NCBI GenBank assembly: GCA_942493375.1
Contig: OW818698.1
Coordinates: 1,813,455-1,877,454 of the forward strand
Direction: 5' to 3'
Length of the DNA stretch: 64,000 bases
Source: Abditibacteriota bacterium
Lineage (GTDB): Bacteria; Armatimonadota; UBA5829
Part shown: positions 1 through 64,000 of the stretch, one piece after another
Layout: the number at the start of each line of letters is the position of its first letter
How positions within the stretch are numbered: the stretch's first letter is position 1
Program-made: the position numbers and the translations under genes
Notes under the pieces: generated by a model
Database searches by the model: none
The model's input: only the letters and a program-made list of their open reading frames with translations
Told to the model about the DNA's origin: nothing

Positions 1-199
1 CCCCCAACAATAACAGGAGTGCTGCTTCTGCGGTTGATTAAGTTATCTTTCATTATATCGAAATCCATTCCTGGTTAATTTTAATACTCACGCAAAGACG
101 CAAAGGCGCAAAGAAGGAAAACTTCACTTGTGTCATCCTACTCTAATGTAGTCAAGTTTAATTCTTGGTGTTCGCTATGCTTCTGTGTGATAACCCTAC

Positions 200-1790
200 T
201 ATACTTGATGGTCCCACATTAGTGGCCCATAAACTTCCTTCATCGATCATCGCAGAAGCAGGCGGAGCCGGTATGTTGCTGAACGAGAAGATCACGCGAC
301 TTGTCGCGTCCCTTGTTGGATGACTAGACCGTCCTCCGCCTTAGCTTTTGCAAATTGCTGTGGATCAAACTCCGATTGATCACGTGCTATTGCATATATC
401 AACTTTAGGAATTTTCGTGCCACAGCAATTCTGATTTGCCCTGTCTTTTTGCCTTGTGCTTTTACTTCTTTTGAATATGAGTCATATAAGCCACCTGTTT
501 TGATCTGAATTATGGCCATATGACAGATTATATATCTTGCCAGTGCGCGTCCACGCTTACTTATGTGTTTTTCTCCACTGTGTTTGCCACTGGAGACTTC
601 AAAAAGGTTCAATCCAATATATTTTTCAAGTGATGCATATGAATCATATTTGCTTATATCCCCGCACTCACCCAATAGACCTGCCACACTTACAACTCCC
701 ACGCGTGGCAGACTAAGCAGGCACTGCGCTATCTTGAGTGTCTGAAGGATCGCATCCATTTCACATTTCAGTTGTTCTCGGCGCAATTCGACCATCTCTA
801 AATAATTCAGTAAGGATACCATCGCATTATGTCGTGTCTGTTGACCCAGTTTTGCCGCAATAGAACGCTTTGCAGCCAGGGCCACCACTTCAGCTTTGTG
901 TGCCATTCTGCCGGAAGTCGCCTTTTTGAGCGTGCACCTTATACTAGTTATCCTCGAATTGGCTACTTCATCAGCATTTGTATACTTTCTAACTATACCT
1001 CTCACACTCTTGCAAACAGCGTCTTTGAAGATGTCTCTCAACTCTGGAAACCACACTTCCAGATGACATTGAAATTCGTTCCTGAGAGAAGTGCGTTTCT
1101 TAGTCAGAGAATCCCATTCTGCAATTGCGCAGCGTAGCTGCGCATATTCATCCGTCAGCTCCTGCACTTCCTGATAACATCCCTGCCAGACTAGATCAGC
1201 TATCACACGCGGATCCTTAAGATCATTCTTCTTGGGAGAGTTATCTCTCACTTCTTTGGTGCGTTTCACATGGTAAGGATTTACCTGGACTAACCTCAGT
1301 TCATTTCGTTGCACCCATTCCCTGAAACAAGTGCTGTATGGACCAGTCGGCTCGAAAGCAATCCAGAGATCGTAACCTGCATAAATCAGGATATTCACGA
1401 ATGATAGAAACTCTGTGTAACCATCGGCATTTTGTAAGGATCGGTGCATAATGGATTTCTCAGCATACCGGAAAGCACCGTAATCGATCCATCCCTTGCT
1501 GATGTCTACACCAACAACTATACCATTCACCGGATTTGGGACAGCTTGACAATCTTTCTTGTTAATAAGCATACTTTTCATGGTAGGTTCTCCTTGGTTT
1601 TTTTGTGCACATTAATAATACCAAGAAGCACCTACTACATTATAGGAAGCTGAATGCAGCGAATGACCTACTGTAAATCCTGCACATCAACTAACTGGGC
1701 CATATTCTAAGTTTGCATGTTATGCGCATTATGCAATTGTCTTTTCCGATAAATCTGCGTAAATCTGCGAAATCTGCGGATAATTATTTC
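200..1790 (-). mobile_element. IS110-family insertion sequence; boundaries approximate
   Basis: One long ORF at 292..1581 shows IS110/IS1111 transposase hallmarks. It has non-coding flanks of about 90 and 200 bp. I recognise no terminal inverted repeats, which is typical for IS110. The upstream non-coding end is the expected location of an IS110-type guide (bridge) RNA. Confidence 0.4.
292..1581 (-). CDS. IS110-family transposase (DEDD N-terminal domain, IS116/IS110/IS902 C-terminal domain)
   Basis: 429-aa ORF. The N-terminus 'GIVVGVDISKGWIDYGAF' matches the characteristic IS110 DEDD/RuvC-like motif. The product is basic. The ORF lies antisense to nothing else that is plausible. Confidence 0.88.
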   Translation of the reverse strand: MKSMLINKKDCQAVPNPVNGIVVGVDISKGWIDYGAFRYAEKSIMHRSLQNADGYTEFLSFVNILIYAGYDLWIAFEPTGPYSTCFREWVQRNELRLVQVNPYHVKRTKEVRDNSPKKNDLKDPRVIADLVWQGCYQEVQELTDEYAQLRCAIAEWDSLTKKRTSLRNEFQCHLEVWFPELRDIFKDAVCKSVRGIVRKYTNADEVANSRITSIRCTLKKATSGRMAHKAEVVALAAKRSIAAKLGQQTRHNAMVSLLNYLEMVELRREQLKCEMDAILQTLKIAQCLLSLPRVGVVSVAGLLGECGDISKYDSYASLEKYIGLNLFEVSSGKHSGEKHISKRGRALARYIICHMAIIQIKTGGLYDSYSKEVKAQGKKTGQIRIAVARKFLKLIYAIARDQSEFDPQQFAKAKAEDGLVIQQGTRQVA

Positions 1791-1901
1791 TTTGCGTTCA
1801 CCCAGGTATGACAACTTGCACATAGACGCCAAACTGGCTCTGGTAGTATCATGTAATCTTGCTCTCTTTACCATAATACCACAGCACATAGGATTATTCA
1901 C

Positions 1902-2708
1902 TTGGACACACCACCACAGGCAATCATAGTCAACAATCTCAAAAAGGTCTTCCGTAAGCGCAAAGGCTTCCTCGGCACCGAAGTCTCAGAGGAATGGGCG
2001 CTTAAAGGGATATCATTTAGCGTAGCTGAAGGGGAGACCTATGGGATACTGGGGCCAAACGGATCCGGTAAGTCCACGCTCATCCGCATTCTCTCAACTC
2101 TACTGACAATCGATGATGGCACAGTCGAAATAATGGGACACAGCCTGCCTAAACAAGAGAGATGGATACGCAGAAACATAGGCAGGGTCAGTGTTGATGC
2201 AGCATTCTATAAGAAACTCTCTGCCAGGGAAAACCTGCTCTTCGCCGGTCAACTCTATGGCATTCCGAAGAAGGAAGCTGAACGCCGGGCTATTGCGATA
2301 TTGGAGAACCTCCACCTGGAAAACCGCAAATTCAATGATCCACTGGATGAACTCAGCCGTGGCATGCAGCAGAAGATAGCCGTAACCAGAGCGTTGCTTA
2401 TCGACCCTCCGCTGCTCCTGTTGGACGAACCGACAACCGGCCTGGACCCACGCAGCCGCAGGGATGTTCAGGAATATCTGGAGAGACTGCGCGAAGAAAA
2501 AGGCACAACGATCCTGCTGACAACCCACGACATGCAGGAAGCCGAACGCTTATGTGCCAGGATAGGTTTCCTTGCCAAAGGTAAGTTAATCGCCGAAGGC
2601 AGCGCCGATGAACTGAAGCAAAAGGCCGGTGCAGACAACCTTGAAGACGCATTCATTGAGCTAACAGGCATAGAGTTTGGCAAGGATGAAGAGGAGGTCG
2701 CAGAATAA
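1902..2708 (+). CDS. ABC transporter ATP-binding protein (ABC-2/exporter type)
   Basis: Walker A 'GPNGSGKST', ABC signature 'LSRGMQQKIAV' and Walker B 'LLLLDEPTTGLD'. TTG start at 1902; the exact start is uncertain. Confidence 0.88.
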   Translation: MDTPPQAIIVNNLKKVFRKRKGFLGTEVSEEWALKGISFSVAEGETYGILGPNGSGKSTLIRILSTLLTIDDGTVEIMGHSLPKQERWIRRNIGRVSVDAAFYKKLSARENLLFAGQLYGIPKKEAERRAIAILENLHLENRKFNDPLDELSRGMQQKIAVTRALLIDPPLLLLDEPTTGLDPRSRRDVQEYLERLREEKGTTILLTTHDMQEAERLCARIGFLAKGKLIAEGSADELKQKAGADNLEDAFIELTGIEFGKDEEEVAE

Positions 2709-3535
2709 TGCTGACTAGAGTATTCAGACCCCTGTGGGCATTCGTATTCAGAGACTTCCACCTCACCCGGCGGTATATCCATTGGGAGGTAGTTAATTTA
2801 TTCTACGCAATGGTAAGTTCAGCAACAGTCGCCCTGATCGGAGTAGCATCCAATGATTTCCGCCTGACACTAAGATTGACACTTGGAGTATTGCTCTGGA
2901 ATTTCCTGAGCTCACTATTCCACGAAATAGCCAACTCAATCAGTTATGAGAGATGGGAAGGAACGTTAGAGTACACTTTTATGGCCCCAGTAAGCCGACT
3001 TCAGCATTTACTCGGTGTCAGCAGTTATGCGAGTGTGTATGCGTTATTGAGATCATTCGTCGTGCTTGGAGGGTTATATCTCTTTATACCAATGACTCTG
3101 CACGGTGCCAATATGGCAGGCGTTGTGCTGGTCATTGCAGTTGGCGGACTGGCATTTATGGGCCTGGGACTTATGGCTGCTGTGCTTCCACTGATGAGCC
3201 CCGAACGCGGAGCCAGCGCTACTGAGATTTTTCAAGGGGTGCTGTTGCTGGTTTCAGGTGTTTATTATCCGGTAGACGTCCTGCCCGGCTGGATACGTCC
3301 TCTCTCCGTAATATCCCCAGCCAAATATGCTCTCGACGCATGCAGGCAACTGATGGGAACCGATAACCCGGCTTCCACTAACGGCCACCTGGCAGGCGCC
3401 CCCCTGAGTTCCGTTGCTCCACAGTTGCTGGTATTGGCACTGATGGGAATTGTGCTGATTCCAGCTGGTCTGTATGTATTTGGTGTTGCTGAGAAGTGGG
3501 CCAAGAAGACGGGAAAGCTGAAGAGGACGGGATAG
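2708..3535 (+). CDS. ABC-2 family transporter permease
   Basis: The start overlaps the ATPase stop (ATAATG coupling). The product is a 275-aa hydrophobic multi-TM protein, the usual partner of the upstream ATPase. Confidence 0.8.
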   Translation: MLTRVFRPLWAFVFRDFHLTRRYIHWEVVNLFYAMVSSATVALIGVASNDFRLTLRLTLGVLLWNFLSSLFHEIANSISYERWEGTLEYTFMAPVSRLQHLLGVSSYASVYALLRSFVVLGGLYLFIPMTLHGANMAGVVLVIAVGGLAFMGLGLMAAVLPLMSPERGASATEIFQGVLLLVSGVYYPVDVLPGWIRPLSVISPAKYALDACRQLMGTDNPASTNGHLAGAPLSSVAPQLLVLALMGIVLIPAGLYVFGVAEKWAKKTGKLKRTG

Positions 3536-3540
3536 TGGAT

Positions 3541-3660
3541 TATAGCTAGATAAGACGAATAGGACTAATAAGACCCATAGGACATAGACGGCTATAGAAC
3601 GCAGTCTGTCCTATATGTCCTATTTGTCTTATTTGTCTTATATGTCTTATCTATGGGATT
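3541..3660. terminator. Long imperfect palindrome between convergent genes (probable bidirectional terminator)
   Basis: 'agataagacgaataggac ... gtcctatttgtcttat' arms with a 'ggacatag...ctatatgtcc' core. It lies between the 3' ends of the + permease gene and the - GHL10 gene. Confidence 0.45.
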
Positions 3661-3667
3661 CAACTCC

Positions 3668-5251
3668 TCACCGCACAAAAACCTCCACCCAAGTAATCGT
3701 CACAGCCTCTTTGGAATTCACCTCGATCAAATTGTAGCCTTCGTTCATCGTTCCAACAGACACTTCGTAGGCCTGGCGTTTTGGTTGACCAGATACTCCA
3801 GCCCTTGTAATATGCTCGGGATCAACCAAGCCGGTGAATGGGCATATGGCACCGTTCAATCGGACATCCAGCGGTTGGTCGCTGTCTTTAATTACCAGCT
3901 CTATCTGAATATGCTGCTCCGGCAGTGGTTTTGGGCCTGTGTGGATGCGGAAGACTCCATTTGTACCGGTGTATGGCAATAGATTCGGTGCGCCGGGTTC
4001 TCCTGCTGCCCAGGGGTATGCAGACGTTATTATGTGGCGTCTGGGTGCGGCGCAGAGGGCAGCGTAGGAACCGGCATCGCGCACCAATTGGTTGTGGTCC
4101 TCACGCGGCCAGTAGTGGTATGGGTTTGTGAACAGGTTGAATAAGTAGACAGAATCCGCTCCGCGCTGTAGTCCACTCAGTATAGCTCCGCGCATTTCAT
4201 CCGGGGTTGAGTTTCTTATTCCACTGCCCGCACTGACACAACCCTCCATTCCGACAGCTACAGGTACTTTAGTTCCGATCAGCATTCCTTTCCAGGACTC
4301 AATCGGCATATCGCTATTGATCGATGGCCAGAACGATGAGACTGTGATCAGATCGATCATACCTGCTTTGGCCCAATCGACTGCCTCCAGCCCGTGCATC
4401 CGTGATATCCAGGGGGAAGACGGCACCCGCACAGCCAGCTTAACCTTATGGTGTAATCGTATGGCAGCTTCGTTTGTAACCTCACGCACCTGCCTGACAA
4501 ATGCAGTCATCAGTTTGGCTCCTTCGTGTTCACGTCCCGGACGGAAATAGAGCCAGAAACGCAGGAAATCCAACTCGATGCCATCAACATTATAACGGGA
4601 GCAGACTTCCTTTATGAGCTTCATGTAATGATCCCGGACTTCCGGCTGCTCCCAGTCCAACCCGGCAGGCAAGCGCCACTCAGGATGGGATTTCCAGATT
4701 GTGCTGTGATAAGGATGATTTGGCCATTCGGGATAGTGAGAATCATTCATACGAATTGATAACCAGGGTTTGACATGATGTTTACGCGCACGATCGATCA
4801 TCCGCTGGGGATAATCACAGCCCATCTTGTAGAGCTTGTACATACTGATGATCATTTCGCTGGTAGTTCCATCCGCCGGATCAATCCCAGCAAAGAATGG
4901 CTGATCCTTACCCAGCTTAGGGTCATATCCGTCCCAGTAAGCCTCCCATGAATCACTCCGAAAATCAGTTCGCTGGGAATTAATATTGATAAACAGGTCA
5001 GTAATACCCAGAGCAGTGTGTTCATCAACGAATTTATTAATAGTCTCCGGCACAACAGGCCCGAAGGTCCCGACAAAATATTCTGTCTCATCGAGGTTAT
5101 AAATAACCTGCAGCTTAGGCCCAACTCTCTTACTCATCTTTGCTTTCCCTTTTGTTACAGATTGAACAGCAAATGCCGCTTGCGATAGAACCAGCACACT
5201 GAGTGTAATTGAAAAGATTGCCGGGAATAGTTTCATTTTGTATATATTCAT
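3668..5251 (-). CDS. Secreted GHL10-family (DUF187/YngK-like) TIM-barrel glycoside-hydrolase-like protein
   Basis: Signal peptide 'MKLFPAIFSITLSVLVLSQAAFA'. Central 'VDGIELDFLRF' and other GHL10-like blocks, with a C-terminal beta-sandwich. The alternative start at 5236 (MKLF) is plausible. Confidence 0.5.
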   Translation of the reverse strand: MNIYKMKLFPAIFSITLSVLVLSQAAFAVQSVTKGKAKMSKRVGPKLQVIYNLDETEYFVGTFGPVVPETINKFVDEHTALGITDLFININSQRTDFRSDSWEAYWDGYDPKLGKDQPFFAGIDPADGTTSEMIISMYKLYKMGCDYPQRMIDRARKHHVKPWLSIRMNDSHYPEWPNHPYHSTIWKSHPEWRLPAGLDWEQPEVRDHYMKLIKEVCSRYNVDGIELDFLRFWLYFRPGREHEGAKLMTAFVRQVREVTNEAAIRLHHKVKLAVRVPSSPWISRMHGLEAVDWAKAGMIDLITVSSFWPSINSDMPIESWKGMLIGTKVPVAVGMEGCVSAGSGIRNSTPDEMRGAILSGLQRGADSVYLFNLFTNPYHYWPREDHNQLVRDAGSYAALCAAPRRHIITSAYPWAAGEPGAPNLLPYTGTNGVFRIHTGPKPLPEQHIQIELVIKDSDQPLDVRLNGAICPFTGLVDPEHITRAGVSGQPKRQAYEVSVGTMNEGYNLIEVNSKEAVTITWVEVFVR

Positions 5252-5254
5252 CCT

Positions 5255-5280
5255 TTCCGTGTATTCAGTGTATTCCGTGG
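5255..5280. promoter_or_regulatory. Conserved 26-bp direct-repeat motif TTCCGTGTATTCAGTGTATTCCGTGG (copy 1)
   Basis: An identical 26-mer recurs at 35191..35216, with a partial copy at about 35045..35066. It contains the tandem GTGTATTC octamer and sits immediately 5' of the GHL10-like gene start. Confidence 0.35.
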
Positions 5281-5302
5281 TTCTCTAAAATATCCGCCTG
5301 CA

Positions 5303-7270
5303 TTACTTCGCAGCTGCCGTCGTCTCCGCAGCAGTATTCAACTGTGGGATGTGTATTGTCCAGTGATCGGCTTTGGTGGTTCCGTCTATGTCTACGGTCA
5401 CATTGAATGTGTACTGTATCCCCCCGGTTTCGTCGAGGATTTCCAGTTCCTTTTTGCCTGCGACTTTCTTGCTTGCCTTAATAAGGGCCGGATTGGACAT
5501 GTCCCCGAACTCCTGGCTCTCCCACCACGCCATTCTTTGCCCACACTGGAACATCGCTTTATAGTATTTGAGTTGGTCTTTGTTCAACATCGAAGTATCC
5601 AGTCCGTCTTCAGAGAAAACAAGCCTGCGCTGCATAGGATTCAGCTGCAGATAGAAGCGCATAAGGCCTTCGGTATCGTAGTGTTCCCACCAGATGCCGA
5701 TTGCCTGCTCCATTAGCTTATCGCTGCTGATGTTTTCTTCAACCTGCTCCAGAGTCAGCGTAACTATCTCAGCATAAGTATCGAGTGACAAGATATTGTT
5801 CTTCTCTGCCTCGTTCTTCCATTCCTTTACCATCTCATCCGGTATCTGCGATGTCCTCCGTCTGAACCAGTCCCTTCTGCGCAGCTCCAAAATCGTGCCG
5901 TGCTTCTCATAGTTGCACTGATAGCCCTTGCACAGTTTGGCAAGCACTTTTGCAGCCTCCTCTTTAGATCCCGGTTCACCACCACCCAATACAACCGCAT
6001 AGCTATCAGAGACAACATTCATCTTCAGTGCATCCGCAATGCTCTTCTGAAACATCTGATAGTACAGCCTGGAATATGCCATATCCCCCAGGACTTTTGT
6101 GGTTGCTTTTATGGAGTTCAGCATTTCCTCTGTAAATTTGATCTCAATCTCTTTTGACAGTTCTTCATCAGCAGGATTCTCAACAACCGGATCATACATC
6201 AGAAAATACTCAGCAGCCTTTTTATCGGCGTCGGCAGGATCGTCCAGTTTTGATAGTTCACTGTAATAGAAATTTTGAGCATCTTTTTCTTTACCCAGTG
6301 CAGTCATCAACACTGAAGCACTGTCCTGTGTGCTTTTTGCGCTGGGATAGCAAAAATATCCAACTTTGTGATGATATGCACGCCCGTCTATATGCACCGG
6401 GCTACCGATGCTCCCGAAATAACTCAATTGCTCGCGCTGAGAACCCTCCCAGTAAGGAGTCATCATATACCACTGAAGCGTGCACCCGGGCATCTTCTGT
6501 TCAAGGTCCTTGGGAAGAGGATCATCTCCCCGGGTAATTTTGGCGTATTTTTCATACTCTCTGAGCACGCTGCAATAAAGTGCCTGGCTGGATTTTGAGA
6601 GAGAATTGTAAGGAATCTGTATGTCGTTACTGCCGTTGATGACCATTCCCTTCAATCCCTTGAACTCCCCCAGCATCTGAGTAACAAATTGCGCAAAGCC
6701 TGTCTCAGAGCACATATATAGATAGGGGTCCTTCTGCTTCAACTTCTCAAGATCACTATCCGATAGCTTCGAGACTTTATCGAAAGAGTCAATCATCTCA
6801 GTCCGGCGCTTTGTTACTTCCTGTGCAAGCTCATTTGCGCGTCTGTCAGCTTCAGCCTGGATCTTGGTCAGCAGTTTTCGGTCTGCATTCAAAGTGTATG
6901 TGCTGGCCGCTTTCTCACCCTTTTGTGTCCATTTAAAATTCATCACACGGGAAATGGAGTCCATCAGGTCTCCAAGAGCTATCCCCTTTACGTAAACATT
7001 CATCTTCCGGTCTCTGACCTGCCAGTCCTGGTTGCTGTACCCTGCATGCAGTTCAACACCAGCCTTCTTTGCCAGGTCCGCAAATATTGTCTTCAGAGGA
7101 GTGTGCCAGGCTTCATAATCGATTTTCTGAGCAAGCCGCGGATCGGATTCCTTGTCAGCAGTATACGTCCATGGAATCTGTTCCAAAACCACCCTCTGCG
7201 CATAACACACGCTCCCTGATATAACAATTGCTAGAATAATGCTAAATAGATAGTACACATATTTCATCAT
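5303..7270 (-). CDS. Hypothetical secreted protein (655 aa, K/E-rich)
   Basis: N-terminal signal peptide 'MMKYVYYLFSIILAIVISGSVCYAQ'. A long uninterrupted ORF with no recognisable catalytic motifs. Confidence 0.6.
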   Translation of the reverse strand: MMKYVYYLFSIILAIVISGSVCYAQRVVLEQIPWTYTADKESDPRLAQKIDYEAWHTPLKTIFADLAKKAGVELHAGYSNQDWQVRDRKMNVYVKGIALGDLMDSISRVMNFKWTQKGEKAASTYTLNADRKLLTKIQAEADRRANELAQEVTKRRTEMIDSFDKVSKLSDSDLEKLKQKDPYLYMCSETGFAQFVTQMLGEFKGLKGMVINGSNDIQIPYNSLSKSSQALYCSVLREYEKYAKITRGDDPLPKDLEQKMPGCTLQWYMMTPYWEGSQREQLSYFGSIGSPVHIDGRAYHHKVGYFCYPSAKSTQDSASVLMTALGKEKDAQNFYYSELSKLDDPADADKKAAEYFLMYDPVVENPADEELSKEIEIKFTEEMLNSIKATTKVLGDMAYSRLYYQMFQKSIADALKMNVVSDSYAVVLGGGEPGSKEEAAKVLAKLCKGYQCNYEKHGTILELRRRDWFRRRTSQIPDEMVKEWKNEAEKNNILSLDTYAEIVTLTLEQVEENISSDKLMEQAIGIWWEHYDTEGLMRFYLQLNPMQRRLVFSEDGLDTSMLNKDQLKYYKAMFQCGQRMAWWESQEFGDMSNPALIKASKKVAGKKELEILDETGGIQYTFNVTVDIDGTTKADHWTIHIPQLNTAAETTAAAK

Positions 7271-7805
7271 TTCACATCCTTTTCAACGTGTAACCAGTTA
7301 AATTTGGCATCGATACTTCAAACACAGCTGATTAGCAAGAAGGCAAAAAGATACTTAATGACGTATTTTATTCCCGAATTACATAGTTGTCAAATTATTG
7401 CAACCAGGAGGATAATCAACGCAATATATCGAAGCCTACCATTTACATCTAATCCAATAGGCATGCAGGATCAAACGGCGGTGCTATCCCAACGTCGCCC
7501 TCACTTACTATGATCGCGGAATGGCATATCTGAACAATAAACCCGGATTACCCATATGAAATCAAGGTTCTGAGGCTGGATTTCGACCCGCGGCATGATC
7601 CGGACGAAACACAACAGACAAACCTGGATTGATGCCGCGAAATGGAGTACTTTGGCGCAGACATGTTGTATACTGAAGTAGATAAGCTGAGAGATCAGCT
7701 TGAAATGCGATGCCCAAATCGCAAATGGGTAATCCCGGCTAGCGTTAGCTCGTTCGCGGGCTCAGGAATCTGTCGGCATATCGATAGTTTGGAGGTTTTC
7801 TACGT

Positions 7806-10800
7806 GTGAAATCCGCCCTGTACTCAGTAACCGTTGTCCTGTGCATCTTGGCCACTTGGCCCTTAGCCGCACTCGCTGAAGGCGATCCGGCGGCGCGCGA
7901 CTTGGCCGCGAGTATCCAAGTACCCTCCACAATCTTCCGCGATCAGGACCTGACGGGCATGATCGAAGTGACGAACAAAGGCGCGACGGACCGCCCCGGC
8001 GCAATCTACGTCAGGCTCAACAGCCGTAAGGGCTTCTCCAAGATCATCGACTCGCGGTTCCCCGGCAAGATGGGGGATACCGTGAAGTACCAGCTTGCCA
8101 TCCCAAGTTTCGACTTCGACGGCCTTGGAGGCAAGTTCGAAGTCTTCTATCGCGACCCAGAATTGCGCGACACCGTTCTCACGACGCAACCTCTCTCCGT
8201 GGTATACCAGCGGACACCCAGACCCGGCGAGAACATGCTCGCGAACGGCGGGTTTGAGTTGGTCAACAGGTTCTGCGGCACAACTCTTGGCGCTAGAGAC
8301 GCCGACATGAGATGGGGCAACCCGCGCTGGTGGACGGAGCTTCCCATCGATGGCTGGTGGGCTGAAGGGACGACCGCCAGAGGCATCAGCCTCGCATCGA
8401 GCGGACACACGGGCAGCCGATCCCTGCGGATAAGTGCGGCACGGGGCGCGGTGACCGTAGCTTCGTCATTCGGGCGGTACGTACCCGACGGCAAGGTGAC
8501 GCTGAGCGCCTGGGTGAAGACCAACGGCGCCAAAGGCGAACTGTTCCTAGACATGATCTCGGATTTAAACCTCGCGCGGCAGAGGAGAGCCGATGCCCGC
8601 AAGACCGCCTCGCTCCCTGAGAACTCCGACTGGACCCGAGTGTCCGTGACCCTGGACAATCCGAGCACGAATTCGGCAGTCGTCCGGATCAGCGTGGAGA
8701 AGGGCCTGGTGATGGTCGATGATGTCCAAGTGGAACTCAGCGGCAAACCCAACGCGTTCAACGTTCGCCCCGAGGAGTACCTCCGTCTGTCATTCGGCGA
8801 CGGTGATGGTTCCGTGATGCCAAAGTGGACAACCTCAGACATCGGAGAGCGGACCGTTCGCGTCTACAACGATTCTCGCGTCCCGCTTAAGGGCAAAGTG
8901 ATTCTGCAGTTCGGACCGTGGAACATACCGGCTCAGATGTTCATCGGGTCATTCGACATCTCCACGCTGCCTCCGGGCAAGTTCCAGGCGTTTCGGTTCT
9001 CTACTTCCGGTCTGCGGTCAGATGGATATGTGGTGACAGGCCGACTCCAGCAAGCGGCGACAGTCATCCATGACGGCCTGTGGGACTTCGACCCCTACGC
9101 GTTTACCGCATACCAACTCGGTAATATGCTCCATTCCCGAATCGCCGCCCGGTTCGCGCTTCTTCGCAAGATCGACCCAGAGAAGCTCTTCGGCATCGGC
9201 AACTCGACCCAGCAGAAGTTCTCGCTCGGTCTTGACAAGCCCTACATCGACTACTACCTCGAACAGAAGGAAATCGGGCTTACATGCACGCGTGGCGGCA
9301 GTGACGATAACGAGACCTTTATGCGCGCCGCAGCGGGCGGCCTGCCGGTCTATACCACGGAGCAATACGATGGCGCGCCCGCGGGCTTCAAGTTTACCAA
9401 CCCGTGCTCACCTGGTCGGCTGGATGTATACAGCATAGAAGGGCGCAAGTTGCTCAAGAAGCGCGGGGAAGAGGTTGGCCGAGACTTCGCGTCCAACCCG
9501 GCGGTTGTTGGTGTGCAGCTCGCGAACGAGCAGTTCTGGGCGAACGGCCCGATCCCCTGCCCGACCAAATCCGCCGATGACAACTTCCGGGCCTGGTGCA
9601 AGAAACGCCACGCGAGCCTGAAAGCCCTAAACCAACGCTGGAACACCAGCTACACAATCTGGGATCAAGTTACGCAGGTCGTCTCCGAACCATTCTACAA
9701 GAGCCTTATGGCAAGGAAAAAACGCGAGGGGGCTTCTGTCGATTGGGGTTGGATGAACTGGGCGCAGACCTGGCCGAAAGAGCCTGTCGACGAACTGGAC
9801 CGCATCCCCGGCAAGACGATGGACTGGCTGCGCTGGCGGACCCAGACCGGTGTGGAGGCGTACATGACCTTCATCAAGGCCGCCAAGAAGTACGACCACA
9901 AGACGCTCTACGGGACCGATCTACCCATCGACACGTTCGTAAAGCAGTTCGTGATTCCGTTCATCCGCGCAACCGACGCGGCTATGATAAACACCCGTTA
10001 CACCTCCGGTTACCCAGTCTCTTTCGGCACTCCGCATGAGAACATAGCCAACCTCGAACTCGCCGAGTCGGTAGCCGAAGGCAAGCCTTTCTGGGGAATC
10101 GAAATCTACGCCAAAGCCACGTGGCCCGCGGAATCGACCGCCCTCCAGAACTGGGGTCTGATCGCCCACGGGATGAGTGTGCCTCTCGTCTTCAGTTGGT
10201 ATCCGATGACCGATACCGGCACGCCGACCAAGGTCCTGGAATGGGAAGAACGGCTCAAGAAGGGAGGCAACATTTTCGGCTACGCAAGCTGGTATATGAT
10301 CGACGTAGACGGCGCGCGCCTGCCGATCTTCGACCCGTACGTGCGATCGCTGAGAGAGGTCAAGCGGTTCCACGAGACCTTCGACGGCACGACGATCCAT
10401 CGCGCAAAGACAGACATCGCCTACTATGTATCCAACGACACCTCCGAGCACGACCTTCTCATCACCAAGTACGCGCCCTGGGGAGCGATTCCCGAGCGGG
10501 TATCATTCAACCTGATCTACATGCTGCGCATGAACGGAATAGCGGCGGACTATGTGGACGATGCCAACCTTCCGAATGCCCCCGGCAAGTTCAAGACTGT
10601 GATCGTGCCCTTGGCGGATGTGCTCAGTCAGGCTGCCGCGACTAAGTTGGCATCGTTCGCAAAGAAGGGCGGGACCCTGGTACTCGTCGGCCTATCGGGA
10701 CAAATGGACCCTTGGCTGCGCAAGTACGGGCACATTGGCGGGCCGGCTTGGAGCGAACTAGGGTGGTACGCTCCGAACTACAATGAAGGTTTCCGCCCGT

Positions 10801-11417
10801 ACATTTTCGACCCCAACCTGGCCCTGCCTGACGGAGCGGCTCGCTCCGGTACCGACACCGCAGGCACACAGAATGAGCAGAGAGACGATTCACCCAACGA
10901 AGCCGCCGTATTTCGTGGAACGGCATTCGGCACAGTCGCCGGCGCTAAGGCCATACGGGACACGAAGGGCAACACGGTAGGGTGGACGCGTAAGTGGGGC
11001 AAGGGCAAACTGATCGCCTATGGCATCTGCCCGGACACATGGACCACGGACCCCCACCTCACACTCAATACGCAGGCATGGATGCAGCAGTTGATCGGTT
11101 TGGCGAGTCTCAGATACGCGGGTCGTTGGACCACAACGTCGGCAACGTCTCGTAAGGGCGTGAAGGTAGGAACAGGCATGCCTGCGGTGGATTTGGTGGT
11201 GAGAGAGAAGTCACCGAAGGAGAAGATCATTTTCGTACTTAATCAGGGCGGTGAAGGCGAAGGGGTGATCGAGATACCGGTACGGGCAGACGTGTGGCGT
11301 GCCGAGGACGCGATCGACCCGACGCAACCAATCACCGGGTCCATGGCCAGCGGCGTCTGGAAGACCCGTGTTACGCTTCCGCCACTGGGGTACAGAGTCA
11401 TAAGGCTACACAGATAA
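7806..11417 (+). CDS. Secreted GH42-like (beta-galactosidase-like) glycoside hydrolase with an N-terminal beta-sandwich/CBM-like region; G+C-rich gene
   Basis: GTG start preceded by GGAGG, then a signal peptide. A 'VGVQLANEQFW' TIM-barrel block is followed by a GH42-type trimerisation-like block 'KFKTVIVPLADVL...KGGTLVLVG'. The gene is conspicuously more G+C-rich (~60 %) than its neighbours. Confidence 0.5.
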   Translation: MKSALYSVTVVLCILATWPLAALAEGDPAARDLAASIQVPSTIFRDQDLTGMIEVTNKGATDRPGAIYVRLNSRKGFSKIIDSRFPGKMGDTVKYQLAIPSFDFDGLGGKFEVFYRDPELRDTVLTTQPLSVVYQRTPRPGENMLANGGFELVNRFCGTTLGARDADMRWGNPRWWTELPIDGWWAEGTTARGISLASSGHTGSRSLRISAARGAVTVASSFGRYVPDGKVTLSAWVKTNGAKGELFLDMISDLNLARQRRADARKTASLPENSDWTRVSVTLDNPSTNSAVVRISVEKGLVMVDDVQVELSGKPNAFNVRPEEYLRLSFGDGDGSVMPKWTTSDIGERTVRVYNDSRVPLKGKVILQFGPWNIPAQMFIGSFDISTLPPGKFQAFRFSTSGLRSDGYVVTGRLQQAATVIHDGLWDFDPYAFTAYQLGNMLHSRIAARFALLRKIDPEKLFGIGNSTQQKFSLGLDKPYIDYYLEQKEIGLTCTRGGSDDNETFMRAAAGGLPVYTTEQYDGAPAGFKFTNPCSPGRLDVYSIEGRKLLKKRGEEVGRDFASNPAVVGVQLANEQFWANGPIPCPTKSADDNFRAWCKKRHASLKALNQRWNTSYTIWDQVTQVVSEPFYKSLMARKKREGASVDWGWMNWAQTWPKEPVDELDRIPGKTMDWLRWRTQTGVEAYMTFIKAAKKYDHKTLYGTDLPIDTFVKQFVIPFIRATDAAMINTRYTSGYPVSFGTPHENIANLELAESVAEGKPFWGIEIYAKATWPAESTALQNWGLIAHGMSVPLVFSWYPMTDTGTPTKVLEWEERLKKGGNIFGYASWYMIDVDGARLPIFDPYVRSLREVKRFHETFDGTTIHRAKTDIAYYVSNDTSEHDLLITKYAPWGAIPERVSFNLIYMLRMNGIAADYVDDANLPNAPGKFKTVIVPLADVLSQAAATKLASFAKKGGTLVLVGLSGQMDPWLRKYGHIGGPAWSELGWYAPNYNEGFRPYIFDPNLALPDGAARSGTDTAGTQNEQRDDSPNEAAVFRGTAFGTVAGAKAIRDTKGNTVGWTRKWGKGKLIAYGICPDTWTTDPHLTLNTQAWMQQLIGLASLRYAGRWTTTSATSRKGVKVGTGMPAVDLVVREKSPKEKIIFVLNQGGEGEGVIEIPVRADVWRAEDAIDPTQPITGSMASGVWKTRVTLPPLGYRVIRLHR

Positions 11418-11759
11418 GGGACCTGCGGCAGACATTGGAGAGAGAAGCCGTGTGGGTGATGGGTGGAGGAAATCGGGGTAGGATTGCCGAAGCATAGGTG
11501 AACTCCCTCGAAGGAAGCTACAAGCACAAACGCCATAGACCGCAGCCGAACTTGATTTTGCATGCGGATGGAGAACCAAAGATGAAGCATTTTGCACTGA
11601 ATGGTCTGGGATTGAAGAATGATAAAATGCATACCCAGGCAAAAAGCGATCTTGATAAAGTAATATCTCTGGATCCAGATGGACCTACAGGTGTCGAAGC
11701 CAAAAAATTGCTTGAGGAGATACCGAATTAGTCATGATGATCACAAACAGCATTCTTGA

Positions 11760-13088
11760 TTAGTAACACTGAAGCATAGTCCATACTTTGTCGAAATCAT
11801 GAGTTGCCAGTGCATCTTTTGGAATCCAGAAGTAGAGACGTCCGGAATCACCCCACATCATACCTATTCTCTCTTCTGTACCTATTTGCAGGAGTAACCG
11901 CCAGTCGGCAGCACGAACTCCCGGTGACGGATCGTTGTCACCGGAATCATTATCATGATGGAAACCTTGTGTCGCTAACTGACACTCCACTTGCATATCG
12001 TCCTGGACTATGTCCGGATTTCCCAATAATCGATGGGTAGAATGCAACTCGAAATACTCCACCAATGGCTGTGATATATTCTGATACGCTGACATCTCCT
12101 GAATGCTCATATCCAGCTTGAATACATCATGGGACTCACTTGCTGGAAAGCTGTCTTCCTGAGAAAAACTGACGCGGCAGTTACCAAACCTGGCTTCCTG
12201 CGGAAGGTTCCTGGGTGCTTTTCTCCGGACAATGCTAGTAAGGTCGCCGTTGAAATAGATCACCTTACAAGAACCCGCGTCAGCAGGATCACTACCCCAT
12301 GCATCCTGATATGCATCATAGAAAAAATACATCATACCATCGGTGGGTAGAAGATTATCTATATCATATTTCGCTACATCAGACATTCTGAACTGGGCAA
12401 TAAACGAGAGAGGATCTGTCCCCCATTTCGGCCAGGGAATATCTAGAGGCATATCAGGAAGTCCTCCCACTTTGGAAACGCCTAATTCCAGTTCCTCTTT
12501 TGTGGGTTCACAGTTGATAATGATGGAGCTGAGACAGAGTGCTAGCAGATCATCTTCGTATCTGGAAAGACCTGCCAAACGGAGAGCTTGAGCATACTCC
12601 TCCTTTGACATTTTTGGTCTCATCTCATCGTCAGGAAAAAGAATCTCGTTGTCATCGGCACATTCCTCAGGAGTCAGTGCCTGCAAATCATTTTCACTAC
12701 CGCTCTTCTGCTCTTCCCATTCTTCCAACCGCAATCTTGCAGCAAGAGTATACAAACTGTCTTCAGAACCTTTTGCATATTTCCGAAAAGTATCAACCGC
12801 TTTCATTTCAACAAATGTCTTCAGTAGATATACAGCTGCTGTTAATGCAACACTACCTGACTCATGATCCAGTAATTTAGCTAGCTCCTGCACACCTTCT
12901 TCTGATTCTCTGAGCTTATCTACAGCCTTTTCATAGCGCTTTTCCTGTTTCCTGATGTATTTTCTACCAAGAGATTCCCAAATACCTCTATCGTGCTCCA
13001 GCAAACCTTCCACAAATTCTTTACAATAGTATTCATAATCCTTAATCATCGCTGTGTTGCTCCTCAGATAAAGTAGGTAACTTTTCAT
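11760..13088 (-). CDS. DUF1963 (YwqG-family) domain protein with an N-terminal helical domain
   Basis: C-terminal blocks 'GGLPDMP...WP', 'LLLQIGTEE' and 'MMWGDSGRLYFWI' are typical of DUF1963. It is the last gene of the minus-strand operon. Confidence 0.5.
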   Translation of the reverse strand: MKSYLLYLRSNTAMIKDYEYYCKEFVEGLLEHDRGIWESLGRKYIRKQEKRYEKAVDKLRESEEGVQELAKLLDHESGSVALTAAVYLLKTFVEMKAVDTFRKYAKGSEDSLYTLAARLRLEEWEEQKSGSENDLQALTPEECADDNEILFPDDEMRPKMSKEEYAQALRLAGLSRYEDDLLALCLSSIIINCEPTKEELELGVSKVGGLPDMPLDIPWPKWGTDPLSFIAQFRMSDVAKYDIDNLLPTDGMMYFFYDAYQDAWGSDPADAGSCKVIYFNGDLTSIVRRKAPRNLPQEARFGNCRVSFSQEDSFPASESHDVFKLDMSIQEMSAYQNISQPLVEYFELHSTHRLLGNPDIVQDDMQVECQLATQGFHHDNDSGDNDPSPGVRAADWRLLLQIGTEERIGMMWGDSGRLYFWIPKDALATHDFDKVWTMLQCY

Positions 13089-13125
13089 TTCCTCGGAATA
13101 GTATTATGTATACTGCATTCTCATA

Positions 13126-14256
13126 TTAATCCAGCGTCACAACCGGTGACGTTCCGGTGGCAAGATATGCTATACGACGGGTATTGGGATCAAAAGCCAA
13201 TATGTATCCTGAAAGATGGAAAACTATAAAATCTCTCTGCATTATTGTAGGTGTATTAGCCATCCCGTATATTCCGTATCCAGCCAGACCGAAGGATTCG
13301 CTGTGACCATCCGGATATTCTACCCGCAACCCGGATTCATAGGGATAACCAGTGCTTGCTGTTAACTTCCGTTGTCCCTTTGGACGCAAATCTACAGCAT
13401 AATCATTAACTTTTTCCAATTTGCGTTCTCTTGGTTCGGAATCGGGACTTATCCAGTAGAGGTTTGATGTCTTTCGGGAGAAGGCTTTTGATACTATCTG
13501 CTCATCTCTGGTCTCTTTGAGCTCAACCCAAAGGTCCCATGCGTCACTCTTCGGCTGCTGCTTAATGAACAGAGCCCTTGGGTCAGCTTGAATGTTTGAG
13601 TTTACCACTTGATCACCTTTACCGCCCAGACCTACTTTGTGCACGAAACCATCTGAAGAGGATACGTAGTAAACATGCCCATTCATACCTTGGGTTAATG
13701 CAGAAGCATCAATTATGTGAGTCCTTGTAACGGCAGTAATATTGCCGACCAGTAGATAAAGCAACATAAGACCGGCATATGATACTGAGTTCACCAGCAC
13801 CGAAGCCTTTAACGAACCGTTCCACTTAAGATCACCAAGCAAAGTAGAATTGCGGATGGCAAGGTATATAAAAGGCAGTTCAATAAAAATCGTAAAGAGA
13901 TAGGCCAATATCCAATATATCGGTATACCGACTTTGGTGCCCACAAGAGGATTCGCCCATAGACCAGCAAAACGGTTCAATGGTTCCACATAATGCATAA
14001 TCAGGGCCCCAACAACAGCCGATACAAAATTAGCTGCAACCATAAGGCCAAAAATCCTGAAGGAAGCAAGACTGTATCGCTTACTCAGAATCTGAGCCTC
14101 AATTAAGGCGATACCGACATTGCCATATATAAGATGGAATACCCCAAGCCATATAAATGGGGTTCCCATATTAGCCCATGCAGCACTGGAAGCGGTGATG
14201 AGTAGAGCTACCAGCATAGTGAAATCAAATATTCTATTTTTTCGCATAAGTCGCAT
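13126..14256 (-). CDS. Integral membrane protein (about 5 N-terminal TM helices) with a C-terminal soluble domain
   Basis: Hydrophobic N-terminal half and a hydrophilic 200-aa C-terminal domain. It lies 24 nt downstream of the Hsp70-like gene. Confidence 0.55.
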   Translation of the reverse strand: MRLMRKNRIFDFTMLVALLITASSAAWANMGTPFIWLGVFHLIYGNVGIALIEAQILSKRYSLASFRIFGLMVAANFVSAVVGALIMHYVEPLNRFAGLWANPLVGTKVGIPIYWILAYLFTIFIELPFIYLAIRNSTLLGDLKWNGSLKASVLVNSVSYAGLMLLYLLVGNITAVTRTHIIDASALTQGMNGHVYYVSSSDGFVHKVGLGGKGDQVVNSNIQADPRALFIKQQPKSDAWDLWVELKETRDEQIVSKAFSRKTSNLYWISPDSEPRERKLEKVNDYAVDLRPKGQRKLTASTGYPYESGLRVEYPDGHSESFGLAGYGIYGMANTPTIMQRDFIVFHLSGYILAFDPNTRRIAYLATGTSPVVTLD

Positions 14257-14280
14257 CCTTTGACCAGTAGCTCGATCCTG

Positions 14281-15876
14281 CTACACCAGTTTCACGACAG
14301 GATAATCCTTATTCATGATCCGTCCCGTAGGTAAGTCTTTGACTGTTATGACCAGCCGCTTGTTTTCATCCAGGTTGAACTCTACTCCGAACCTGGGTTC
14401 TCCCTGTTTAGCTGGGGGGTCGGCTAACAGGAACGTGGGGTTGTGTTCATTCATCCAGAAGTGGGTCCTTCTCTGTTCCTCTTCAGATGAGACCGACACT
14501 ACCCTCGCAGCGCCGGTGGGGTCGAAGACTAATTCTACCGGGTTTTCATCCCCCCTCTTACGCTGCTCTCCCATTTCATATATCGCTATACCCAGTTGCT
14601 TCTGCTGATCAAATGAGGCTTTGATGGTCATTTTGGCGATTGGAGATACACTGGGATAAGATGTCCCACGCTTGACTATTGTCCTGTAGTCATACGCCCC
14701 TTTTTCACGGTTTACAAACTGGATTGCATAGTCGTGCTGGATATGGTCGAAAAAATCAACTCCGGCAACAAATGCAGCACCGCCACGCGCGACTGCATCC
14801 AGCGGTCTGTTCAAGTTTACTCGGTCTTTTCCGAATATACGTTGGACTGTGCGCTGGACGGATGGGATCATGCTGCTACCGCCGACCATCAACACGGATT
14901 TTATTGACTCCTCCGAATAGCCGCGCTCCCTTGCAGCATTCATTGCCCTGCGGATGACTGAGTCCATCGATGCAAATAAATCGTGCTGGTCTAGAATATC
15001 CTCGAAATTGTCTCTGCTAATACTCGCAGATATTGCAGCGCCGGTGGTTGGGTTGATTACACTTATATCCGCTTTCTCATTGAATGTAAGCCTTTCCTTG
15101 AGGCGTTCGCATTCTACAAGCAGCGACCGACTGATCTGCCTGACATCTTCATCCATATCACTGCGTCCATTTCTGCGCAGAATATCTTCGAATAGCCACT
15201 GGTCTATTACTGACCCACCGATGTCTATGCCTGCTTTACCCAGCACTCGACACCTGCGTCCGGCAGTCGCCTGGTCCTCTTCTTCAATCAGCACAATGGC
15301 CACATGCAGTGTGCCTCCACCAAAGTCCAGAACCAGATACACATCACCCGGTTGAATCTTAACACCATAACCCAGCGCAGCCGCTGAGGGTTCGTCGATC
15401 AACCTGAAACGTCTCATTCCAGCCTTTTCAGCTACACCGGTAAGCCAGTCTTCGTAATGCTCATATGAATCTACAGGGACAGTAAATGCGACCTCATCCT
15501 CTGCGGCATTTGTCTGGTTGACGGCAAATGCCAGCACAGCTGTCAGAAAATCACTCCCCGCATCACAGTAGGATATATCCTTGCCATCTATCTGGAACTT
15601 TGCAGGACTGCGGTGACAGATATAGCGTTTCATCCATCGAAAAGTGCGGGGTGATGCATCGTAAAGGTTCTGCTTAAGCACCTGGTCACCGTGCCAGCGT
15701 CGTTTATCTTCACTATAATGGATAAGAGAGGGAACCGTGGATATCTCCGCACCGGCAATGGAATAATAGTGCCCAAGGTCGGGAATATGCAGAGGAACAC
15801 CCTCCTGCAATGTCTCATCCCAGACCGCTACAACAGTATTACAAGTCCCAAAATCCACAGATAATCGTCCAGCCAT
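14281..15876 (-). CDS. Divergent Hsp70-family ATPase (Hsp70/actin-fold NBD, non-canonical C-terminal region)
   Basis: Phosphate-1 'VDFGTCNTVVAV', phosphate-2 'LVLDFGGGTLHVAIV' and adenosine motif 'LMVGGSSMIPSVQRTVQRIFG'. The C-terminal ~150 aa do not look like a DnaK substrate-binding domain. Confidence 0.7.
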   Translation of the reverse strand: MAGRLSVDFGTCNTVVAVWDETLQEGVPLHIPDLGHYYSIAGAEISTVPSLIHYSEDKRRWHGDQVLKQNLYDASPRTFRWMKRYICHRSPAKFQIDGKDISYCDAGSDFLTAVLAFAVNQTNAAEDEVAFTVPVDSYEHYEDWLTGVAEKAGMRRFRLIDEPSAAALGYGVKIQPGDVYLVLDFGGGTLHVAIVLIEEEDQATAGRRCRVLGKAGIDIGGSVIDQWLFEDILRRNGRSDMDEDVRQISRSLLVECERLKERLTFNEKADISVINPTTGAAISASISRDNFEDILDQHDLFASMDSVIRRAMNAARERGYSEESIKSVLMVGGSSMIPSVQRTVQRIFGKDRVNLNRPLDAVARGGAAFVAGVDFFDHIQHDYAIQFVNREKGAYDYRTIVKRGTSYPSVSPIAKMTIKASFDQQKQLGIAIYEMGEQRKRGDENPVELVFDPTGAARVVSVSSEEEQRRTHFWMNEHNPTFLLADPPAKQGEPRFGVEFNLDENKRLVITVKDLPTGRIMNKDYPVVKLV

Positions 15877-15879
15877 GCC

Positions 15880-16404
15880 CTACTCCTCAGCCTTCTCAAC
15901 GCCGGCTTTACGCAGGATTCGGTTGTTGTATGTCACGCTTGGAATCCTTACATACACATATTCACCCCGATTGATATAGACATCATTGCTGATGGGCTGA
16001 TGCAGGTCCGGATCATAGGCCTGCGTATTATCTGTCATTTCACTGACCTTGAAGCCTTCTGATTCCAGCGCTCTGATAAGACTGCCTGCAACAGCGATGA
16101 CATCCCTGGCCTGCACCGGTTTACCTGCTTCAACAAGATAAGCCTGAGTAGTCAACTGGGCAGCAGGCGCTGCTATGCTGTCAAAAAGCCTTTCCAACCT
16201 CGAATCCGTCACTGCAGATATACGCGAACTCTCACCACCGCGCATTGACTCTATATCCGACCTGAGCCTTGTGACAGTCTCAGCTCGCTCCTGGGATTCC
16301 ATCTGCAGACGCCTGATTTCACGCTGCATATCGGTATCGAGTTCATCATTGCGTTCAATCTTTACAGCGTCTTTTCCGAATATCTTATCTATCCAACTTG
16401 GCAT
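15880..16404 (-). CDS. GrpE-like nucleotide-exchange factor
   Basis: Coiled-coil N-terminal half. GrpE-like 'FDPDLHQ' and a C-terminal 'V..V...GY....RILRKAGV' beta-domain pattern. Its stop lies 3 nt from the Hsp70-like start. Confidence 0.6.
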   Translation of the reverse strand: MPSWIDKIFGKDAVKIERNDELDTDMQREIRRLQMESQERAETVTRLRSDIESMRGGESSRISAVTDSRLERLFDSIAAPAAQLTTQAYLVEAGKPVQARDVIAVAGSLIRALESEGFKVSEMTDNTQAYDPDLHQPISNDVYINRGEYVYVRIPSVTYNNRILRKAGVEKAEE

Positions 16405-16413
16405 ATAGTCCTC

Positions 16414-18627
16414 TCACCCTTCAATCTCTATATCGAACTCCCCGACCTGTATCGTGGCAGCTTCACCTATTTCGATGTCATAACGATACCGGTGGCGCAG
16501 CACGCACTGCAAAAATGCCAGTGCAGAACGGACATCCTCGGATAGCATCATCTCTTCAAGCAACTCAGCAATTGCAGTCAGATCATCATGAAAAGCCCTA
16601 CCGCAAGGACGGGACAAAAGTCCTGGGATGTCCAGCACGCGCAGGTCCCAGAGCGACATCCTGGACTGCGAATCCCCCAGGGCCATAAAAAATCCATCAG
16701 GAGAGACATGCAGTGAAGTTAAAGAGCCTCCAGGCAGGTCTATCTTCCCGATAAGCTGCTGGGTTTGTGTCGAAGTAAACCGCAGTTTTCCATCGGTGCT
16801 GGCTGAGATGATTACAGAATATCTGGATGGTATTGCCACTCCACACACCGGAGCTGGATGTGCACACAGCTTCTGAGGCACTATACGCTTCCCATTGGCG
16901 GAGTAATATTCGTAATCCACCAACTTCTCTCGCATATCTGCCAATATGTCCATACCGCTGGATGACTGAGCTTCAACAGATTTGTGCGCTTTACTGTATT
17001 CCAGCAGACTACAATACAACACCTGACCGCTCAGATATCCAGCCACTAGTTCATTATTGGCTGTTGAAAAGGCTGCACAACTCGAAACGCTGCTGGATGC
17101 CCAGGTACTGATTGAAAGGTCTTTTAAATCAGGTAGTGACACGACAAAACCACCTTTGACCACCAATGCAGCTCTGCCGGCATTGGTGGAAACACATGCA
17201 GTCCTCGGCCAGTCACGAAACCTTCGCTCAGCCACCATTTTCCGCTCCGGTATGCTCCACACCCGGCCATAATGATCTCGCCCCGTTGTCAAGAGCATCG
17301 AATTCCCAACCGGCTCCAGGGCTGTCAACGAACCTCTGTGAGTGCCGAGTTTCAACAACTCACCGTCAGCCCACGTGTAGACCGAACACTGATCAGAACC
17401 ATTAGTCCTCTCCGAACAGACCAGATCACTGCTCCCGGTAAAATTCACATTACCAATTGAGTGTTCAAATCCATTAATCAAAGCATACTGTTCGGCTTTT
17501 TGAAAATCCCACAGTGCCACTTTCCGATTACCACTCCCTATCGCAATTACAGGCTTGTTGGGAGAGAATGCAAGGTCGTTTATGCGGCCGGAAACATTTG
17601 CTGTAGCTCGTTGCAGTGCAGGTGGCAGTGCCCGGGTTATCTGATCCAACGATAAGATGATCTTGTCCGGGACAATTTCAGCCAACTGGTGATATGTCTG
17701 CTTGTCCAGTTCGTCTGCCGGAACCCAGTCTGCACGGATCAGGTGCTGCATAATCTGTATTCCCCAGCAGACCGAAAGCTCAAATACCAAAGGCCATAGC
17801 TTGGGCCACTCCCGGTTGTTCACCAGCATCTGGACCATCATCTCGGCTTCACTGTCGGACATCTCCACAGCGCGAGACCTATAATCCCCACCGACCACAA
17901 CAGTCAGGAAATCTGTTCTACCAGTTTTACGAAGCTTGTCTGTAATAGAATGGCGCAGTTTCGGTTCGGCAGACTCAAATACAGTCCTCAGCAGTCTTTG
18001 GTCAAAGTCCAGGGATTCATACTGCTCCCACTGCTCAGTCAGGAACAAAAATGCAGCACGCTGAGCAGCATCGTTAGGAAGATATCCACATTCAACTGCA
18101 ATCTCAAGTGCTGTTTGATTAGAATCATATATAGCTATCCGGCAGAGTTCATTTTTAGTGTCCTGCCTACCGAGAGTCCGCAGCATGTCATTTGCAGTAT
18201 TTGAAATAGTAAGATTTTTATCATCCAATGATTGGAGTAATGGATATATATGTTTTATACCAATAGACTTAAAAACATCCGTTCTGCCTTGCAATAGCGC
18301 AGTCTGAACGTTTAATTGCAACGGAGCGGATGCCACCCACTTTTGCTCATTAATGAGTTGCTCAAGAACAGGAATCCTGCGTTCTAACCATAGGTTACAA
18401 ATATCATTGATTCTTTTAGTAGCATCTACTTGTTTAAGGCGTTCATATGCTATGACACGAACGCGGGAATCAACATTGTCGATAAGAGCCTCTGTGAGTA
18501 TATTAAGTGCAACATTCCCACCATCGGATGCCAGTGCACGAGCTGCTCTGCGGCGTAACCATCCTCCGATTAGTGGAATAGTGTTCTTTAGAGACCATCG
18601 ATATCTTATTAGTTGGAATAAAGTCAA
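16414..18627 (-). CDS. HEAT/ARM-repeat + WD40 beta-propeller scaffold protein
   Basis: N-terminal helical repeats. WD-like repeats end 'VALWDFQ', 'RVWSIPE' and 'MSLWDLRV'. 737 aa, with a 9-nt gap to the GrpE-like gene. Confidence 0.55.
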   Translation of the reverse strand: MTLFQLIRYRWSLKNTIPLIGGWLRRRAARALASDGGNVALNILTEALIDNVDSRVRVIAYERLKQVDATKRINDICNLWLERRIPVLEQLINEQKWVASAPLQLNVQTALLQGRTDVFKSIGIKHIYPLLQSLDDKNLTISNTANDMLRTLGRQDTKNELCRIAIYDSNQTALEIAVECGYLPNDAAQRAAFLFLTEQWEQYESLDFDQRLLRTVFESAEPKLRHSITDKLRKTGRTDFLTVVVGGDYRSRAVEMSDSEAEMMVQMLVNNREWPKLWPLVFELSVCWGIQIMQHLIRADWVPADELDKQTYHQLAEIVPDKIILSLDQITRALPPALQRATANVSGRINDLAFSPNKPVIAIGSGNRKVALWDFQKAEQYALINGFEHSIGNVNFTGSSDLVCSERTNGSDQCSVYTWADGELLKLGTHRGSLTALEPVGNSMLLTTGRDHYGRVWSIPERKMVAERRFRDWPRTACVSTNAGRAALVVKGGFVVSLPDLKDLSISTWASSSVSSCAAFSTANNELVAGYLSGQVLYCSLLEYSKAHKSVEAQSSSGMDILADMREKLVDYEYYSANGKRIVPQKLCAHPAPVCGVAIPSRYSVIISASTDGKLRFTSTQTQQLIGKIDLPGGSLTSLHVSPDGFFMALGDSQSRMSLWDLRVLDIPGLLSRPCGRAFHDDLTAIAELLEEMMLSEDVRSALAFLQCVLRHRYRYDIEIGEAATIQVGEFDIEIEG

Positions 18628-18672
18628 TATTCGTTCCTATGGCAAAGAATTTGGGGGGCATCCCAAGAATCT

Positions 18673-18756
18673 GGCATTCTGAGGAACGAAGAATCTGCTT
18701 TTCCAATATATCTATGCTTAAGAACAGCAGATTCTTCACTGCGTTCAGAATGACAC
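18673..18756. repeat. Miniature inverted-repeat element, GTCATTCTGA family (full copy)
   Basis: Arms 'ggcattctgaggaacgaagaatctgct' and 'agcagattcttcactgcgttcagaatgac' around a ~30-bp spacer. Related copies occur at 27443, 31353, 41906, 44060 and 29569. Confidence 0.6.
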
Positions 18757-18780
18757 AATGACTGTCACTGTTAGGTATCC

Positions 18781-20316
18781 CTAAGACAATCCCCCATCAT
18801 GGAGTTCTATTTTTATTGGTACAAATTTTTCAACCGCATCCGAAGCTGCTTCAAATGATGCAGACTGCGCACGGCCCTCTTTCAACCAGTCCCTTAGCAT
18901 AGTTATTGACTCAGACTGGGAAACAGATAGCGGGACCTGGCGGCTGAGAGCCAGAAGGATGTCGTCCGTATTGAACTCCCTGTGTTCATTAAATGCCAGA
19001 TACATAGCCTCAATAATAGACTGCTCTATCTCAGCCCCAACATATCCCTCTGATGCCTTCGCGCACCGCTGGCAATCAAAATCCTGAGGGATCCTGTTGC
19101 GTTTGCGCAAGTGTACAGTGAAGATTTCCTGACGCTCCTCCAAAGTCGGCAGGTCAAGGAAGAAAACCTCATCGAACCGCCCCTTTCTCAGTAGCTCCGG
19201 AGGTATAGCCTGGATGTCATTGGCAGTTGCAACTACAAAACACGGAGCAGTCTTCTCCTGCATCCATGTCAGGACCGTCCCGAACACCCGGGTACTGGTC
19301 CCGCTATCATTTCCACCGCAGGCCAGTGTCTTTTCGATCTCATCAATCCATACGATACACGGGGCCACAGTCTCTGCAATTCTTAGAGCCCGCCTGGTTC
19401 GTTCCTCTGACTCACCGACCAGACTCCCAAACAGCGAACCAGCATCCAGTCTGAGCAAAGGCAGTCTCCACAATCCGCCGATCATCTTGGCTGTCAGGCT
19501 TTTTCCTGTCCCTGGAATCCCAATCAGTGCAATTCCCTTGGGTGCAGGCAACCCATAATCCCGGGCTTCCTGGGTAAACGCACGTTCCCGCAGCCTGAGC
19601 CATTCTTTGAGAACTCCCAAACCACCAACATCGTCCAGAGTCTCAGTTATGGAATAAAACTCCAGCGCCTCGCTCTCCCTGATGATCTGTTTCTTCTCCT
19701 GGGTAACAAGCTCAATATCGGTATCATCTAACTTGCCATCGCGGACGATTGCCTTAGCCAGTGTCCTCTGAGCCTGACTGGCGGAGAGACCTATCGCAGC
19801 CTGTAGCAATTTCTCACGTCCAAGAGCAGTCAACTGTAGTTTTAAACCAGGTGTCTGAGTCAGACGGTCCAGGACTGCGCTGAGTTCAGCCACATTAGGC
19901 AGAGGGAAATCAATTATTACCGTTTCATCTTTGAGCTCGGGTGGGATTTTTGCAGAAGGTGCCGTAATAAGTATGGACTTACGGGTAAATTTGAGTTTCT
20001 GAGCCACACTTCGCAGTTTGCGTTTTATGACAGCATTATCCCAGCACTCGTGGAAATCCTTGAGTATGACCAGAACATCCCCATCGAGTTTGTCGACCTG
20101 CTCCAGTGCGGATTTGGGATCTGCTGCAGAAGGAACCGAACATGAACCGGTAAGCAGATGGAACCCTTCGGCCACGTCCCACATCAAACACGGACGGCCC
20201 ATGCGGTCACAGGCACACTTGATTGTCTGCAGGACCCTCTCCTCCTCAGGTGACACCAGGACCATCAGTGTGAAACGTGCGCGCAAATATACATCGAAAT
20301 CCTGCTCAAAACTCAT
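18781..20316 (-). CDS. AAA+ ATPase (classical CDC48/FtsH-clade single AAA module) with a ~250-aa N-terminal domain
   Basis: Walker A 'GIPGTGKS', Walker B 'CIVWIDEIE' and a second region of homology 'VVATANDIQAIPPELLRKGRFD'. Confidence 0.8.
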   Translation of the reverse strand: MSFEQDFDVYLRARFTLMVLVSPEEERVLQTIKCACDRMGRPCLMWDVAEGFHLLTGSCSVPSAADPKSALEQVDKLDGDVLVILKDFHECWDNAVIKRKLRSVAQKLKFTRKSILITAPSAKIPPELKDETVIIDFPLPNVAELSAVLDRLTQTPGLKLQLTALGREKLLQAAIGLSASQAQRTLAKAIVRDGKLDDTDIELVTQEKKQIIRESEALEFYSITETLDDVGGLGVLKEWLRLRERAFTQEARDYGLPAPKGIALIGIPGTGKSLTAKMIGGLWRLPLLRLDAGSLFGSLVGESEERTRRALRIAETVAPCIVWIDEIEKTLACGGNDSGTSTRVFGTVLTWMQEKTAPCFVVATANDIQAIPPELLRKGRFDEVFFLDLPTLEERQEIFTVHLRKRNRIPQDFDCQRCAKASEGYVGAEIEQSIIEAMYLAFNEHREFNTDDILLALSRQVPLSVSQSESITMLRDWLKEGRAQSASFEAASDAVEKFVPIKIELHDGGLS

Positions 20317-20320
20317 TAGT

Positions 20321-20905
20321 TCATTCTCCAGTTATCTGTTTAAAATCGAGCGGGTCAATACCGGTGATCATTATCTGCCCATCATCAGATATTATCACTT
20401 CACCAGAAGGGATTATTGCCAGGTCATTTATACTATATCTATCAGTCAGGAAATGGACAGTCTGGTTAGTTGATCCTAACAACCCGGTTGATGAGCGTAA
20501 AGCTTGTTCATACCGTCCAGCAATCAGTACGTCCACACACGCCAGCAGCTCATCCGAATGCTGCATCCTCGATATCTCATCCCAGCTATATCCGGTAAAA
20601 AGCAGGATAGAGAGATCCGAATGTTTTTTGATATAGCCAAGGAAACAAGTCAACGCATCGATCTGTTCAAGAGGTTCACCACCACTTATGGTTATTCCCT
20701 CTATGGAATCACCAAACGAAATAACTCGATTACATAAGTAACTAACTGTAACACGTTCACCAGAATCAACCGGATGCGTTTCCGGATTGAAACAGCCAGG
20801 ACAATTGAGTGAGCACCCCTGTACCCAGATAACACACCGGCACCCGGGGCCGTTGGAATCACTCTGTGGAATGAAAGCATGCAGTTGCAGGTAGATTTCA
20901 TCCAC
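20321..20905 (-). CDS. Radical-SAM activating enzyme, NrdG/PflA-like (4Fe-4S single-cluster domain)
   Basis: 'VIWVQGCSLNCPGCFNPETH' is the CxxxCxxC variant typical of anaerobic RNR activases. A 'GGEPL' motif is present. 194 aa. Confidence 0.65.
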   Translation of the reverse strand: MDEIYLQLHAFIPQSDSNGPGCRCVIWVQGCSLNCPGCFNPETHPVDSGERVTVSYLCNRVISFGDSIEGITISGGEPLEQIDALTCFLGYIKKHSDLSILLFTGYSWDEISRMQHSDELLACVDVLIAGRYEQALRSSTGLLGSTNQTVHFLTDRYSINDLAIIPSGEVIISDDGQIMITGIDPLDFKQITGE

Positions 20906-20908
20906 AGA

Positions 20909-21115
20909 TCAGAACCCCTGCTTCTGCCAGTCCTGAACAGTTTCCTTTGCAGTGTCGAGAGCTTCAGCAGTCATCTCCCTTGATTCAACATCTCCCCCGA
21001 GAGCCTGCTCCAATTCAGCAGTGAGATCAAGGCAGGTTGTACCTTTAGCTCCATGCACCGCCACCCTGACCTGTCCATTTGGTTCGATTATGACTTCTAT
21101 TTCCTGTACGTCCAT
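20909..21115 (-). CDS. DUF2997-like small protein
   Basis: 68 aa. The pattern 'IEVIIEPNGQVRVAVHGAKGTTCLDLTAELEQALG' matches my memory of the DUF2997 family. It lies 4 nt from the radical-SAM gene. Confidence 0.45.
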   Translation of the reverse strand: MDVQEIEVIIEPNGQVRVAVHGAKGTTCLDLTAELEQALGGDVESREMTAEALDTAKETVQDWQKQGF

Positions 21116-21182
21116 TATGTCCTCACACTCAACTGTTTAGCGCGCATTATTCATGATTGACGCGCTTGGTAAATAAAGCGGG

Positions 21183-21617
21183 TTAGGCGGTTCTTCGCAG
21201 TACCAGCCGGATACGTTTATCACTATCCACATCTTCAGACACAAGAGAGAATCCCTGTTCTTCCAATTTGGCCATTGCTGCATGATAGGCATAGCGCTGG
21301 GCAACTTTCTTCGTAAAATCCACCTGACCCACGCCCTTAACACCCCACCAGTCAGCCACAATTTCGTATCCGTCATCTTGTTTCTTGAAACCTATGTCAT
21401 ATCCACCTTTTCCTGTAGATACTTGAATATCCACAGGGGTTCGTATCAAACCAAAAGTTCTGATTTTACCTTTTTCTACAGCAGTATAGCCAAGATCCTT
21501 AATTGCAGCTAATATGTATGCTTTCTGAACCATTCGTGTCTTTATTCGGGCAATATGAGACATTTCGCGCACCTCGATGCTAACTACCGATACAATAACG
21601 TATTTTCTATTCTGCAA
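21183..21617 (-). CDS. DUF1257 (Ycf35-like) family protein
   Basis: 144 aa. The architecture is typical of DUF1257 proteins, which pair with DUF2997 and AAA+ genes in cyanobacteria. It is the first gene of the minus-strand operon, with a divergent promoter region at 21618..21822. Confidence 0.45.
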   Translation of the reverse strand: MQNRKYVIVSVVSIEVREMSHIARIKTRMVQKAYILAAIKDLGYTAVEKGKIRTFGLIRTPVDIQVSTGKGGYDIGFKKQDDGYEIVADWWGVKGVGQVDFTKKVAQRYAYHAAMAKLEEQGFSLVSEDVDSDKRIRLVLRRTA

Positions 21618-21822
21618 CAGTAACTATTTCGCTAAAAGACAACTTGATACCTCCATGTGGTGAGTGAGAACGTTGCTATACATGTTCAATAGGACAATAT
21701 TGAACCGGATGTATCATCGAAACTTGCAGACTGTTTCAGGATATGGTATAACTCGAAAATCTTCATAGTCTATCCCAAGTGGATAATCCAAGCAAGGAAA
21801 TGCCTGAATAGGACGGTATATC

Positions 21823-23340
21823 ATGCAGCCTGCGACAAATGTCCATTTTCTGTTTTCATGTGTCGGTGTATGTGTGCTGGGACTCATTTTGTACAATAAT
21901 GTAGTCCAGGCAGCTGCCAAACCCCTGAAGGATATCCCAGACACTAAACCAGAAAGTAAAATACATTTCTATCCTGGACCCAATCTATTTGTTGACGATT
22001 ACCTGATAGCCTCAAGTAATGGACTGAAACGCACTACCCACCAGCCTGTAAAACTACTTGATCCGGTTATTCCAAAAGCTGAGGCCTGGCACTCCCGTCC
22101 GTTATTCTATGTCGATGTTCTATTCGATTCGGCAATGCAGCGTTATCGAATGTGGTACAATATCGGATTTAACAGCATAAAGCCACAATTTTGTTTTGCA
22201 TATGCGGAATCAGTAGATGGTATAAGGTGGACTAGACCTAACCTCGGACTGGTGGAGATAGATGGATCAAAGAATAACAACGTTATAAAAGCACCATTTG
22301 AACACGCTTCTTTGTTCTTCGTGGATGATGGTCCGAAGTGCAACAATCCCTCTCGCAGGTATAAAATGGCATTCACTGGTGATGGACTATGGGTAGCCTT
22401 TTCACCGGATGGTTACCACTTCACCGAATATCCCGGTAATCCTGTAATTCCAATGCACGCCAATACTGTACCAATTGGTCAACCGGACTACATTAACAAC
22501 ATTGGCGATATTGTAGATGGTTGCTGGGATCCTCTCAAGAAGGAATGCCTTATTGGTTGCAAGATTGAAAAGACGGGATTCCCAGGTAAACCAAGAAGGC
22601 ACTTTGAGGGTTATCGCAGGTGTGTAGGAATGACCACCAGCAAAGACTTCATCAACTGGTATAGACCCCGGTTGCTCTTTACTCCGGATCCTGCTAATGG
22701 AATGGAAGAATTCTACGGTTTCAAACCCATGATTAGAGGTAATCTGTATCTGGGATTTATGCGGGTCCTGCGAGATGATTTAGCTGCAGATAGTGTCAAT
22801 CCCCTGGATGGCATTGGCTGGACGGAGCTTATTACAAGCAGAGACGGTTTGAAATGGACACGTTATCAGGAGAAATTTCTGGATCGCAACCTCACTAATA
22901 GTACCTGGGATCACGCAATGGCGTGGTTTGGAGATTGCATAACTGTGAAGGACAAAGAGTTTATATACTACGGTGGCTACTCATCTGGACATAAAACAGG
23001 TGACCGACAGATCGGAATGGCGATGCTTAGAAAAAACGGTTTCGTATCTCGTGATGCCGGTAAAGAAAAAGCTTTGTTAAAAACACCTGTCGCTGTAATA
23101 CCAGGCTCTAATATGACAGTCAATGCAAACATCCACGGTGAAATGAAAATACGTATTGTGGACGTCAATGGTAATGCGTTGCACGGTTACGACTGGAACG
23201 ATAGTATCACCCTCCGTGGTGACTCAGTATCTCATCGCGTAAAATGGTATGGTAATCCAAAATTGCCAGATGGCCAACCTGTTAGCCTTGAGTTCAGCCT
23301 TCGGGATACTGAACTTTATGGATTCGATTTTACAAACTAA
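21823..23340 (+). CDS. Secreted beta-propeller glycoside-hydrolase-like protein (GH43/GH130-superfamily-like)
   Basis: Signal peptide. Repeated 'W..Y'/'DG' blade-like blocks ('RMWYNIGF', 'GDGLWVAFSPDGYHF'). 505 aa. Confidence 0.4.
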   Translation: MQPATNVHFLFSCVGVCVLGLILYNNVVQAAAKPLKDIPDTKPESKIHFYPGPNLFVDDYLIASSNGLKRTTHQPVKLLDPVIPKAEAWHSRPLFYVDVLFDSAMQRYRMWYNIGFNSIKPQFCFAYAESVDGIRWTRPNLGLVEIDGSKNNNVIKAPFEHASLFFVDDGPKCNNPSRRYKMAFTGDGLWVAFSPDGYHFTEYPGNPVIPMHANTVPIGQPDYINNIGDIVDGCWDPLKKECLIGCKIEKTGFPGKPRRHFEGYRRCVGMTTSKDFINWYRPRLLFTPDPANGMEEFYGFKPMIRGNLYLGFMRVLRDDLAADSVNPLDGIGWTELITSRDGLKWTRYQEKFLDRNLTNSTWDHAMAWFGDCITVKDKEFIYYGGYSSGHKTGDRQIGMAMLRKNGFVSRDAGKEKALLKTPVAVIPGSNMTVNANIHGEMKIRIVDVNGNALHGYDWNDSITLRGDSVSHRVKWYGNPKLPDGQPVSLEFSLRDTELYGFDFTN

Positions 23341-23527
23341 TCGGCTTTTTTATTGTCGCGACCCCAATAACGCTCTTTGCCATTCCTATGTGGGGACTTA
23401 TGTATGCCCTCTTTACCTGTCTCCCGGGAAGGACTTAACACACTCTCAGCGGAAGTGGATTGATAGTAAACAGGTATGGGTGAATAGTTTGAATACTAGA
23501 TTTGATGTGACCTCTGTTGGGTCTACT

Positions 23528-24454
23528 ATGATAAGGCTTTCTGTTGCTTCCGGTGAGAGGTTGGAGACGGCTGCTGAGTTTGTTGTCAGAACTGCGGGGA
23601 CGGAGTCTAATGCGATGGTGGCTCTTTCCCGGATGGGAAAACGGACTGCCTGGGCCTCGCAGTTGTGTGGAAATTCTTTGGGTAAACGTATAACCAATGA
23701 CATCGGACACTTTGGAGTCGATACATCGAGTGTGATCTGGACAGATACAGGGCGCAATGAAGTTTTCTTCGTGGAGTATGGAGCAAGCCCCAGGCCTATT
23801 CAGGTGATATATGACAGGGAACATTCTGCTGTGTCAGTCATAGATTTCAATGAGCTGGATTTGGATTATATACTGGATACCAGAGTGCTGCACATGACTG
23901 GTATATTCCCGGCTCTTTCTGAAAAATGTGCTGATGTGACGAATAAACTCATAGACGCTGCACATACCGCAGGCGTGAAAGTGTCATTCGATGTCAATTA
24001 CAGGAGCAAACTGTGGAGTGTTGAAAAGGCCTGCAGCGTGTTGAGTCCAATGATGAATAAGGCTGATATCCTTTTAATAACTCGCGAAGACGCAGAGTCA
24101 GTCTTTGGATTCTCTGGATCTCCTGCTGAGATTGTGATGAGTATGCATGCAAAATATTGCCCGGAAATTGCTGTGCTGACACTTGGCGGTGATGGTGGAG
24201 TGGCATTTGATGGTACAGAGCTCTATAACAAAGGCGGATACACAGTCGAAGTGCGGGATAGGCTCGGAGCTGGGGACTGCTTTGCTGCCGGAGTATTGTG
24301 CGGGTACCTGGAAGGGTCAATCAAGACTGGAATGGAGTATGCAACAGCAATGGCTGCACTTAAGATGGGAATCAATGGGGACTACTTTGTCTCTGATAAA
24401 AATGAAGTAATGGCGCTTATCAATTCAACAGGAGGGCGTGAAGTTGGCAGATAA
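23528..24454 (+). CDS. kdgK: PfkB-family sugar kinase, 2-dehydro-3-deoxygluconokinase-like
   Basis: 'MIRLSVASGERLE...AGTESNAMVALSRMG' matches the KdgK N-terminus. The PfkB signature 'GAGDCFAAG' is present. The ORF-track start at 23249 overlaps the upstream gene, so the true start is near 23489 (TTG) or 23528 (ATG). Confidence 0.7.
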   Translation: MIRLSVASGERLETAAEFVVRTAGTESNAMVALSRMGKRTAWASQLCGNSLGKRITNDIGHFGVDTSSVIWTDTGRNEVFFVEYGASPRPIQVIYDREHSAVSVIDFNELDLDYILDTRVLHMTGIFPALSEKCADVTNKLIDAAHTAGVKVSFDVNYRSKLWSVEKACSVLSPMMNKADILLITREDAESVFGFSGSPAEIVMSMHAKYCPEIAVLTLGGDGGVAFDGTELYNKGGYTVEVRDRLGAGDCFAAGVLCGYLEGSIKTGMEYATAMAALKMGINGDYFVSDKNEVMALINSTGGREVGR

Positions 24455-25091
24455 AGGCTTAACCAATACCGAATCGGTATATGATCAAATCCGGGCAGAG
24501 AAGATAATTGCCATTGTCCGAGGTGTCGATGCTGAGACCGTTGTAAATGTCGCTGAAGCCCTATATGCAGGTGGATTGAGACTGCTGGAGATAACATGCA
24601 ATACTCCGGGTGTTATGGGGATTATACAACAAGTATCTCATGCAATGGACGGCAGGATGCTTGTCGGAGCTGGAACAGTAATAACTGAAGACCTGGCAAG
24701 ACAGGTGCATCGTGCCGGAGCAAAGTATGTGCTTGCTCCTGATGTAAACCCACAGGTGATCAAATATTGCCTGGCAAACGATGTAGCAGTCATCCCTGGA
24801 GCAACAACTGCAACCGAAGTCCTGACTGCCTACAGGCATGGGGCAAAGATCATCAAGCTGTTCCCTGCAGGCGCTCTTGGAGTAGATTATATAGAACAAC
24901 TCAGAGGCCCCATCAACAAGATCGACCTGATAGCTGTTGGAGGAGTAGAACTAAGCAACATGGCAAGTTTTATAAAAGCAGGCTGCATAGGCGTCGGACT
25001 GGGCAATTCCCTGATAAGAAAAGACCTGGTAGCATCCAGCAACTGGCAAGACCTCACACAATTGGCAAAGGAGTTCAAGGGAGAATTATGA
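24438..25091 (+). CDS. eda: KDPG/KHG aldolase (Eda)
   Basis: 'IIAIVRGVDAE...LLEITCNTPG...KLFPAGALG' blocks are typical of Eda. The start overlaps kdgK. Confidence 0.85.
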   Translation: MKLADKGLTNTESVYDQIRAEKIIAIVRGVDAETVVNVAEALYAGGLRLLEITCNTPGVMGIIQQVSHAMDGRMLVGAGTVITEDLARQVHRAGAKYVLAPDVNPQVIKYCLANDVAVIPGATTATEVLTAYRHGAKIIKLFPAGALGVDYIEQLRGPINKIDLIAVGGVELSNMASFIKAGCIGVGLGNSLIRKDLVASSNWQDLTQLAKEFKGEL

Positions 25092-25270
25092 GTTATGAAT
25101 TATGAATTATGAAAAGGGAAATGCTGAAGTCCGTATTCTTCATTCATAATTCAACAGTCATCCTTTTCCGAAAGAGTGGTTCTGGGGAGAATTATAAGGT
25201 ATGAGTTATGATTGATGAAAATGGAAAATGCCGAAGTCTGATTTCATAATTCATAATTCATAACTCATAC
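25083..25270. repeat. AT-rich heptamer tandem arrays (TGAATTA)n and an inverted copy
   Basis: 'gaattatgagttatgaattatgaattatgaa' is followed 90 bp later by 'ttcataattcataattcataact'. Related arrays occur at 41855..41889 and 52091..52177. Confidence 0.6.
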
Positions 25271-25290
25271 TTTCCCCAAAGGGTGTTTTT

Positions 25291-25800
25291 ATGGAATATT
25301 TGAAAGCAAAACTTATTGCTGCTCTGGTGCGGCATTTCGGAGATGATTACCGACGGATCGATCATGCTCTGCAGGTTACTGCATGGGCTGAGATGATCTG
25401 GGAAGCTGAGGGGGGAGATTTTGATGTTGTGCTGGCAACTGCCGTGCTGCACGATGTCGGGATTACAGAGGCAGAACGCCTGCACTCCTCAAGCGCTGGG
25501 CCTCTGCAAGAGCAGTATGGACCTGCTATTGTAAAACCCATACTGGAAGAGATCGGGTTGGATGAAGACAAGATAAAGTTCGCCTGCTCAATTATCGGAA
25601 GCCATCACACATCAGGAGCCTTGAAGAACATTGAGTTCATGATAATGTGGGATGCTGATATGATGGTCAACCTGGAAGAAATAGTTGAGCACAAGGATCC
25701 CGAGCAGATGAAACGGGTAATAGAGCGCAGCTTTGTTACAAAGACCGGCAGAGAATTTGCACTGGAAGCCTATTTACATGAAGAAGAAACAATGGAGTAG
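25291..25800 (+). CDS. HD-domain phosphohydrolase
   Basis: 'LHDVG' and 'GSHH' motifs. 169 aa. Confidence 0.7.
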   Translation: MEYLKAKLIAALVRHFGDDYRRIDHALQVTAWAEMIWEAEGGDFDVVLATAVLHDVGITEAERLHSSSAGPLQEQYGPAIVKPILEEIGLDEDKIKFACSIIGSHHTSGALKNIEFMIMWDADMMVNLEEIVEHKDPEQMKRVIERSFVTKTGREFALEAYLHEEETME

Positions 25801-25809
25801 ACATACACT

Positions 25810-27306
25810 ATGTTGTTTAAGCCTGAGAAGACCAGACTCTGGGACACATTCATACTTGAGCATGACAGTAAATTCTACCTGTTCTATCTGTCGCTGACGG
25901 AAAGAGCGTGGGACGGATATGGCCTGGCGATAAGTGATGACTTGATCCACTGGGAGGACCGTGGACTGATTCTTGAAGCTGATCCTGACGTGATCGGAAT
26001 GGGTTCCGGCAGCGTCTGGCGTGCTGGTAACCGGTGGATTCTGAATTTCTCATACGGTGAACAAGGCTCGCAGCGGATCTACTTTGCTGAGTCAGACGAC
26101 CTGCTGACCTGGCGCAAGCTGCCAAAAGAGATTATGTGTGCTCCCGATCCCCAGTGGTACGAATGCACAGGTGTAGCGAGCAGCACCAATGCCCGGTGGG
26201 ACAACATATGGGCAGTTCCGCAAGAGGATGGATCATTCATCGGTTTTGTGGTAGCTTCCGGCAAAGACGGTCCAGCAGGAGCGAATGGAGTTGCAGGAGT
26301 TGTCTCAAGCTCAGATGGTGTGCATTGGGTAACTGAAAAACCAGCTACAGAACCTTGCGGAATGGTCTGGGCAGAAGCGAGTTGTTATTTCAGATTTGAA
26401 GACAGGCACTACCTGCTTGTCGGCTCAACAACCGGACTCGGTCCACGCTTTGACCCCATCTACAATTCATCCGGAAAAGCTGGTGGGATGTATGTGATGA
26501 TGTCTGACTCCATCCGTGGTCCCTATAAACTGGTCGATGGCGACCCTCTTCTGCTTGGCTGCCGGAATGCTCCACCTAACTGGGCATATATCCCTACTTA
26601 CTATGCCAGGATCCTTGAAACCGACGGTCAATATCTACTGTATCACCACTGGATGCCCCGTGCGGATTTCCTGGACTCGTGGCTTGGGACTATGAAAGTA
26701 ATGAAGGAAGACGCACCAGGCAGGCTTTCTCTGCACTATTGGAATGGGAACGATAAGCTCAAAGGTGATCTGATATTCGACTTAATAAATACCAACCAAC
26801 TAGTCACTCCATCACCACAGCCAATTCGCGCGTCCAGTTGGGTATCCTCCAGCGGCAAATTGACAGGCCACACCGACAGCTCAGCGCTTGCCTACTATGA
26901 ACTCCCGGCAGACTATTCCTCAGGCGTTGTAATTGAAGCTGATATCAGTATAAATGGCCCGGGAGCAGCAGGGATTTTCTTTGGGATAGATGAACAGACC
27001 GACGACAGGCCTTATGAGGGAGTTGCATGCCTTGCAAACAGCCAGGGGCTATACGAGTTTGGCAGAGTCACATCCGGAATAGCCGGTCCCACATTTATGG
27101 CCGAAAACCACATCCTTCGCGATGTCCCTCAGAATACAACAATGAAATGGCGGATATTGCTGCGGGATGAGTTTGTAGAGTGGTATGTGGACGATCAGTT
27201 AGTCCAATGCTACGGTTTCTCCTGTCCGGCCTCGCGTAATATTGGTGTATTTGCAGAACGATGCCAGGTTGAACTCAACAATCTGACAGTCCACAAGTTC
27301 GCATAA
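25810..27306 (+). CDS. Intracellular GH43/GH32-superfamily-like beta-propeller fused to a DUF1080-like (concanavalin/jelly-roll) domain
   Basis: 'WDTFILEHDSKFYLFY' and 'DLIHWEDRGLIL' propeller blocks, with a C-terminal lectin-like domain. No signal peptide. Confidence 0.45.
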   Translation: MLFKPEKTRLWDTFILEHDSKFYLFYLSLTERAWDGYGLAISDDLIHWEDRGLILEADPDVIGMGSGSVWRAGNRWILNFSYGEQGSQRIYFAESDDLLTWRKLPKEIMCAPDPQWYECTGVASSTNARWDNIWAVPQEDGSFIGFVVASGKDGPAGANGVAGVVSSSDGVHWVTEKPATEPCGMVWAEASCYFRFEDRHYLLVGSTTGLGPRFDPIYNSSGKAGGMYVMMSDSIRGPYKLVDGDPLLLGCRNAPPNWAYIPTYYARILETDGQYLLYHHWMPRADFLDSWLGTMKVMKEDAPGRLSLHYWNGNDKLKGDLIFDLINTNQLVTPSPQPIRASSWVSSSGKLTGHTDSSALAYYELPADYSSGVVIEADISINGPGAAGIFFGIDEQTDDRPYEGVACLANSQGLYEFGRVTSGIAGPTFMAENHILRDVPQNTTMKWRILLRDEFVEWYVDDQLVQCYGFSCPASRNIGVFAERCQVELNNLTVHKFA

Positions 27307-27442
27307 CCATTGCCCGCATTATTTATGATTAACTCAGCTTTTGCCCCTACTACCGGGTAAAAGCAAAGCTTGGTGAATAAAGCGGGCTAGCAGGAACATC
27401 AATAGTCCGGGCGTAAGTAGACATTAGCATATGTTTATTTGT

Positions 27443-27480
27443 GTCATTCTGAGCCCCCAAGTTGGGGGCTCAGAATGACA
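27443..27480. repeat. GTCATTCTGA-family palindrome (short copy)
   Basis: 'tgtcattctgagccccc aagtt gggggctcagaatgaca' is a perfect hairpin. Confidence 0.6.
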
Positions 27481-27494
27481 ATATTCCCATATTA

Positions 27495-27586
27495 CTCCTT
27501 CGAAAATAGAATATTTTCGTCCCTTCGTAGCGAGTCCGGCAGGTTTTCGCTGCAGGCGAAAATCGAGAGGACTCATGCTACGATTC
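27495..27586. repeat. 92-bp structured repeat element, copy 1 (possible small RNA or MITE)
   Basis: Identical over 92 bp to 57124..57215. Three nested hairpins: cgaaaata/tattttcg, ttttcgc/gcgaaaa and gtagcgagtcc/ggactcatgctac. Confidence 0.6.
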
Positions 27587-27879
27587 CTAAGTAACACGAC
27601 AGTTGTTACTTCATTTAGATAACTCGAAACCCCGAGTGGGCTACTGAACTCTTACGATAGAGAGTGTTTTGTGCTTCTCATATTATGATATCAGGAATAT
27701 TTTTCAGTTGAGGCATATAAGATGACTTAGTTGATGAATGTGTTCTTGCATTGGGCGATAATGCAGGAATCATTTCAGAGAAAGAAGAAAAGGACGTTAT
27801 TACCAAGATAGAAAGTAAATACCCATTCAGTTCTTGGGGACGCAAATATTGATAATTATCTGGAAACTAGGTGAATAAA

Positions 27880-29250
27880 ATGCGCTTTACGGTGTTCGTC
27901 GCGGCTGCCTTGCTTTTGTCCACTCTGACCTCCCAGTTGCAGGCCTCCAATAATGAAGGAGGCTTGCTGATAGTTATTCCTGCCAGTCTGGAATCGGCAT
28001 TGAAAGATTATGTGAAGTTCAGAAGCAGGCAGATGGCGGTACAGGTCAGGACTCTGGAGAAGATAGTAAAATCGACCAAAGGCTATGATGATCCGGAGAA
28101 GCTTAAGAGGTTTATATATGATCAGTGGAAGAGCAGCAAACTTAAGTACGTCCTGCTGGTTGGTGATGCTGACATCATGCCTGTCAGATATGTAGCCGGA
28201 GATCGTATAACGGAAGCTGCGTTCGATTATGCCTTTTTTCCCTCTGATTTGTATTACGCCGACCTCGCCAGGCAGGATCAACGGTTTGATGACTGGAATT
28301 CCAACAAGCAAGACTATCACGCTGGCTATTTTGGGGAAATCAATGGGGAAAAACATAAAAACAACAGGATCAACTACGATGACATTGACTACCGGCCTGA
28401 AATAGGTGTAGGTCGGTGGCCAGTGAACAGCAAGACTGAGATTATCACGATTGCCAGGAAGACCGTTGAGTTCGAAAAGATGATATCCAGGAAAAGATCA
28501 GCAAACAGTCGTAAAATAGCATTGATAGCCACGGGCGATTGGATCGACAGCCGCGGTATACTGGATGATCTAGCGTCGGGAATGGCAAAAGGATGGACGA
28601 CTGAGAGGCTGTATTACAAGGACAAATCCCGTGATGACAAAACTCCACCAGTTAACAACAATGAAGTGATCAAGATATTGAATAATGGAGTTAATATAAT
28701 GCTGCATGCCGGGCATGGCAATGATGGCACTTGGGACGGTTGCCTTTCGGTTGCAGATATAACCAAGATGAACAACAAATATTATACACCAGTCATGTTT
28801 TCAGTCGGATGCTACACTGCCAGATTCGCCACACTTCCTCCATATGAAAGCTACACTGATATAAATGGAGCGGAGCATGCAGGAACAATTGCTGGAGAGG
28901 TCTTCACAACACCTCCTCCTCCACCTGCGCCATATCAGACCGGGAAACACAATATGACAGGACTCGGCGAAGTCATGCTTCGTCAGGGTGCAAACGGTGC
29001 AGTTGCCTATATAGGATGCAACACTGGTGGCCAGGAATGCGCACTGACCTTTATGCAGGGATTTATGCATTCATTTAAAGCATCAAAAAACAAAAGGTTT
29101 GGGGATTGCTGGAAAGAAGCGGTGGAGTATTATTACGAAAAGGAGAATCTGGGTACGTTGAAACCGACAGACGACTGGTATCCTCCAGCCATATTCATGC
29201 AAGCCATGAAGTTTATGGTGTATGGTGACCCTTCGCTCAAGATGCCCTGA
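27880..29250 (+). CDS. Secreted clan-CD cysteine peptidase, C25 (gingipain)-like
   Basis: AGGTGA RBS and a signal peptide. His/Cys dyad context 'MLHAGHGNDGTWDG' then 'VMFSVGCYTARF' about 30 aa later. A propeptide-like N-terminal region. Confidence 0.5.
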   Translation: MRFTVFVAAALLLSTLTSQLQASNNEGGLLIVIPASLESALKDYVKFRSRQMAVQVRTLEKIVKSTKGYDDPEKLKRFIYDQWKSSKLKYVLLVGDADIMPVRYVAGDRITEAAFDYAFFPSDLYYADLARQDQRFDDWNSNKQDYHAGYFGEINGEKHKNNRINYDDIDYRPEIGVGRWPVNSKTEIITIARKTVEFEKMISRKRSANSRKIALIATGDWIDSRGILDDLASGMAKGWTTERLYYKDKSRDDKTPPVNNNEVIKILNNGVNIMLHAGHGNDGTWDGCLSVADITKMNNKYYTPVMFSVGCYTARFATLPPYESYTDINGAEHAGTIAGEVFTTPPPPPAPYQTGKHNMTGLGEVMLRQGANGAVAYIGCNTGGQECALTFMQGFMHSFKASKNKRFGDCWKEAVEYYYEKENLGTLKPTDDWYPPAIFMQAMKFMVYGDPSLKMP

Positions 29251-29632
29251 TCAGACAACACCAATCTCTTAAGTGTAATGAAACAGGTCCTTGATGGCGG
29301 GTGTGAACTCGATTTCGATCTCACACCCCAGGTTTCTGTGCTTCGGTAATCGAACGCACTGGAACAGCCTTGGTCAGATTCTTAAGAGTCTGTTTTGGTG
29401 CATAATTAGAAACTGCTGAAAGAAATATGAGTGGGAATAGGATGATATAGCTCTCAGGCGAGGAGAATGAGTATGGCAGAAAATCCTACAGACATAGATG
29501 AATATCTGGCAACCATACCCGATGACAAACGTGAAGCGCTTGAGGTAACAGTTCAGACTTGTGGGAATTTGTCATCCTGAGGAACGAATGATGACAATTT
29601 TACAAAGCTCGATATCTTCAAAGGAGCAATAT

Positions 29633-30712
29633 ATGAAAGTTTCAGTGTTAGGTAGTGGACAGATGGGGGAGAGTGTTATCCAACATCTGCTGCCCAGTCC
29701 TGAAGTACAAGAGATAACCGCATATGATGTAAATGCAGAGCGTCTGCAGGAACTCAAAGATAAATATGGTATACAGGTAACAGATGATCTGGACCAGGTG
29801 CTTTCGAATAAGGCAATAGAGCTGGTATTCATCGCTTCACCTAACCATACTCATAAGTCGCTGGCAATTCAATGTATGGAGGCCGGTAAGGCAGTACTGT
29901 GCGAAAAACCGATGGCTAATACATATGAAGACGCCAAGGAGCTGGTTGAGAAATCAGAGGAACTCGGTGCCTTCCTGCAAATTGGTTTTGAGTGCCGCTA
30001 TTCCAAGCTCTATACCACAGTAAAAGAATGGATTGATGCCGGGTTGCTTGGGGATGTCGTAAACACCCACACCAACTATGTCTCCAGTGAATTCCATCAC
30101 AAGGACAACTGGCGTAACAAAAAGGCAACCGGCGGCAGTATGTTCAACGAAAAGCTCTGCCACTATGTCGACCTCCCACGCTGGTGGATCGGTTCAAAGG
30201 TCAAAGACGTCATCTCGATCTGTTCACCGAATGTAATCCCGTACTATGAAGTCCGGGACAACTACCACACAACATATCGGTTTGAAAACGGAGCAGTCAG
30301 CCATCTGACCTTTATGATGATAGTCGGAGCTATGTTCCAGGGTGATCCTGACAAGAACGTAGTAGACCAGCAGCAGGGCGATGGGCACGAACTGCGGTGC
30401 TTGATAGTCGGCACAAAGGGAGCAGCTGAAGTTGATGTCTTCAAGCGCAGTATCAAGCGCTGGGAGTTCAGAGACGGCCCCAAATGCCTGGAAAGCCACT
30501 GGGTCGACACACAATACTATCCTGCAGAAGAAGAGCACAAATACACCCACAACACCAATGACCAGAGCCTGGATATTGTCAGACGGGTAGCTAACGGCCT
30601 GCCCCCAATGACCCCAGCCAGAGACTCCCTGGATTCCATGGCCCTCTGCTTCGCCGCAGAGCTTTCAGCAGACACAGGGGACATTGTTTCTATTGAAACA
30701 ATTTCTTTGTAA
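29633..30712 (+). CDS. Gfo/Idh/MocA-family NAD(P)-dependent oxidoreductase
   Basis: AAGGAG RBS. 'MKVSVLGSGQMG' Rossmann N-terminus, and 'EKP' plus an 'FECRYS' dimerisation region. The upstream in-frame extension from 29561 reads through a repeat element. Confidence 0.8.
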   Translation: MKVSVLGSGQMGESVIQHLLPSPEVQEITAYDVNAERLQELKDKYGIQVTDDLDQVLSNKAIELVFIASPNHTHKSLAIQCMEAGKAVLCEKPMANTYEDAKELVEKSEELGAFLQIGFECRYSKLYTTVKEWIDAGLLGDVVNTHTNYVSSEFHHKDNWRNKKATGGSMFNEKLCHYVDLPRWWIGSKVKDVISICSPNVIPYYEVRDNYHTTYRFENGAVSHLTFMMIVGAMFQGDPDKNVVDQQQGDGHELRCLIVGTKGAAEVDVFKRSIKRWEFRDGPKCLESHWVDTQYYPAEEEHKYTHNTNDQSLDIVRRVANGLPPMTPARDSLDSMALCFAAELSADTGDIVSIETISL

Positions 30713-30733
30713 TTGATAATTGACAATGGACAA
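30701..30733. repeat. (AATTGAT)n-type heptamer repeat at the 3' end of the oxidoreductase gene
   Basis: 'aattgataattgacaatggacaattgataatgg'. The same motif forms an inverted pair at 39763..39860. Confidence 0.5.
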
Positions 30734-30854
30734 TTGATAATGGAAACGGTAAACTCGTTCGTCCTGAACTTGTCGAAGGACGCGTGGAGAACAGAACCAT
30801 TGCTCGCACACGATTGCAAATCGTGTGCATAATATAAAAACTAGGAGTAATTAA

Positions 30855-31328
30855 TTGGGAAGACTGGATGACGTTATTTTACATGGTGAAGAGGAACAGA
30901 AGGCGCTCGCAGGGATATTTAAACAGATATCCGAATGGGGATTAAAACTACCGGCGGTTACACCCTACCCTCTTCACTTTGGACTTGGAAAGTTTTATGA
31001 GACCGGAGAGACCGAGTTCTGGATTGCCAACGAAGAAGAGCACGGTTACTGCGGAAAGTATCTGTTCGTCTTTGATGGCCAGACCTGCCCCTATCACCAC
31101 CATGTGGTAAAGCACGAGACATTCTTTGTGGTCAAAGGCAAAATCAGCATGAAAGTCGGAGAAGAGGTCAGGGAAATGAGTGAAGGGGACCTGCTGGTAA
31201 TGCCCCCGCTCCTCGATCACTCATTCACAGGAATTGGTCCTGCGCTTATCCTGGAAGTCTCAATGCCCAGCATACCAAACGACAGTTTCTTCGAGAATAA
31301 AGCTATCGGTGAAAATGGGGTTCTGTAA
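30855..31328 (+). CDS. Cupin-fold sugar isomerase (D-lyxose/mannose isomerase-like)
   Basis: 'YLFVFDGQTCPYHHH...ETFFVVKG' two-His cupin motif. 157 aa. Confidence 0.6.
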   Translation: MGRLDDVILHGEEEQKALAGIFKQISEWGLKLPAVTPYPLHFGLGKFYETGETEFWIANEEEHGYCGKYLFVFDGQTCPYHHHVVKHETFFVVKGKISMKVGEEVREMSEGDLLVMPPLLDHSFTGIGPALILEVSMPSIPNDSFFENKAIGENGVL

Positions 31329-31352
31329 ACACACCATACAATACAGTACCGT

Positions 31353-31430
31353 GTCATCCTGAAGAATGAAGGATCTGCTTTTTCCTTCTTGGATATGTTG
31401 AAAGCAGATCCTTCGTTCCTCAGGATGACA
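31353..31430. repeat. GTCATTCTGA-family inverted-repeat element (full copy, 'gtcatcctga' variant)
   Basis: Arms 'tgtcatcctgaagaatgaaggatctgcttt' and 'aaagcagatccttcgttcctcaggatgaca'. Confidence 0.6.
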
Positions 31431-31493
31431 AGGTACGAAGGATGACATTATAAAAAAACTGGTCAAAGTGGACCAATGTATCCGGAGGTAAGT

Positions 31494-33732
31494 ATGTATA
31501 AGTTATTAGCAGCAGCGGTTCTAATAGGAATCGTTGCAATACTATCAATTCCAGCACAGACTATAACCCTGGCAAAAAACAGCAAGACCGACTATGTAAT
31601 CGTAACACCAACTTACAATGTAGAGTCTGAACTTACAGCCGCTAGAGAGCTGCAGAGCCATCTAAAACAGATCACTGGCGCAGACTTCCCTATCCTGCCT
31701 GAAACCAGCCTGGGAGCACGCACAAAATTTATCCTGGTTGGTCAGACCGAGATGACAAAAAAGCTCGTGCCGGATGCCAAATGGGCATCGCTGGGAACTG
31801 AAGGCATTCTGTTAAGGACAGTTGGAGACACCCTTGTTCTGACAGGAGGTAGACCCAGGGGAGTTATATACTCTGTCTATACATTCCTGGAGGATGTGAT
31901 TGGTGTAAGATGGTGGAGCCACAACGAGAGCTTCATTCCGAACAAACCTGTTTTGACAATCGACAAACTAAACACTAGATATGTCCCTCAAATTGTGTCC
32001 CGTGAAGCTCATTTCTATGAGCCTAATAATTATGGTATATATGCCGCGAGAACCAAACAAACCGGACACTTCCATCCTGTTCCACAATCATACGGTGGAC
32101 ACTACAAACTGATTGGATGGTGCCATACCTTCTATGGTCTCATTCCTCCGGACAAATACTTCGCTCAACATCCTGAATGGTTCAGTATGCTGGATGGGAA
32201 ACGCACTGCCAATGGAGGCCAACTCTGCCTGGCAAATGAAGAGATGCGTAAGGAGCTTGTAAAGAATGCGCTGGAATGGATAGCTAGAGATCCGGAAGCA
32301 GGGATAATTTCTATCGCACAAAACGACTGGGCTGGACAGTGTCAGTGTCCTGATTGCAAGGCCGTCGATGAAAAGGAAGAATCTCCGGCGGGTAGTATTG
32401 TCTATTTTGTCAATAAAGTGGCTGAAGACATCCACAAGAAATATCCAAATTTCCTGGTCGAAACCCTGGCATACTGGTACAGCCGAAAAGCTCCAAAAGT
32501 ACGCCAAACCCGGACCTAACGTACTTATCAGACTGTGCAGCATTGAGCTTGATTATGGAATACCAATTACTGATCCACGCAGCAAGTCCTTTATGGATGA
32601 CTTGAACAAGTGGAGCGCTATCTCTCACAACATGTACATCTGGAGCTATATAGCCAGTTTCGGCAACTATCTGCAACCGAATCCTTGCCTGCCTGTATAT
32701 GGTCCTAACATCAGAGAGTTCGCAAAGAACAAGGCTGTTGGCGTCTTTATGCAGGGGGACTCATACAATGAAGCTACCTGCTTCGTTCGACTCAGGTCAT
32801 GGGTCATAGCCCATCTGCTGTGGAATCCTTATCAGGATGAGAATAAACTGATCAAAGAGTTTATGGATGGCTACTATGGACCAGCAAGTCCATACCTTAC
32901 CAGCTATTTGAAGCTGATCGATGAAGCATATGCCAAACGAGATCCAAACGGTTGGATGAACCCTGAGGCAATCTTCAAAGGCCAGAAACTTTTTGACCAG
33001 GCTGCTGCAGCTGTTGCGTCTGACCCGGTTATATCAGACAGAGTCAGTCGAGAGCGAATTCCACTGGACTATCTCTGGATAATAGATTATGCCAAATTGC
33101 AGAGTTGGGCTAAAGACAACAATCAGGAATTCATCGGCCCCAAAGACCCGATCGCTGCAGTAGATGAATTCATGGCTAAAACCAAAAAGTATAATGTCCA
33201 ATACTCCAGAGAAGGTGGTCCATTGGTTGAGCCAAGGAGCTGGAAGATGAAGTTTGCTCCAGCAGCAGGACCTCCCGCGGAACTGGGAGATCTGACCGGC
33301 AAGAAAACATTCGACATCCAGGAACCCAAGTTCCGTCTGTTTGGTGAAGGACAATGGGTCAGCCTGATAGAGACTCCCGATGCATCCAACAAAGTAACCT
33401 GCATCATGCCAGGCTCAGGAACAAACTGGGCAGTGCAAGCACCAATAGACGGAGAAACCCAGGGCAAATGGCACTGCTATGCATCAGTGAAAGTAGATGC
33501 CATCGCAGCAACCGGCACTGCGTTTATAGCAGGCATATATAATACCGTAACTCCTGAGACTTCAATCACAACGCCAATAAGTATCGAACAGTCCGGGAGT
33601 GGGAAGTATAAGCTTATTGACCTCGGAGTTCAAGACCTGAAGCTCGGGATGTATTTCTGGTTCTCCCCAGCAAACAATCCGGATGCAATCAGAAGCATAT
33701 CCATAGACCGCATATTCCTTGTCGCTGAGTGA
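31494..33732 (+). pseudogene. DUF4838-family secreted glycoside-hydrolase-like gene interrupted by a frameshift near 32480-32520 (or a sequencing error)
   Basis: ORF 31476..32519 carries a signal peptide and ends '...ETLAYWYSRKAPK'. ORF 32368..33732 is in the +1 frame and continues the same domain ('KYAKPGPNVLIRLCSIELDYG'). The two overlap by about 150 nt around an A-rich run. Confidence 0.55.
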
Positions 33733-33760
33733 GTTCTGCAGGTGCATTAAAATGAAATAT

Positions 33761-33879
33761 CCGCAGATTTCACAGATTTACGCAGATTAGGGAAAACAGT
33801 CAAGGCTGGCAGATGTATTGCCAGCCTTATTGTGTAATGCTCATATTATAATCACCATAATCTGCGAAATCTGCGGATA
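33761..33879. repeat. ~119-bp MITE-like element with (AATCTGCG)n terminal inverted repeats
   Basis: Left 'ccgcagatttcacagatttacgcagatt' and right 'aatctgcgaaatctgcgg' are inverted. The internal palindrome is 'ggctggcagatgtattgccagcc'. Solo direct-repeat copies occur at 1752..1780 and 35103..35130. Confidence 0.55.
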
Positions 33880-33909
33880 CTCTATTAAATTTGGCTATGG
33901 AGACGAATA

Positions 33910-34977
33910 ATGAATGAGATGACGACTAAAGAGCGCGTAAAGCGGATGTATGAACATAAAGAAGCGGATAGAGTGCCTGTAACCGACGGTCCGTGGGCAT
34001 CTACAATCGAGAGATGGCATAGAGAGGGCATGCCGGAGAATATCAGTTATGTCGATTATTTCGGATTGGACAAGTTCGAAATGATTGTGCCGGATAACAG
34101 TCCTCGCTTCCCCGCTCAGGTTCTGGAAGAAACAGAAGACTACAACATAGTAAAGACAAACTGGGGTGCAACTCTCAAGAACTGGCGGCATATCGGCGGT
34201 GTCCCTGAATTTCTTGATTTTACCATCACGAATGCGGATACCTGGGCGGAAGCAAAAACCAGAATGGTGCCTTCACGTGACAGGATTGATTGGACTTCCC
34301 TGGATCAAAACTATAAAATGTGGCGCAACAATGGCGCATGGATATCGGGACTGGCATGGTTTGGTTTCGATGTCACTCATTCATGGGTTGTGGGAACCGA
34401 GCGAACTCTGATGGCTATGGCAACTGATCCGGAATGGATTGTCGATTTCTGGAACCATACTCTTGATTTAAGCCTTAATCTAATGGAAATGATCTGGGAT
34501 GCCGGATACGAGTTCGATGAACTGGCCTGGCTTGATGATATGGGATATAAGGGCCATCCGTTCTTTTCAATCGAAATGTACCGTGAACTGCTCAAACCAG
34601 TACATAAGCGTGCTACTGACTGGGCTCACAACAAGGGAATCAATGTAAGACTCCACTCCTGCGGTGACATACGAACCCTGATCCCGGATCTTATTGAAAT
34701 CGGTGTTCAGATGTTGAACCCTATAGAGGTCAAGGCAGGTATGGATCCATTGGCACTCAAGAAACAATATGGCGATAAGCTAGGATTCCACGGGGGCTTG
34801 AATGCAGTTCTTTATGAGCATCCGGAAACAATGTGGGATGAAATGAGACGGGTCATACCAGTAATGAAACAAAACGGCGGTTATATAATCAGCTCAGACC
34901 ACTCAGTGCCGGATTCCGTGAGCCTTGAGGAGTTTGGAGCATTCATTGATCTAGCCAAGCAGCTGGCCATATATTAG
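33910..34977 (+). CDS. Uroporphyrinogen-decarboxylase (URO-D)-family protein (MtaA/CmuA-like)
   Basis: URO-D-fold blocks across 355 aa ('GFHGGLNAVL', 'VRLHSCGD'). No haem-pathway neighbours. Confidence 0.6.
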   Translation: MNEMTTKERVKRMYEHKEADRVPVTDGPWASTIERWHREGMPENISYVDYFGLDKFEMIVPDNSPRFPAQVLEETEDYNIVKTNWGATLKNWRHIGGVPEFLDFTITNADTWAEAKTRMVPSRDRIDWTSLDQNYKMWRNNGAWISGLAWFGFDVTHSWVVGTERTLMAMATDPEWIVDFWNHTLDLSLNLMEMIWDAGYEFDELAWLDDMGYKGHPFFSIEMYRELLKPVHKRATDWAHNKGINVRLHSCGDIRTLIPDLIEIGVQMLNPIEVKAGMDPLALKKQYGDKLGFHGGLNAVLYEHPETMWDEMRRVIPVMKQNGGYIISSDHSVPDSVSLEEFGAFIDLAKQLAIY

Positions 34978-35190
34978 AAAGCTATCAATCATGAATGCGG
35001 ACTAGTGGACAGTAAACATCCACTCATATGTATACTGTCCACCCAATTTTTCGTGTATTCAGTGCAAATGCGGTGTCATTTTTACATGTGGTTGTGTTCC
35101 CAAATCTGCGTAAATCTGCGAAATCTGCTGATGATTTAATACCCCAGTCTCCAATTAGCATCCATCTATATTCTTACATCCCAGCTTGTT

Positions 35191-35216
35191 TTCCGTGTAT
35201 TCAGTGTATTCCGTGG
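35191..35216. promoter_or_regulatory. Conserved 26-bp direct-repeat motif TTCCGTGTATTCAGTGTATTCCGTGG (copy 2)
   Basis: Identical to 5255..5280. It lies ~105 bp upstream of the FGGY kinase start. Confidence 0.35.
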
Positions 35217-35320
35217 TTATTTCCCCAGCTTCTCCCTTCCAATATCCGTCCAGCCCGTATATAATAGTTTGCAGACTCTCGCGCAATGTTTAAAATAACA
35301 CGCGATAACCTATAGGGGTT

Positions 35321-36811
35321 TTGAATATGGCTACTGACTCTACATTTTTAGCATTTGACTTCGGCGCCGAAAGTGGACGGGCGCTTCTTGGTGAGATTAA
35401 GGACGGAAAACTTACTCTTAGAGACATCCACCGGTTCCCGAATGTACCTGTCATGGTGCTTGGGAAATTCCACTGGGATGTCCTGAGATTGTTCAATGAA
35501 ATCAGACACGGCTTGCGTTTGGCTGTTCAGGAGACCGGCGGGAAGATCGACGGAATCGGCATCGACACCTGGGGAGTAGACTTTGCTCTGCTGGGTGAAG
35601 ATGGCGAACCGATCGGAATGCCTTTCCACTACAGAGATGAGCGGACTAACGGAATGATGGAGAAAGCGTTCTCAATCGTTCCCAAGGCTGAGATCTGGGA
35701 CAAGACCGGAATCCAGTTCATGCAGCTCAACTCACTGTATCAGCTGGTTGCACTGGCTGTCAGTGATTCACCTGCTTTGAAGAATACAGAAAAGCTGCTG
35801 ATGATCCCGGACCTGTTCAACTACTGGTTGACTGGAGTCGGGGTTTCAGAGTTCTCTATTGCATCTACCAGCCAGGTTTACAACCCGGTGACAGGTGGAT
35901 GGGATGAGGACCTGCTGAAAAAGATCGGCGTGGATCCTGCCATTATGCCTGAGATTGTCCAGCCTGGCGCTAAGATAGGCAATCTGGACAGCAAACTGGC
36001 TGCTGAGATGGGATTGACTAATGACATCCCTGTATTTGCTCCCTGCTGCCACGACACAGGCAGTGCAGTCGCTGCAGTACCTGCAACTACAGATAAGTTT
36101 GTATACATCAGCTCAGGAACATGGTCACTGATGGGCACCGAAATCGACAAACCGCTGCTCAGCCGTGAAGCAATGGAAGCCGGATTCACCAATGAAGGTG
36201 GAGTAGCCGGGACATTCAGATTCCTGCATAATATTATGGGACTGTGGATTGTTCAGGAATGCCGCAGAACATGGCTTGCACGCGGAGAAGAGATGTCCTA
36301 CACGGAAATCACTTCAATGGCTGCAGAGTCCGAAGGGTTCAGGTCTATCATTGACCCGGATGATGTAATATTCCTGACTCCTGGAGATATGCCTGCACGT
36401 ATCCAGGACTACTGTGCAAAATCCGGTCAGCCGGTGCCTGAAACATACGGACAGATAATCCGCTGTGCATTGGATGGCCTTGCACTTCGGTACAGAGATA
36501 CACTGGAGAAACTTGAAAAGCTGCACCAGTGTGAGTTTGAGGCATTCCACATTGTTGGTGGAGGTATTCAGAACAAACTCCTTTGCCAGATTACAGCCGA
36601 TGCTACCGGACGCAAAATAACCACCGGCCCAATTGAAGCTACAGCAGCTGGAAACATATTGGTGCAGGCTCTAGGAGCTGGCAAAGTGGAATCTCTAGCC
36701 GAAATACGCAAGATTGTCCGCAGATCGTTTGATGTTGAAGAGTTCACCCCAAGGGCTTCAACCACGCTAGAAAAAGCTTATGCAAAGTTCCAGGATTTAC
36801 AAAAAGGTTAA
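35321..36811 (+). CDS. FGGY-family carbohydrate kinase (rhamnulokinase-like)
   Basis: N-terminal 'FLAFDFGAESGRALLG' FGGY phosphate-1 motif. 496 aa. A terminator follows. Confidence 0.75.
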   Translation: MNMATDSTFLAFDFGAESGRALLGEIKDGKLTLRDIHRFPNVPVMVLGKFHWDVLRLFNEIRHGLRLAVQETGGKIDGIGIDTWGVDFALLGEDGEPIGMPFHYRDERTNGMMEKAFSIVPKAEIWDKTGIQFMQLNSLYQLVALAVSDSPALKNTEKLLMIPDLFNYWLTGVGVSEFSIASTSQVYNPVTGGWDEDLLKKIGVDPAIMPEIVQPGAKIGNLDSKLAAEMGLTNDIPVFAPCCHDTGSAVAAVPATTDKFVYISSGTWSLMGTEIDKPLLSREAMEAGFTNEGGVAGTFRFLHNIMGLWIVQECRRTWLARGEEMSYTEITSMAAESEGFRSIIDPDDVIFLTPGDMPARIQDYCAKSGQPVPETYGQIIRCALDGLALRYRDTLEKLEKLHQCEFEAFHIVGGGIQNKLLCQITADATGRKITTGPIEATAAGNILVQALGAGKVESLAEIRKIVRRSFDVEEFTPRASTTLEKAYAKFQDLQKG

Positions 36812-36821
36812 TTAGATTACA

Positions 36822-36853
36822 GCGGGGTGGATCTCTAGTTCCACCCCGTTTTA
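36822..36853 (+). terminator. Rho-independent terminator
   Basis: 'gcggggtggatctctagttccaccccg' stem-loop followed by TTTT. Confidence 0.7.
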
Positions 36854-37028
36854 AAGCCACAGTCTACATATTTCTACCTATCCAGCTCTTTTTTCCTCTT
36901 TTCTGCGTTTTTAATGTTTCTATGCTTCTATCCAGGGTATATAACATACTATTGTATGCAAAAGCAACACGCCTTTGTGTAACACAAGCATTCAAACCAA
37001 GTTGATTGATTTCAAGGGGGAGATTGAA

Positions 37029-37346
37029 ATGGCTGGAGTAAAACCAGGTCCGAATGCGGGTTCTGATGGAGCCCGAAGAATTGCACAGGCCCACAGTGGG
37101 TCGCATGATCATGACCGCAGAGGTGGATTTGCAGCAAATCCTGAACTGGCACGAGAAGCAGGCAGGCGAGGTGGTCAGATAGTAAAAGATAAATATGGTG
37201 ATGATTTCTATCGAGAGATAGGTAAACGCGGCGGTGAAACGGTTAAGAAAGAACGTGGAGCTGAGTTCTACGCAACTATCGGCAAGATCGGTGGAGACAA
37301 ACGCAGTCAGAGAATGAAATCAGCAGAAGAGCCTCCGCACATCTAA
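37029..37346 (+). CDS. KGG-repeat general stress protein (YciG/Con-6-like)
   Basis: An 'AAGGGGGAG' RBS lies upstream of 'MAGVKPGPN'. Repeated 'GG...EFY..IG.KGG' motifs. Confidence 0.65.
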   Translation: MAGVKPGPNAGSDGARRIAQAHSGSHDHDRRGGFAANPELAREAGRRGGQIVKDKYGDDFYREIGKRGGETVKKERGAEFYATIGKIGGDKRSQRMKSAEEPPHI

Positions 37347-37510
37347 CTCACATTATTCACTAAGCCTCACTTTTATCCGGAAGAATGGGCAAAAGTTGAG
37401 TTGGTCATGAATAACGAGGGCTAGTGCATAGCGAAGCGAGATTTGTTATGGCGATTTTTGGGATGCGGGCAACCATACTTGTGGGTATGCCCGTATCTGT
37501 ATTTTTTCGC

Positions 37511-38026
37511 CTATTCTTCTTTGAGCCCAACAGCACGCAGTATGTGTTCGGCCATATATATTTGTGACTTAGCCCTCAGTGCGAGTGCTATGGCATCACT
37601 CGGGCGGCTGTCTATCACGATTTCGGTTCCATTAGAGATTATGGTCACCTTGGCGTAATATGTCCCATTCCAAAGGTCATCTATCAATATACGCGATACT
37701 GATCCACCCAGCTTGTTAATGACATTGTTCAACAGGTCATGAGTCAGTGGCCTATCCGCACTGTGCCCTTCTAATGCCAAAGAGATAGCCATGGCCTCAA
37801 ACCGACCTATGACAATCAGGACGGTTCTGTCCTTTTTATCTCTAACAAGCACCACAAATTCAGATTGGTGGTCTTCCTCACGTACACGGTGCTCATAGAC
37901 TCCGACAACACTGACCTCATGCTCCTCACCATCTTCAGGAACACTGTCTTCCGGCCTATCACCGAATGGATTATTCAGAAAATCGTCGGGCAGATCATCA
38001 CCGAACTTGAACTCGTCTTCAGTCAC
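37511..38026 (-). CDS. Bifunctional nuclease family (DUF151/BFN) protein with an acidic N-terminal tail
   Basis: 'YAKVTIISNGTEIVIDSRPSDAIALALRAKSQIYMAEHIL' BFN-domain block. Confidence 0.6.
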   Translation of the reverse strand: MTEDEFKFGDDLPDDFLNNPFGDRPEDSVPEDGEEHEVSVVGVYEHRVREEDHQSEFVVLVRDKKDRTVLIVIGRFEAMAISLALEGHSADRPLTHDLLNNVINKLGGSVSRILIDDLWNGTYYAKVTIISNGTEIVIDSRPSDAIALALRAKSQIYMAEHILRAVGLKEE

Positions 38027-38126
38027 CTAAGTCGCCTCAACTGGGGAACAATTCTCTTCATGCTGGAACAATTCCAGCATGAAGAAGTTTTCATAACATA
38101 ATAGATATTTCTAAATGAGTGATGTC

Positions 38127-39404
38127 CTAATCAACATCCCCTTTTAGTGTCTTATCCACAATGTCCAGGAATTCCTTGTTTGATTTAGTATGTCTTAGAC
38201 GATCATTAAGAATCTCTGAGGCTTCGTGTATTTCAAGCGCAGCCAGAACTCTCTGCAGATGCCAGACTTTCTTCAGAGTCATCTCATCGAACAGAAGTTC
38301 ATCATGCCTTGTTCCTGACCTCTTGATGTCTATTGCAGGGAATATGCGTTTCTCAGCCAGGTTGCGGTCGAGAACTAATTCCATGTTACCGGTGGCTTTG
38401 AACTCTTCAAAGATTGCATCATCCATCCTACTGCCGGTCTCAACCAATGCAGTAGCAATGACTGTAAGGCTGCCTCCACCTTCAATATTTCTTGCAGCTC
38501 CAATAAATCTTTTCGGTCTATAAAGAGCGCTTGGGTCAAGACCTCCGGAGAGTGTCCGTCCACTGGGATTAACTGTAAGGTTGGATGCTCTTGAAAGCCT
38601 TGTTATACTATCCAGCAGGACTACAACATCCTTACCGGATTCAACAAGCCTCTTACTGAGCTCAAGCACCATATCAGCCACACGCATGTGGTTCTCAGGC
38701 ATCTCATCAAATGTTGAGCTGACTACCATTCCTTTTACTGAACGTTTGATGTCAGTAACTTCCTCAGGACGCTCATCAATCAGCAGCACGATCAGCACAG
38801 CTTCCGGGAAGTTGGCAGTGACGCTGTTGGCGATGGTCTTTAGGAGAGTGGTCTTTCCAGCCTTAGGAGGTGCAACGATCAGACCTCTTTGTCCTTTACC
38901 GATAGGAGCAATTAAGTCGATGAACCTGGCGGATATATTCTCCGGAGTAGTCTCTAGTACAAACTGTTCTTCGGGATAGATCGGTGTTAGGTCGTCGAAG
39001 TTTTTTCTGGATCTTGCTGATTCGGGGTTTTCGTTGTTTACTGCCTGCACTCTTAGGAGGCTGAAGTATTTTTCGGAGTCTTTTGGAGGTCTAACCTGGC
39101 CGGAAACTATATCTCCAGTCCTTAGGCCGAACCTTTTCACCTGCGACTGTGAGACATATATGTCTCCCTGGGTCGGAGCAAAATTGCCATGGCGAAGGAA
39201 TCCCCAGCCCTCTGACAATATCTCCAGCACACCTTCTCCGAAGAGCATACCGCTCTGTTCTGTGCTGGCTTTCATGATTTTGTAGACTAACTCCTGGCGT
39301 GATGCATAACCATCTTCAACTTTGAGTGATGCAGCCAGTTGTTCGAGTTCGTCAATAGTCTTACTTTCAAGCTCTGATAGCTCCAAAGTGTCCAATACTT
39401 TCAC
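38127..39404 (-). CDS. rho: Transcription termination factor Rho
   Basis: N-terminal Rho_N and cold-shock-like region. The ATPase core 'GKGQRGLIVAPPKAGKTTLL' and Q/R loops. 425 aa. A long 5' leader at 39405..39750. Confidence 0.93.
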   Translation of the reverse strand: MKVLDTLELSELESKTIDELEQLAASLKVEDGYASRQELVYKIMKASTEQSGMLFGEGVLEILSEGWGFLRHGNFAPTQGDIYVSQSQVKRFGLRTGDIVSGQVRPPKDSEKYFSLLRVQAVNNENPESARSRKNFDDLTPIYPEEQFVLETTPENISARFIDLIAPIGKGQRGLIVAPPKAGKTTLLKTIANSVTANFPEAVLIVLLIDERPEEVTDIKRSVKGMVVSSTFDEMPENHMRVADMVLELSKRLVESGKDVVVLLDSITRLSRASNLTVNPSGRTLSGGLDPSALYRPKRFIGAARNIEGGGSLTVIATALVETGSRMDDAIFEEFKATGNMELVLDRNLAEKRIFPAIDIKRSGTRHDELLFDEMTLKKVWHLQRVLAALEIHEASEILNDRLRHTKSNKEFLDIVDKTLKGDVD

Positions 39405-39762
39405 CTCATTGGGAACGTGTTTTCCCCAGCAGAATTGCCGGTCTAATAGTAGGTTATTGCGCTGAATAATATGTGGATATCCTGTGCTGTACTATCCCGT
39501 ACAATATCGGAAAAGCATAGACAGAGAAATCGAGAATATAAAACAGGCTTGAGAGACACACAAATCCTATGCCAACGACGTTATATGGGTAGGCAATTCA
39601 GGATAGCTTAAGTAGTAACATAACTTGGCAGGATTGCATCGTAGGCCTGATGATGGTTCAAACGGAAGATTACAGTTGGTGAAACTCGCTTAACTATAAT
39701 TATAGGTTATCCAGCAGCATTTGTCTAGTGCTGCGCAGTATTATTTGTAATATAACACTTAC

Positions 39763-39860
39763 AATTGATAATTGATAATTGATAATTGACAATGAACAAG
39801 AGAAAAGAATCCAAAACCCGGTCTTTTTAGTTGTCCATTGTCAATTATCAATTGTCCATT
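39763..39860. repeat. Inverted (AATTGAT)4 heptamer arrays forming a long hairpin, and the terminator of the downstream minus-strand GH gene
   Basis: 'caattgataattgataattgataattgacaatg' ... 'ccattgtcaattatcaattgtccatt'. Confidence 0.55.
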
Positions 39861-41835
39861 ACTTCGGCGTTACATCAACCACGGTTAGTCCCTTTCCCGG
39901 GACTTTTATGGTAAAACGCGGGCCGTCCGGCACTATTCTGGCAATCGGGAACGGACCAGCGACATGAACTTCAGATATATCAAATGACAGTTCCACAGTC
40001 GCCCGCACATAACTGTAGCTATCATTCGACAGTGCCACTCGGTAAGCCCCATTGGGCAGCTTGAACCAGCGTACAGTTATATTCTCAACGCCTTCAGTCA
40101 CAATGGGGAACTTGCAGACTGTCTTGATGACATCTGCACAGATTTTCAAGAACTCATCTGAGACAGGAGCAAAATTGAGTTCAAACAGGAAGTTAACCGG
40201 TTCCTGTTTATCCTTGTCCCAATCCTGCTTGCACTCACCGAATAGCGTCGGTACCATCAATGTCGCACCAGGTCTATATATTCTGCAAATCAATGGTCGT
40301 CCGCACACAGCATCTATTACCTCGTAATCAGAATCAGGCAAACCAGACATATCAGGCCCGATGGCTACCAGTGGGCCTTTGGCATTTTGCAACACTTTGT
40401 TGAGTGTATCTGTATCCAGTTCGTGGGGATTTATCAACAAGACTGGACGTGTTGATTCCGCCAAATCCTCGGCACTGCAAACAGTCGTTATCCACGCTCC
40501 CCGTCTGCTTATCTCAAATGTCAGCTTATGAATGCTCCAAAGACCATCCTGAGCGAACTCAGAGATGTGTCCTTCCACATAGTTAGGCGACCAGACAAGC
40601 ATCGGACCTGATGTGTCTACGGGATTGGAATCGAATGCCAGGTCCCACATACCCTTCAGCCGTTTCCATTCCAGCTTCTCAAGACCATCACCAAGGCAGG
40701 CCAAAGGTCCGGCAGCACAGCGGGTATATGTGTCTCCATCGTATCTATAGACATTGGAGAGTGAATAGATCTCTTTCTCAAGGACTGCAGGAGTGTGTCT
40801 GAGGACATCCCACTGCTCCTCAACATCCTTTAAGCCATTCAGATATACCAAAGGCAGCTCAGGGGTGTGCACGCCTGTCAGAAGCATTGTTGTCACATAG
40901 TTGTGATGTCTGTCACCGCCACGTGCTTCCATATCAGATGCTGCAGCAGCACTTTCGGTGATCAACACATCAATATCAGCATCCCGCAGCAGTGCATAAT
41001 CTACGCCGTATCTGTATAGAGCTTCAAACGGATCACGGGTCCACGCAGCATTCGCAGCAATCAACAGGTTTTTCTCATGAAGCATCTTGGTAGCTTTGCC
41101 CAGGAATTGCCCCCATCTCCAAGCGTGGAATGTGCACCACTGTGTCCGTAAACTATTGTATATATAATCAGCTCTTGCTGTCAGCGCCGGAATATCTTCC
41201 CCTACAGTTATCCTAATGCCTTCAGGCAGGATGACACCTGTGTGAGCCAGGAACTGTCCGACCATATCATCCGAATAGTCCGATCTCCACAGAGGAGTCC
41301 GGGGATGTGCCCAGCCGTCTGCAGCATGCCAGCCATCGAAGCCGTAATAGTCGATTACTTCCATCAGTTTCCCGAAGAAGAAATCCTCATAGAAAGAGCC
41401 ATCAACAAAACGCTTCAATGGGTTTATGCACGGGACTTTTTCACCGTCAGCCCATACTTCAGTAACTTCCATATGGTCCGGCAACCACTCTTTGTGGTAA
41501 ATATTCCCACCAAAGAAGCTGAAAACCGCAGGGATAACCTTTACCCCGTGCTTGTGAAGCTCATCAACAAGCGTCTTGAGCTTATTGCTGTCCCATATCT
41601 GGATATCTCTCTCAGCATTAAAAGGATGGGCATTGTAAGAACTATAATCAAGCGGGAAAGTGACTACTTCATCAGACTCCGAAGAATGCTGATGCACAAA
41701 GTCCGGAGAGAAAATCAGCAGTGAGATAGCCTCCGGAATGAATCCCAACCGGTCAATATACTCCCCTACCCCAACGTCCTCCTGTGTGTTGTCGAATCCT
41801 ATAAGTTCAATCCAAATCCATTTTCTATATTCCAT
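39859..41835 (-). CDS. Putative glycoside-hydrolase-like TIM-barrel protein (GHL-family, cytoplasmic)
   Basis: 'GFDGWHADGW' and related GH-like TIM-barrel blocks. The ORF-track start at 41895 runs into the heptamer array. A likely start is the second Met, 'MEYRKW', at 41835. Confidence 0.5.
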   Translation of the reverse strand: MEYRKWIWIELIGFDNTQEDVGVGEYIDRLGFIPEAISLLIFSPDFVHQHSSESDEVVTFPLDYSSYNAHPFNAERDIQIWDSNKLKTLVDELHKHGVKVIPAVFSFFGGNIYHKEWLPDHMEVTEVWADGEKVPCINPLKRFVDGSFYEDFFFGKLMEVIDYYGFDGWHAADGWAHPRTPLWRSDYSDDMVGQFLAHTGVILPEGIRITVGEDIPALTARADYIYNSLRTQWCTFHAWRWGQFLGKATKMLHEKNLLIAANAAWTRDPFEALYRYGVDYALLRDADIDVLITESAAAASDMEARGGDRHHNYVTTMLLTGVHTPELPLVYLNGLKDVEEQWDVLRHTPAVLEKEIYSLSNVYRYDGDTYTRCAAGPLACLGDGLEKLEWKRLKGMWDLAFDSNPVDTSGPMLVWSPNYVEGHISEFAQDGLWSIHKLTFEISRRGAWITTVCSAEDLAESTRPVLLINPHELDTDTLNKVLQNAKGPLVAIGPDMSGLPDSDYEVIDAVCGRPLICRIYRPGATLMVPTLFGECKQDWDKDKQEPVNFLFELNFAPVSDEFLKICADVIKTVCKFPIVTEGVENITVRWFKLPNGAYRVALSNDSYSYVRATVELSFDISEVHVAGPFPIARIVPDGPRFTIKVPGKGLTVVDVTPK

Positions 41836-41854
41836 TTCAAAAACACCTCTCTTC

Positions 41855-41889
41855 TGAATTATGAAGTATGAATGGTGAATGATGAAATT
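41855..41889. repeat. Five tandem TGAANNN heptamers in the promoter of the GH gene
   Basis: 'tgaatta tgaagta tgaatgg tgaatga tgaaatt'. Confidence 0.55.
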
Positions 41890-41905
41890 CTCCATTCATA
41901 AATTT

Positions 41906-41940
41906 TGTCATTCTGAACGCAGTGAAGAATCTGCTTTTCC
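41906..41940. repeat. GTCATTCTGA-family half element
   Basis: 'tgtcattctgaacgcagtgaagaatctgcttttcc' matches the left arm of the 18673 copy. Confidence 0.5.
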
Positions 41941-41962
41941 AAGATCCACAATTCGCACCCAA

Positions 41963-44002
41963 TCACTCCCAAACCAGCAGTAAGTGGTCGACAACTTCGC
42001 TAACCTTAAATGAAATCCCTTTTGAATCCGAAATAAAATCCAGTTCCTGTCCGGATATCGGGTTGTATAACCGATTGATCTTCTGGTTGGTATTCAGTTG
42101 AACATTAATATCCCTGATAGGTATAGGTTCATTTAGGGATTCAAACGAATAGCGGTGCCTGCGGTCGGCAACAAATGCAACGAACTGCAGGACCGTACGA
42201 TTGCCTTTGCGACCCACTGTGATCTCAACAATCGATGGAGCATCGGTCTGTATGATCCTATCCTGAAGTGTGCTGTTCACAAGATTGTGCATCACCGTAC
42301 GATGAGCGTGGTAGCCGGTGTTCAGATATGCTGCTGAAAGCGGTTGACCGAGAACAATGACCCGTCCATCCCCTCGTTTTGCAGATAATATCGAAGCCTT
42401 TCCTTCCACAAGATCAGGACCATGAAAATGCCCATAAAAGGTCTCTCTGGACCTCACACAGGGAGGATACCAGGCCTTTGCTAATTCAACTGAGTCATCC
42501 AACCCGGATATCTCAACGGAGGATGTATGCACATAATTTGCCATGTCAGGGACATTCTCTGCCAATTGCTGATCAGTCATCCTGTAATATGCACCCGGGT
42601 GCTGACTCAAAGATGCATCCCCTACTCCGATAAACCTGTGCCAACGTTCAATAAGATCCGGGGCAACGATAATCGCGCTGGCGTCCACAATCAATGTGCC
42701 TCCGGATTCAACAAATTGCTGGAGTTTGTCTATGGCAGGGTTGTCGAGGAACGGATGAATAAGCACAAGGGTCTTTGCATCTTCCAAGGGCATATCGAGG
42801 CTTAGAACATCCCACTGGTGATGACCTTCCATCAGGAGCTTCGCATTGCCGTAAAGTGAGTCCCAGATGTCGATACCGCCCGACACACCCGTTTGCTTCG
42901 AAGCCACCGCTGCAGAGGTTTCAAGGCCCTCCGGCACGACAATTGCTATCTCCCTGGCCCGTTTCATCCCGCAACAGTATGGCTGCCGGGGTTCGATAAA
43001 TGAGAAAGCCTCTTTTATCGTAGAATATACAGCTTTCTCGAGTTTACTGCTCGGATGCATATGATCCCCTATACAACAGGAAGAACCAACTGAAAGATGA
43101 GAACCCAGTATCACTTTCAACTGATGCACTGGCGCCACAGTGCCGAAATCCCCCCAGTTCTTCAGGAACCTGCCTGTAACTCCGACAACCGGCAGACCGG
43201 CATTGCTCAGATATCTGCCCATAACCGGGAACTGAAACCATCCGGTCTGATAGGCAAGTGTTTCCACATAAAACTCTGATATAATGCCAGGCGCCTTGGT
43301 TGCTTCACCAAAAGCGTTGTAGCAGCCGATTTCAAGACGCATGCCAGGACGATATTTGTCCATCAACTCCTTGAGTTGCACGGTAAATGCCTGCATATTG
43401 GCAGCATTGAACTTGTTATGATCGAGTTCATTGTGCGGGTCAAGACCCAGAGCCTCCATCCGTCCAACACACGCTTCACAAAAACAACTCCCCGGCAGGT
43501 AACCGGCCATGTCTATAAAAATGCCATCCACTGAATGCTTGCTCAGACACTCCTCAACGTGTGGAAAGAAGAAGTCCTCCAGATAACGTCCACGATTGGG
43601 ACACAGCCATCGCCAGTAAAGCTCTGAACCATCCTGGAGTATCTGGCTGTCCACCGGCTTGCCATCAGCCTGAAGTGCAACCCATTCCGGATGCTGCTCA
43701 GCAATCACTTCATCCACATTCAAACTGAAGTATGCAAGCAGGTCAATACCACGCTTGCGTGCCTCCACAGCTGCTGCCCCGAGTAAGTCGAATGAAAGTC
43801 CAGGATGACGGGTTCCGATGGATGTATCAAAATACGAATACCCGTGGTGGCACTTCGCAAAGAAAGCAATCGAATTGACCCTGCTCTCCTCCAGAACATC
43901 AAAGAATTCCTTAGCATCAAACTGCTCCCCCACACTCACAAAACCAGGCGTGTGGAAGTCCATATGTATCTGTCTGAGAGTATTTAAATCAACCATAATC
44001 AA
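41963..44002 (-). CDS. GHL6-family putative glycoside hydrolase (TIM barrel plus beta-galactosidase-trimerisation-like domain), paralog 1
   Basis: 'IHMDFHT', 'VDGIFIDM' and 'TGRFLKNWGDFG' blocks are shared with 52296..54299 and 54412..56397. Confidence 0.55.
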   Translation of the reverse strand: MIMVDLNTLRQIHMDFHTPGFVSVGEQFDAKEFFDVLEESRVNSIAFFAKCHHGYSYFDTSIGTRHPGLSFDLLGAAAVEARKRGIDLLAYFSLNVDEVIAEQHPEWVALQADGKPVDSQILQDGSELYWRWLCPNRGRYLEDFFFPHVEECLSKHSVDGIFIDMAGYLPGSCFCEACVGRMEALGLDPHNELDHNKFNAANMQAFTVQLKELMDKYRPGMRLEIGCYNAFGEATKAPGIISEFYVETLAYQTGWFQFPVMGRYLSNAGLPVVGVTGRFLKNWGDFGTVAPVHQLKVILGSHLSVGSSCCIGDHMHPSSKLEKAVYSTIKEAFSFIEPRQPYCCGMKRAREIAIVVPEGLETSAAVASKQTGVSGGIDIWDSLYGNAKLLMEGHHQWDVLSLDMPLEDAKTLVLIHPFLDNPAIDKLQQFVESGGTLIVDASAIIVAPDLIERWHRFIGVGDASLSQHPGAYYRMTDQQLAENVPDMANYVHTSSVEISGLDDSVELAKAWYPPCVRSRETFYGHFHGPDLVEGKASILSAKRGDGRVIVLGQPLSAAYLNTGYHAHRTVMHNLVNSTLQDRIIQTDAPSIVEITVGRKGNRTVLQFVAFVADRRHRYSFESLNEPIPIRDINVQLNTNQKINRLYNPISGQELDFISDSKGISFKVSEVVDHLLLVWE

Positions 44003-44059
44003 TCCTCACGATTGGACATTGAACGCTTATACTGAAAGAAGTCAGTGCCTCGATAATCT

Positions 44060-44156
44060 TGTCATTCTGAATGAAATGAAGAATCTCAAGCCTGTTAAAA
44101 GCAGTTGTAAATGTAAAACATTTACACTAGATTCTTCATTGCATTCAGAATGACAT
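44060..44156. repeat. GTCATTCTGA-family inverted-repeat element (full copy)
   Basis: Arms 'tgtcattctgaatgaaatgaagaatct' and 'agattcttcattgcattcagaatgaca', with an internal palindrome 'gtaaatgtaaaacatttacac'. Confidence 0.6.
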
Positions 44157-44167
44157 ATTCCTATTAC

Positions 44168-47100
44168 TTAGTTCTTCTCAATAACCAGCAACTTAAGCAT
44201 CAGCCCATCTACTGTTGTGCTCAGCTTGTTGTTTACCAGTTCATAATCAACATTGCCCCAGGCATCCCGGCATTTTGATTTAAGACCCTTGAACGCATTG
44301 AAATCCAGTGTCACTGGCTGTGTTTTTTCGTTCCAGTAGTTTGAAACCACCGCAATCAGCACTTTGTCGGTCTCATAATAACTGACAAATATGTTCGGGT
44401 TGTCTTTTATCACTTTGTTGGCTCTTACAAAGTATGGTGTGAATGTATCACTGGTCAGATTATATTTATCGTATAGTCCCCACAGCTTCTGACTGGCTTC
44501 CAGGTAGTCTTTACCTGCACCTTCAGTGAGTCTCGGGTACGCATCTAATAGCAGCCCCTGTGCCCAGCAAACGCTGAGAAACGCTTCCGGACGCTTGAGC
44601 ATATCGCATCCAACGCCATACAGCTTCCCGTTCATCATCGCTCTCAATGAATCCGGACCTGTGCGTGAAAACACTGGTTCAAAAAGACTGGAGGCTTCCC
44701 CGGTCCAATACCCTTCAACCAGTCCGAGCGCCGGAGGATAGGGCCAGCCTGCATGCTGATCAACTATAAAATCTTTGCGGTTCTTGAGGCCTTCAGAATA
44801 GACCATCTCACCAAATCTGCGACATGCCCTGACAGCGAAGGTCACAATCATACGTCCATAGGGATCAATTACCCCGCACCCATGCTTCTGGTTTGAACAG
44901 GCGCTTGGAACGAGCATTCCTGCGTCGTAGTAGACGCTTCTCAAATCATAACGCTTGACCGCTTCTCCAATGCCTTCAGCAAGCCGGTCATACCAGATAC
45001 TGTTTGCGCAGATTCCGAATGAACTCTGATCAGGATCTCCCTGTTGGTAGTATATGTAAGGTCTGAATCCACCATCCGGATAACTGTTTGGTTTGGTCAT
45101 AAGCAGGTCGTGATAGAGTGGAAACTCCGGAATCTTGTCGGACATCAGGGAGTTGAAATAGACCGAAAGATCAACGCCTGCCTTTTTAGCAGCTGCGACA
45201 TACTTATCCATGTCGAGTTCGTTTCCGCCAGGCTTCCAGTAGCCTTCAAAGGTGGTCCAGTTCTCATGAACGTGTTCTATCTTTACCCCTTCAGTAGCGA
45301 CTTTATCCAGGAAACTACCCAGCGTTCCATCGGGCATGGTATGGATCTGTTCCCATCCTTTGGGCCAGAATGTGCAATCGATTCTAAAATCTTTGTGGAA
45401 ATCGTTGCGGAAAGCGCGCACCGGGAATGGCTCCAGACCGAATAAAAACTTGACTTCACGCGTGTGCAATCGTTTCAAACCGTCACTTATCAGGATGACC
45501 AGATTGACTCTGCCATTTTCGCCTCTCGTGATCTGATAGGTGGAATCATAGTTCTTAACGTTCCATCCACGCGGTCCTTCAAGACTGACACCAAGCCCAC
45601 GATACTTCTCATCGGTATCTGTTGATAGACTCACAAAATCCGTCAATGGCACATTGAGCTTCTCACCGTCCTTGAGCAGACGACCATGGCAAAGTGTATC
45701 TCCACTGTAGTCAAGCTCTTTAGGTTCGATCAACTTGCCGGTTTTACTGTCTTTCGCTTCACGGAAGAGATAGTCGTGGAACAGAGTCTCGTAACTCATG
45801 AGGATATCGGAATCCAGTTTGAGCGGGATCACGATCTCAAGCTTGCCATACTCAAAGGGCTTATCTGATTTTAGGCTGACATCATACCAGGTGAAACCAT
45901 CATACTGGTGGTCAGCCTGAATTGTCAGCGTTTTTTCGCCAACCAGACTCTTTGACACCAATCGAACCTGGTTTTTATTGGATGATACCTTTCGGACTTT
46001 ACCTGCAGCCAATAGCGGTTTGCCGTCAAATACTATCTGCACAGGTTTCTCCAAAATCGGCACACCATTGACACTTATCTGGCTGGGTAGAATCCCTTTG
46101 GAAAGGTCGAATGAACTAACGGATGCGCTGACTTTTCCATCTCTGAAACCTACGCTCGGATAGTACCGGGAGGCATCGAGCTTGGAGATATCATAATCAG
46201 ACTTGCCGGGTTTGAATGTGAATATTGTGTTGGATAAGCTGGCAAAAACTGTCCCGGATTTATTCAGGAATGTGTAGTCAAACTTGTGGTCACCAGGCTT
46301 CCACGATTTAGAACTGACATACTTCCTTGATAGATCCTTCAGTGAACTTCTCAGGACTTTCTTGCCATCTACAGTTAACTCAACGGTCTCAACAAACTCT
46401 TTCAACACATCAGCATTGCGCAGGACTACCGAAAACCTGTAAGGGTCCATTGCAATCAACTCGATGAATGGGACCAAATCGTTGATAATCTCTGCCTTAT
46501 AAGCAAAAGATTCACCGGATTTAAAATCGACAATAGCATTCTTTACCTGACTGAGTGGGATATTATCCGATATAACAGCACCGGTCTCAGGAGTATATTC
46601 AGCCTTTATGTGGGCTCCAGTAGGAGTGTAGACAATATCGCTGAGGTCAATTTTCTTTATAAAAGACTGGGAGGATGACAGCTTGAATGTGCCCCATGAG
46701 GCTACATCGGCGAAGTCAACCGGCAGGTGCACCCAGGTCAGACAGTAGTTATTGCCAGGTTCATTGCTGTTGACAGCAACATTGCCGCGAAGGATGCTTC
46801 CGTCAGCAGGATTCATACCCAACTCTACAAATGTGATACGTGCCTGGACCTGCCAATTGTCGGCATTTGTTGTAACCTTATAATCCGGATTTCCGTTCCA
46901 TGACTTATCTCTGTCGCGGGAATCATAGAGCGCGCCTACAGCGTTGATAATATACTGGGTAACCGATCCTTTTCCGTTAGGTTGTAGGAATATCTCTACC
47001 CGGTCATCGTTCCAGATAATACCATCGCGCTCATTGAGCCCCGTTGGCTTATATCCGGATTTTACAGGTATTGTGAAAGAGAAGATGATAGCTTGCAGGT

Positions 47101-47338
47101 CATAGCTTACAGTGCAATTGGCTTTTCTGGAAAGCTGTGCCCGTTGGTGTGTGTAATCAAATAATAAAGGTACTTCAGCAGCGCCTCTTTTTGCATCAGG
47201 CACTGTAAGCATTGCAGCGCTGTTGTCGATTGCACTGACAGTGGCTGAGCAACCAAGTATAAACAAACATACTATTATTATAAAACGAGAAAGATTGCGA
47301 TCAGTCATTGTTAATTCCTTTCGATTGGAAACACTCAC
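44168..47338 (-). CDS. Large secreted or lipoprotein multidomain protein: CBM9-like N-terminal domain plus a GH-like C-terminal region
   Basis: Signal or lipobox 'LFILGCS'. CBM9-like 'WNDDRVEIFLQP'. 1056 aa. The family of the C-terminal half is unclear. Confidence 0.5.
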   Translation of the reverse strand: MSVSNRKELTMTDRNLSRFIIIVCLFILGCSATVSAIDNSAAMLTVPDAKRGAAEVPLLFDYTHQRAQLSRKANCTVSYDLQAIIFSFTIPVKSGYKPTGLNERDGIIWNDDRVEIFLQPNGKGSVTQYIINAVGALYDSRDRDKSWNGNPDYKVTTNADNWQVQARITFVELGMNPADGSILRGNVAVNSNEPGNNYCLTWVHLPVDFADVASWGTFKLSSSQSFIKKIDLSDIVYTPTGAHIKAEYTPETGAVISDNIPLSQVKNAIVDFKSGESFAYKAEIINDLVPFIELIAMDPYRFSVVLRNADVLKEFVETVELTVDGKKVLRSSLKDLSRKYVSSKSWKPGDHKFDYTFLNKSGTVFASLSNTIFTFKPGKSDYDISKLDASRYYPSVGFRDGKVSASVSSFDLSKGILPSQISVNGVPILEKPVQIVFDGKPLLAAGKVRKVSSNKNQVRLVSKSLVGEKTLTIQADHQYDGFTWYDVSLKSDKPFEYGKLEIVIPLKLDSDILMSYETLFHDYLFREAKDSKTGKLIEPKELDYSGDTLCHGRLLKDGEKLNVPLTDFVSLSTDTDEKYRGLGVSLEGPRGWNVKNYDSTYQITRGENGRVNLVILISDGLKRLHTREVKFLFGLEPFPVRAFRNDFHKDFRIDCTFWPKGWEQIHTMPDGTLGSFLDKVATEGVKIEHVHENWTTFEGYWKPGGNELDMDKYVAAAKKAGVDLSVYFNSLMSDKIPEFPLYHDLLMTKPNSYPDGGFRPYIYYQQGDPDQSSFGICANSIWYDRLAEGIGEAVKRYDLRSVYYDAGMLVPSACSNQKHGCGVIDPYGRMIVTFAVRACRRFGEMVYSEGLKNRKDFIVDQHAGWPYPPALGLVEGYWTGEASSLFEPVFSRTGPDSLRAMMNGKLYGVGCDMLKRPEAFLSVCWAQGLLLDAYPRLTEGAGKDYLEASQKLWGLYDKYNLTSDTFTPYFVRANKVIKDNPNIFVSYYETDKVLIAVVSNYWNEKTQPVTLDFNAFKGLKSKCRDAWGNVDYELVNNKLSTTVDGLMLKLLVIEKN

Positions 47339-47636
47339 TCAATTCACCCTCATAATGTGGGTTAGGTGGATTGTATCCCCAAGCGGAGTCAGAAGTCAAT
47401 GCGTGTCCTGTTCTTAGCCTCTCCACCACAATAACGAACTCTGATAAGTAGCACTACAAGATACTACAGCATTAACAGTTTGACGTCAAACCATTGCATA
47501 GCAAAGATAACCCGAATCCGTGTATCGCTGCATACTTTCACAAGAAAGGAATTCCATTCTTGTAAATCTTGAGAATCTTGTTAATCCTGTCCAAAGTGAC
47601 TCAACTTGATCATGAAACCTAAGAATATAGCCGCTC

Positions 47637-48266
47637 CTACTTAGGAGGCCGGTGTTTTTCCAACAGTTCTCCGATTCCAGCCATTATTCGTTTGGAGACT
47701 TCATCTACCGCTGTCCGCCCACCCGTTTGCCTTAAGTCAGCGTATTCGATAGGTTTACCGAACACTACTTTTACTCTGCTGAATCTGAGCAAGAAGGAAT
47801 GCGGGGGCAGGAATTTCTCTGTGTCTACCAGGGCACACGGAATGACTACAGCATTGGAACGCAGGACTATCATGCCTACACCGGCTTCAGCTTCCAGCAG
47901 TGTCCCGTCGAGAGAACGTTTACCCTCAGGGAACATCGCAACTGCCATACCAGCCTGGACAGTTTCTATAGCAGTTTTTAAAGCAGTCCTGTCAGCTGTT
48001 CCTCTGTGCACGGGAAATGCATGACACCAACGTATAAGCGAGCCGAGAATCGGGGTCTCAAACAACTCGATTTTGGCCATAAATCTTGCCGGTCTGGGAG
48101 CGGAGCAACCCAGAGTCGGAGGGTCCATATAGCTGACATGGTTGGCGCAGATAATCACCCCGCCGGTCATAGGAACGTTTTCTCGCCCTATAACCTCAAC
48201 ACGCCCTATGAACCTCATTATCGGCCACAATATAATCTGAGAAAATCTATAGAATCTGAATGTCAT
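47637..48266 (-). CDS. plsC: 1-acyl-sn-glycerol-3-phosphate acyltransferase
   Basis: HxxxxD motif 'NHVSYMD' and 'FPEGKRS'. Confidence 0.8.
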   Translation of the reverse strand: MTFRFYRFSQIILWPIMRFIGRVEVIGRENVPMTGGVIICANHVSYMDPPTLGCSAPRPARFMAKIELFETPILGSLIRWCHAFPVHRGTADRTALKTAIETVQAGMAVAMFPEGKRSLDGTLLEAEAGVGMIVLRSNAVVIPCALVDTEKFLPPHSFLLRFSRVKVVFGKPIEYADLRQTGGRTAVDEVSKRIMAGIGELLEKHRPPK

Positions 48267-48952
48267 TGTTTATTCCCAACCCTTGAGTCATGTATAGCAG
48301 CTATCTTATCTACAACCTGTTCAATCGAAACACCATCAGTGTTGACCATAACAGCATCTGAAGCCTGAGCCAGCGGAGCCGTTGACCTTGTGCTATCACG
48401 CAGGTCTCTCTCGCGTATCTCAGTCTCAACCTGCTTAACGTCTGCCTGCATGCCTTTACGGGTCATTTCCAGCGTCCGACGCTTGGCCCTTTCTTCTACT
48501 GAAGCAGTAAGATAGACCTTTACCTTTGCATCTGGGAACACAACAGTCCCAATATCACGGCCTTCCATCACTACACCTGCTTCATCATCAGCCATGTTCC
48601 GCTGTAAATCAACCAGGCGCTTGCGGACACCGGGAACAGCGCTGACTGGAGAAGACAATCGTGTAACTTCAACACTCCGTATGGCCTCAGTAACATCCTC
48701 GCCATCGACATACACTCGCTGTCCGTTTTCTGTATCCTTAAGCCGTATGTCCAGTTTTTTTGCTGCTCGTGTAACTTTTGCAGGATCAGAAACCGGAACA
48801 CCATCTTTCATTATTCTATAAGCTACAGCGCGATACATCGCTCCGGTATCTATATACAAATATGAAAGCCTCTCCGCAACAAGTCTGGCAACAGTGCTTT
48901 TGCCTGCGCCGGCTGGTCCATCGATGGCTACTACTATGCAATTACTACTCAT
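48263..48952 (-). CDS. cmk: Cytidylate kinase
   Basis: 'IDGPAGAGKSTVARLVA' P-loop and Cmk-typical downstream blocks. A 4-bp overlap with plsC. Confidence 0.88.
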   Translation of the reverse strand: MSSNCIVVAIDGPAGAGKSTVARLVAERLSYLYIDTGAMYRAVAYRIMKDGVPVSDPAKVTRAAKKLDIRLKDTENGQRVYVDGEDVTEAIRSVEVTRLSSPVSAVPGVRKRLVDLQRNMADDEAGVVMEGRDIGTVVFPDAKVKVYLTASVEERAKRRTLEMTRKGMQADVKQVETEIRERDLRDSTRSTAPLAQASDAVMVNTDGVSIEQVVDKIAAIHDSRVGNKQ

Positions 48953-49028
48953 TTTGGCATCCTTATAAGGATGTACTTGTTACACAAGTACATTGGATGT
49001 ACTTGCGTAACAAGTACAAGAGATGCAT

Positions 49029-49913
49029 TTACTTGCGTATATGCATTTGCCTTATCTGCTTTCCCTGCTCAAACAGCTTCATCAATTCCTGTTCATCATT
49101 CGCTACAAGAGCACTTTTGAATCGATTCAGCCATTGTGACAGTTCATCGATCTCCTCGCAGATAAGGTCCGCGTTAGTCAGACAGATATCCCTCCATATT
49201 TCAGGAGGACTGTCTGCTATGCGGGTTAGGTCTCTGAAGCTCCCGGCCGCCAACCGAAAACTCTTGCCTGTTTCCCTGTCTGATTGTTGTGCAACTTCAA
49301 GCAGAGAGGAGGCCATAATGTGAGGAAGATGGCTGATAGCTGCTACAGATTTATCGTGGGCAAGTGGGTCCATAATCTCGCAGCAAGCGCCTATACCATC
49401 AACGAACGAACTGAGCTTATCCAGTGCCAGTAAGTTAGTGTTTTCCTGAGGGGTAAGTACATAGGTGGCTGATCGGAACAGTTCGGGGAAAGCATATTTG
49501 GCCCCGGATTTCTCCGTGCCGGCCATCGGATGCCCCCCTATGAAATGTACTCTCTCTGGCAATATCTCAGCTGCCAGTTCTACGATTGTGCGTTTAGTGC
49601 TGCCAACATCGGTTACAATGGCGTCTTCTTTGAGATTGTCGGCTATTTCTCGAAATGAATGCGCGACAGTGCGGACTGGAGTGCATACAAATACAATGTC
49701 TGCATCAATTACGCATTCCGCCGCACTATTGGCGATGGTATCTATGGCTCCGATGCTGACAGCCTCCTCGAGGTTTGCCCGGTTCCTGCCATAGCCGACA
49801 ACACGCCTGGCCAGATTTGAACGCTTGGCTACCATTCCCAGGGAACCGCCGATCAACCCAACCCCAATAACCGCCATTGTATTAAATAGCGGTTCTGTTC
49901 TATCCTGGGTCAT
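49029..49913 (-). CDS. tyrA: Prephenate/arogenate dehydrogenase
   Basis: 'VIGVGLIGGSLG' Rossmann motif and a PDH-family C-terminal domain. 294 aa. Confidence 0.8.
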   Translation of the reverse strand: MTQDRTEPLFNTMAVIGVGLIGGSLGMVAKRSNLARRVVGYGRNRANLEEAVSIGAIDTIANSAAECVIDADIVFVCTPVRTVAHSFREIADNLKEDAIVTDVGSTKRTIVELAAEILPERVHFIGGHPMAGTEKSGAKYAFPELFRSATYVLTPQENTNLLALDKLSSFVDGIGACCEIMDPLAHDKSVAAISHLPHIMASSLLEVAQQSDRETGKSFRLAAGSFRDLTRIADSPPEIWRDICLTNADLICEEIDELSQWLNRFKSALVANDEQELMKLFEQGKQIRQMHIRK

Positions 49914-50938
49914 TAAACGTATCTGCCAACAGCTCTCGAAACACTCGAAAGACTCTTCATCAATATATCGAAGTTCTTGGGTGTGAGAGACTGAGGGCCA
50001 TCTTTCATTGCCCGTCCGGGATTAGGATGAACTTCAATCATAAGTCCATCTGCTCCTGCGGCAACAGCAGCAAGCGCCACTGGCTGGACAAGCTGGTATT
50101 TACCCGTCGCATGACTGGGGTCCGCAATTATTGGCAGATGACTGAGAATATTCACCGCCGGTATTGCGCTGACATCAAAAGTGTTGCGGGTAAAGGTCTC
50201 AAATGTCCTGACACCTCTTTCGCAAAGTATGATGTCATAATTTCCCTGATTGGCAATATACTCCGCAGCCTGAAGCCATTCTTCAATAGTTGAAGACATA
50301 CCCCTCTTCAGCAGGACAGGCTTTTTAATCCGTCCCACTTCGGTAAGCAGTGAGAAGTTAGCCATGTTGCGGGTGCCTATCTGCAGCATGTCAGTATATT
50401 TCGCGACCAGTTCAACATCGCGTGTATCCATAACCTCGGTGACTATCGGCATCCCGGTCTCTTCCCTTGCTGCTGACATCATCTTGAGGGCGTCCTCACC
50501 AAGACCGTGGAAACTGTAAGGGGAAGTGCTTGGTTTAAATGCCCCACCCCTCAGAATACTCGCACCGGATGCTTTTGCAGCCTTTGCAACTTCGATAGTC
50601 TGCTCTTCGGTCTCGATAGAACACGGCCCAGCCATCACCACAATCTTCTGCCCACCGATATCTACATTGTTACCAACCCGGATGATACTCTTGTCCGGAT
50701 GGAATTCTCTACTGACTACTTTGTAAGGCTTGAGGATCGGGACAACGCGCTCGATGTAGTCCAGAGAGGACAACTGCTCCGCAATCATCACTTTCTCTTC
50801 GTCCAAAGCGCCTATTGCACCAACAATGGTCTTCTCTACACCCTTGGAAATGTGTACCCCGTAGCCACGGTCTTTTAAGTTACCTACAAGCTCTTCAAGG
50901 TCCGCATCCGTCGCTGAAGGCGACATAATAATAATCAT
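49913..50938 (-). CDS. 3-deoxy-7-phosphoheptulonate (DAHP) synthase, type I-beta, with an N-terminal regulatory domain
   Basis: 'VVMAGPCSIE', 'ILRGGAFKP' and KDO8P/DAHP-synthase I-beta blocks. The start was chosen at an internal Met to limit overlap with the upstream gene. Confidence 0.75.
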   Translation of the reverse strand: MIIIMSPSATDADLEELVGNLKDRGYGVHISKGVEKTIVGAIGALDEEKVMIAEQLSSLDYIERVVPILKPYKVVSREFHPDKSIIRVGNNVDIGGQKIVVMAGPCSIETEEQTIEVAKAAKASGASILRGGAFKPSTSPYSFHGLGEDALKMMSAAREETGMPIVTEVMDTRDVELVAKYTDMLQIGTRNMANFSLLTEVGRIKKPVLLKRGMSSTIEEWLQAAEYIANQGNYDIILCERGVRTFETFTRNTFDVSAIPAVNILSHLPIIADPSHATGKYQLVQPVALAAVAAGADGLMIEVHPNPGRAMKDGPQSLTPKNFDILMKSLSSVSRAVGRYV

Positions 50939-52068
50939 AAGCCAAGTACCTCCGTGAGGCATTCAATGAACCGCTTGTTCTGCTCAGGTGTTCCGGTGCT
51001 GACTCTTATATGTGTGGGACATCCGAATATATCACCGGTCCTCACGATGACTCCCCGCTTGAGGAGCTCTGCAAATACTTCACGACAGTTCTTCTTAACA
51101 TCGATCCACAGGAAGTTCGCCTGTGATTCTACATATTCAACTCCCAGTCTCGTTAACTCTTTGTAGAAGAACTCCAGTGATTCCCTGTTGAGTTTCTTGC
51201 TGCGAACGACCTGGTTGGGATCTGCAAGAGAAGCAAGAGCTGCTTCCTGTGCAATACTGTTGACGTTGAATGGCGCCCTGACCCTCTCCAGGATATCGAT
51301 AATACGCTTAGGCGCTATTCCGTATCCAACTCTGAGCCCGGCTAGTCCGTAAATCTTGGAGAATGTGCGCAACACCAGCACATTCCGATCCTGCTTGACC
51401 CACTCCAGACAACGAGTGTAGTTTGGATCGTCAACATATTCATAATATGCTTCGTCCAGGAACATCACGCAGTTGTCGGGAAGCTTATCAAGCGCTTTTT
51501 CAATTTCATCGGCCGAAATAATAGTCCCGGTCGGATTGTTCGGGTTGGTGACTGTGACAATACGAGTCTTGCTGTTGACCTGCTTCATCATAGCCTCAAG
51601 ATCATAGGCCCAGTTTTTCAGAGGGACCATATGAGCTGTAGCATCCATCACACGAGCAGCGGTCTCATATTCAGAAAACGTTATATCAGCCTGAACTGTC
51701 TCATCTCCAGGATTTAAAAGAGCCATACTCAGATAGAAAATGACTTCATCTCCCCCGGTACCGAATAACAGCATGTCAGGATCTACCCCAAGATGTGTAG
51801 CCAGGGCTTGCCGGAGCTTATAGCAGCTGCCATCGGGATAAAGAGCCACGTTCTCGGCGGCCTGCTTCATAGCCTCTATCGCCAGCGGAGAAGGTCCGAG
51901 AGGGTTTTCATTTGAAGCCAGTTTGCTGACATCATCCAGGCCAAGTTCACGCTTGACTTCCTCGATCGGTTTCCCAGGCACATAGGGTTTTATGTTGAGT
52001 ATACATTCACGAGCTTTAAGTGTCATATTGTCCATTTTCACCACTCCTAACGAACTCAAGGATACCAC
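50935..52068 (-). CDS. hisC: Histidinol-phosphate/aromatic aminotransferase (class II)
   Basis: 'ASNENPLGPSP', 'YPD' and PLP-lysine-region blocks. Its position next to aroF/tyrA-type genes suggests an aromatic amino-acid role. Confidence 0.75.
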   Translation of the reverse strand: MVSLSSLGVVKMDNMTLKARECILNIKPYVPGKPIEEVKRELGLDDVSKLASNENPLGPSPLAIEAMKQAAENVALYPDGSCYKLRQALATHLGVDPDMLLFGTGGDEVIFYLSMALLNPGDETVQADITFSEYETAARVMDATAHMVPLKNWAYDLEAMMKQVNSKTRIVTVTNPNNPTGTIISADEIEKALDKLPDNCVMFLDEAYYEYVDDPNYTRCLEWVKQDRNVLVLRTFSKIYGLAGLRVGYGIAPKRIIDILERVRAPFNVNSIAQEAALASLADPNQVVRSKKLNRESLEFFYKELTRLGVEYVESQANFLWIDVKKNCREVFAELLKRGVIVRTGDIFGCPTHIRVSTGTPEQNKRFIECLTEVLGL

Positions 52069-52090
52069 AAACAGGAGGAGAAGGGAAAGT

Positions 52091-52177
52091 ATGAACGATG
52101 AATTATGAATGATGAAAACGGAAATGGGAAACAGGAAATTATGAATGTTGAATTATGAATTATGAAATAGAAACACC
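52091..52177. repeat. TGAANNN heptamer arrays in the hisC promoter region
   Basis: 'gaattatgaatgatgaaaa...ggaaattatgaatgttgaattatgaattatgaaatag'. The ORF 52056..52250 is its translation artefact. Confidence 0.55.
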
Positions 52178-52180
52178 CTT

Positions 52181-52213
52181 CCGTTCGTGCTGAGCCCGTC
52201 GAAGCACGAACGG
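52181..52213 (-). terminator. Hairpin terminator downstream of GHL6 paralog 2
   Basis: 'ccgttcgtgctgagcccgtcgaagcacgaacgg'. A diverged copy sits at 54333..54382. Confidence 0.5.
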
Positions 52214-52295
52214 AAACGGTAAAATAGTTCAGAAATGGTGCCACATTCACCCCATCCCTTCCTAAAGCCTAAAGTCTAACGCCTGAAGTCTCCTT

Positions 52296-54299
52296 CTAAA
52301 AAACCACAAGCTGATATCCATTGACTTCCGGAACTATAACCGACAGGTATTCTCCTTCGTCTGTGAAATGAATGCTCTCTCCTGATGGTGCAAGGTAGGC
52401 CTTGGTGATAGTCTTCTCATCTTTCTTCAACTGGACTTGAACATTGCGCAGGCAGATAGGCTCTTCAATAACCTGGGCCATTCCTCTGGTTTCCGGGCAG
52501 TAGCAGAGCAGGTGAACCAGTCTATCCCCTTGCTTGCTATATGCAGTGGTTACCTGTCCGAATGATGGCATTCCAGTAACTTTGATTAGTGGGTTAGGAA
52601 GCAACCTGGTGAGTAGATTTCTGAACAGAGTCTTGTGTGCCGGCACTGCATGTGCATAGTATCCTGCAAATATCGGGAAGCTGATATAGATTATGTTTCT
52701 GGTCTGCACAACTGCAGGTCTGCCGGTCTGTTTCTCAGGAGGAGTGTAGAAGTATTCGTGATTCCAGTCCCATTTACCGAAGTTATCATAGGGTTGAATT
52801 ACACTCGCCAGCACCTGAGCATCATCACCAGCCTGAACCGCTGCTGCCTGCAGATAAACTGCTGTTGGCATATCAGGAACGCCTTCGGATACTTCAGGTT
52901 CTGCTGTAAAGTATGTTGGATCAAACGGCTCTTTGCCTTGGTAGATAACACTCTCCGGAGCAAGCGCAAACTTAGTCCTATCAGCATTAAACCCACCATA
53001 ACCAGAACAAATGACCGATCCGCCACTATCCAGAAATGCATTTACCCGTGCCTGCAAGTCATCGGTCAGTGTCGATGCATCCGGAAGCACCAGCACCTTG
53101 TAACCAGAGAAGTCCGTGCTGCCATCGGTGATATCGAACTGCTGCTTAAGCTCCGAGAGCATCCTGGATGCACCTTTGATTGGATTTATCGCATCCCAGC
53201 CACACGGATCTATCTGAGGGGACCAGTCAGCAGGAATCCACCTGTCACCCAGCCATGGTTCCAGGACCAGGATATCTGCTTGAGGTTTGGAATCATAGGT
53301 CCAGGGCTCCAGCTTTTTGACTTCGGAGTAAGCACTCCCCATCACATCATAGACTGCCGAAGTCAGCTTTCCAACCGGATGCAGATGATCTCCCACAGAA
53401 CACGTTCCGCCATTTGCCAGGGAATAGTAATGGTCATATATCAGAGATGGCACAGTTCTGAGACCACCAAAATCTCCCCAATCGCGCAGGAACCTGCCGG
53501 TCATTGTAAAGTAGGGTTTATTCAAGCTCCTTGCATAACGAATGGCAAACGGCAGAAAGTCATATCCCCATCCACCGGTTGGCAGAACTTCAATCTCCAG
53601 ATGCGTAGGCTGAGATTTATAAGGCATTCCGTTGTAAAACAAATAAATAGAATCCCCTACTCTATCCCTGACATTTCGGGTTACTTCATCACAGAACTCA
53701 TGGTTAGCCATGATCGCATACTGGGTTACCTGGGCAGGGTCCATAACATCCATTCCCAAAACTCTCATCTTGTCCAGGCACTCCGAACCATAACAAGGCG
53801 TGTTGGTAATGCAATCAAGGAACAGCCCATCCACAGGATACTTATCCAGCACTTCATCGATCATTGATATAAGGTGTTCGCGGTATGAAGTATTGCGGCA
53901 CATCTGGCGATTAAAATTGCTCATATCCGCAATATTGATCACCTTGCCCTGCTGGTCCACTTTGCACCATTCACGGTGATACGCTGCATGGTCCTGATCT
54001 AACCCGGCATTGAAGTAAGCAGCTACTTTGATCCCGAGTTTATGACAAGCTTCCACCATTCCACCAAGCATATCAACTTTCAGCGCCGGATGAACAGTTC
54101 CGATAGAAGTCGGATAATAAGCAAAACCTATGTTACAACGTGCAAAGACAGTAATGTAGTCAACATTTGCTTCGCAAAGCGTTCGTGCAAACTCATCCGG
54201 GTCAAAACTCTCCCCCAGATCATATGCAGACGGCATAGTATGAAAATCCAGATGAATAGCCCTCTTCGGAAAACCCAAGTCAACCAAATCCGCCTCCAA
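52296..54299 (-). CDS. GHL6-family putative glycoside hydrolase, paralog 2
   Basis: 667 aa. 'FPKRAIHLDFHTMPS...TGRFLRDWGDFGG...SVGDHLHPVGKL'. Highly similar to the adjacent 54412..56397. Confidence 0.6.
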   Translation of the reverse strand: MEADLVDLGFPKRAIHLDFHTMPSAYDLGESFDPDEFARTLCEANVDYITVFARCNIGFAYYPTSIGTVHPALKVDMLGGMVEACHKLGIKVAAYFNAGLDQDHAAYHREWCKVDQQGKVINIADMSNFNRQMCRNTSYREHLISMIDEVLDKYPVDGLFLDCITNTPCYGSECLDKMRVLGMDVMDPAQVTQYAIMANHEFCDEVTRNVRDRVGDSIYLFYNGMPYKSQPTHLEIEVLPTGGWGYDFLPFAIRYARSLNKPYFTMTGRFLRDWGDFGGLRTVPSLIYDHYYSLANGGTCSVGDHLHPVGKLTSAVYDVMGSAYSEVKKLEPWTYDSKPQADILVLEPWLGDRWIPADWSPQIDPCGWDAINPIKGASRMLSELKQQFDITDGSTDFSGYKVLVLPDASTLTDDLQARVNAFLDSGGSVICSGYGGFNADRTKFALAPESVIYQGKEPFDPTYFTAEPEVSEGVPDMPTAVYLQAAAVQAGDDAQVLASVIQPYDNFGKWDWNHEYFYTPPEKQTGRPAVVQTRNIIYISFPIFAGYYAHAVPAHKTLFRNLLTRLLPNPLIKVTGMPSFGQVTTAYSKQGDRLVHLLCYCPETRGMAQVIEEPICLRNVQVQLKKDEKTITKAYLAPSGESIHFTDEGEYLSVIVPEVNGYQLVVF

Positions 54300-54332
54300 T
54301 TAAGCACATATTTTAAGCGCAATATTTAAAAC

Positions 54333-54382
54333 GGCCAATTCCGTTCGCACTTCGACTGCGCTCAGCACGAACGGAATTGGCC
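54333..54382 (-). terminator. Hairpin terminator downstream of GHL6 paralog 3
   Basis: 'ggccaattccgttcgcacttcgactgcgctcagcacgaacggaattggcc'. Confidence 0.5.
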
Positions 54383-54411
54383 TGAAGTCTTAAGCCTAAA
54401 GGCTTTCCTTC

Positions 54412-56397
54412 TTATTCAAACACAACTAGCTGGTATCCATTAACCTCAGGGACAGTCACAACCAGATAATCTCCCTGCTCTGTGATAGTTAGGCTCTCCC
54501 CGGATATAGCCAGAAATGCTTTAGTTATAGCCTTCCCATCCTTCTTCAGTTTGACCTCGATATTATGAGCACATATTCGCTCTTCTATAACCTGGGCCAT
54601 TCCTCTTGCTTCCGGGCAGTAACAGATCAAATGGACAAGTCTTTCACCCTTATTGGTGTATGCAGAAGTAACCTGACCGAATGAAGGCATTCCCGTAACT
54701 TCCACAATCGGATCCGGCAGCAATCTAGTAAGCAGGTTCTTAAGCAATGCCTTGTGAGCCGGCACTGCATGGGCATAGTATCCCGCAAACATGGGGAAGC
54801 TGACATAGATTATATTGCCAACCTGCATCGCAGCTGGTCTGCCTGTCTCTTTCTCCGGAGGGGTGTAGAAGTATTCGTGGTTCCAATCCCATTTACCGAA
54901 GTTGTCGTAGGGCTGAATGACATTTGCCAGCACTTTGGCGCCTTTACCAGCCTGCACGGCTGTTGCCTGCTTATAGACGGCTGTTGGCATGTCAGGAACA
55001 CCATCGGCTACTTCCGGTTCAGCAGTGAAATAAGTGGGATCGAACGGCTCTTTGCCTTCGTATATCACACCCTCAGGGGCAAGTGCGAACTTGGTACGCT
55101 CAGCATCAAATCCACCATAACCCGAGCAGATCACCGATCCACCTTTTGCCAGGAATGCATTGACTTTTGCCAGCATGTCACTCGTGAGGGTAGTAGAGTC
55201 CGGCAGGACCAGCGTTTTGTATGGAGCAAAATCAATGCTGCCATCGCTGACATCGAACTGCTGCTTGAGTTCGGAAAGCATTCTGGTAGCTCCCCTAACA
55301 GGATCCAGCGCTTCCCATCCTGCTATATCATTCGGCATTCCCCAGGTAGCAGGAAAATCTCTCAATCCTGGTTCCACAACCAGAATCTCTGTCTGAGCTT
55401 TTGAACCATATGTCCACGGCTCAATCTTCTCAATGTCAGAATATATGTCGCCTATCAAGTCATAAACTGCAGGTTCAAGTTTTCCAACTGGATGCAGATG
55501 GTCACCAACTGAACAGGTGCCGGAGTTAGCCAATGAATAATAAAGGTCGTATTCCAGCGATGCGGCTGAACGCAAACCGCCAAAATCTCCCCAGCTCCTG
55601 TGGAACCTGCCGGTCATCGTGAAGAATGGTTTGGGTTTCGTGCGGACATAGCGGATAACAAATGGCAGATAATCATATCCCCATCCACCGGTAGGGAGGA
55701 CTTCAATCTCTATATGTGTTGGCTGGATATCATATGACATACCATTATAGATTATGTTGATATCTCCGGCTTTTGCCTGGACCTGGCTTGTAACTTCGTG
55801 GCAAAACTCTTGATTCGCCATGCCGGCATACTTGACGACTTGAGCCGGATCCATCACGTCCATACCCAGGGCTCTCATCTTGTCCAGACATTCCGAACCA
55901 TAACACGCATGAGATGTCATGCAATCCAGGAATATCCCGTCAACCGGATACATATCCAGCACTTCATCGATCATTGATGTCAGGTGCTCTCTGTAACCGG
56001 TATTGTAGCACATGAGACGGTTGAAGTTCCCCATCTCGGCTATCTTGATCACTCTGCCCTGCTCATCAACTTTGGTCCATTCGCGATGGTTTATGGTGTG
56101 CTCGTGATCAAGACCGGCATTAAAATAGGCTGCTACTTTAATACCAACTTTGTGACAGGCCTCAACCATCCCGCCCAGCATATCAGACTTCATATGAGGA
56201 TGGGGGATTCCGATTGTTGTCGGATAGTATGCAAAACCTATATTGCACCGTGCAAAGACAGTGATATAGTCAACTTTCGCCTCTTTCAATGTCTGAGCAA
56301 ACTCTTCGGGATTGAAGTCGTCACTCAGGTTGTAAGGAGATGGCATTGTATGGAAATCCAGATGTATTGCTCTTTTAGGAAATTCAGAGTTAATCAC
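54412..56397 (-). CDS. GHL6-family putative glycoside hydrolase, paralog 3 (tandem duplicate)
   Basis: 661 aa. Collinear similarity to 52296..54299 across its whole length. Confidence 0.6.
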   Translation of the reverse strand: MINSEFPKRAIHLDFHTMPSPYNLSDDFNPEEFAQTLKEAKVDYITVFARCNIGFAYYPTTIGIPHPHMKSDMLGGMVEACHKVGIKVAAYFNAGLDHEHTINHREWTKVDEQGRVIKIAEMGNFNRLMCYNTGYREHLTSMIDEVLDMYPVDGIFLDCMTSHACYGSECLDKMRALGMDVMDPAQVVKYAGMANQEFCHEVTSQVQAKAGDINIIYNGMSYDIQPTHIEIEVLPTGGWGYDYLPFVIRYVRTKPKPFFTMTGRFHRSWGDFGGLRSAASLEYDLYYSLANSGTCSVGDHLHPVGKLEPAVYDLIGDIYSDIEKIEPWTYGSKAQTEILVVEPGLRDFPATWGMPNDIAGWEALDPVRGATRMLSELKQQFDVSDGSIDFAPYKTLVLPDSTTLTSDMLAKVNAFLAKGGSVICSGYGGFDAERTKFALAPEGVIYEGKEPFDPTYFTAEPEVADGVPDMPTAVYKQATAVQAGKGAKVLANVIQPYDNFGKWDWNHEYFYTPPEKETGRPAAMQVGNIIYVSFPMFAGYYAHAVPAHKALLKNLLTRLLPDPIVEVTGMPSFGQVTSAYTNKGERLVHLICYCPEARGMAQVIEERICAHNIEVKLKKDGKAITKAFLAISGESLTITEQGDYLVVTVPEVNGYQLVVFE

Positions 56398-56733
56398 AAA
56401 TTGCCTCCATTGGCTTTCAATCCGCTTTATTCACCAAGTGTAAATGCAGAGCATTTAAGTATAATGCGGGTCGGTATTTACATGTTGTATTGCTTTTCAA
56501 GTGCTATTGTCAAGGTTATTTTGAATTATTGCATCCAGGGACGTACGACAGAGGGTTTGTTTGGGGTATTCCCCCGGCAAAGATATTGCAGGGGGAATAA
56601 GAATCCAGCTAACCCGCATTATTCACCATACTTCGCTTTTGGCCGGCAGTAGGGACAAAAACTGAAAGTATAAATACAGAGTATTTATACCGTCAATCAT
56701 GAATAATGCGGGCTAATAGAGCCACCGTTAGGA

Positions 56734-57114
56734 CTATCGTGTTACAGCAATAGCCTCTATCTCTATCTTCACACCTTTTGGAAGAGCCTGGACCTGGACT
56801 GTGGACCTTGCCGGTGGATCCTGTGGGAAATACTTACCGTAGAGCTCATTGACACGCGCAAAGTCCGCCAGGTCTGTGAGAAATATCGTTGTCTTAACTA
56901 CATCAGTCATCTCCAGACCCTCAGCTCTGAGCACCCCCTGTATATTATCCAGCACTGTTCTTGTCTGCGATGTAATGTCAACAGCTTCGATTTGACCAGA
57001 TGCTGCATCTATGGGGATTTGACCGGATATAAACAGGAAGCCATTTGCTTTTATTGCCTGGGAATAAGGACCTATGGCTGCTGGAGCCTGAGAGGTTTGG
57101 ATTACAACTTTCAT
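56734..57114 (-). CDS. ridA: RidA/YjgF-family reactive-intermediate deaminase
   Basis: 'ISGQIPID' and conserved C-terminal blocks. 126 aa. Confidence 0.8.
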   Translation of the reverse strand: MKVVIQTSQAPAAIGPYSQAIKANGFLFISGQIPIDAASGQIEAVDITSQTRTVLDNIQGVLRAEGLEMTDVVKTTIFLTDLADFARVNELYGKYFPQDPPARSTVQVQALPKGVKIEIEAIAVTR

Positions 57115-57123
57115 TATTTCATC

Positions 57124-57215
57124 CTCCTTCGAAAATAGAATATTTTCGTCCCTTCGTAGCGAGTCCGGCAGGTTTTCGCTGCAGGCGAAAATCGAGAGGA
57201 CTCATGCTACGATTC
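57124..57215. repeat. 92-bp structured repeat element, copy 2 (in the ridA 5' region)
   Basis: 100 % identical to 27495..27586. Confidence 0.6.
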
Positions 57216-57251
57216 TTAAATAAATGTGAGTATACAGTTGATCAAGACTGG

Positions 57252-57485
57252 TTAAGATATCATCTTTTGAATCTCATCAATACCAGGAACTCTACCTGCT
57301 ACTTTAACTTCCCCATTTACCACTAGCGCAGGGGTAGTCATAACGCCGAATTTCATTATCTCCCGTATATCTGAAACTTTTTCAATTTCATACTCAATTC
57401 CGGACTTATCGGCGGCTTCTTTTGTTAGTTCTGTTAGTTTCGTACATTTAGCACATCCGGTGCCCAGTATCTGCAGTTTAATCAT
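57252..57485 (-). CDS. Thioredoxin-fold 'redox-active disulfide protein 2'-like small protein
   Basis: 77 aa. 'GTGCAKC' CxxC motif and a 'TTPALVVNGEV' block. Confidence 0.65.
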   Translation of the reverse strand: MIKLQILGTGCAKCTKLTELTKEAADKSGIEYEIEKVSDIREIMKFGVMTTPALVVNGEVKVAGRVPGIDEIQKMIS

Positions 57486-57909
57486 GAGAATTACCTCCCG
57501 GAAATTTTGTTAGTTATCATTGCATATTCAACACTACTGATAACCGCAGGAAAAGTTAAATGCTATTAAGTTTTATACTACATACGAAAATATAGTGCAA
57601 CAATTAAGAAAAGTATTTGGTCTACCGGGAATAATACCGGCCCGTCCAGAAGCAGTCGAGGGATGCGAAAATGTATTCAAGCTTATTATACGCAATATAA
57701 GACTGGATTAATCCATTCAGTTTACAGTTATATTTGTCAGGTAAGTTACAGAACTACCAAGCCGATAATTAAATAATGGTGTAGTTATGTATCAAACACT
57801 ACCTGAATGGTGTTTGGTTACAATCTTATCTTTTTGGTTGTGGCTTGTGACGTAGTATAATAAATATGGTATTTTTCGTTCAACGATAAGAGGCGAGAGG
57901 ATTGCTTAC

Positions 57910-60900
57910 ATGAGAGATGCAGGATGTGCAAGCAACAAGCGCGACACGGTAGCTATAGCGTACAGACGATTTTGGCTAATTGCAGTTCCTGTCGTCTTTG
58001 TTTTCGCAATATCCGTTTTCTTGTTCACAGGCGAATACAAACATACTACTGAACTACAACAAAAGAGTTCTCTTAAACAAACAGTACTGTTGGCGATGAA
58101 TACAATCACTCCTATTCTTGAGAGTGTCCGCCTTAGAAAATTGACTCCCTCCCAGGGGATTGAGCAAGTCCGTAACTTAACCAGGCAGATGATTTACAAC
58201 GACGATTATGGTCCTAACTATATCTTTATGAGCGATTATGATGGCAAAATGCTGGTTCAACCATATGAGCCAGTAAAAGAAAACACTAACCAGTGGGATC
58301 TTAAAGACAGTAATGGCAAATATATAATACGAAACCTTGTGAAAGCAGCACAGAGTCATCCAAATGGTGGTTTTGTTGCATACCGTTACTATCCTCCAGG
58401 ATCAAACAAAGCAGAGGACAAACTCAGCTTTGTAATGCCTATACCGGAACTTAACTGTTACATAGGTACTGGAGCGTATTTATCTAAACATTATAAAGAA
58501 CAATTAAGACTGTATAATTTTGCATTGTGGTGGTCTTTTTCATTTCTCATTATTTTGAGCATTCCGAGTGCATTTTTCCTTCGCAGTGTTGTAATACAGA
58601 ACCAACGTCTCAACCAGGAACATGAAGAACGTCAAAGAGTCGAAGCAGCACTGGCAAATAGTGAGGAAAGACTACGACTGGCTATGGAAAGTGTCAAAGA
58701 CGGTTTGTGGGACCTTGATTTACCTACAGGAAAAGCCTATTTCAATCCGGCTTATTACACGATGTTAGGATATACCCCTGGTGAGTTTGAATCATCCAGA
58801 TCACAATGGGAGCACTTGCTGCATACAGATGACATCCAAAGAACCAATGATGCAATCAACGCATCAATAAGTGGAGAACAAAAAAACTACGAATGCGAGT
58901 TCCGCATGCTGGATAAGAATGGCGATTGGAGATGGATTCTGTCTCGCGGTAAAATAATAGAATGGGATGCTGATGGAACTCCTCTGAGAATGATAGGAAC
59001 TCATACCGACATACATCAACGTAAACAAATGGAGTCTGATCTACGTAAACTTACGGAGGAATTGAAACGACGAGAACAGCTATTAATGGTTTTCCTGGAG
59101 AGTCTACCTGCAGCAGCTTATTATAAAGATATCAATGGCTGTTATACCATCGTTAACAAGGCATTTGCAGACATGGTCGGCAAACCTAAAGATGAGCTTA
59201 TCGGAAAAACTGTATATGACGTGCTTGAGGAACCAAGAGCCACCGCTATGCATAATGCAGACTTGATGGCCTGGCAAAATCCTGGTCAGGTGCATATCTA
59301 TGAAGGCTACTATCATGTCACCAATCCATCTATTATCATGTCTATCCGTAAACTGGCTGTTATTGGACAAGATAATCAACCGGTAGGATTGGCCGCACTT
59401 CTTTTTGATGTCACTGAACAACGATTAGCCCAGCAGGCCCTGCAAGAGAGTGATGAACGACTTCGAACCGTGCTGGAGAGTTCAGCCGATATGTTCATGT
59501 TGATGGATGTAGATGGCAAAATACTATTTGCCAGTGGTGTAGAACACTGTGGTATATCCCAGGATAACATACTTGGTAAATATGTCAGCGATGTATTCAC
59601 ACCTGAATCGAATGCTAGAGTGATGAAAGCCATCTCTGAATTACTAAAAACCGGAACGACACACGAAAACGAAGTCAGAATGCGTATTGACAATACTGAT
59701 ACCTGGTTCCTTGAGCGATTATTTCCTGTAATGGATAATGAAGGCAACATTAAATCTGTCTCTCTGCTTAGTCACGATATCACAAGAATGAAAAGTGCAG
59801 AAGAAGCCTTAAGGGTAGCAGAAGAATATTTCAGGAATATATTCGAGAATGCTGCAGTAGGCATTTTCAGGACCAGTATGGATGGGGTGCTTCTGGATTG
59901 CAATAAAGCACTCGACACAATGTTCGGATATCATGATCAATCGGATGCCATAGGTGAACTCACAGATACCGCAGGTCAAATTTTCACTTCAAGGGAACGT
60001 AGAAGAGAGATTATCGACCAAATCAGTGATTCTGGTGAGTATTTTCAGACGGAAAACGAGTTCGTACGCAAAGATGGGAGTACGTTTTTTGCAAACTTGT
60101 ATATACGCAAAGTAATTGGAGAAGATGGGAAGATTACTCATCTAGACGGTTTCATTGAAGATATCACCCAACGTAAACAATATGAACAGGATCTAGAACT
60201 AAGCAGAGCAAGACTCACATCTGTTTTCGAAAATATACCAATGGTATTATGGGCAATGGATAAGGATGGTAGATACATTCTACAAAGTCCCAAGTCCATC
60301 GAATACTGGGGATATCATATTGGCCAGACTGTGGAGGAATCCTCTCTCCCTGGTCCCACACGGGATGAATACATTGCAAGTAACCAACGAGCTATGAATG
60401 GTGAAGTTGTAAACAAGGAGACCGTCGAACTGATTAATGGAGCGGCGAGGAATTTTGTTGAAATGGTAGCTCCAATAAGAGTTGGTGACAGAATTGATGG
60501 ACTTGTTGGCCTCTCAATGGATATCACCGACCAGAAACGAGCAGCAGACATGCTCTTAAGGCTCAACGAGGAACTGGAACGCAGAGTTGGGCAACGCACT
60601 AATGAACTTGGCCTGGCAAACCAGGCTCTGAGTGAGTCGTTAGCAGCCCTGAAAGAAGCACAGAACCATCTGGTACAGTCTGAAAAAATGGCGGCGCTGG
60701 GAGGACTTGTCGCTGGTATTGCACACGAGATAAATACTCCACTCGGAATTGGAGTTACTGCAGCATCTTATCTGGAACATAAAGTTGGTGTCTTCTCCCA
60801 TCAGGTTGACATTGGAGAAATGAATCAAGATACAGTGGGTAGTTTTGTAGAATCTGCACTTGAGTGCAGCAACATGATACTTGCTAACCTTAAAAGAGCT

Positions 60901-61449
60901 GGAGACCTCGTGGAAAGCTTTAAACAGGTTGCAGTTGATCAAACCAGTGAAAAACGAAGAAAGTTCTATCTGTGTGACTACCTGGAAGAAGTACTACTCA
61001 GCCTGCGTCCCCGCCTCAAACACACCGACCATAAAGTTCTTCTGGATTGCCCGAGAAACCTGCAACTTGATGGGTATCCTGGAGCATATTCACAGATAAT
61101 AACTAATCTTATTATGAATTCTCTAATCCATGCATTCGACGGTATAGATAATGGTATAATACGCATATGTGTTCATACAGATGACAAGCAAGTTATTCTT
61201 GTTTACTCTGATGACGGTACAGGTATGGATGATTCAACAAGACGTAGAGTATTTGAACCATTCTTCACAACAAAACGTGGACAAGGTGGTAGTGGTTTAG
61301 GATTACACATCGTGTTTAATCTGGTAAGTCAAACTCTTGGTGGAAGAATAGAGTGTTCCAGCATACTTGGTGAAGGAACACAATTCACCATTTCCGTGCC
61401 CATAGAAGGGAGTAATAATGATGTCAAAGAAGACAATCATATCCCCTAG
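57910..61449 (+). CDS. Multi-domain sensor histidine kinase: Cache-type periplasmic sensor, TM, about 4-5 PAS/PAC domains, HisKA and HATPase_c
   Basis: Cache-like 'YIFMSDYDGKMLVQPYEP...YRYYPPG', an H-box 'IAHEINTPLG', an N-box and a G-box 'GSGLGLHIV'. Confidence 0.8.
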   Translation: MRDAGCASNKRDTVAIAYRRFWLIAVPVVFVFAISVFLFTGEYKHTTELQQKSSLKQTVLLAMNTITPILESVRLRKLTPSQGIEQVRNLTRQMIYNDDYGPNYIFMSDYDGKMLVQPYEPVKENTNQWDLKDSNGKYIIRNLVKAAQSHPNGGFVAYRYYPPGSNKAEDKLSFVMPIPELNCYIGTGAYLSKHYKEQLRLYNFALWWSFSFLIILSIPSAFFLRSVVIQNQRLNQEHEERQRVEAALANSEERLRLAMESVKDGLWDLDLPTGKAYFNPAYYTMLGYTPGEFESSRSQWEHLLHTDDIQRTNDAINASISGEQKNYECEFRMLDKNGDWRWILSRGKIIEWDADGTPLRMIGTHTDIHQRKQMESDLRKLTEELKRREQLLMVFLESLPAAAYYKDINGCYTIVNKAFADMVGKPKDELIGKTVYDVLEEPRATAMHNADLMAWQNPGQVHIYEGYYHVTNPSIIMSIRKLAVIGQDNQPVGLAALLFDVTEQRLAQQALQESDERLRTVLESSADMFMLMDVDGKILFASGVEHCGISQDNILGKYVSDVFTPESNARVMKAISELLKTGTTHENEVRMRIDNTDTWFLERLFPVMDNEGNIKSVSLLSHDITRMKSAEEALRVAEEYFRNIFENAAVGIFRTSMDGVLLDCNKALDTMFGYHDQSDAIGELTDTAGQIFTSRERRREIIDQISDSGEYFQTENEFVRKDGSTFFANLYIRKVIGEDGKITHLDGFIEDITQRKQYEQDLELSRARLTSVFENIPMVLWAMDKDGRYILQSPKSIEYWGYHIGQTVEESSLPGPTRDEYIASNQRAMNGEVVNKETVELINGAARNFVEMVAPIRVGDRIDGLVGLSMDITDQKRAADMLLRLNEELERRVGQRTNELGLANQALSESLAALKEAQNHLVQSEKMAALGGLVAGIAHEINTPLGIGVTAASYLEHKVGVFSHQVDIGEMNQDTVGSFVESALECSNMILANLKRAGDLVESFKQVAVDQTSEKRRKFYLCDYLEEVLLSLRPRLKHTDHKVLLDCPRNLQLDGYPGAYSQIITNLIMNSLIHAFDGIDNGIIRICVHTDDKQVILVYSDDGTGMDDSTRRRVFEPFFTTKRGQGGSGLGLHIVFNLVSQTLGGRIECSSILGEGTQFTISVPIEGSNNDVKEDNHIP

Positions 61450-62590
61450 TTCTACTGATATGGCACCGTTCCCCGATTCTATAACAAATATACCGTTACC
61501 GGAAGATATTACAGTCTGGAAGTTGCTTGTCGTTGATGATGAAGACGATGTCCATAACGTAACTCGACTGGTATTTAGTGGATTCGAATTATTTGGACGC
61601 AGATTGCTTATGTTGAGTGCCCACTCGGCAGCTGAGGCTAAACGGATTCTCTCAAAGCACACAGATATCGCAGTAATAATGCTGGACGTAGTTATGGAAA
61701 GTGATGATGCAGGACTTATGCTGGTAAAATATATCAGAGAAGACCTGCAAGACCACAATACACAGATCATTTTGCGAACAGGATATCCTGGAAATGCTCC
61801 TGAATATGAAGCTATTAGAATGTATGAAATCAATGACTACCGCGAGAAACGCGAACTGACAGCTAAAAGGCTTCTCACCTGCGTTACCACAGCGATTAGA
61901 TCATATATCAGAGCAGTCTCACTTTCAGAAGCACTGGAACATCAGAAAGAATTGGCCGGTAAACTCATTGACATCCAGGAACTTGAGCGAGCCAGTATCG
62001 CAAGGGAACTCCACGATGAGATAGGCCAGATGCTCACAGCCATATCTGTCGGTTTGGAAGTAGCGCTGCGAAAAGCGGATAAGGCAACTAAAGAACTTCT
62101 GTTAGTCCAGAAAAAACAACTCAACGAACTGGCTGGAAAAGTTCGGGAAATGCTGTTGGACCTGCGTCCCAGTATGCTGCGCGAATCAGGAATCGTGGAA
62201 GCAGTTGATAGACACATCAGAAGAGCCCTGCCAGGAACTGGTATTAAGGCCTCATTCATACATCGCAATGTCAAAGGGATTAGATTCAACGCTACAGTTG
62301 AACTGGTAGTTTTCAGAGTAATTCAAGAAGGAATTACCAACATCATTCGTCACTCTGATTCCACATCAGTAGATATAAGACTTATGCTGGAAAGCGGTTA
62401 TATATCACTAAGAATCAGAGACTATGGCGTAGGATTCGATAGAATAGCCGTTAGCAGAAGGTCGGACCGTTTGGGGTTACCCGGAATGGAAGAACGTGCA
62501 CAAGCAGTAGGTGGAGTACTAAAGCTAATCAGTAAACCCGGCAAAGGTACTTTGATTTCCCTGTGTTTGCACATTAATACTGAGGAGTAG
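61418..62590 (+). CDS. REC-HisKA_3-HATPase_c hybrid (response-regulator receiver fused to a NarL-type histidine kinase)
   Basis: 'LLVVDDE' with a receiver Asp region. H-box 'ARELHDEIGQ' (HisKA_3) and G-boxes 'DYGVGFD...GLPGMEERA'. Confidence 0.7.
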   Translation: MMSKKTIISPSSTDMAPFPDSITNIPLPEDITVWKLLVVDDEDDVHNVTRLVFSGFELFGRRLLMLSAHSAAEAKRILSKHTDIAVIMLDVVMESDDAGLMLVKYIREDLQDHNTQIILRTGYPGNAPEYEAIRMYEINDYREKRELTAKRLLTCVTTAIRSYIRAVSLSEALEHQKELAGKLIDIQELERASIARELHDEIGQMLTAISVGLEVALRKADKATKELLLVQKKQLNELAGKVREMLLDLRPSMLRESGIVEAVDRHIRRALPGTGIKASFIHRNVKGIRFNATVELVVFRVIQEGITNIIRHSDSTSVDIRLMLESGYISLRIRDYGVGFDRIAVSRRSDRLGLPGMEERAQAVGGVLKLISKPGKGTLISLCLHINTEE

Positions 62591-62594
62591 AGAG

Positions 62595-63260
62595 ATGATA
62601 CGAATAGTCATAATTGATGATCACGCAATTGTTCGAGCTGGGGTTCGTGCATTGGTGGAACTGGAAGACGAGTTCAAGGTAGTTGGAGAAGCCGCAACTG
62701 GGGAACAGGCGATCAGTATGGTGCAGGAACTAAAGCCTAATGTTGCTGTCGTAGATATGGCTATGCCGGATATGCCCGGCACAGAAATACTGCGTAAAAT
62801 ACATGAGACAGTACCGGAAACCAGTTGCCTGGTATTGAGCATGCAGGCGGACGAAAGCTATGTTCAAGAAGCCTTCAAAAATGGAGCTGTTGGATATCTC
62901 TTAAAAGAATCCACTACCGACTATCTGGTAAAAGGTATAAAGAGAGTTGCTGAACATAAAAGGTTCCTGGGCCCAATACTAATAGACAGAGCAATCGATG
63001 CATATTTGGCTGGCAGTGATATTGGCACATCAGGCTCCAGGACTGATTTCAAATCTAGCAGAAGCACTCTGACAAATCGCGAGAGTGAAATTGTCGCGCT
63101 AATAACAGAAGGACTCACAAGTGTAGCCATCGGTAACAGACTGGGAATATCTGTCAGAACAGTAGACACTCATCGAGCGAATATAATGAACAAACTGGGT
63201 GTAAGAACTCAAGCCGAACTTGTGCGAAATGCTATTGCATCAGGTATAATCAAGGAATAA
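62595..63260 (+). CDS. NarL/FixJ-family response regulator (REC + LuxR-type HTH) with a long interdomain linker
   Basis: 'IVIIDDHAIVRAGV' and a C-terminal 'LTNRESEIVALITEGLTSVAIGNRLGISVRTVDTHRANIM'. Confidence 0.85.
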   Translation: MIRIVIIDDHAIVRAGVRALVELEDEFKVVGEAATGEQAISMVQELKPNVAVVDMAMPDMPGTEILRKIHETVPETSCLVLSMQADESYVQEAFKNGAVGYLLKESTTDYLVKGIKRVAEHKRFLGPILIDRAIDAYLAGSDIGTSGSRTDFKSSRSTLTNRESEIVALITEGLTSVAIGNRLGISVRTVDTHRANIMNKLGVRTQAELVRNAIASGIIKE

Positions 63261-63423
63261 TCGGCAATATTCTGATTATTGGCGATTATCATATATCACA
63301 TAACAAGAAATTCACGTATACTGGGCTTGTTTCAGGATCAATGACTTCTCAGTGCAGATGCTGAAACAAGTTCACCGTGCTATACTCTTCTCAATTGATT
63401 TCTGATGTACGGAGTAGATATAT

Positions 63424-64000
63424 ATGATCGCATCCCGTTCGACCAAACCTCTTCGGACATTTCTGCTTCATGCAGCTCTTGTTGCCGGTGCCGCAGTATT
63501 CTTTATGCCCCTTTACTGGTTGATCACAACTGCCCTCAAACCAGGCGAACGTGCAACGATTTTCCCTCCTGATTTGATACCCATGCAGCAAAACACACTG
63601 CTATATAAACATAAGAAGCTCCCGATATATAGCATGAGAACCTCTGACGGAAACATTAAGGTCGCAAAACTCAGAGAAATCGACAGTGGACAATGGGTAG
63701 TTGGCAATGTCCATCATATTGGCGATACATCAAAACACAACACCGTTTCCCCGGATGAACTAACCCCATTACTACATCCAGGACTTATGTGGAAGAACTT
63801 TCAGGATATCTCGAAATTCATCCCCCCGGAATATAATGGTGGTCTGGTACCACTATGGAACACTGTCTATCTCACTGTGCTATCTATCATCGGGACAATA
63901 CTGTCCAGTTCACTGGTAGCCTTTTCATTCGCAAGGTTGCGATGGCCAGGTAGAGATGTGTTGTTTGTAATTATGCTGGCGACTATGATGATCCCGGGAG
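63424..64000 (+). CDS. Carbohydrate ABC transporter permease (MalG-like), 5' partial: it runs off the window end
   Basis: The first TM is followed by a long periplasmic loop, then 'FSFARLRWPGRDVLFVIMLATMMIPG', which is typical just before the EAA loop. No stop codon occurs before position 64000. Confidence 0.65.
   Translation, partial: MIASRSTKPLRTFLLHAALVAGAAVFFMPLYWLITTALKPGERATIFPPDLIPMQQNTLLYKHKKLPIYSMRTSDGNIKVAKLREIDSGQWVVGNVHHIGDTSKHNTVSPDELTPLLHPGLMWKNFQDISKFIPPEYNGGLVPLWNTVYLTVLSIIGTILSSSLVAFSFARLRWPGRDVLFVIMLATMMIPG

Follow-up and report, generated by a model that had tools for sequence, protein, structure and literature searches.

A conserved seven-gene cluster joining a Ycf46-type AAA+ ATPase, a lidless Hsp70 and a radical-SAM activase: a candidate protein-remodelling machine

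Organization of the locus

The window analysed here is a stretch of 64,000 nucleotides from an Abditibacteriota bacterium, and its minus strand contains the nine co-directional genes of Table 1, initially annotated as a single nine-gene operon. All nine reading frames exist and their domain assignments were upheld by profile HMM searches (Pfam / NCBIfam), but the conserved unit is limited to seven genes, extending from 21563 to 14281. The intergenic gaps, first described as 3-24 nt, measure 67, 3, 4, 153, 9, 3, 33 and 37 nt. The start of the DUF1257 gene, initially set at 21617, was moved to 21563 because homologues are 125-127 aa long and a 126-aa product is on record for the source genome.

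Table 1. Features of the cluster and of its immediate surroundings
Feature	Position	Strand	Basis or remark
Divergent ORF, 505 aa	21823-23340		ORF map
Upstream intergenic region, presumed promoter	21564..21822	.	between cluster and divergent 505-aa ORF
DUF1257 / Ycf35-like small protein, 126 aa	21183..21563	-	Pfam E 8e-22
DUF2997 mini-protein, 68 aa	20909..21115	-	Pfam PF11211, E 5e-18
NrdG/PflA-type radical-SAM activase, 194 aa	20321..20905	-	Fer4_12, E 4.5e-35
Ycf46-family tandem AAA+ ATPase, 511 aa	18781..20316	-	Pfam AAA plus AAA_lid_3
Palindromic miniature repeat	18673..18756	.	in 153-nt AAA/HEAT-WD40 spacer
HEAT-like helical repeats + WD40 propeller, 737 aa	16414..18627	-	WD40-propeller Pfam matches
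Conserved C-terminal tail of HEAT-WD40 protein, RHRYRYDIEIGEAATIQVGEFDIEIEG	16417..16497	-	candidate docking peptide
GrpE-like nucleotide-exchange factor, 174 aa	15880..16404	-	Pfam GrpE 26.0 bits vs cutoff 25.8
Lidless Hsp70, 531 aa	14281..15876	-	Pfam HSP70, E 4e-33
Membrane protein, unannotated family	13126..14247	-	co-directional neighbour, outside conserved system
DUF1963 (YwqG-like) protein	11760..13088	-	Pfam PF09234, E 5e-45

The miniature repeat, formerly presented as the only interruption of the series, is a real hairpin (-42 kcal/mol, z -3.3). A second copy of the repeat is found at 41909-41936, and in two related loci (L005 and L056) its position is occupied by a second DUF1257 paralogue. 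This repeat is a dispersed element and no conserved part of the system. In the upstream region, a promoter consensus scan returned a number of sites not above that of shuffled sequence, and no homologue of the divergent ORF was found in any of the related loci.

The last two genes, encoding the membrane protein and the DUF1963 protein, accompany the cluster in none of the 40 related loci with full flanks and are absent from all 80 related loci. They are local neighbours, not members of the system. The membrane protein matched nothing in Pfam, NCBIfam, PADLOC or PHROG; a homology search gave 881 representatives, and a relative with 86% identity begins at query residue 4. Its start is probably the fourth codon of the frame, hence the coordinates retained.

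Components of the cluster

The two small proteins belong to families known from cyanobacteria, DUF1257 being the Ycf35 family and DUF2997 its usual neighbour. The first is predicted to adopt a KA1/TBP-like α+β interaction fold devoid of enzymatic signature. The second, which matches phrog_23133, has invariant residues G14, G22, G25, C28 and L29 among 58 orthologues; a search for structural relatives among solved structures gave none.

The AAA+ ATPase, initially assigned to the CDC48 clade, does fall in the classic (Cdc48/Vps4/FtsH) clade, but it is a member of the Ycf46 family without a Cdc48-type N domain. Its N-terminal half, residues 1 to ~225 (about 19642-20316), is instead a degenerate AAA domain (D1) lacking the P-loop. 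D2 (residues ~250-460) carries a Walker A motif (GIPGTGKS), a Walker B motif (WIDEIE) and arginine fingers (RKGRFD); judged by these motifs, the protein pairs two ATPase domains in tandem, of which D1 is dead and D2 active. Processive unfolding is uncertain, since pore loop 1 of D2 is aliphatic (SLVG) rather than aromatic. Along its entire length, the ATPase shares 73% identity with a Stanieria protein bearing the name YCF46, the gene of which belongs to the same type of cluster.

The Hsp70 is indeed divergent, as proposed at first, but it is more than a nucleotide-binding domain. The Hsp70 invariants are present (D8, K83, E162, D184-GGGT and the GG(S)S-IP motifs), alignments to PDB entries extend into SBDβ, and the C-terminal 156 aa match only Hsp70 SBDβ chains. 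By these alignments the protein consists of a complete nucleotide-binding domain, a linker and a β-sandwich substrate-binding domain, and only the helical lid is missing. Neither the cluster nor the window encodes a J-domain protein, in agreement with the initial annotation. A GrpE-like gene was detected by profile search in 52 of the 80 loci; about one third of the loci lack one, and a fusion to the HEAT-WD40 protein was looked for in these without success. The GrpE-like protein, the Pseudanabaena orthologue of which is annotated GrpE in RefSeq, is thus frequent yet dispensable.

The HEAT-WD40 protein is the fast-evolving, variable and often duplicated component. Its HEAT_2 match is weak (23 bits vs a cutoff of 27.7), its orthologues score from about 30 to 620 bits with phmmer, and it is present twice in 24 of the 40 full-flank loci; one locus (L012) has as many as five or six of these genes in tandem. 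In contrast with this variability, an acidic-hydrophobic terminal tail ("RFRFDIEI…GEFDIEI") is found on 77 of the 88 HEAT-WD40 reading frames of the related loci, in both paralogue classes.

The radical-SAM protein carries a CX3CX2C cluster motif and a GGEP SAM motif, both invariant in 45 orthologues. Its sole solved relatives are PFL activase, and its best NCBIfam model is TIGR02491 NrdG (116.2 bits vs a cutoff of 126.1). These sequence matches place the gene in the glycyl-radical-activase clade. In every arrangement it is strictly adjacent to the DUF2997 or the AAA gene. Such an association might indicate that the module matures, activates or recycles an Fe-S protein or radical enzyme whose gene lies elsewhere. 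The module's catalytic heart would then be the NrdG-like activase, with the AAA+, Hsp70 and small proteins as chaperones and adaptors that present or unfold a glycine-loop substrate. In Synechocystis the DUF2997-ycf35 pair adjoins fed7, the gene of a 4Fe-4S ferredoxin, an Fe-S partner again. A glycine of the HEAT-WD40 tail is moreover kept in 63 of 66 tails from radical-SAM-positive loci vs 4 of 10 from loci certainly devoid of the gene, although about three independent losses underlie this comparison. This explanation is nevertheless improbable. The gene is missing from all cyanobacterial loci, one phage and some plasmids, which retain the rest of the module, and certain plasmid cores possess it without any HEAT-WD40 gene. 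As initially noted, neither the cluster nor the window encodes a glycyl-radical enzyme, and the RVxG[FYW] motif was sought there in vain.

Conservation and spread of the cluster

The seven families co-occur in 80 genomes from about ten phyla, including Chloroflexota, Cyanobacteriota, Planctomycetota and Verrucomicrobiota, and gene order is strongly kept. Among the 40 related loci with full flanks, counts amount to 37 for HEAT-WD40, 36 each for DUF1257 and DUF2997, 32 for AAA, 27 for radical SAM and 20 for GrpE. This clustering is far beyond chance. All members share superfamilies with housekeeping proteins, and ordinary DnaK, GrpE, FtsH-Cdc48 and NrdG paralogues could in principle have come to lie together fortuitously. 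This possibility is hardly credible and was rejected on the basis of the recurrent gene order and of the NCBIfam equivalog scores, which are far under the cutoffs (DnaK 109 vs 822, GrpE 26.5 vs 137, FtsH 100 vs 600, CDC48 110 vs 803) for every model except NrdG; the lidless Hsp70 and the dead-D1 AAA protein are furthermore distinct architectures.

The cluster has spread horizontally and is mobile. The whole system is carried by the Pseudanabaena plasmid pPg_01, a Paenibacillus plasmid bears the AAA-DUF1257-DUF2997-radical-SAM core, and the core module is also present on Rhodococcus and B. cereus plasmids. A Rhizobium phage encodes AAA…DUF1257-DUF2997 in the absence of the radical-SAM gene, and Ycf46 and Ycf35 are found as plastid genes as well. 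The AAA+/DUF1257/DUF2997 set, whether or not accompanied by the radical-SAM gene, is an older core.

This patchy distribution, observed despite a cross-phylum identity of 57-77% for the core proteins (Hsp70 57-69%, AAA 71-77%), raises the main rival interpretation, namely a biological-conflict system, either anti-phage/anti-plasmid or a counter-defence borne by mobile elements. The HEAT-WD40 protein would sense an invader protein, the Hsp70 and AAA+ ATPases would provide an NTP-dependent threshold, switch or effector that might, for instance, unfold an essential protein of the host or the phage, and a component of the system would be armed or modified by the radical-SAM enzyme. On a Geminocystis plasmid the AAA/DUF1257/DUF2997 trio is found amid RloB, zeta-toxin, DUF4007, HNH and PAPS-reductase genes, and cyanobacterial clusters are interrupted by TA and AAA_21/AAA_15 (Abi-like) genes. 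Taken with the duplicated putative receptors and the plasmid and phage carriage, this pattern fits conflict at least as well as proteostasis. A comparable repertoire exists in CoCoNuT type III (PMC11090510) and in GTPase-centric conflict systems, which carry Hsp70/GrpE (PMC7159879), and PADLOC returned weak matches to IetA and PDC-M61B. A role in conflict is nonetheless considered less likely than one in proteostasis. PADLOC gives no system-level match, the conserved set includes no recognisable effector (nuclease, protease, pore-former or NADase), and its core proteins vary unusually little for parts of an immune system. The window surrounds the cluster with carbohydrate and housekeeping genes and no defence island, a setting also seen on the Stanieria chromosome, and the phage-encoded core and the plastid Ycf46/Ycf35 are hard to square with anti-phage immunity.

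A further alternative is a set of chaperones that would assemble a large apparatus or load its cargo, comparable to the Pvc15/Afp15 ATPase, which brings effectors into extracellular contractile injection systems (eCIS), or to a phage morphogenesis helper. On a Treponema succinifaciens plasmid, a radical-SAM gene lies directly upstream of a 42%-identical full-length AAA homologue in a contractile-injection locus, amid VgrG and baseplate genes. Full-length homologues exist in mycobacteriophages and the Rhizobium phage (phrog_8638 match, E 5e-148), and Pvc15 loads cargo with a deviant D1 thought to be ATPase-inactive and an active D2 (PMC11495950). This role is quite improbable, since genes for contractile injection, secretion or virion structure are not conserved beside the cluster, either in the window or in the 80 loci.

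Proposed function

On the basis of its domain content, the cluster most likely works as a machine dedicated to protein remodelling, and its biological role would most likely be stress-type or client-specific proteostasis. In the preferred scheme, to which a probability of roughly 0.45 is given, two ATP-driven machines are coupled through dedicated adaptors and remodel clients, each functional step being inferred from domains and synteny. The HEAT-WD40 proteins would be client- or ligand-specific receptors, attached by their tail either to the substrate-binding domain of Hsp70 or to the AAA+ ring. A client would be captured by the GrpE-recycled Hsp70, then handed to the Ycf46 hexamer and remodelled or disassembled by the active D2 ring; since no protease is encoded, the output would be remodelling rather than degradation. 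DUF1257, with its predicted KA1-like fold, and DUF2997 may serve the AAA+ protein as small subunits with a regulatory or adaptor role. The glycyl-radical-type activase could modify or switch a partner through oxygen-sensitive radical chemistry, the best candidates for this partner being DUF2997 and the AAA+ complex, and the oxygenic cyanobacteria would have dropped this step. No residue of the AAA, Hsp70, DUF1257 or DUF2997 proteins tracks the presence of the radical-SAM gene.

Comparison with known systems

The hand-over of substrates from Hsp70 to AAA+ is established for ClpB-DnaK and, by analogy, offers the obvious working model for the present cluster. As in DnaK-DnaJ-GrpE with ClpB/Hsp104, an Hsp70 and a GrpE-type factor are encoded with a hexameric-type AAA+. 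Unlike these machines, the cluster has no J-domain protein, Hsp70 lid or ClpB M-domain, its AAA+ belongs to the classic clade and combines a dead D1 with an aliphatic pore loop, and repeat proteins as dedicated putative receptors are present along with a radical-SAM enzyme. The latter shares the CX3CX2C and GGE motifs of NrdG/PflA activases but scores under the NrdG equivalog cutoff, and its constant neighbours are DUF2997 and AAA+ instead of NrdD, PFL or another glycyl-radical enzyme. Pvc15/Afp15, the eCIS cargo-loading ATPase, has, as far as its description allows comparison, a similar plan of a presumably inactive D1 and an active D2 (PMC11495950), with an extra N domain unlike the cluster AAA+.

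CoCoNuT type III combines an Hsp70-like NBD/SBD protein (CnuD), HEAT-like repeats and a tandem SpoVK/Cdc48-like AAA with an inactive N-terminal ATPase (PMC11090510), a repertoire resembling that of the cluster. The latter, however, is devoid of the McrB GTPase, McrC/DUF2357, HEPN and cold-shock domains, and its Hsp70 retains all the catalytic motifs that are degenerate in the CoCoNuT protein.

No description of the cluster was found in PADLOC or the searchable literature, consistent with the initial view that it could be placed in no described pathway. The cyanobacterial module then cited as a precedent was partly right: the AAA protein is of the Ycf46 type and DUF1257 is Ycf35, but in Synechocystis DUF1257/DUF2997 lie instead beside fed7 (cf. 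the stress operon slr0373-0374-0376). The ycf46 operon is stress-induced and of unknown function (PMC7496141; bioRxiv 10.1101/2025.07.21.665879). Ycf46, Ycf35 and DUF2997 of cyanobacteria and red-lineage plastids belong to the same AAA+, DUF1257 and DUF2997 families as the cluster proteins, and are treated in the searched literature either singly, as 'hypothetical chloroplast ORFs', or together, as a stress operon of three genes. Unlike these described genes, the cluster adds to the ycf families its own Hsp70/GrpE pair together with HEAT-WD40 proteins and a radical-SAM activase, a combination undescribed in that literature, and it extends to non-photosynthetic phyla, plasmids and a phage.

Gene content and extent of the conserved unit

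The cluster was described in the initial annotation as a nine-gene operon. Nine co-directional ORFs are indeed present on the minus strand in an ORF map, and the domain assignments are upheld by Pfam and NCBIfam: DUF1257, DUF2997, an NrdG-like Fer4_12 radical-SAM protein (the activase), a classic-clade AAA+ ATPase, a WD40 propeller with weak HEAT-like repeats (HEAT-WD40), a marginal GrpE, a member of the Hsp70 family, one protein without a Pfam match (the membrane protein) and DUF1963. Some details were corrected. DUF1257 starts at 21563 (126 aa, as in its homologues) and not at 21617, and the gaps between genes, given as 3-24 nt, measure 67, 3, 4, 153, 9, 3, 33 and 37 nt. A consensus scan for the proposed shared divergent promoter and for terminators gave no excess over shuffled sequences.

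A scan of species-representative genomes yielded 221 loci encoding the Hsp70-like protein. Eighty of them were fetched, many being MAG contigs; most belong to Chloroflexota, the others to Cyanobacteriota, Planctomycetota, Verrucomicrobiota, Armatimonadota, Acidobacteriota, Bacteroidota, Desulfobacterota, Actinomycetota, Bacillota and further groups. Membership was counted with phmmer, using the nine window proteins as queries against the six-frame ORFs of these 80 loci. Among the 40 loci with full flanks, HEAT-WD40 is found in 37, DUF1257 and DUF2997 in 36 each, the AAA+ ATPase in 32, the activase in 27 and GrpE in 20; the membrane protein and DUF1963 are found in none. The commonest order is AAA – HEAT-WD40 – (GrpE) – Hsp70 – DUF1257 – DUF2997 – (activase) – (second HEAT-WD40). 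The order of the window, from DUF1257, DUF2997 and the activase through AAA, HEAT-WD40 and GrpE to Hsp70, recurs in L056 (Planctomycetota), L074 and L075, and L014 displays it without the AAA gene.

Conservation of gene order thus holds for seven genes in many phyla, but not for the membrane protein and DUF1963, which have no homologues in the 80 related loci and were rejected as members of the system. As the genes located 3' of Hsp70 also vary among loci sharing the gene order, the conserved unit is restricted to the seven genes from DUF1257 to Hsp70. The two remaining genes are neighbours of this unit and may be co-transcribed with it; GC and GC3 per gene do not separate them clearly from the rest. 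The membrane protein, for which Pfam, NCBIfam, PADLOC and PHROGs give no match, is a member of its own sizeable uncharacterised family (881 representative homologues of similar length, 519 at E<=1e-10). The divergent 505-aa ORF and the other window genes were also considered as conserved neighbours, and none is recurrent in the related loci. A chance juxtaposition of housekeeping paralogues is refuted: the proteins score far under the equivalog cutoffs of such paralogues, save for NrdG, which is close.

The surroundings comprise glycoside-hydrolase-like genes, rho, cmk, an aroF-type DAHP synthase gene and tyrA. These carbohydrate and housekeeping neighbours place the cluster in a chromosomal region of carbohydrate use rather than in a defence island. 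The miniature repeat proposed within the operon is a real palindromic element (z -3.3) of the 153-nt spacer, and looks like a dispersed element of the REP/MITE type. In some related loci, the place of this spacer is occupied by a second, divergent DUF1257 paralogue.

Coordinates of features in the window and in related loci (L numbers) from other genomes, plasmids or phages
Location	Strand	Feature	Remark
Window 292-1581		IS110 transposase	
Window 7806-11417		1203-aa GH42-like ORF	Local GC 56-60% vs 47% in the window; may be a horizontal acquisition
Window 11760-21617	minus	Nine co-directional ORFs	
Window 13126-14247	minus	Membrane protein	
Window 14281-21563	minus	Conserved seven-gene unit	
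Window 18673-18756		Miniature repeat	~84-nt hairpin, -42 kcal/mol; intergenic
Window 41909-41936		Second copy of the repeat	Intergenic; 28-nt arm with 1 mismatch between copies, 0 matches expected by chance
Window 31476-32519; 32368-33732		Overlapping ORFs, one matching the N-terminal half of DUF4838 and the other its C-terminal half	Points to a glycoside-hydrolase-like gene that is split or carries a frameshift
Window 41963-44002; 52296-54299; 54412-56397		Three paralogous GHL6/alpha-fucosidase-like proteins	
L005:5720-6139; L056:5847-6260; L004:2511-2927		Second DUF1257 paralogue	Between AAA and HEAT-WD40
L006:2099-5746 (Phormidiaceae MAG)		1216-aa fusion ORF	Dead D1-like domain of the AAA (residues 2-219, no D2) joined to a long HEAT array
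L084:6333-8494 (Treponema succinifaciens plasmid pTRESU01)		Homologous activase and Ycf46-like AAA genes	Back to back
L001/L009:8461-9768; L082:16443-17369; L089:3576-5520 and 8149-9722		Toxin-antitoxin and Abi-like insertions	Cluster genes undisrupted
L060:14650-17217; L069:7424-8941; L042:6296-8422		HEAT-WD40 ORFs	Examples from the tail-glycine comparison (loci L003-L081)

The AAA+ ATPase and its mobile core

The AAA+ protein is 71-77% identical across phyla among the matches listed. It shares 73% identity over 99% coverage with the 'hypothetical protein YCF46' of Stanieria NIES-3757, itself encoded inside a cluster of the same type, and its family name at JGI is SpoVK/Ycf46/Vps4. Judged by this similarity to proteins annotated as Ycf46, the ATPase is predicted to belong to the Ycf46 family, N-terminal half included. 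Pfam detects AAA and AAA_lid_3, and the best PDB match is the D2 domain of p97 (E 1.6e-49). The second domain, D2, has the motifs GIPGTGKS (Walker A), WIDEIE (Walker B), ATAN and RKGRFD conserved across the family, with both arginine fingers and sensor 1 kept, and an aliphatic pore loop 1 (SLVG). The first, D1, bears a conserved EE-x-R at the place of the P-loop. The proposed assignment to the CDC48 clade is correct as regards the hallmarks of the classic clade (Cdc48/Vps4/FtsH/PAN), the second region of homology included, but not for Cdc48 proper: the N-terminal 230 aa have the fold of a degenerate AAA domain where Cdc48 has its double-ψ-barrel N domain, and the equivalogs TIGR01243 (CDC48; 110 vs 802.65) and FtsH (100 vs 600) are missed.

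Some unusual ORFs deserve mention here. In L006, the fusion ORF ends with the conserved FDIEI tail of the HEAT-WD40 proteins; it may have arisen as a Rosetta-stone fusion, or two neighbouring genes may have been joined by an artefactual deletion. The 655-aa homologue P0173 carries a precomputed intein domain (PF14890) and itself aligns over 53% of the query only, which makes it a possible case of intein insertion in a Ycf46-like gene. The long AAA ORFs of L038 and L077 were rejected as intein-bearing, their extra length being an upstream open frame.

Full-length relatives of the ATPase were retrieved by TBLASTN against plasmids and phages. The whole system is carried by the Pseudanabaena galeata plasmid pPg_01. 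Plasmids of Geminocystis and Planktothrix carry AAA together with DUF1257 and DUF2997, as does the Rhizobium phage RHph_I4. The same three genes are followed by the activase on pPPM1a of Paenibacillus polymyxa, and plasmids of Rhodococcus and B. cereus hold variants that include a helix-hairpin-helix protein. PHROGs families of unknown function match AAA (E 5e-148), DUF1257 and DUF2997. Since this core is found alone on plasmids and phage, the window cluster can be described as a core extended by Hsp70, GrpE and HEAT-WD40. DUF1257 (structure model, pLDDT 89) and DUF2997 (68 residues folded as a β-hairpin and a helix, with invariant G14, G22, G25, C28 and L29) are the most constant companions of the ATPase.

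On the Treponema plasmid, the activase-AAA pair lies inside a contractile-injection-system locus (VgrG/Pvc8, baseplate V genes), which suggests that such a pair is able to serve contractile injection machines. The cluster as a Pvc15-like assembly factor or cargo loader (PMC11495950) is a lesser alternative: a loader of the Pvc15/Afp15 kind would be expected in one locus with sheath, tube, baseplate and VgrG genes, none of which occurs in the window or among the recurrent neighbours of the 80 loci, and the Treponema locus is the only one where contractile-injection genes flank the homologues.

A lidless Hsp70 and its GrpE-like partner

The Hsp70-like protein (Pfam HSP70, E 4e-33) has thousands of full-length relatives; those listed, and those obtained from the genomes, measure about 530 aa and are 57-69% identical. 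All the catalytic motifs of the nucleotide-binding domain are kept (D8, K83, E162, D184-x-GGGT and GGSS-IP, invariant in 24 orthologues). The protein was initially read as a divergent nucleotide-binding domain; this domain is intact, but the β-sandwich substrate-binding domain (SBDβ) is present too, and the lid alone is missing. Indeed, the last 156 aa match only SBDβ chains of Hsp70, the motif PPAKQGEPRFGVEFNLDENKRLVITVKD aligns with a 28-residue stretch of this domain, and full-length alignments extend to residue ~455-467 of Hsc70. The 531-aa chain stops about 10 residues past the last SBDβ strand, with neither α-helical lid nor C-terminal tail, and is therefore a lidless Hsp70 rather than a bare nucleotide-binding domain. 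It remains below the equivalog cutoffs of DnaK (TIGR02350; 109 vs 822.55) and HscA (110.7 vs 708.55).

As first noted, no DnaJ is encoded beside this chaperone: Pfam finds no J-domain partner among the nine proteins or in the remaining large ORFs of the window. The GrpE-like protein barely exceeds the Pfam cutoff (26.0 vs 25.8) and misses that of NCBIfam (26.5 vs 137), while its Pseudanabaena orthologue is annotated as GrpE in RefSeq. A profile search finds the gene in 52 of the 80 loci, and GrpE appears from these gene contents to be a dispensable part of the cluster. A fusion of GrpE to HEAT-WD40 in the loci lacking it was rejected, profile search and hhalign being negative and the extra length consisting of N-terminal HEAT repeats.

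The activase and the tail of the HEAT-WD40 proteins

In 45 orthologues of the activase, the 4Fe-4S motif C31-x3-C35-x2-C38 (CX3CX2C) and SGGEP, with its SAM-binding GGE, are invariant. Its solved relatives are PFL activase structures only, and its score against the NrdG equivalog TIGR02491 (116.2 vs 126.1) is the nearest of all equivalog misses. A module for the maturation of radical enzymes is accordingly considered as a lesser rival. NrdD, PFL and Gly_radical proteins are absent from the window and from the conserved neighbours, and no glycyl-radical motif is found in the cluster or window, in agreement with the early view of an activase deprived of a glycyl-radical substrate. The activase is also absent from every cyanobacterial locus examined, as would be the case if oxygenic phototrophs had lost a step that is oxygen-labile.

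HEAT-WD40 is the variable component (phmmer scores of ~30-620 bits) and is often duplicated: 24 of 40 loci have two copies, and L012 has as many as five or six. Its conserved C-terminal tail, R[FY]R[FY]DIE[IV]-x-E-x5-8-GE[FY]DIE[IL], is found in 77 of 88 HEAT-WD40 ORFs and in both paralogue classes. In loci with an activase gene, 63 of 66 tails retain the glycine of the terminal GE[FY]DIE, versus 4 of 10 tails where the gene is certainly absent; Ser, Val or Thr stands in its place in the activase-less loci of Pseudanabaena, Prochloron and Moduliflexus. The glycine may mark the target of the activase, but the correlation comes down to only about three independent losses. No residue of AAA, Hsp70, DUF1257 or DUF2997 tracks the presence of the activase, and the plasmid cores include an activase without any HEAT-WD40 gene.

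Proposed function

The co-inheritance, architectures and motifs of the cluster proteins are direct observations. From these we infer a relay leading from a receptor to Hsp70 and then to the AAA+ ring. The HEAT-WD40 proteins would pick a client or ligand, and their conserved tail would dock on either the substrate-binding domain of Hsp70 or the AAA ring. Hsp70 would be recycled by GrpE, and a hexamer of Ycf46, in which D1 forms a structural ring and D2 the motor ring, would remodel the client, DUF1257 and DUF2997 acting as adaptor or regulatory subunits of the ATPase. The activase would put a radical-based modification or switch on one of the partners. Since no protease is encoded, remodelling is expected rather than degradation. 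Several points nevertheless weigh against this relay, namely the lack of an encoded J-protein, the aliphatic pore loop, the dispensable GrpE and, in AAA, Hsp70, DUF1257 and DUF2997, the lack of residues varying with the activase.

A role in conflict or defence is the main alternative, and a less likely one. The patchy distribution reminiscent of horizontal transfer, the carriage on plasmids and phage, the multiplied repeat-protein 'sensors' and a repertoire like that of known conflict systems all speak for it, as do the insertions within cyanobacterial clusters, which comprise toxin-antitoxin genes (HTH_37, DUF559, PIN, RelE) and an AAA_21/AAA_15 Abi-like ATPase pair. The cluster encodes no effector domain, however, and corresponds to no PADLOC system; its core is very highly conserved, in Stanieria as in the window it lies among genes of the housekeeping or carbohydrate type, and plastid and phage homologues exist.

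The cluster may also represent an undescribed class of multi-ATPase device, to which we give a probability of roughly one in four: a glycyl-radical-type activase wired to a Ycf46 ring and a lidless Hsp70, in which a radical mark on DUF2997 or on the tail glycine of HEAT-WD40 would gate the ATP-driven remodelling of a specific client. Such a device could serve in immunity or conflict, or could be a switch that senses oxygen. Cyanobacteria conserve Ycf46 and Ycf35, as do the plastid genomes of many algae. Few operons of model cyanobacteria are induced by stress as strongly as the ycf46 operon (PMC7496141; bioRxiv 10.1101/2025.07.21.665879), and no biochemical function is assigned to it in the literature searched. 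If the radical-gating reading is true, it would provide the first mechanistic context for these orphan genes. Their wiring in many bacteria to Hsp70/GrpE, WD40 receptors and an activase leads to testable hypotheses on the binding partners, the formation of a protein radical and the ligands of the WD40 receptors. An immune system of this kind would have a new architecture without a classical effector; if its role is proteostatic, the cluster would introduce client-specific bi-chaperone machines of a new type. It may also be the first link of radical-SAM chemistry to AAA+/Hsp70 remodelling.

Comparison with known systems

The early statement that the cluster fits no described system agrees with PADLOC and with the literature searched. 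PADLOC returned generic AAA matches to IetA, without an IetS partner, and one weak match to PDC-M61B (E 5e-7), seven proteins having no match. No description was found in literature searches, of incomplete coverage, on DUF1257/DUF2997, on ycf46/ycf35 with Hsp70/GrpE/WD40 and on Hsp70-like/AAA+/WD40 defence. McrBC and CoCoNuT systems require a McrB-like GTPase and McrC/DUF2357, whereas such Pfam domains are absent from the cluster and its neighbours. That the radical-SAM coupling makes the cluster something categorically new is doubtful. In kind, it belongs with the AAA+/Hsp70 remodelling machines, as a variant without description in the literature searched, and its domain repertoire resembles those of CoCoNuT type III (PMC11090510) and of the Hsp70/GrpE-bearing GTPase systems (PMC7159879).

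Follow-up and report, generated by a model that had tools for sequence, protein, structure and literature searches.

An operon of an Abditibacteriota bacterium, found in a stretch of 64,000 nucleotides analyzed here as a whole (the window), embeds a radical-SAM enzyme with the features of a glycyl-radical enzyme (GRE) activase among genes for a DUF1257 protein, a DUF2997 protein and a AAA+ ATPase, with no GRE encoded in the window. As judged from alignments and profile scores, this enzyme is a member of a distinct, tail-bearing sister clade of NrdG. To our knowledge, GRE activases are regarded as strictly paired with a GRE. The clade described here, which is large, routinely mis-annotated as NrdG and spread over bacteria, archaea, plasmids and viral contigs, appears to have swapped that partner for a protein unfoldase or chaperone along with a pair of DUF proteins. 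We hold the chances to be about even that the enzyme descends from the NrdG branch of the GRE activases, is still a competent catalyst, no longer serves NrdD and, by recruitment, has become an accessory subunit in a mobile protein-remodeling cassette. Its target would probably be a protein of the DUF1257/DUF2997/unfoldase cassette itself. The clade exposes a systematic annotation error, which matters for anaerobic nucleotide metabolism inferred from metagenomes; it offers a concrete, testable pair in the radical-SAM enzyme and its candidate substrate DUF1257-DUF2997; and it connects the Ycf46/Ycf35 module, a decades-old puzzle in cyanobacteria and plastids, with radical chemistry.

The operon and its radical-SAM component

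The genes of the operon are, in the direction of transcription:

21183..21563, minus strand: DUF1257 (Ycf35 family) protein, 126 aa from the conserved MSH start (PF06868, E = 8e-22)
20909..21115, minus strand: DUF2997 protein, 68 aa, upstream of the radical-SAM gene and translationally coupled (PF11211, E = 5e-18)
20321..20905, minus strand: radical-SAM enzyme of the NrdG clade, a 194-aa ORF with a GTG start
18781..20316, minus strand: AAA+ ATPase of the classical clade, Ycf46-like, 511 aa (PF00004, E = 1.5e-27)
16414..18627, minus strand: HEAT and WD40 beta-propeller protein, 737 aa (WD40 and beta-propeller Pfam matches)
15880..16404, minus strand: GrpE-like protein, 174 aa (PF01025, E = 8e-6, 26.0 bits with the cut-off at 25.8)
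14281..15876, minus strand: Hsp70-like ATPase, 531 aa (PF00012, E = 4e-33)
13126..14256, minus strand: 376-aa multi-pass membrane protein whose start lies 24 nt beyond the Hsp70-like gene; no Pfam match

Pfam matches bear out the preliminary description in placing the radical-SAM gene between those for DUF2997 and the AAA+ ATPase, with very tight spacing on both sides: the DUF2997 stop codon lies 3 nt ahead of its start and the AAA+ start 4 nt past its stop. Of the span given there for the feature, 20321-21617, the lower end stands, whereas the upper end lies ~54 nt too far, because the mechanical ORF of DUF1257 runs 21183..21617 while its conserved 'MSH' start is at 21563. The ~220-aa N-terminal domain of the AAA+ ATPase has no Pfam match; the best PDB matches of the protein are to the Cdc48/p97 D2 domain (1e-49), and phrog_8638 matches the ATPase over the full length (5e-148). 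The name 'Ycf46', which we take to apply to it, comes from a COG-level JGI label and not from a curated model. Among the downstream genes, homologs of the HEAT/WD40 protein occur in 19 related loci and those of the Hsp70-like ATPase in at least 25, and the GrpE-like protein is found again in L002, L013, L025, L057 and L061. The membrane protein has no homolog in any related locus compared, and its membership of the cassette is doubtful because it is specific to the window locus. Promoter and terminator scans of the window performed no better than on shuffled sequence, and Rfam and tRNA scans of it were empty. The locus is surrounded by glycoside-hydrolase genes, with no obvious defense island.

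Within the radical-SAM gene the following features can be delineated:

20837..20854, minus strand: N-G-P-G-x-R glycine-rich loop, residues 18-23 (homolog alignment, n=40)
20792..20815, minus strand: CX3CX2C [4Fe-4S] cluster motif (C31, C35, C38), invariant in two homolog alignments
20669..20683, minus strand: GGEPL, the GGE SAM-binding motif, residues 75-79 (G75, G76, E77 and P78 invariant in the homolog alignment)
20324..20419, minus strand: clade-specific C-terminal tail, residues 163-194, with the hairpin 'E-v-I-i..dG....tGi.P' (alignments and tail HMM)

The two motifs on which the enzyme had been called an NrdG-type activase, GGEPL and the cluster motif, are indeed both present in the 194-aa ORF, the cluster cysteines lying within residues 25-44 (VIWVQGCSLNCPGCFNPETH). 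All catalytic and activase-specific motifs, i.e. NGPGxR, the three cysteines, GGEP and GSxNQ, are invariant in the alignments; in the glycine-rich loop, 40 homologs all share N18, G19, P20 and R23, with G21 nearly invariant, and GGE, GSxNQ and this substrate loop remain invariant down to ~30% identity. Profile searches concur, with matches far beyond chance to Pfam Fer4_12 (E = 4.5e-35), NCBIfam TIGR02491 NrdG (E = 1.2e-33) and the PHROG family 'anaerobic RNR small subunit' (E = 3e-35). The curated equivalog cut-off of TIGR02491, 126.1 bits, is however narrowly missed at 116.2 bits, and scores fall far under the cut-offs of the other NrdG models (PRK11121, 79.8 vs 199; nrdG3, 59 vs 152; NrdG2, 48 vs 131).

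An AF2 model of the enzyme (pLDDT 74) retrieved PFL-AE structures as the top Foldseek matches (3c8f, 3cb8 and 8fo0, E ~1e-7), followed by weaker ones to QueE (5th5, E = 4.5e-3), EpeE (E ~0.03) and viperin (5vsm, E = 0.06). Residues 18-23 align with D16-R21 of E. coli PFL-AE, a segment that we take to be part of its peptide-binding 'loop A'. Loop A of PFL-AE closes over the peptide substrate (PMC10267522). The enzyme thus combines the activase fold with the N-terminal (D/N)GPGxR loop.

The weaker structural matches raise the alternative of a small-molecule or nucleotide substrate, handled in QueE- or viperin-like fashion to yield a modified nucleotide or signal to which the ATPases respond, or a replication poison. 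Size and fold fit QueE too, small radical-SAM enzymes of QueE size can act on small molecules, which counts against a protein substrate, and there are weak QueE profile matches; further, a DNA-binding HHH_3 protein is encoded in Type II cassettes and a TGT/DpdA-like gene lies 4 kb off on the viral contig L067. We nevertheless consider this alternative unlikely. The similarity to NrdG and PFL-AE is stronger by orders of magnitude (1e-33 for the NrdG profile vs 4e-4 for QueE, the latter scoring 20 bits where 300 is the cut-off), and the activase-specific loop that aligns with PFL-AE is invariant; moreover, the cassettes of related loci share no conserved gene of nucleotide metabolism, and queC, queD and folE are not conserved in the clade loci.

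A C-terminal tail sets the clade apart from NrdG

The enzyme extends ~30 residues beyond the NrdG core and lacks the compactness of NrdG (~150-160 aa, ending shortly after GSxNQ). In alignments all NrdD-less relatives carry this C-terminal tail, whereas the NrdGs encoded beside nrdD (L046, L048, L049) do not; a tail HMM matches 120 of the 120 closest database homologs, and three tail residues, E169, G176 and G182, are invariant in the 40-homolog alignment. The tail has pLDDT <50 in the monomer model, i.e. it is disordered there. In a neighbor-joining tree of the clade, NrdG and PFL-AE the true NrdGs group together, but the deep nodes are unresolved and carry no bootstrap values; hence, we do not use the tree as evidence for monophyly. 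The sub-cut-off score, the extra tail and the lack of a nearby nrdD are instead the reasons for which we do not regard the enzyme as an ordinary NrdG.

The tail also bears a resemblance to another component of the operon. When its HMM was run against 6650 ORFs, the best non-self matches were all N-termini of DUF2997 proteins (E = 0.003-0.02); the reverse search with the DUF2997 N-terminus recovered radical-SAM tails (E = 0.05-0.1), and hhalign of the tail against the DUF2997 N-terminal hairpin aligned the same 15 columns at a probability of 10%. The similarity is reciprocal but weak, short and of marginal significance.

Gene neighborhoods and phyletic distribution

For comparison we used 53 related loci, drawn from about ten phyla as well as from plasmids and viral contigs. 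The association of this radical-SAM subfamily with DUF1257, DUF2997 and the AAA+ ATPase, raised as a question in the preliminary description, recurs in the set: DUF2997 is encoded on the same strand in 38/53 loci and directly upstream of the radical-SAM gene in 29/53, and the DUF1257 protein, the Ycf46-like AAA+ ATPase, the Hsp70-like ATPase, GrpE and WD40 proteins are recurrent neighbors. In an earlier tally, the flank available for each locus encoded AAA+, DUF1257, DUF2997 or Hsp70 in 40/45 cases. The case for an activase-like enzyme residing in this operon in the absence of a GRE partner is therefore strengthened by the tail-bearing clade and its conserved neighbors.

The clade comprises >1000 sequences. 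Its hosts include Chloroflexota, Acidobacteriota, Verrucomicrobiota, Planctomycetota, Nitrospirota, Streptomyces, Deltaproteobacteria and spirochaetes, along with two archaeal MAGs, and the same gene arrangement is seen on plasmids and on four IMG/VR contigs. The plasmids include those of Acinetobacter, Polaromonas, Rhodococcus and Paenarthrobacter, which we take to be obligate aerobes and, together with Streptomyces, presumably to depend on class I/II RNRs.

More distant variants show displacement of individual partners. In some plasmid loci a Clp/Hsp100-type AAA_2 ATPase, with a stop codon overlapping the radical-SAM start, takes the place of the Ycf46-type ATPase, while in others the Hsp70-like gene adjoins the radical-SAM gene. 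On the evidence of these predicted domains, the thread common to the partners is protein unfolding or chaperoning. In Type III plasmid loci the radical-SAM gene occurs with neither DUF1257 nor DUF2997; therefore, these two proteins cannot be a clade-wide universal substrate.

Searches for a glycyl-radical partner

The preliminary description found no GRE in the window, and dedicated searches agree. The regular expression R[VIT]xG[YFW], run over window ORFs of at least 40 aa, gave two matches among those listed (at least 100 aa), neither of which belongs to a GRE. The first, 'RVVGY', stands at residue 37 in a 294-aa ORF that resembles neither NrdD nor GrcA; the second falls within an ORF that runs antisense to the gene at 52296..54299. 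Two NrdD queries from control loci and a GrcA query (approximate in sequence) had no phmmer match in the window, and neither the RVxG[FYW] glycyl-radical motif nor homology to GREs was detected in any cassette protein. As the regular-expression and phmmer (NrdD, GrcA) searches uncovered no such enzyme in either the window or the clade loci, we reject a glycyl-radical partner in cis. 

These results bear on another alternative, in which the protein would be an ordinary NrdG, the NrdD that it activates would be encoded at some other place in the genome, and its position in the operon would be incidental. The score close to the threshold (116 vs 126 bits) would agree with this, as would the JGI annotation of most homologs as NrdG. 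Yet nrdD lies near the clade gene in 0/53 related loci, as against 8/8 for the short NrdG controls (5/5 genome and 3/3 viral loci), none of which has cassette genes; at the level of the family a GRE is thus not the conserved partner, an outcome that would have counted against the original proposal had it been otherwise. The retention of the neighborhood across about ten phyla, the tight translational coupling, the clade-specific tail and the occurrence in Streptomyces and on plasmids of presumed aerobes likewise speak against an ordinary NrdG. We regard this alternative as largely refuted and highly improbable.

The DUF1257-DUF2997-AAA+ module

Pfam matches in the window delineate a co-linear set of DUF1257, DUF2997 and a ~500-aa classical-clade AAA+ ATPase with a conserved N-domain. 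The same trio occurs in Geminocystis, on a Paenibacillus plasmid and in Rhizobium phage RHph_I4, and the window ATPase matches the one beside DUF1257-DUF2997 in Geminocystis at 2e-239 (phmmer). Natural DUF1257-DUF2997 fusions exist (P0175, P0236), and AF2 models the P0175 fusion as a confident single body (pLDDT 86.6, pTM 0.79); on the basis of the fusions and this model, DUF1257 and DUF2997 are one functional unit. Among the best 150 DUF2997 representatives there are only fusions of this kind and none of DUF2997 to the radical-SAM enzyme. Profile searches with DUF1257 and DUF2997 against the PDB returned nothing significant.

Alignments reveal invariant residues in both proteins: M1, S2, T9 and D71 in DUF1257, and G14 and C28 in DUF2997. 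The conserved glycines and cysteine of DUF2997 were considered as a sign of a target specific to the radical-SAM enzyme and rejected as such. Cyanobacterial cassettes devoid of the enzyme retain G14, G22, G25 and C28 to the same degree, and these residues are present in 99% of 149 family representatives, while G22 and G25 are missing from deltaproteobacterial variants that have it. Being kept equally where the enzyme is absent, these residues are no mark of a target specific to it.

Cyanobacteria and a lytic Rhizobium phage have the trio with no radical-SAM gene; hence, the enzyme is an optional part of the cassette. Ycf35 and ycf46 are among the plastid genes of red-lineage algae (plastid-genome papers), the cyanobacterial ycf46 operon is induced by stress and responds to oxidative stress (bioRxiv 10.1101/2025.07.21.665879), and reported associations of the trio extend to stress, (p)ppGpp and KaiC. 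This optional presence, the oxidative-stress response and the cyanobacterial DUF2997-ycf35-fed7 gene cluster (PMC4284462) would fit a further alternative, in which the enzyme is mainly an Fe-S redox or oxygen sensor or an electron-transfer subunit, paralleling the ferredoxin Fed7, with radical chemistry not its main output. The invariance of GGE, GSxNQ and the substrate loop is not what is expected of a mere cluster carrier, and we consider such a role very unlikely.

A conflict or quality-control function has to be weighed as well. Here, the substrate would be an external client, from the host or from a phage, and no cassette protein; the AAA+/Hsp70/WD40 proteins would unfold or hold this polypeptide and feed it to the radical-SAM enzyme as an effector for radical damage, epimerization or cleavage. 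Even when non-orthologous, the partner is in every case an unfoldase or a chaperone (Ycf46-type, Clp-type AAA_2, FtsH-like fused to an M41 protease, Hsp70); the cassettes travel on plasmids and viral contigs, acquire add-ons of the conflict type (a PIN domain, a giant ATPase, the HHH_3 protein, a kinase-AAA fusion, FGE-sulfatase domains) and have a restriction-modification system and toxin-antitoxin modules inserted in or beside them; and a radical-SAM effector has a precedent in the 'FtsH ternary' conflict systems (PMC7159879). On the other hand, PADLOC-DB v2 yielded no match to a known anti-phage defense system for the radical-SAM enzyme, DUF1257, DUF2997, the WD40 protein or GrpE, and only generic similarity for the AAA+ ATPase (weakly, to IetA) and Hsp70 (to PDC-M61B, E = 5e-7). 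The window locus sits in no obvious defense island, and the trio is itself carried by a lytic phage; its conservation in cyanobacteria, the presence of Ycf35/ycf46 in red-lineage plastids and the stress induction of the ycf46 operon appear more housekeeping-like than immune. An external client is in our estimate improbable.

A proposed mechanism

The reading that we favor, an activase descendant recruited to a protein-remodeling cassette, can be cast as a sequence of predicted steps. The core of the cassette would be the Ycf46-type AAA+ unfoldase together with DUF1257 (Ycf35) and DUF2997, frequently extended by the Hsp70-like ATPase, GrpE and WD40/HEAT proteins. The [4Fe-4S]+ cluster would cleave SAM, and the resulting 5'-deoxyadenosyl radical would take a hydrogen from an exposed loop or extended protein segment in an open, activase-type active site. 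The DUF1257-DUF2997 module is the favored candidate for the substrate or the docking partner. The C-terminal hairpin of the enzyme may mimic the N-terminal hairpin of DUF2997, docking probably by beta-strand addition, and the AAA+/Hsp70 machinery could expose the target or process the product. We infer that the substrate is a protein, with DUF1257-DUF2997 the foremost candidate; the chemical outcome might be a stable radical, an epimerization, a cross-link or an O2-dependent cleavage.

A bolder version, which we put forward tentatively and judge rather unlikely, is that the clade constitutes a new class of protein-radical enzyme, working with a AAA+ unfoldase and placing or using a radical on a non-GRE protein. 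That protein might be DUF1257-DUF2997 or the enzyme's own C-terminal hairpin with its invariant glycines, and the radical might, for example, trigger irreversible O2-dependent backbone cleavage, epimerization or cross-linking. If true, the long-puzzling Ycf35/Ycf46 module of cyanobacteria and plastids would become accessible to biochemistry for the first time.

Comparison with known systems

Literature searches on DUF1257/DUF2997, NrdG-like and Fer4_12 proteins with defense, and Hsp70 with radical SAM turned up no description of the cassette; the nearest items are a note on the fed7 cluster (PMC4284462) and a remark on radical SAM in the FtsH ternary systems (PMC7159879).

With NrdG (TIGR02491, PHROG 626) the window enzyme shares the ~150-residue core with CX3CX2C, NGPGxR, GGEP, DxLxDG and GSxNQ, and it is ~33-41% identical to bacterial and phage NrdGs. 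It departs from them in its score below the curated cut-off and its ~30-residue C-terminal hairpin tail, and the clade genes stand beside those for DUF2997, DUF1257 and the AAA+ ATPase and in 0/53 loci beside nrdD. PFL-AE (3C8F/3CB8) is the best structural match, with 28% identity over ~130 residues; however, it is a protein of 245 aa with additional barrel strands, and it acts on the RVSGY loop of PFL, a motif that the cassette does not contain.

The cyanobacterial and red-lineage plastid Ycf46/Ycf35/DUF2997 cluster is close to the window module, the DUF1257 proteins being 50-56% identical, and Hsp70 and GrpE are also linked to it in some cyanobacterium-like contigs. In contrast to the window operon, the cyanobacterial and phage trios examined have no radical-SAM gene, and in Synechocystis-type clusters the Fe-S neighbor is instead the ferredoxin fed7 (PMC4284462).

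A radical-SAM 'effector' has been described in the FtsH-type ternary conflict systems, which are mobile and found in planctomycetes, actinobacteria and deltaproteobacteria (Kaur, Burroughs, Iyer & Aravind 2020, eLife; PMC7159879). As in the window, the radical-SAM enzyme is encoded there with a classical-clade AAA+ ATPase, which has an inactive N-domain, and a small standalone putative peptide substrate (PMC7159879). The supplement of that work has no radical-SAM entries, and the families are likened here by description. The defining components of the FtsH-type ternary systems are a MoxR ATPase and a vWA protein, whereas Pfam detects neither domain in any of the eight window operon proteins.

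Lastly, EpeE and GrcA/YfiD offer parallels by analogy only. The window enzyme differs from peptide-modifying radical-SAM enzymes in having no SPASM/twitch or RRE domain, and DUF2997 shows no similarity to GrcA (phmmer, with the approximate GrcA sequence). What these systems would share with the proposed cassette is the arrangement itself, in which the gene for a radical-SAM enzyme has beside it that for its substrate, a small protein or peptide dedicated to it.

Gene row and genomic setting

ORF calling places the cassette genes in one tightly packed row on the minus strand of the window, with the products assigned by profile searches:

Genes of the cassette (coordinates in the window)
21183..21617, minus strand: DUF1257 ORF, with a conserved MSH start at 21563
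20909..21115, minus strand: DUF2997
20321..20905, minus strand: radical-SAM ORF, 194 aa
18781..20316, minus strand: AAA+ ATPase, 511 aa
16414..18627, minus strand: HEAT/WD40 protein, 737 aa
15880..16404, minus strand: GrpE-like protein
14281..15876, minus strand: Hsp70-like ATPase

The radical-SAM gene is flanked on each side by gaps of 3-4 nt. The preliminary description had placed a small activase-type enzyme between DUF2997 and the AAA+ ATPase; its motifs are found in the 194-aa ORF ('VIWVQGCSLNCPGCFNPETH' at residues 25-44 and 'GGEPL' at residues 75-79), and all its domain calls were upheld by profile searches. It had the locus right, with an upper limit about 54 nt beyond the likely DUF1257 start. 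Its claim that the window encodes no glycyl-radical enzyme (GRE) also stands: a regular-expression scan over the ORFs gave two chance R[VIT]xG[YFW] matches, neither of them a GRE, and phmmer found in the window no homologue of anaerobic ribonucleotide reductase (NrdD, queries from control loci) or of GrcA.

The Hsp70-like gene is followed immediately downstream by two same-strand genes (11760..13088 and 13126..14256, minus strand), one coding for a 376-aa multi-pass membrane protein with a homologue in no related locus, the other for a DUF1963 protein, presumably of the YwqG-like family. The segment 8000-12000 has a GC content of 0.56-0.60, against ~0.46 in the rest of the window, and may have been horizontally acquired; a 1203-aa ORF (7806..11417, plus strand) occupies it, for which the sole match is a weak one to GH42 beta-galactosidase. 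An IS110-family transposase is encoded at the window edge (292..1581, minus strand). Since the other large genes scanned code mostly for glycoside-hydrolase-like proteins or sensor kinases, the cassette does not lie in an obvious defence island.

Relationship to NrdG

Profile searches rank NrdG first for the radical-SAM protein, followed by the pyruvate formate-lyase activating enzyme (PFL-AE) and other GRE activases, with QueE far behind, in keeping with its initial labeling as NrdG-type. Its match to TIGR02491 (NrdG; E = 1.2e-33), at 116.2 bits, falls just under the cut-off of 126.1 bits. The protein database holds 1281 homologues (E < 1e-5), the best 120 of which show 51-85% identity and, where the source (JGI) supplies a name, are mostly called 'NrdG'.

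A scan with one genome per species, in which ORFs were searched with the window's proteins and iterated HMMs, recovered 49 loci that fall cleanly into two groups. In five (L043, L045, L046, L048, L049) the match stops near query residue 150, nrdD is directly upstream in every case and cassette genes are found in none; in the remainder all the enzymes bear an extra conserved C-terminal segment and nrdD is found in none. Viral contigs from IMG/VR show the same split: three short enzymes are each beside nrdD, and four tail-bearing enzymes adjoin DUF1257 and DUF2997, three of them also the AAA+ ATPase; no cassette gene was detected around a fifth tail-bearing enzyme (L069). In a neighbor-joining tree, which does not resolve the deep branching, the true NrdGs cluster together.

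The tail-bearing clade is real, widespread and systematically mis-annotated. Its hosts include Chloroflexota, Acidobacteriota, Verrucomicrobiota, Planctomycetota, Nitrospirota and Hydrogenedentota, along with Streptomyces, Deltaproteobacteria, spirochaetes and one MAG each of Nanoarchaeia and Promethearchaeota. The enzyme is predicted to work as an activase of NrdG/PFL-AE type. It differs from NrdG by the curated cut-off, by the clade's want of nrdD linkage and by protein architecture, i.e. the added C-terminal tail. That it is nonetheless a true NrdG serving a distant nrdD is highly improbable: synteny and the tail contradict this, as does the presence of the clade on plasmids of obligately aerobic genera and in Streptomyces, none of these organisms being known to have class III RNR.

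Catalytic core

In alignments, the cluster cysteines, GGEP and GSxNQ are invariant across sequences down to ~30% identity. Equally invariant is an NGPGxR loop that aligns with PFL-AE D16-R21, which we take to be part of loop A. Loop A of PFL-AE is described as shutting over the peptide substrate (PMC10267522). The AF2 model (pLDDT 74) has its best fold match in PFL-AE (E about 1e-7), then in QueE (4.5e-3). Because the motifs are invariant and PFL-AE is the best fold match, we predict an active enzyme with an activase-type site, and the alignments and model together argue for an active site accepting a macromolecule. A small molecule or nucleotide as the substrate appears unlikely.

Partners of the clade

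We pooled 53 clade loci from the window, genomes and plasmids; the same arrangement is also seen on four viral contigs and on two further contigs (L062, L063). DUF2997 is on the same strand as the radical-SAM gene in 38 of the 53, and in 29 no more than ~120 nt separates its end from the radical-SAM start; mostly the two overlap or are 12 nt apart at most. Other repeated neighbors, whose order varies, are DUF1257, the Ycf46-like AAA+ ATPase, an Hsp70-like ATPase, WD40 proteins and, in some cases, GrpE. In a first tally, at least one of AAA+, DUF1257, DUF2997 and Hsp70 was present in the available flank of 40/45 loci, many of these contigs being just 2-7 kb long.

Types of locus
Type I (window): AAA+, DUF1257, DUF2997 and radical-SAM; Hsp70, GrpE and WD40 optional
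Type II (on Rhodococcus, Paenarthrobacter and Bacillus cereus plasmids): Type I core with an added HHH_3 protein
Type III (on Polaromonas, Acinetobacter and Rhizobium plasmids): AAA_2 ATPase of Clp/Hsp100 type whose stop overlaps the radical-SAM start

Type III enzymes show about 31-37% identity, lack both DUF1257 and DUF2997 at their loci and have a PIN-domain protein, a giant ATPase or both as neighbors. In all variants the partner of the radical-SAM enzyme is a protein unfoldase or chaperone, even if a non-orthologous one.

Distant tail-bearing enzymes coupled to Clp/Hsp100-type AAA_2 on proteobacterial plasmids (L050:1-9621, L052:1-9576, L060:6133-14874) neighbor PIN_4-domain proteins of ~720-820 aa, giant 'AAA domain' proteins (>1200 aa where the locus is cut, 2086 aa in L060) or both; this combination looks like an undescribed multi-gene system of its own. 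On an IMG/VR contig (L067:5360-11724) whose radical-SAM gene follows a DUF1257-DUF2997 fusion, a queuine-tRNA-ribosyltransferase-like gene, in our reading DpdA-like, lies ~4 kb downstream.

There are further variants. A deltaproteobacterial one (L032:4536-13507; its Hsp70-like protein is 890 aa long) has the AAA+ fused to a Peptidase_M41 domain, i.e. a soluble FtsH-like protein, and a complete restriction-modification module (C5 methylase, NgoFVII-type endonuclease, Vsr) between DUF1257/DUF2997 and the radical-SAM gene. A Hydrogenedens cassette (L014:1817-10582) has three AAA+ paralogues, one a Ser/Thr kinase-domain fusion, and two FGE-sulfatase-domain proteins between DUF2997 and the radical-SAM gene. 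In a Treponemataceae MAG (L039:861-9627) the radical-SAM-AAA+ pair has a phage baseplate-hub (GPD-like) gene on one side and genes for VgrG/PAAR and an M23 peptidase on the other, which is a contractile-injection or T6SS-like context.

The DUF1257-DUF2997 unit and the trio lacking radical-SAM

DUF1257 and DUF2997 constitute one unit: natural fusions are known (P0175, P0236), and another is directly upstream of the radical-SAM gene on the viral contig L067. The AF2 model of P0175 is confident (pLDDT 86.6, pTM 0.79), and its secondary-structure string, in which three residues separate the last strand of DUF1257 from the first of DUF2997, suggests a common sheet. Sequence-profile and fold searches found no informative relative of either domain, only weak matches that look helix-grip or TBP-like. 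In alignments, G14 and C28 of DUF2997 are invariant (G22, G25 and T32 at 99%), as are M1, S2, T9 and D71 of DUF1257.

Geminocystis encodes the DUF1257-DUF2997-AAA+ trio without the radical-SAM enzyme (AAA+ phmmer 2e-239 against the window's), as does the lytic Rhizobium phage RHph_I4; other cyanobacterium-like contigs combine such a trio with Hsp70 and GrpE, cyanophages carry DUF1257 alone, and PHROGs contains families for all these proteins. The radical-SAM enzyme is therefore an accessory that this older and very widespread module can do without. A full-length Ycf46-like AAA+ of ~35% identity occurs in mycobacteriophage Firecracker (gp100, L064; annotated neighbors all hypothetical proteins) and in 56 other phage records, the carriers being Corndog-like mycobacteriophages and Pseudomonas, Rhizobium and Rhodobacter phages. 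The S. elongatus ycf46 operon is induced by stress and (p)ppGpp (bioRxiv 10.1101/2025.07.21.665879), and Synechocystis-type genomes have a DUF2997-ycf35-fed7 cluster (PMC4284462). By analogy with Fed7 the radical-SAM protein might be an Fe-S sensor, a reading to which we attach very little probability.

Cyanobacterium-type cassettes lacking the radical-SAM gene are broken up or flanked by toxin-antitoxin modules (L055:7271-10035, L057:4789-6327, L061:5890-6536), namely HigB/HTH, Zeta toxin, Gp49/HTH_37 and a Cytotoxic-domain protein with DUF7683. Such neighbors, together with the PIN and restriction-modification ones and the plasmid and viral locations, would suit a conflict-system effector acting on an external client protein fed by the unfoldase; however, PADLOC yielded nothing meaningful and the core is conserved in cyanobacteria and, according to plastid-genome papers, in red-lineage plastids, and we regard this as improbable.

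A tail motif shared with DUF2997 and a proposed mechanism

The tail conforms to the consensus '(R/F)Y..d....P..E-v-I-i..dG....tG-i-.P', with E169, G176 and G182 invariant in alignments, and its HMM matches 120/120 of the best homologues among the 1281. In the AF2 monomer model its pLDDT is below 50, predicting disorder. Searched against 6650 ORFs, the tail HMM recovers, after the radical-SAM enzymes themselves, DUF2997 proteins only (E = 0.003-0.02, residues 3-18), and an HMM of the DUF2997 N-terminus recovers, after DUF2997 proteins, the radical-SAM tails (E = 0.05-0.1). The two hairpins are thus mutual best non-self matches at marginal E-values (0.003-0.1); hhalign aligns the same 15 columns with a probability of just 10%. 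They have in common a short motif, 'E-[IV]-x-[IV]...(D/N)G-x-[IV]' (tail, 20324-20419; DUF2997 residues 3-18, 21062-21109). This sequence likeness could reflect a docking element able to add strands onto the DUF1257/DUF2997 body.

The best-supported reading, to which we give roughly even chances, is that the enzyme would be a cassette subunit derived from a GRE activase, abstracting hydrogen from a stretch of protein that the complex presents; its favored partner or substrate would be DUF1257-DUF2997, which the AAA+/Hsp70 machinery might expose or process. Against DUF2997 being the substrate, its conserved Gly/Cys are equally conserved where the radical-SAM enzyme is absent and partly lost in deltaproteobacterial cassettes that have it, and Type III loci lack DUF2997 altogether.

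Comparison with known systems

We found no description in the literature of this clade or of its tie to DUF1257, DUF2997 or Ycf46. Should the enzyme indeed install or use a radical on a non-GRE protein, it would represent a novel kind of protein-radical system and give biochemistry a first foothold on Ycf35/Ycf46. In print, the idea that comes closest is that of Kaur et al. (2020, PMC7159879), who note in certain FtsH-type ternary conflict systems a radical-SAM enzyme that likely modifies a small standalone protein. The defining members of those systems, MoxR and vWA proteins, are both missing from the window cassette.

Follow-up and report, generated by a model that had tools for sequence, protein, structure and literature searches.

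A sequence of 92 nt occurs twice, without a single mismatch, at nt 27495-27586 and 57124-57215 of the 64,000-nt stretch of contig OW818698.1 analysed here (the window). This raises the question whether the two copies are mobile DNA that has recently dispersed or are held identical by selection, as a small RNA or a cis-regulatory leader; an earlier note on this DNA had put forward both possibilities. The duplication was reproduced as described: no third occurrence was observed in the window, no exact match of 92 nt (0) is expected in shuffled sequence, and sequence comparison bore out that the flanks of the two copies are unrelated. Similarity nevertheless outran the 92 nt, with 98% identity over 100 nt and an overall length of about 96-100 nt, and a covariance model (see below) matched 96 nt in each copy, nt 27495-27590 and 57124-57219. 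The repeat was designated as element A.

Anatomy of element A and its sites in the window

The features of the window that bear on the two copies are as follows.

27320-27385, minus strand: partial copy of repeat family B, near copy 1
27427-29598, no strand assigned: lineage-specific segment of 2.17 kb, containing the palindrome, copy 1, its 5' extension and the peptidase C25 gene
27442-27480, no strand assigned: palindrome of the GTCATTCTGAG family, directly 3' of copy 1 on the minus strand
27495-27590, minus strand: copy 1, the core of a long-form copy of A (exact 92-mer, covariance model)
27591-27655, minus strand: ext, the 5' extension that defines the long form (from alignment with L008)
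29600-29635, plus strand: empty insertion site upstream of the Gfo/Idh/MocA gene, ACAAAGCTCGATATCTTC followed by AAAGGAGCAATATATG, the boundary between them being the position of A in L026
56614-56716, plus strand: copy of repeat family B, downstream of ridA and unrelated to A
56734-57114, minus strand: ridA, 126 aa, Ribonuc_L-PSP family (ORF; Pfam of the L001/L003 orthologue)
57124-57219, minus strand: copy 2, element A in its short form (exact 92-mer; covariance model, 124 bits, positions 1-96)
57252-57485, minus strand: Thioredoxin_3-family gene, upstream of copy 2 (ORF, Pfam)

Read on the minus strand, copy 2 has the sequence GGAATCGTAGC...TATTTTCGAAGGAG and separates the thioredoxin-like gene from ridA, and its 3' end, GAAGGAG(G), forms the Shine-Dalgarno (SD) sequence of ridA 9 nt from the ATG; copy 2 thus abuts the start of ridA, as had been proposed. 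That the minus strand is the informative one, and that the end of the element is an SD sequence, had escaped the earlier note. Since the Thioredoxin_3-family gene upstream runs in the same direction, copy 2 is intercistronic or situated in a 5'-UTR. Copy 1 has no downstream gene, the GGAG-TAAT-ATG at its 3' end opening an ORF of only 6 codons that runs into the palindrome. It was found, as previously noted, beside this palindrome (27442-27480) in an intergenic gap (27307-27879), which is flanked by a divergent peptidase C25 gene and a convergent GH32-like gene. The palindrome belongs to a separate repeat family outside A, and related palindromes trail other long-form or gene-less copies. Repeat family B occurs a third time in the window, at 37353-37399, and its partial copy near copy 1 indicates that the intergenic regions are mosaics of several repeat families.

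The consensus of A on the gene strand, (T)TAGGAATCGTAGCATGAGTCC...GGACTCGCTACGAAGGGACGAAAATATTCTATTTTCGAAGGAG, is about 93 nt long, has about 47% GC and carries four GGA-type motifs. The three hairpins had been described as nested; the stems named are real, and a long imperfect stem (P1) does enclose P2 (ttttcgc/gcgaaaa), but P3 (cgaaaata/tattttcg) stands beside P1/P2 and not within it. P1/P2 begins 3 nt from the 5' junction and P3 finishes 5 nt from the 3' junction. As both strands folded better than shuffled sequences (z = -3.8 for the minus strand and -4.9 for the plus strand), the strand could not be read from folding energy alone. The arms of P2 and P3 both contain UUUUCG/CGAAAA, permitting alternative pairings. 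In the predicted folds of intact copies GGAG was mostly unpaired, and SD sequestration is therefore not indicated.

Besides the short form there is a long form of about 160 nt, in which A is preceded by ext (60-65 nt) and also carries a short 3' extension. Ext was observed four times in the DNA examined, each time directly 5' of A and never without it, and the sequence 5' of ext differed between the long-form copies. The long form of the window (nt 27653-27494) shared 97.5% identity over 160 nt with nt 5122-5281 of L008, one of the loci from related genomes (designated as L numbers).

Family size, placement and ends

Using an exact 20-nt core, GGACTCGCTACGAAGGGACG, as the retrieval probe, 22 matches were found in JGI metagenome contigs, of which one was attributable to chance and 21 were real; 16 of the matches were on contigs of 46-329 kb from a single metagenome (Ga0118677) and five came from Ga0073936. 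A set of 21 non-redundant copies aligned with a mean column identity of 94% and were used to build a covariance model, R1, which detected 26 full copies in the 259 kb searched, six of them without the exact 20-mer. Identity among the R1 copies falls to about 80%, the similarity of the copies being inflated because most were retrieved via the exact 20-mer. A proposal that the copies are more conserved between genomes than coding DNA was dropped, since copies found independently of the 20-mer shared 80-93% identity and genes 80-94%. In the window, a covariance search with filters off gave no copy beyond the two. Neither 185,579 species-representative genomes nor viral contigs contained the 20-mer (0 matches), and plasmid and phage collections held no match to the element. 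A genome scan anchored on a neighbouring 661-aa hydrolase revealed no relative, looking up RidA, the GH32-like protein and the C25 peptidase by exact sequence returned no identical record, and no description of such a repeat in Armatimonadota was found in the literature. Element A is an undescribed, lineage-restricted interspersed repeat of an uncultivated Armatimonadota lineage; the host is assigned to this phylum by its Rho, which shares about 82% identity with proteins from Armatimonadota metagenome-assembled genomes.

At 16 of 24 distinct sites a long ORF, always on the strand of the element, begins 6-10 nt after GGAG (52 nt in one case). Similarity among the copies stops at GGAG, and spacers and start codons are gene-specific. 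Ten of the downstream proteins were identified by Pfam (DHH phosphoesterase, Ro60/TROVE, CheB methylesterase, TPP enzyme, GH4, AAT-like, HlyD adaptor, URO-D-like, ABC-2 permease and AIM24); others were RidA, a Gfo/Idh/MocA oxidoreductase and a zinc-ribbon ORF, and one further ORF was taken, from its sequence, to be a putative GNAT acetyltransferase. The downstream genes share no functional theme. Several copies lie in short gaps between co-directional genes, and some are in divergent intergenic regions, 150-250 nt from the neighbouring gene. In L011 the order is a T-box leader (117.6 bits), 38 nt, element A, 9 nt and the ATG of the TPP-enzyme gene, so that this copy sits within a 5'-UTR, downstream of another regulator. 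The remaining 8 of the 24 sites have no gene directly downstream; they are mostly between convergent genes, with palindromes of other repeat families within tens of bases 3', and the long form accounts for four of the eight, copy 1 of the window included.

The ends of A gave no sign of terminal inverted repeats, the 5' end (GGAATCGTAGCATGAG) being unrelated to the reverse complement of the 3' end (CTCCTTCGAAAATAG). Ahead of TCGTAGC, all 21 of 21 copies have a 13-nt flank that terminates in GA, mostly in the form TTAGGA or TAAGA, with A (17/21) and T (15-16/21) preferred ahead of the GA; a TAAGA-like motif was also present 5' of the long form. The consensus of this 5' flank, TTTCTTAGGA, resembles the 3' end of the element, TTTCGAAGGA. 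It is not a target-site duplication, since the flank was no closer to the 3' end of its own copy (6.14 of 11 positions) than to those of other copies (6.22 of 11; permutation p = 0.79). Head-to-tail arrays were observed at two loci, with three copies at a period of 89 nt in L006 and two copies in L014, and each array junction shares a single AAGGA.

Filled and empty sites in related genomes

Presence of A differed between relatives at three places. At the ridA site, the window carries A, whereas L001 and L003 carry repeat B there, in a trx-ridA spacer unrelated to A; both encode a thioredoxin-like protein identical to that of the window and share about 89-92% DNA identity with it across the region. 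This was not a simple insertion; the window and the relatives differ over the whole intergenic region, with differences also in the roughly 30 nt that precede A and in the GATGA that follows it. The second difference concerns copy 1, whose 2.17-kb segment, flanked by GTCATYCTGAG-type palindromes, is missing between the GH32-like and Gfo genes in L026 and L030, as judged from synteny and BLAST.

The third place, upstream of the Gfo gene, is filled only in L026, where the sequence is CGATATCTTC-GAAAGAATCG...[element]...CTATTTTC-TGAGGAG-CAGTATATG, and is empty in the window (CGATATCTTC-AAAGGAG-CAATATATG), in L029 (CAATATTTCT-ACAGGAG-CAGTATATG), in L030 and in L027. Identity of the Gfo genes was 94% between the window and L029, 91% between the window and L026 and between L026 and L029, and about 80% between L030 and all three; the Gfo protein of L027 was 82% identical to that of the window, and its gene was aligned by BLASTN to that of L026 alone (77%). 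Because the more distant L030, and also L027, are empty, the comparison points to insertion of A in the L026 lineage. The element entered directly 5' of the AGGAG of the Gfo gene itself, leaving the spacer and the ATG unchanged. The left junction, CTTC-GAAAGA, has 2-3 mismatches relative to a clean insertion after AAAGGA or ACAGGA, and the exact base is not fixed. The empty sites resemble the 3' end of the element (TATTTCTACAGGAG versus TATTTTCTGAGGAG).

Since copies come and go between relatives, A behaves as small mobile DNA and not as a conserved regulatory RNA. It has the properties of a small mobile repeat, being small, multi-copy (26), without coding constraint and polymorphic at three sites. 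The suggestion of a mobile miniature element in the earlier note was thus supported by a multi-copy dispersed family, by presence or absence at these three sites and by tandem arrays.

Interpretation and relation to known repeats

These observations make it probable that A is a non-autonomous, orientation-specific insertion element of about 93 nt, non-coding, that lands just 5' of SD-like AGGA sites. It would integrate in one orientation beside T-rich...AGGA sites that are SD-like and similar to its own 3' end, and its terminus, ...TTTTCGAAGGA, would leave or recreate a working ribosome-binding site, so that insertions may be tolerated; a resident copy would itself be a new target, which may explain the head-to-tail arrays. 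Once in place, A would be co-transcribed as a strongly folded segment of the 5'-UTR with the SD sequence predicted to be unpaired, and any effect on expression would be secondary. A single-strand mechanism of the HUH/Y1 type (IS200/IS605 or RAYT-like), or another site-specific mechanism, would fit better than a DDE-type MITE because A has neither terminal inverted repeats nor a target duplication, hairpins lie at both ends, the 5'-flank motif is conserved and the 5' palindrome is headed by GTAG. When TnpA and RAYT sequences were used as tblastn queries, no match below E = 0.1 was obtained in 283 kb, a small fraction of the related genomes in which the absence of a Y1 transposase is uninformative. 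Placement at start codons could also reflect selection on random insertions instead of target choice. It is conceivable, although rather doubtful, that the SD region itself is the target, possibly through pairing with the 3' end of A, and that the ribosome-binding site is rebuilt at each insertion, giving unrelated genes a common leader that the host later co-opts through, for example, a CsrA-like protein or an RNase.

A selected cis-regulatory leader (riboswitch, thermosensor or protein-binding operator), controlling translation through, for example, the GGA motifs or the SD-adjacent hairpin, seems unlikely. It would account for the gene-strand orientation directly before the SD sequence, for the stable fold (-36 to -40 kcal/mol, z about -3.7) and for the alternative pairings that the common arms of P2 and P3 allow; one G-C to A-U compensatory change and several G-U changes were present in the stems, and branched-chain amino-acid metabolism is touched by both ridA and the TPP enzyme, a putative acetolactate synthase for which Pfam gave TPP-enzyme domains only. 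However, Rfam gave no match at the gathering score over the whole window and only chance-level matches, none meaningfully covering the element, at E <= 10 over nt 27380-27700; on the relatives' loci only T-box and tRNA were matched, outside the element. With 97.4% of cells paired, one of 28 proposed pairs was compensatory and 56 of 500 shuffles reached the covariation score, a test of little power because the copies are 94% identical. Paired and unpaired positions varied equally (odds ratio 1.04, p = 1, columns fixed by the 20-mer left out), and only the apical loop of P2 and the termini were hypervariable. The copies of L011 and L020, which carry several mutations, lose the predicted fold without compensation, and P2 is broken in the most diverged copy. 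Stem changes of the G-U and A-C types numbered about 9 and 5, a by-eye count from the pair table and alignment that is not decisive for the strand. The mostly unpaired SD sequence, the lack of a common function downstream, the lack of A before the ridA and Gfo orthologues of close relatives and the one third of copies without a downstream gene also argue against a leader. The selected small RNA or leader offered by the earlier note was therefore not supported, and many copies without significant covariation, part of the pattern it had named as pointing to a plain repeat, are what was found.

Three further explanations attribute a different product or activity to A, and each is less probable than the insertion element. 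A role as a portable promoter ("putative mobile promoter"), supplying transcription of the gene that follows, is improbable. Highly similar sequences before non-homologous genes of one genome do agree with the operational definition of this class (PMC3575422), and the copies in divergent regions 150-250 nt from a gene would suit a promoter; yet a simple consensus scan, a weak test since the promoter types of Armatimonadota lie outside it, showed no sigma-70-type site on the gene strand of either window copy, the L011 element is inside a transcript because it lies downstream of a complete T-box leader, and several copies occupy short gaps between co-directional genes. Slightly less probable still is a stand-alone small-RNA gene, consisting of ext, A and the palindrome as in copy 1 and ancestral to the gene-proximal copies. 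The four long-form copies share 5' and short 3' extensions, none is before a gene, and a strong palindrome about 10-40 nt 3' of each is a possible transcript end, but neither ext nor the DNA 5' of it showed a sigma-70-like promoter on the strand of the element, the palindromes have no U-tract, the scan of that strand revealed no terminator-like site, the region 5' of ext is not conserved between copies, and Rfam held no match. Least probable of all is a small protein, leader-peptide-like or a coupling ORF of the MIRU type, encoded by a 27-codon mini-ORF (MSPLDFRLQRKPAGLATKGRKYSIFEG...) that begins with an ATG in the bulge of P1; the 5' AGGA lies 8 nt before this ATG, at SD distance. Of 25 copies, 22 keep the frame open. 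An in-frame TGA just before the downstream gene is created by each of two independent 3' variants (CTGAGGAG and GAATGAGG), and in several copies the stop codon overlaps or adjoins the start of the following gene (TAATG in L004, TTGA in L012, TGA-AATA-ATG at ridA). Against it, the 13 synonymous and 40 non-synonymous distinct substitutions are as expected at random (synonymous share 0.245 versus 0.247) and the changes by codon position (21/16/16) show no third-position excess; codon 10 is an in-frame stop in two copies, the ATG is missing from one, and a frameshift affects at least one (L007). An open frame of 81 nt is not unusual by chance and would be inherited by descent in similar copies.

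Taken as an insertion element, A appears, by description, to have its closest analogues in the REP2 of Neisseria and the "putative mobile promoters". REP2 (contact-regulated element) and the Borrelia IR-A/IR-B are interspersed repeats of 120-150 bp with about 20-26 copies, which lack terminal inverted repeats, contain two internal inverted repeats predicted to fold in RNA, and lie directly upstream of the ORFs of different genes, carrying the ribosome-binding site; REP2 also carries a promoter and the ATG (PMC3184786). Element A is likened to REP2 on this description, with its length of about 93 nt, at least 16 copies, P1/P2 plus P3, no terminal inverted repeats and GGAG as the SD sequence. 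Unlike REP2, it has no sigma-70 promoter detected by the simple scan, its spacer and ATG are gene-specific, and its host belongs to a different phylum; tandem arrays, gene-less copies and filled or empty alleles, seen for A, are not mentioned for REP2 in that paper (PMC3184786). Putative mobile promoters are near-identical non-coding sequences before unrelated genes, sometimes 100% identical over 100 bp and spread by a mechanism that is unknown, and their definition asks that sequences preceding non-homologous genes of a genome be at least 80% identical across 50 nt or more (PMC3575422). Element A falls within this definition, with 94% mean column identity before unrelated genes on contigs of one metagenome. 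The class is positional and heterogeneous (Matus-Garcia, Nijveen and van Passel 2012); unlike it, A extends to the SD sequence, appears to be promoter-less and also occurs away from gene starts.

REP/REPIN and IS200/IS605-derived elements likewise lack terminal inverted repeats and target duplication and depend on hairpins, a GTAG head being common to many REPs (PMC2817692). Similarly, P1 of A begins with GTAGC, one flank carries a short conserved motif and insertion appears to be orientation-specific. However, REPs are GC-rich palindromes with a GTAG or GTGG head, about 20-40 nt long and usually in inverted pairs, which favour convergent gene ends and typically accompany a RAYT gene that they flank, whereas A is 93 nt long with about 47% GC and three hairpins, occurs singly or in direct tandem and is mostly at gene starts; among the copies found A never formed inverted pairs, and it is not classed as a REP or REPIN. 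MIRU, ascribed to Supply et al. in 1997, are reportedly units of 40-100 bp in direct tandem arrays, situated between the genes of operons and oriented like their neighbours, and are said to contain small ORFs whose ends abut the stop and start codons of the neighbours. They are variable-number tandem repeats at fixed loci, whereas A is mostly single and dispersed, with insertion polymorphism and an unconstrained mini-ORF. The ERIC/IRU and Correia elements, also cited in PMC3575422, are small intergenic repeats co-transcribed with their neighbours, the RNA hairpins of which can alter mRNA stability or expression according to orientation; they are MITE-like, with terminal inverted repeats and a TA target duplication, and occur in both orientations. 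Element A differs from them in lacking terminal inverted repeats and target duplication. Its distinctive feature is the precise, oriented placement before SD sequences together with filled and empty alleles in close relatives.

For repeat-rich uncultivated genomes, A is a warning against taking perfect conservation and good folding of intergenic DNA as evidence of a functional RNA. With filled and empty alleles available in close relatives, the chemistry of insertion can be tested directly. If the proposed mode of insertion holds, a selfish repeat can spread through 5'-UTRs cheaply, with the ribosome-binding sites intact, and unrelated genes would suddenly gain the same structured leader, providing raw material for post-transcriptional regulons.

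Repeat family B, genes around ridA and a transposase gene

The intergenic repeats designated family B, about 103 nt long, were unrelated to element A (the ~93-nt dispersed repeat, whose copy 2 directly precedes ridA) and included a GCTTTTACC...GGTAAAAGC hairpin. Copies were located as follows:

window 56614-56716, family B
window 27320-27385, family B
window 37353-37399, family B
window ~21137-21181, family B
contig L001 2532-2634, family B
contig L001 3081-3183, family B

In the related contigs L001 and L003, two mutually inverted B copies flanked ridA on both sides; at the window ridA, element A stood in place of the upstream B copy. The two neighbouring hydrolase genes were paralogues sharing ~72% DNA identity, and this pair is a tandem gene duplication adjoining ridA; the transposase gene, carrying DEDD_Tnp_IS110 and Transposase_20 domains, had no nearby element copy detected by the covariance model built from aligned copies.

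292-1581, minus strand, IS110-family transposase gene
52296-54299, minus strand, GHL6/fucosidase-like hydrolase gene
54412-56397, minus strand, GHL6/fucosidase-like hydrolase gene

Palindromes and short repeats

Palindromes of the GTCATYCTGAG type were dispersed across the window, two of which delimited the 2.17-kb lineage-specific segment containing a peptidase C25 gene and element copy 1, and a related palindrome was present at the start of contig L029.

27442-27480, palindrome
29569-29597, palindrome
18724-18755, palindrome
41901-41932, palindrome
44055-44086, palindrome
44124-44155, palindrome

Just 3' of gene-less short-form copies (element A alone) on L009/L013, L018, L022, and L023/L025, there was a further conserved palindromic repeat, GAACGAAGGATCTGCTTT...AAAGCAGATCCTTC, whose opening GAAGGA motif also occurs at the end of the element; a fragment of this repeat was observed at window ~31400-31419.

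Heptamer direct repeats of the AATTATG/AATGATG and AATTGAT/AATTGAC types formed short arrays in upstream regions of genes, recalling the intergenic TAACTGA heptamer arrays described for Beggiatoaceae (PMC4679880).

25084-25229, heptamer array
30711-30753, heptamer array
39749-39805, heptamer array
52087-52176, heptamer array

Tandem AAATCTGCG-type nonamers occurred at 1751-1785, 33848-33882, and 35102-35136, and a 29-nt exact repeat, TTTCCGTGTATTCAGTGTATTCCGTGGTT, at 5254-5282 and 35190-35218, separated by ~30 kb.

Element copies beside RNA-model matches on other contigs

Two other contigs carried the element next to RNA-model matches:

L005 3125-3282, plus strand, tRNA-model match of 158 nt, preceding the Ro60/TROVE gene at 3567
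L011 1330-1592, minus strand, T-box leader, 117.6 bits

The L005 match, standing closely upstream of the Rsr (Ro60) orthologue and followed by an element copy and then the rsr start codon, could represent a Y-RNA that includes a tRNA-like domain. In L011, an Armatimonadota-related contig, the gene 3' of the T-box leader encoded TPP-enzyme domains, its product being read here as acetolactate synthase, and an element copy separated the T-box from the start codon of this gene.
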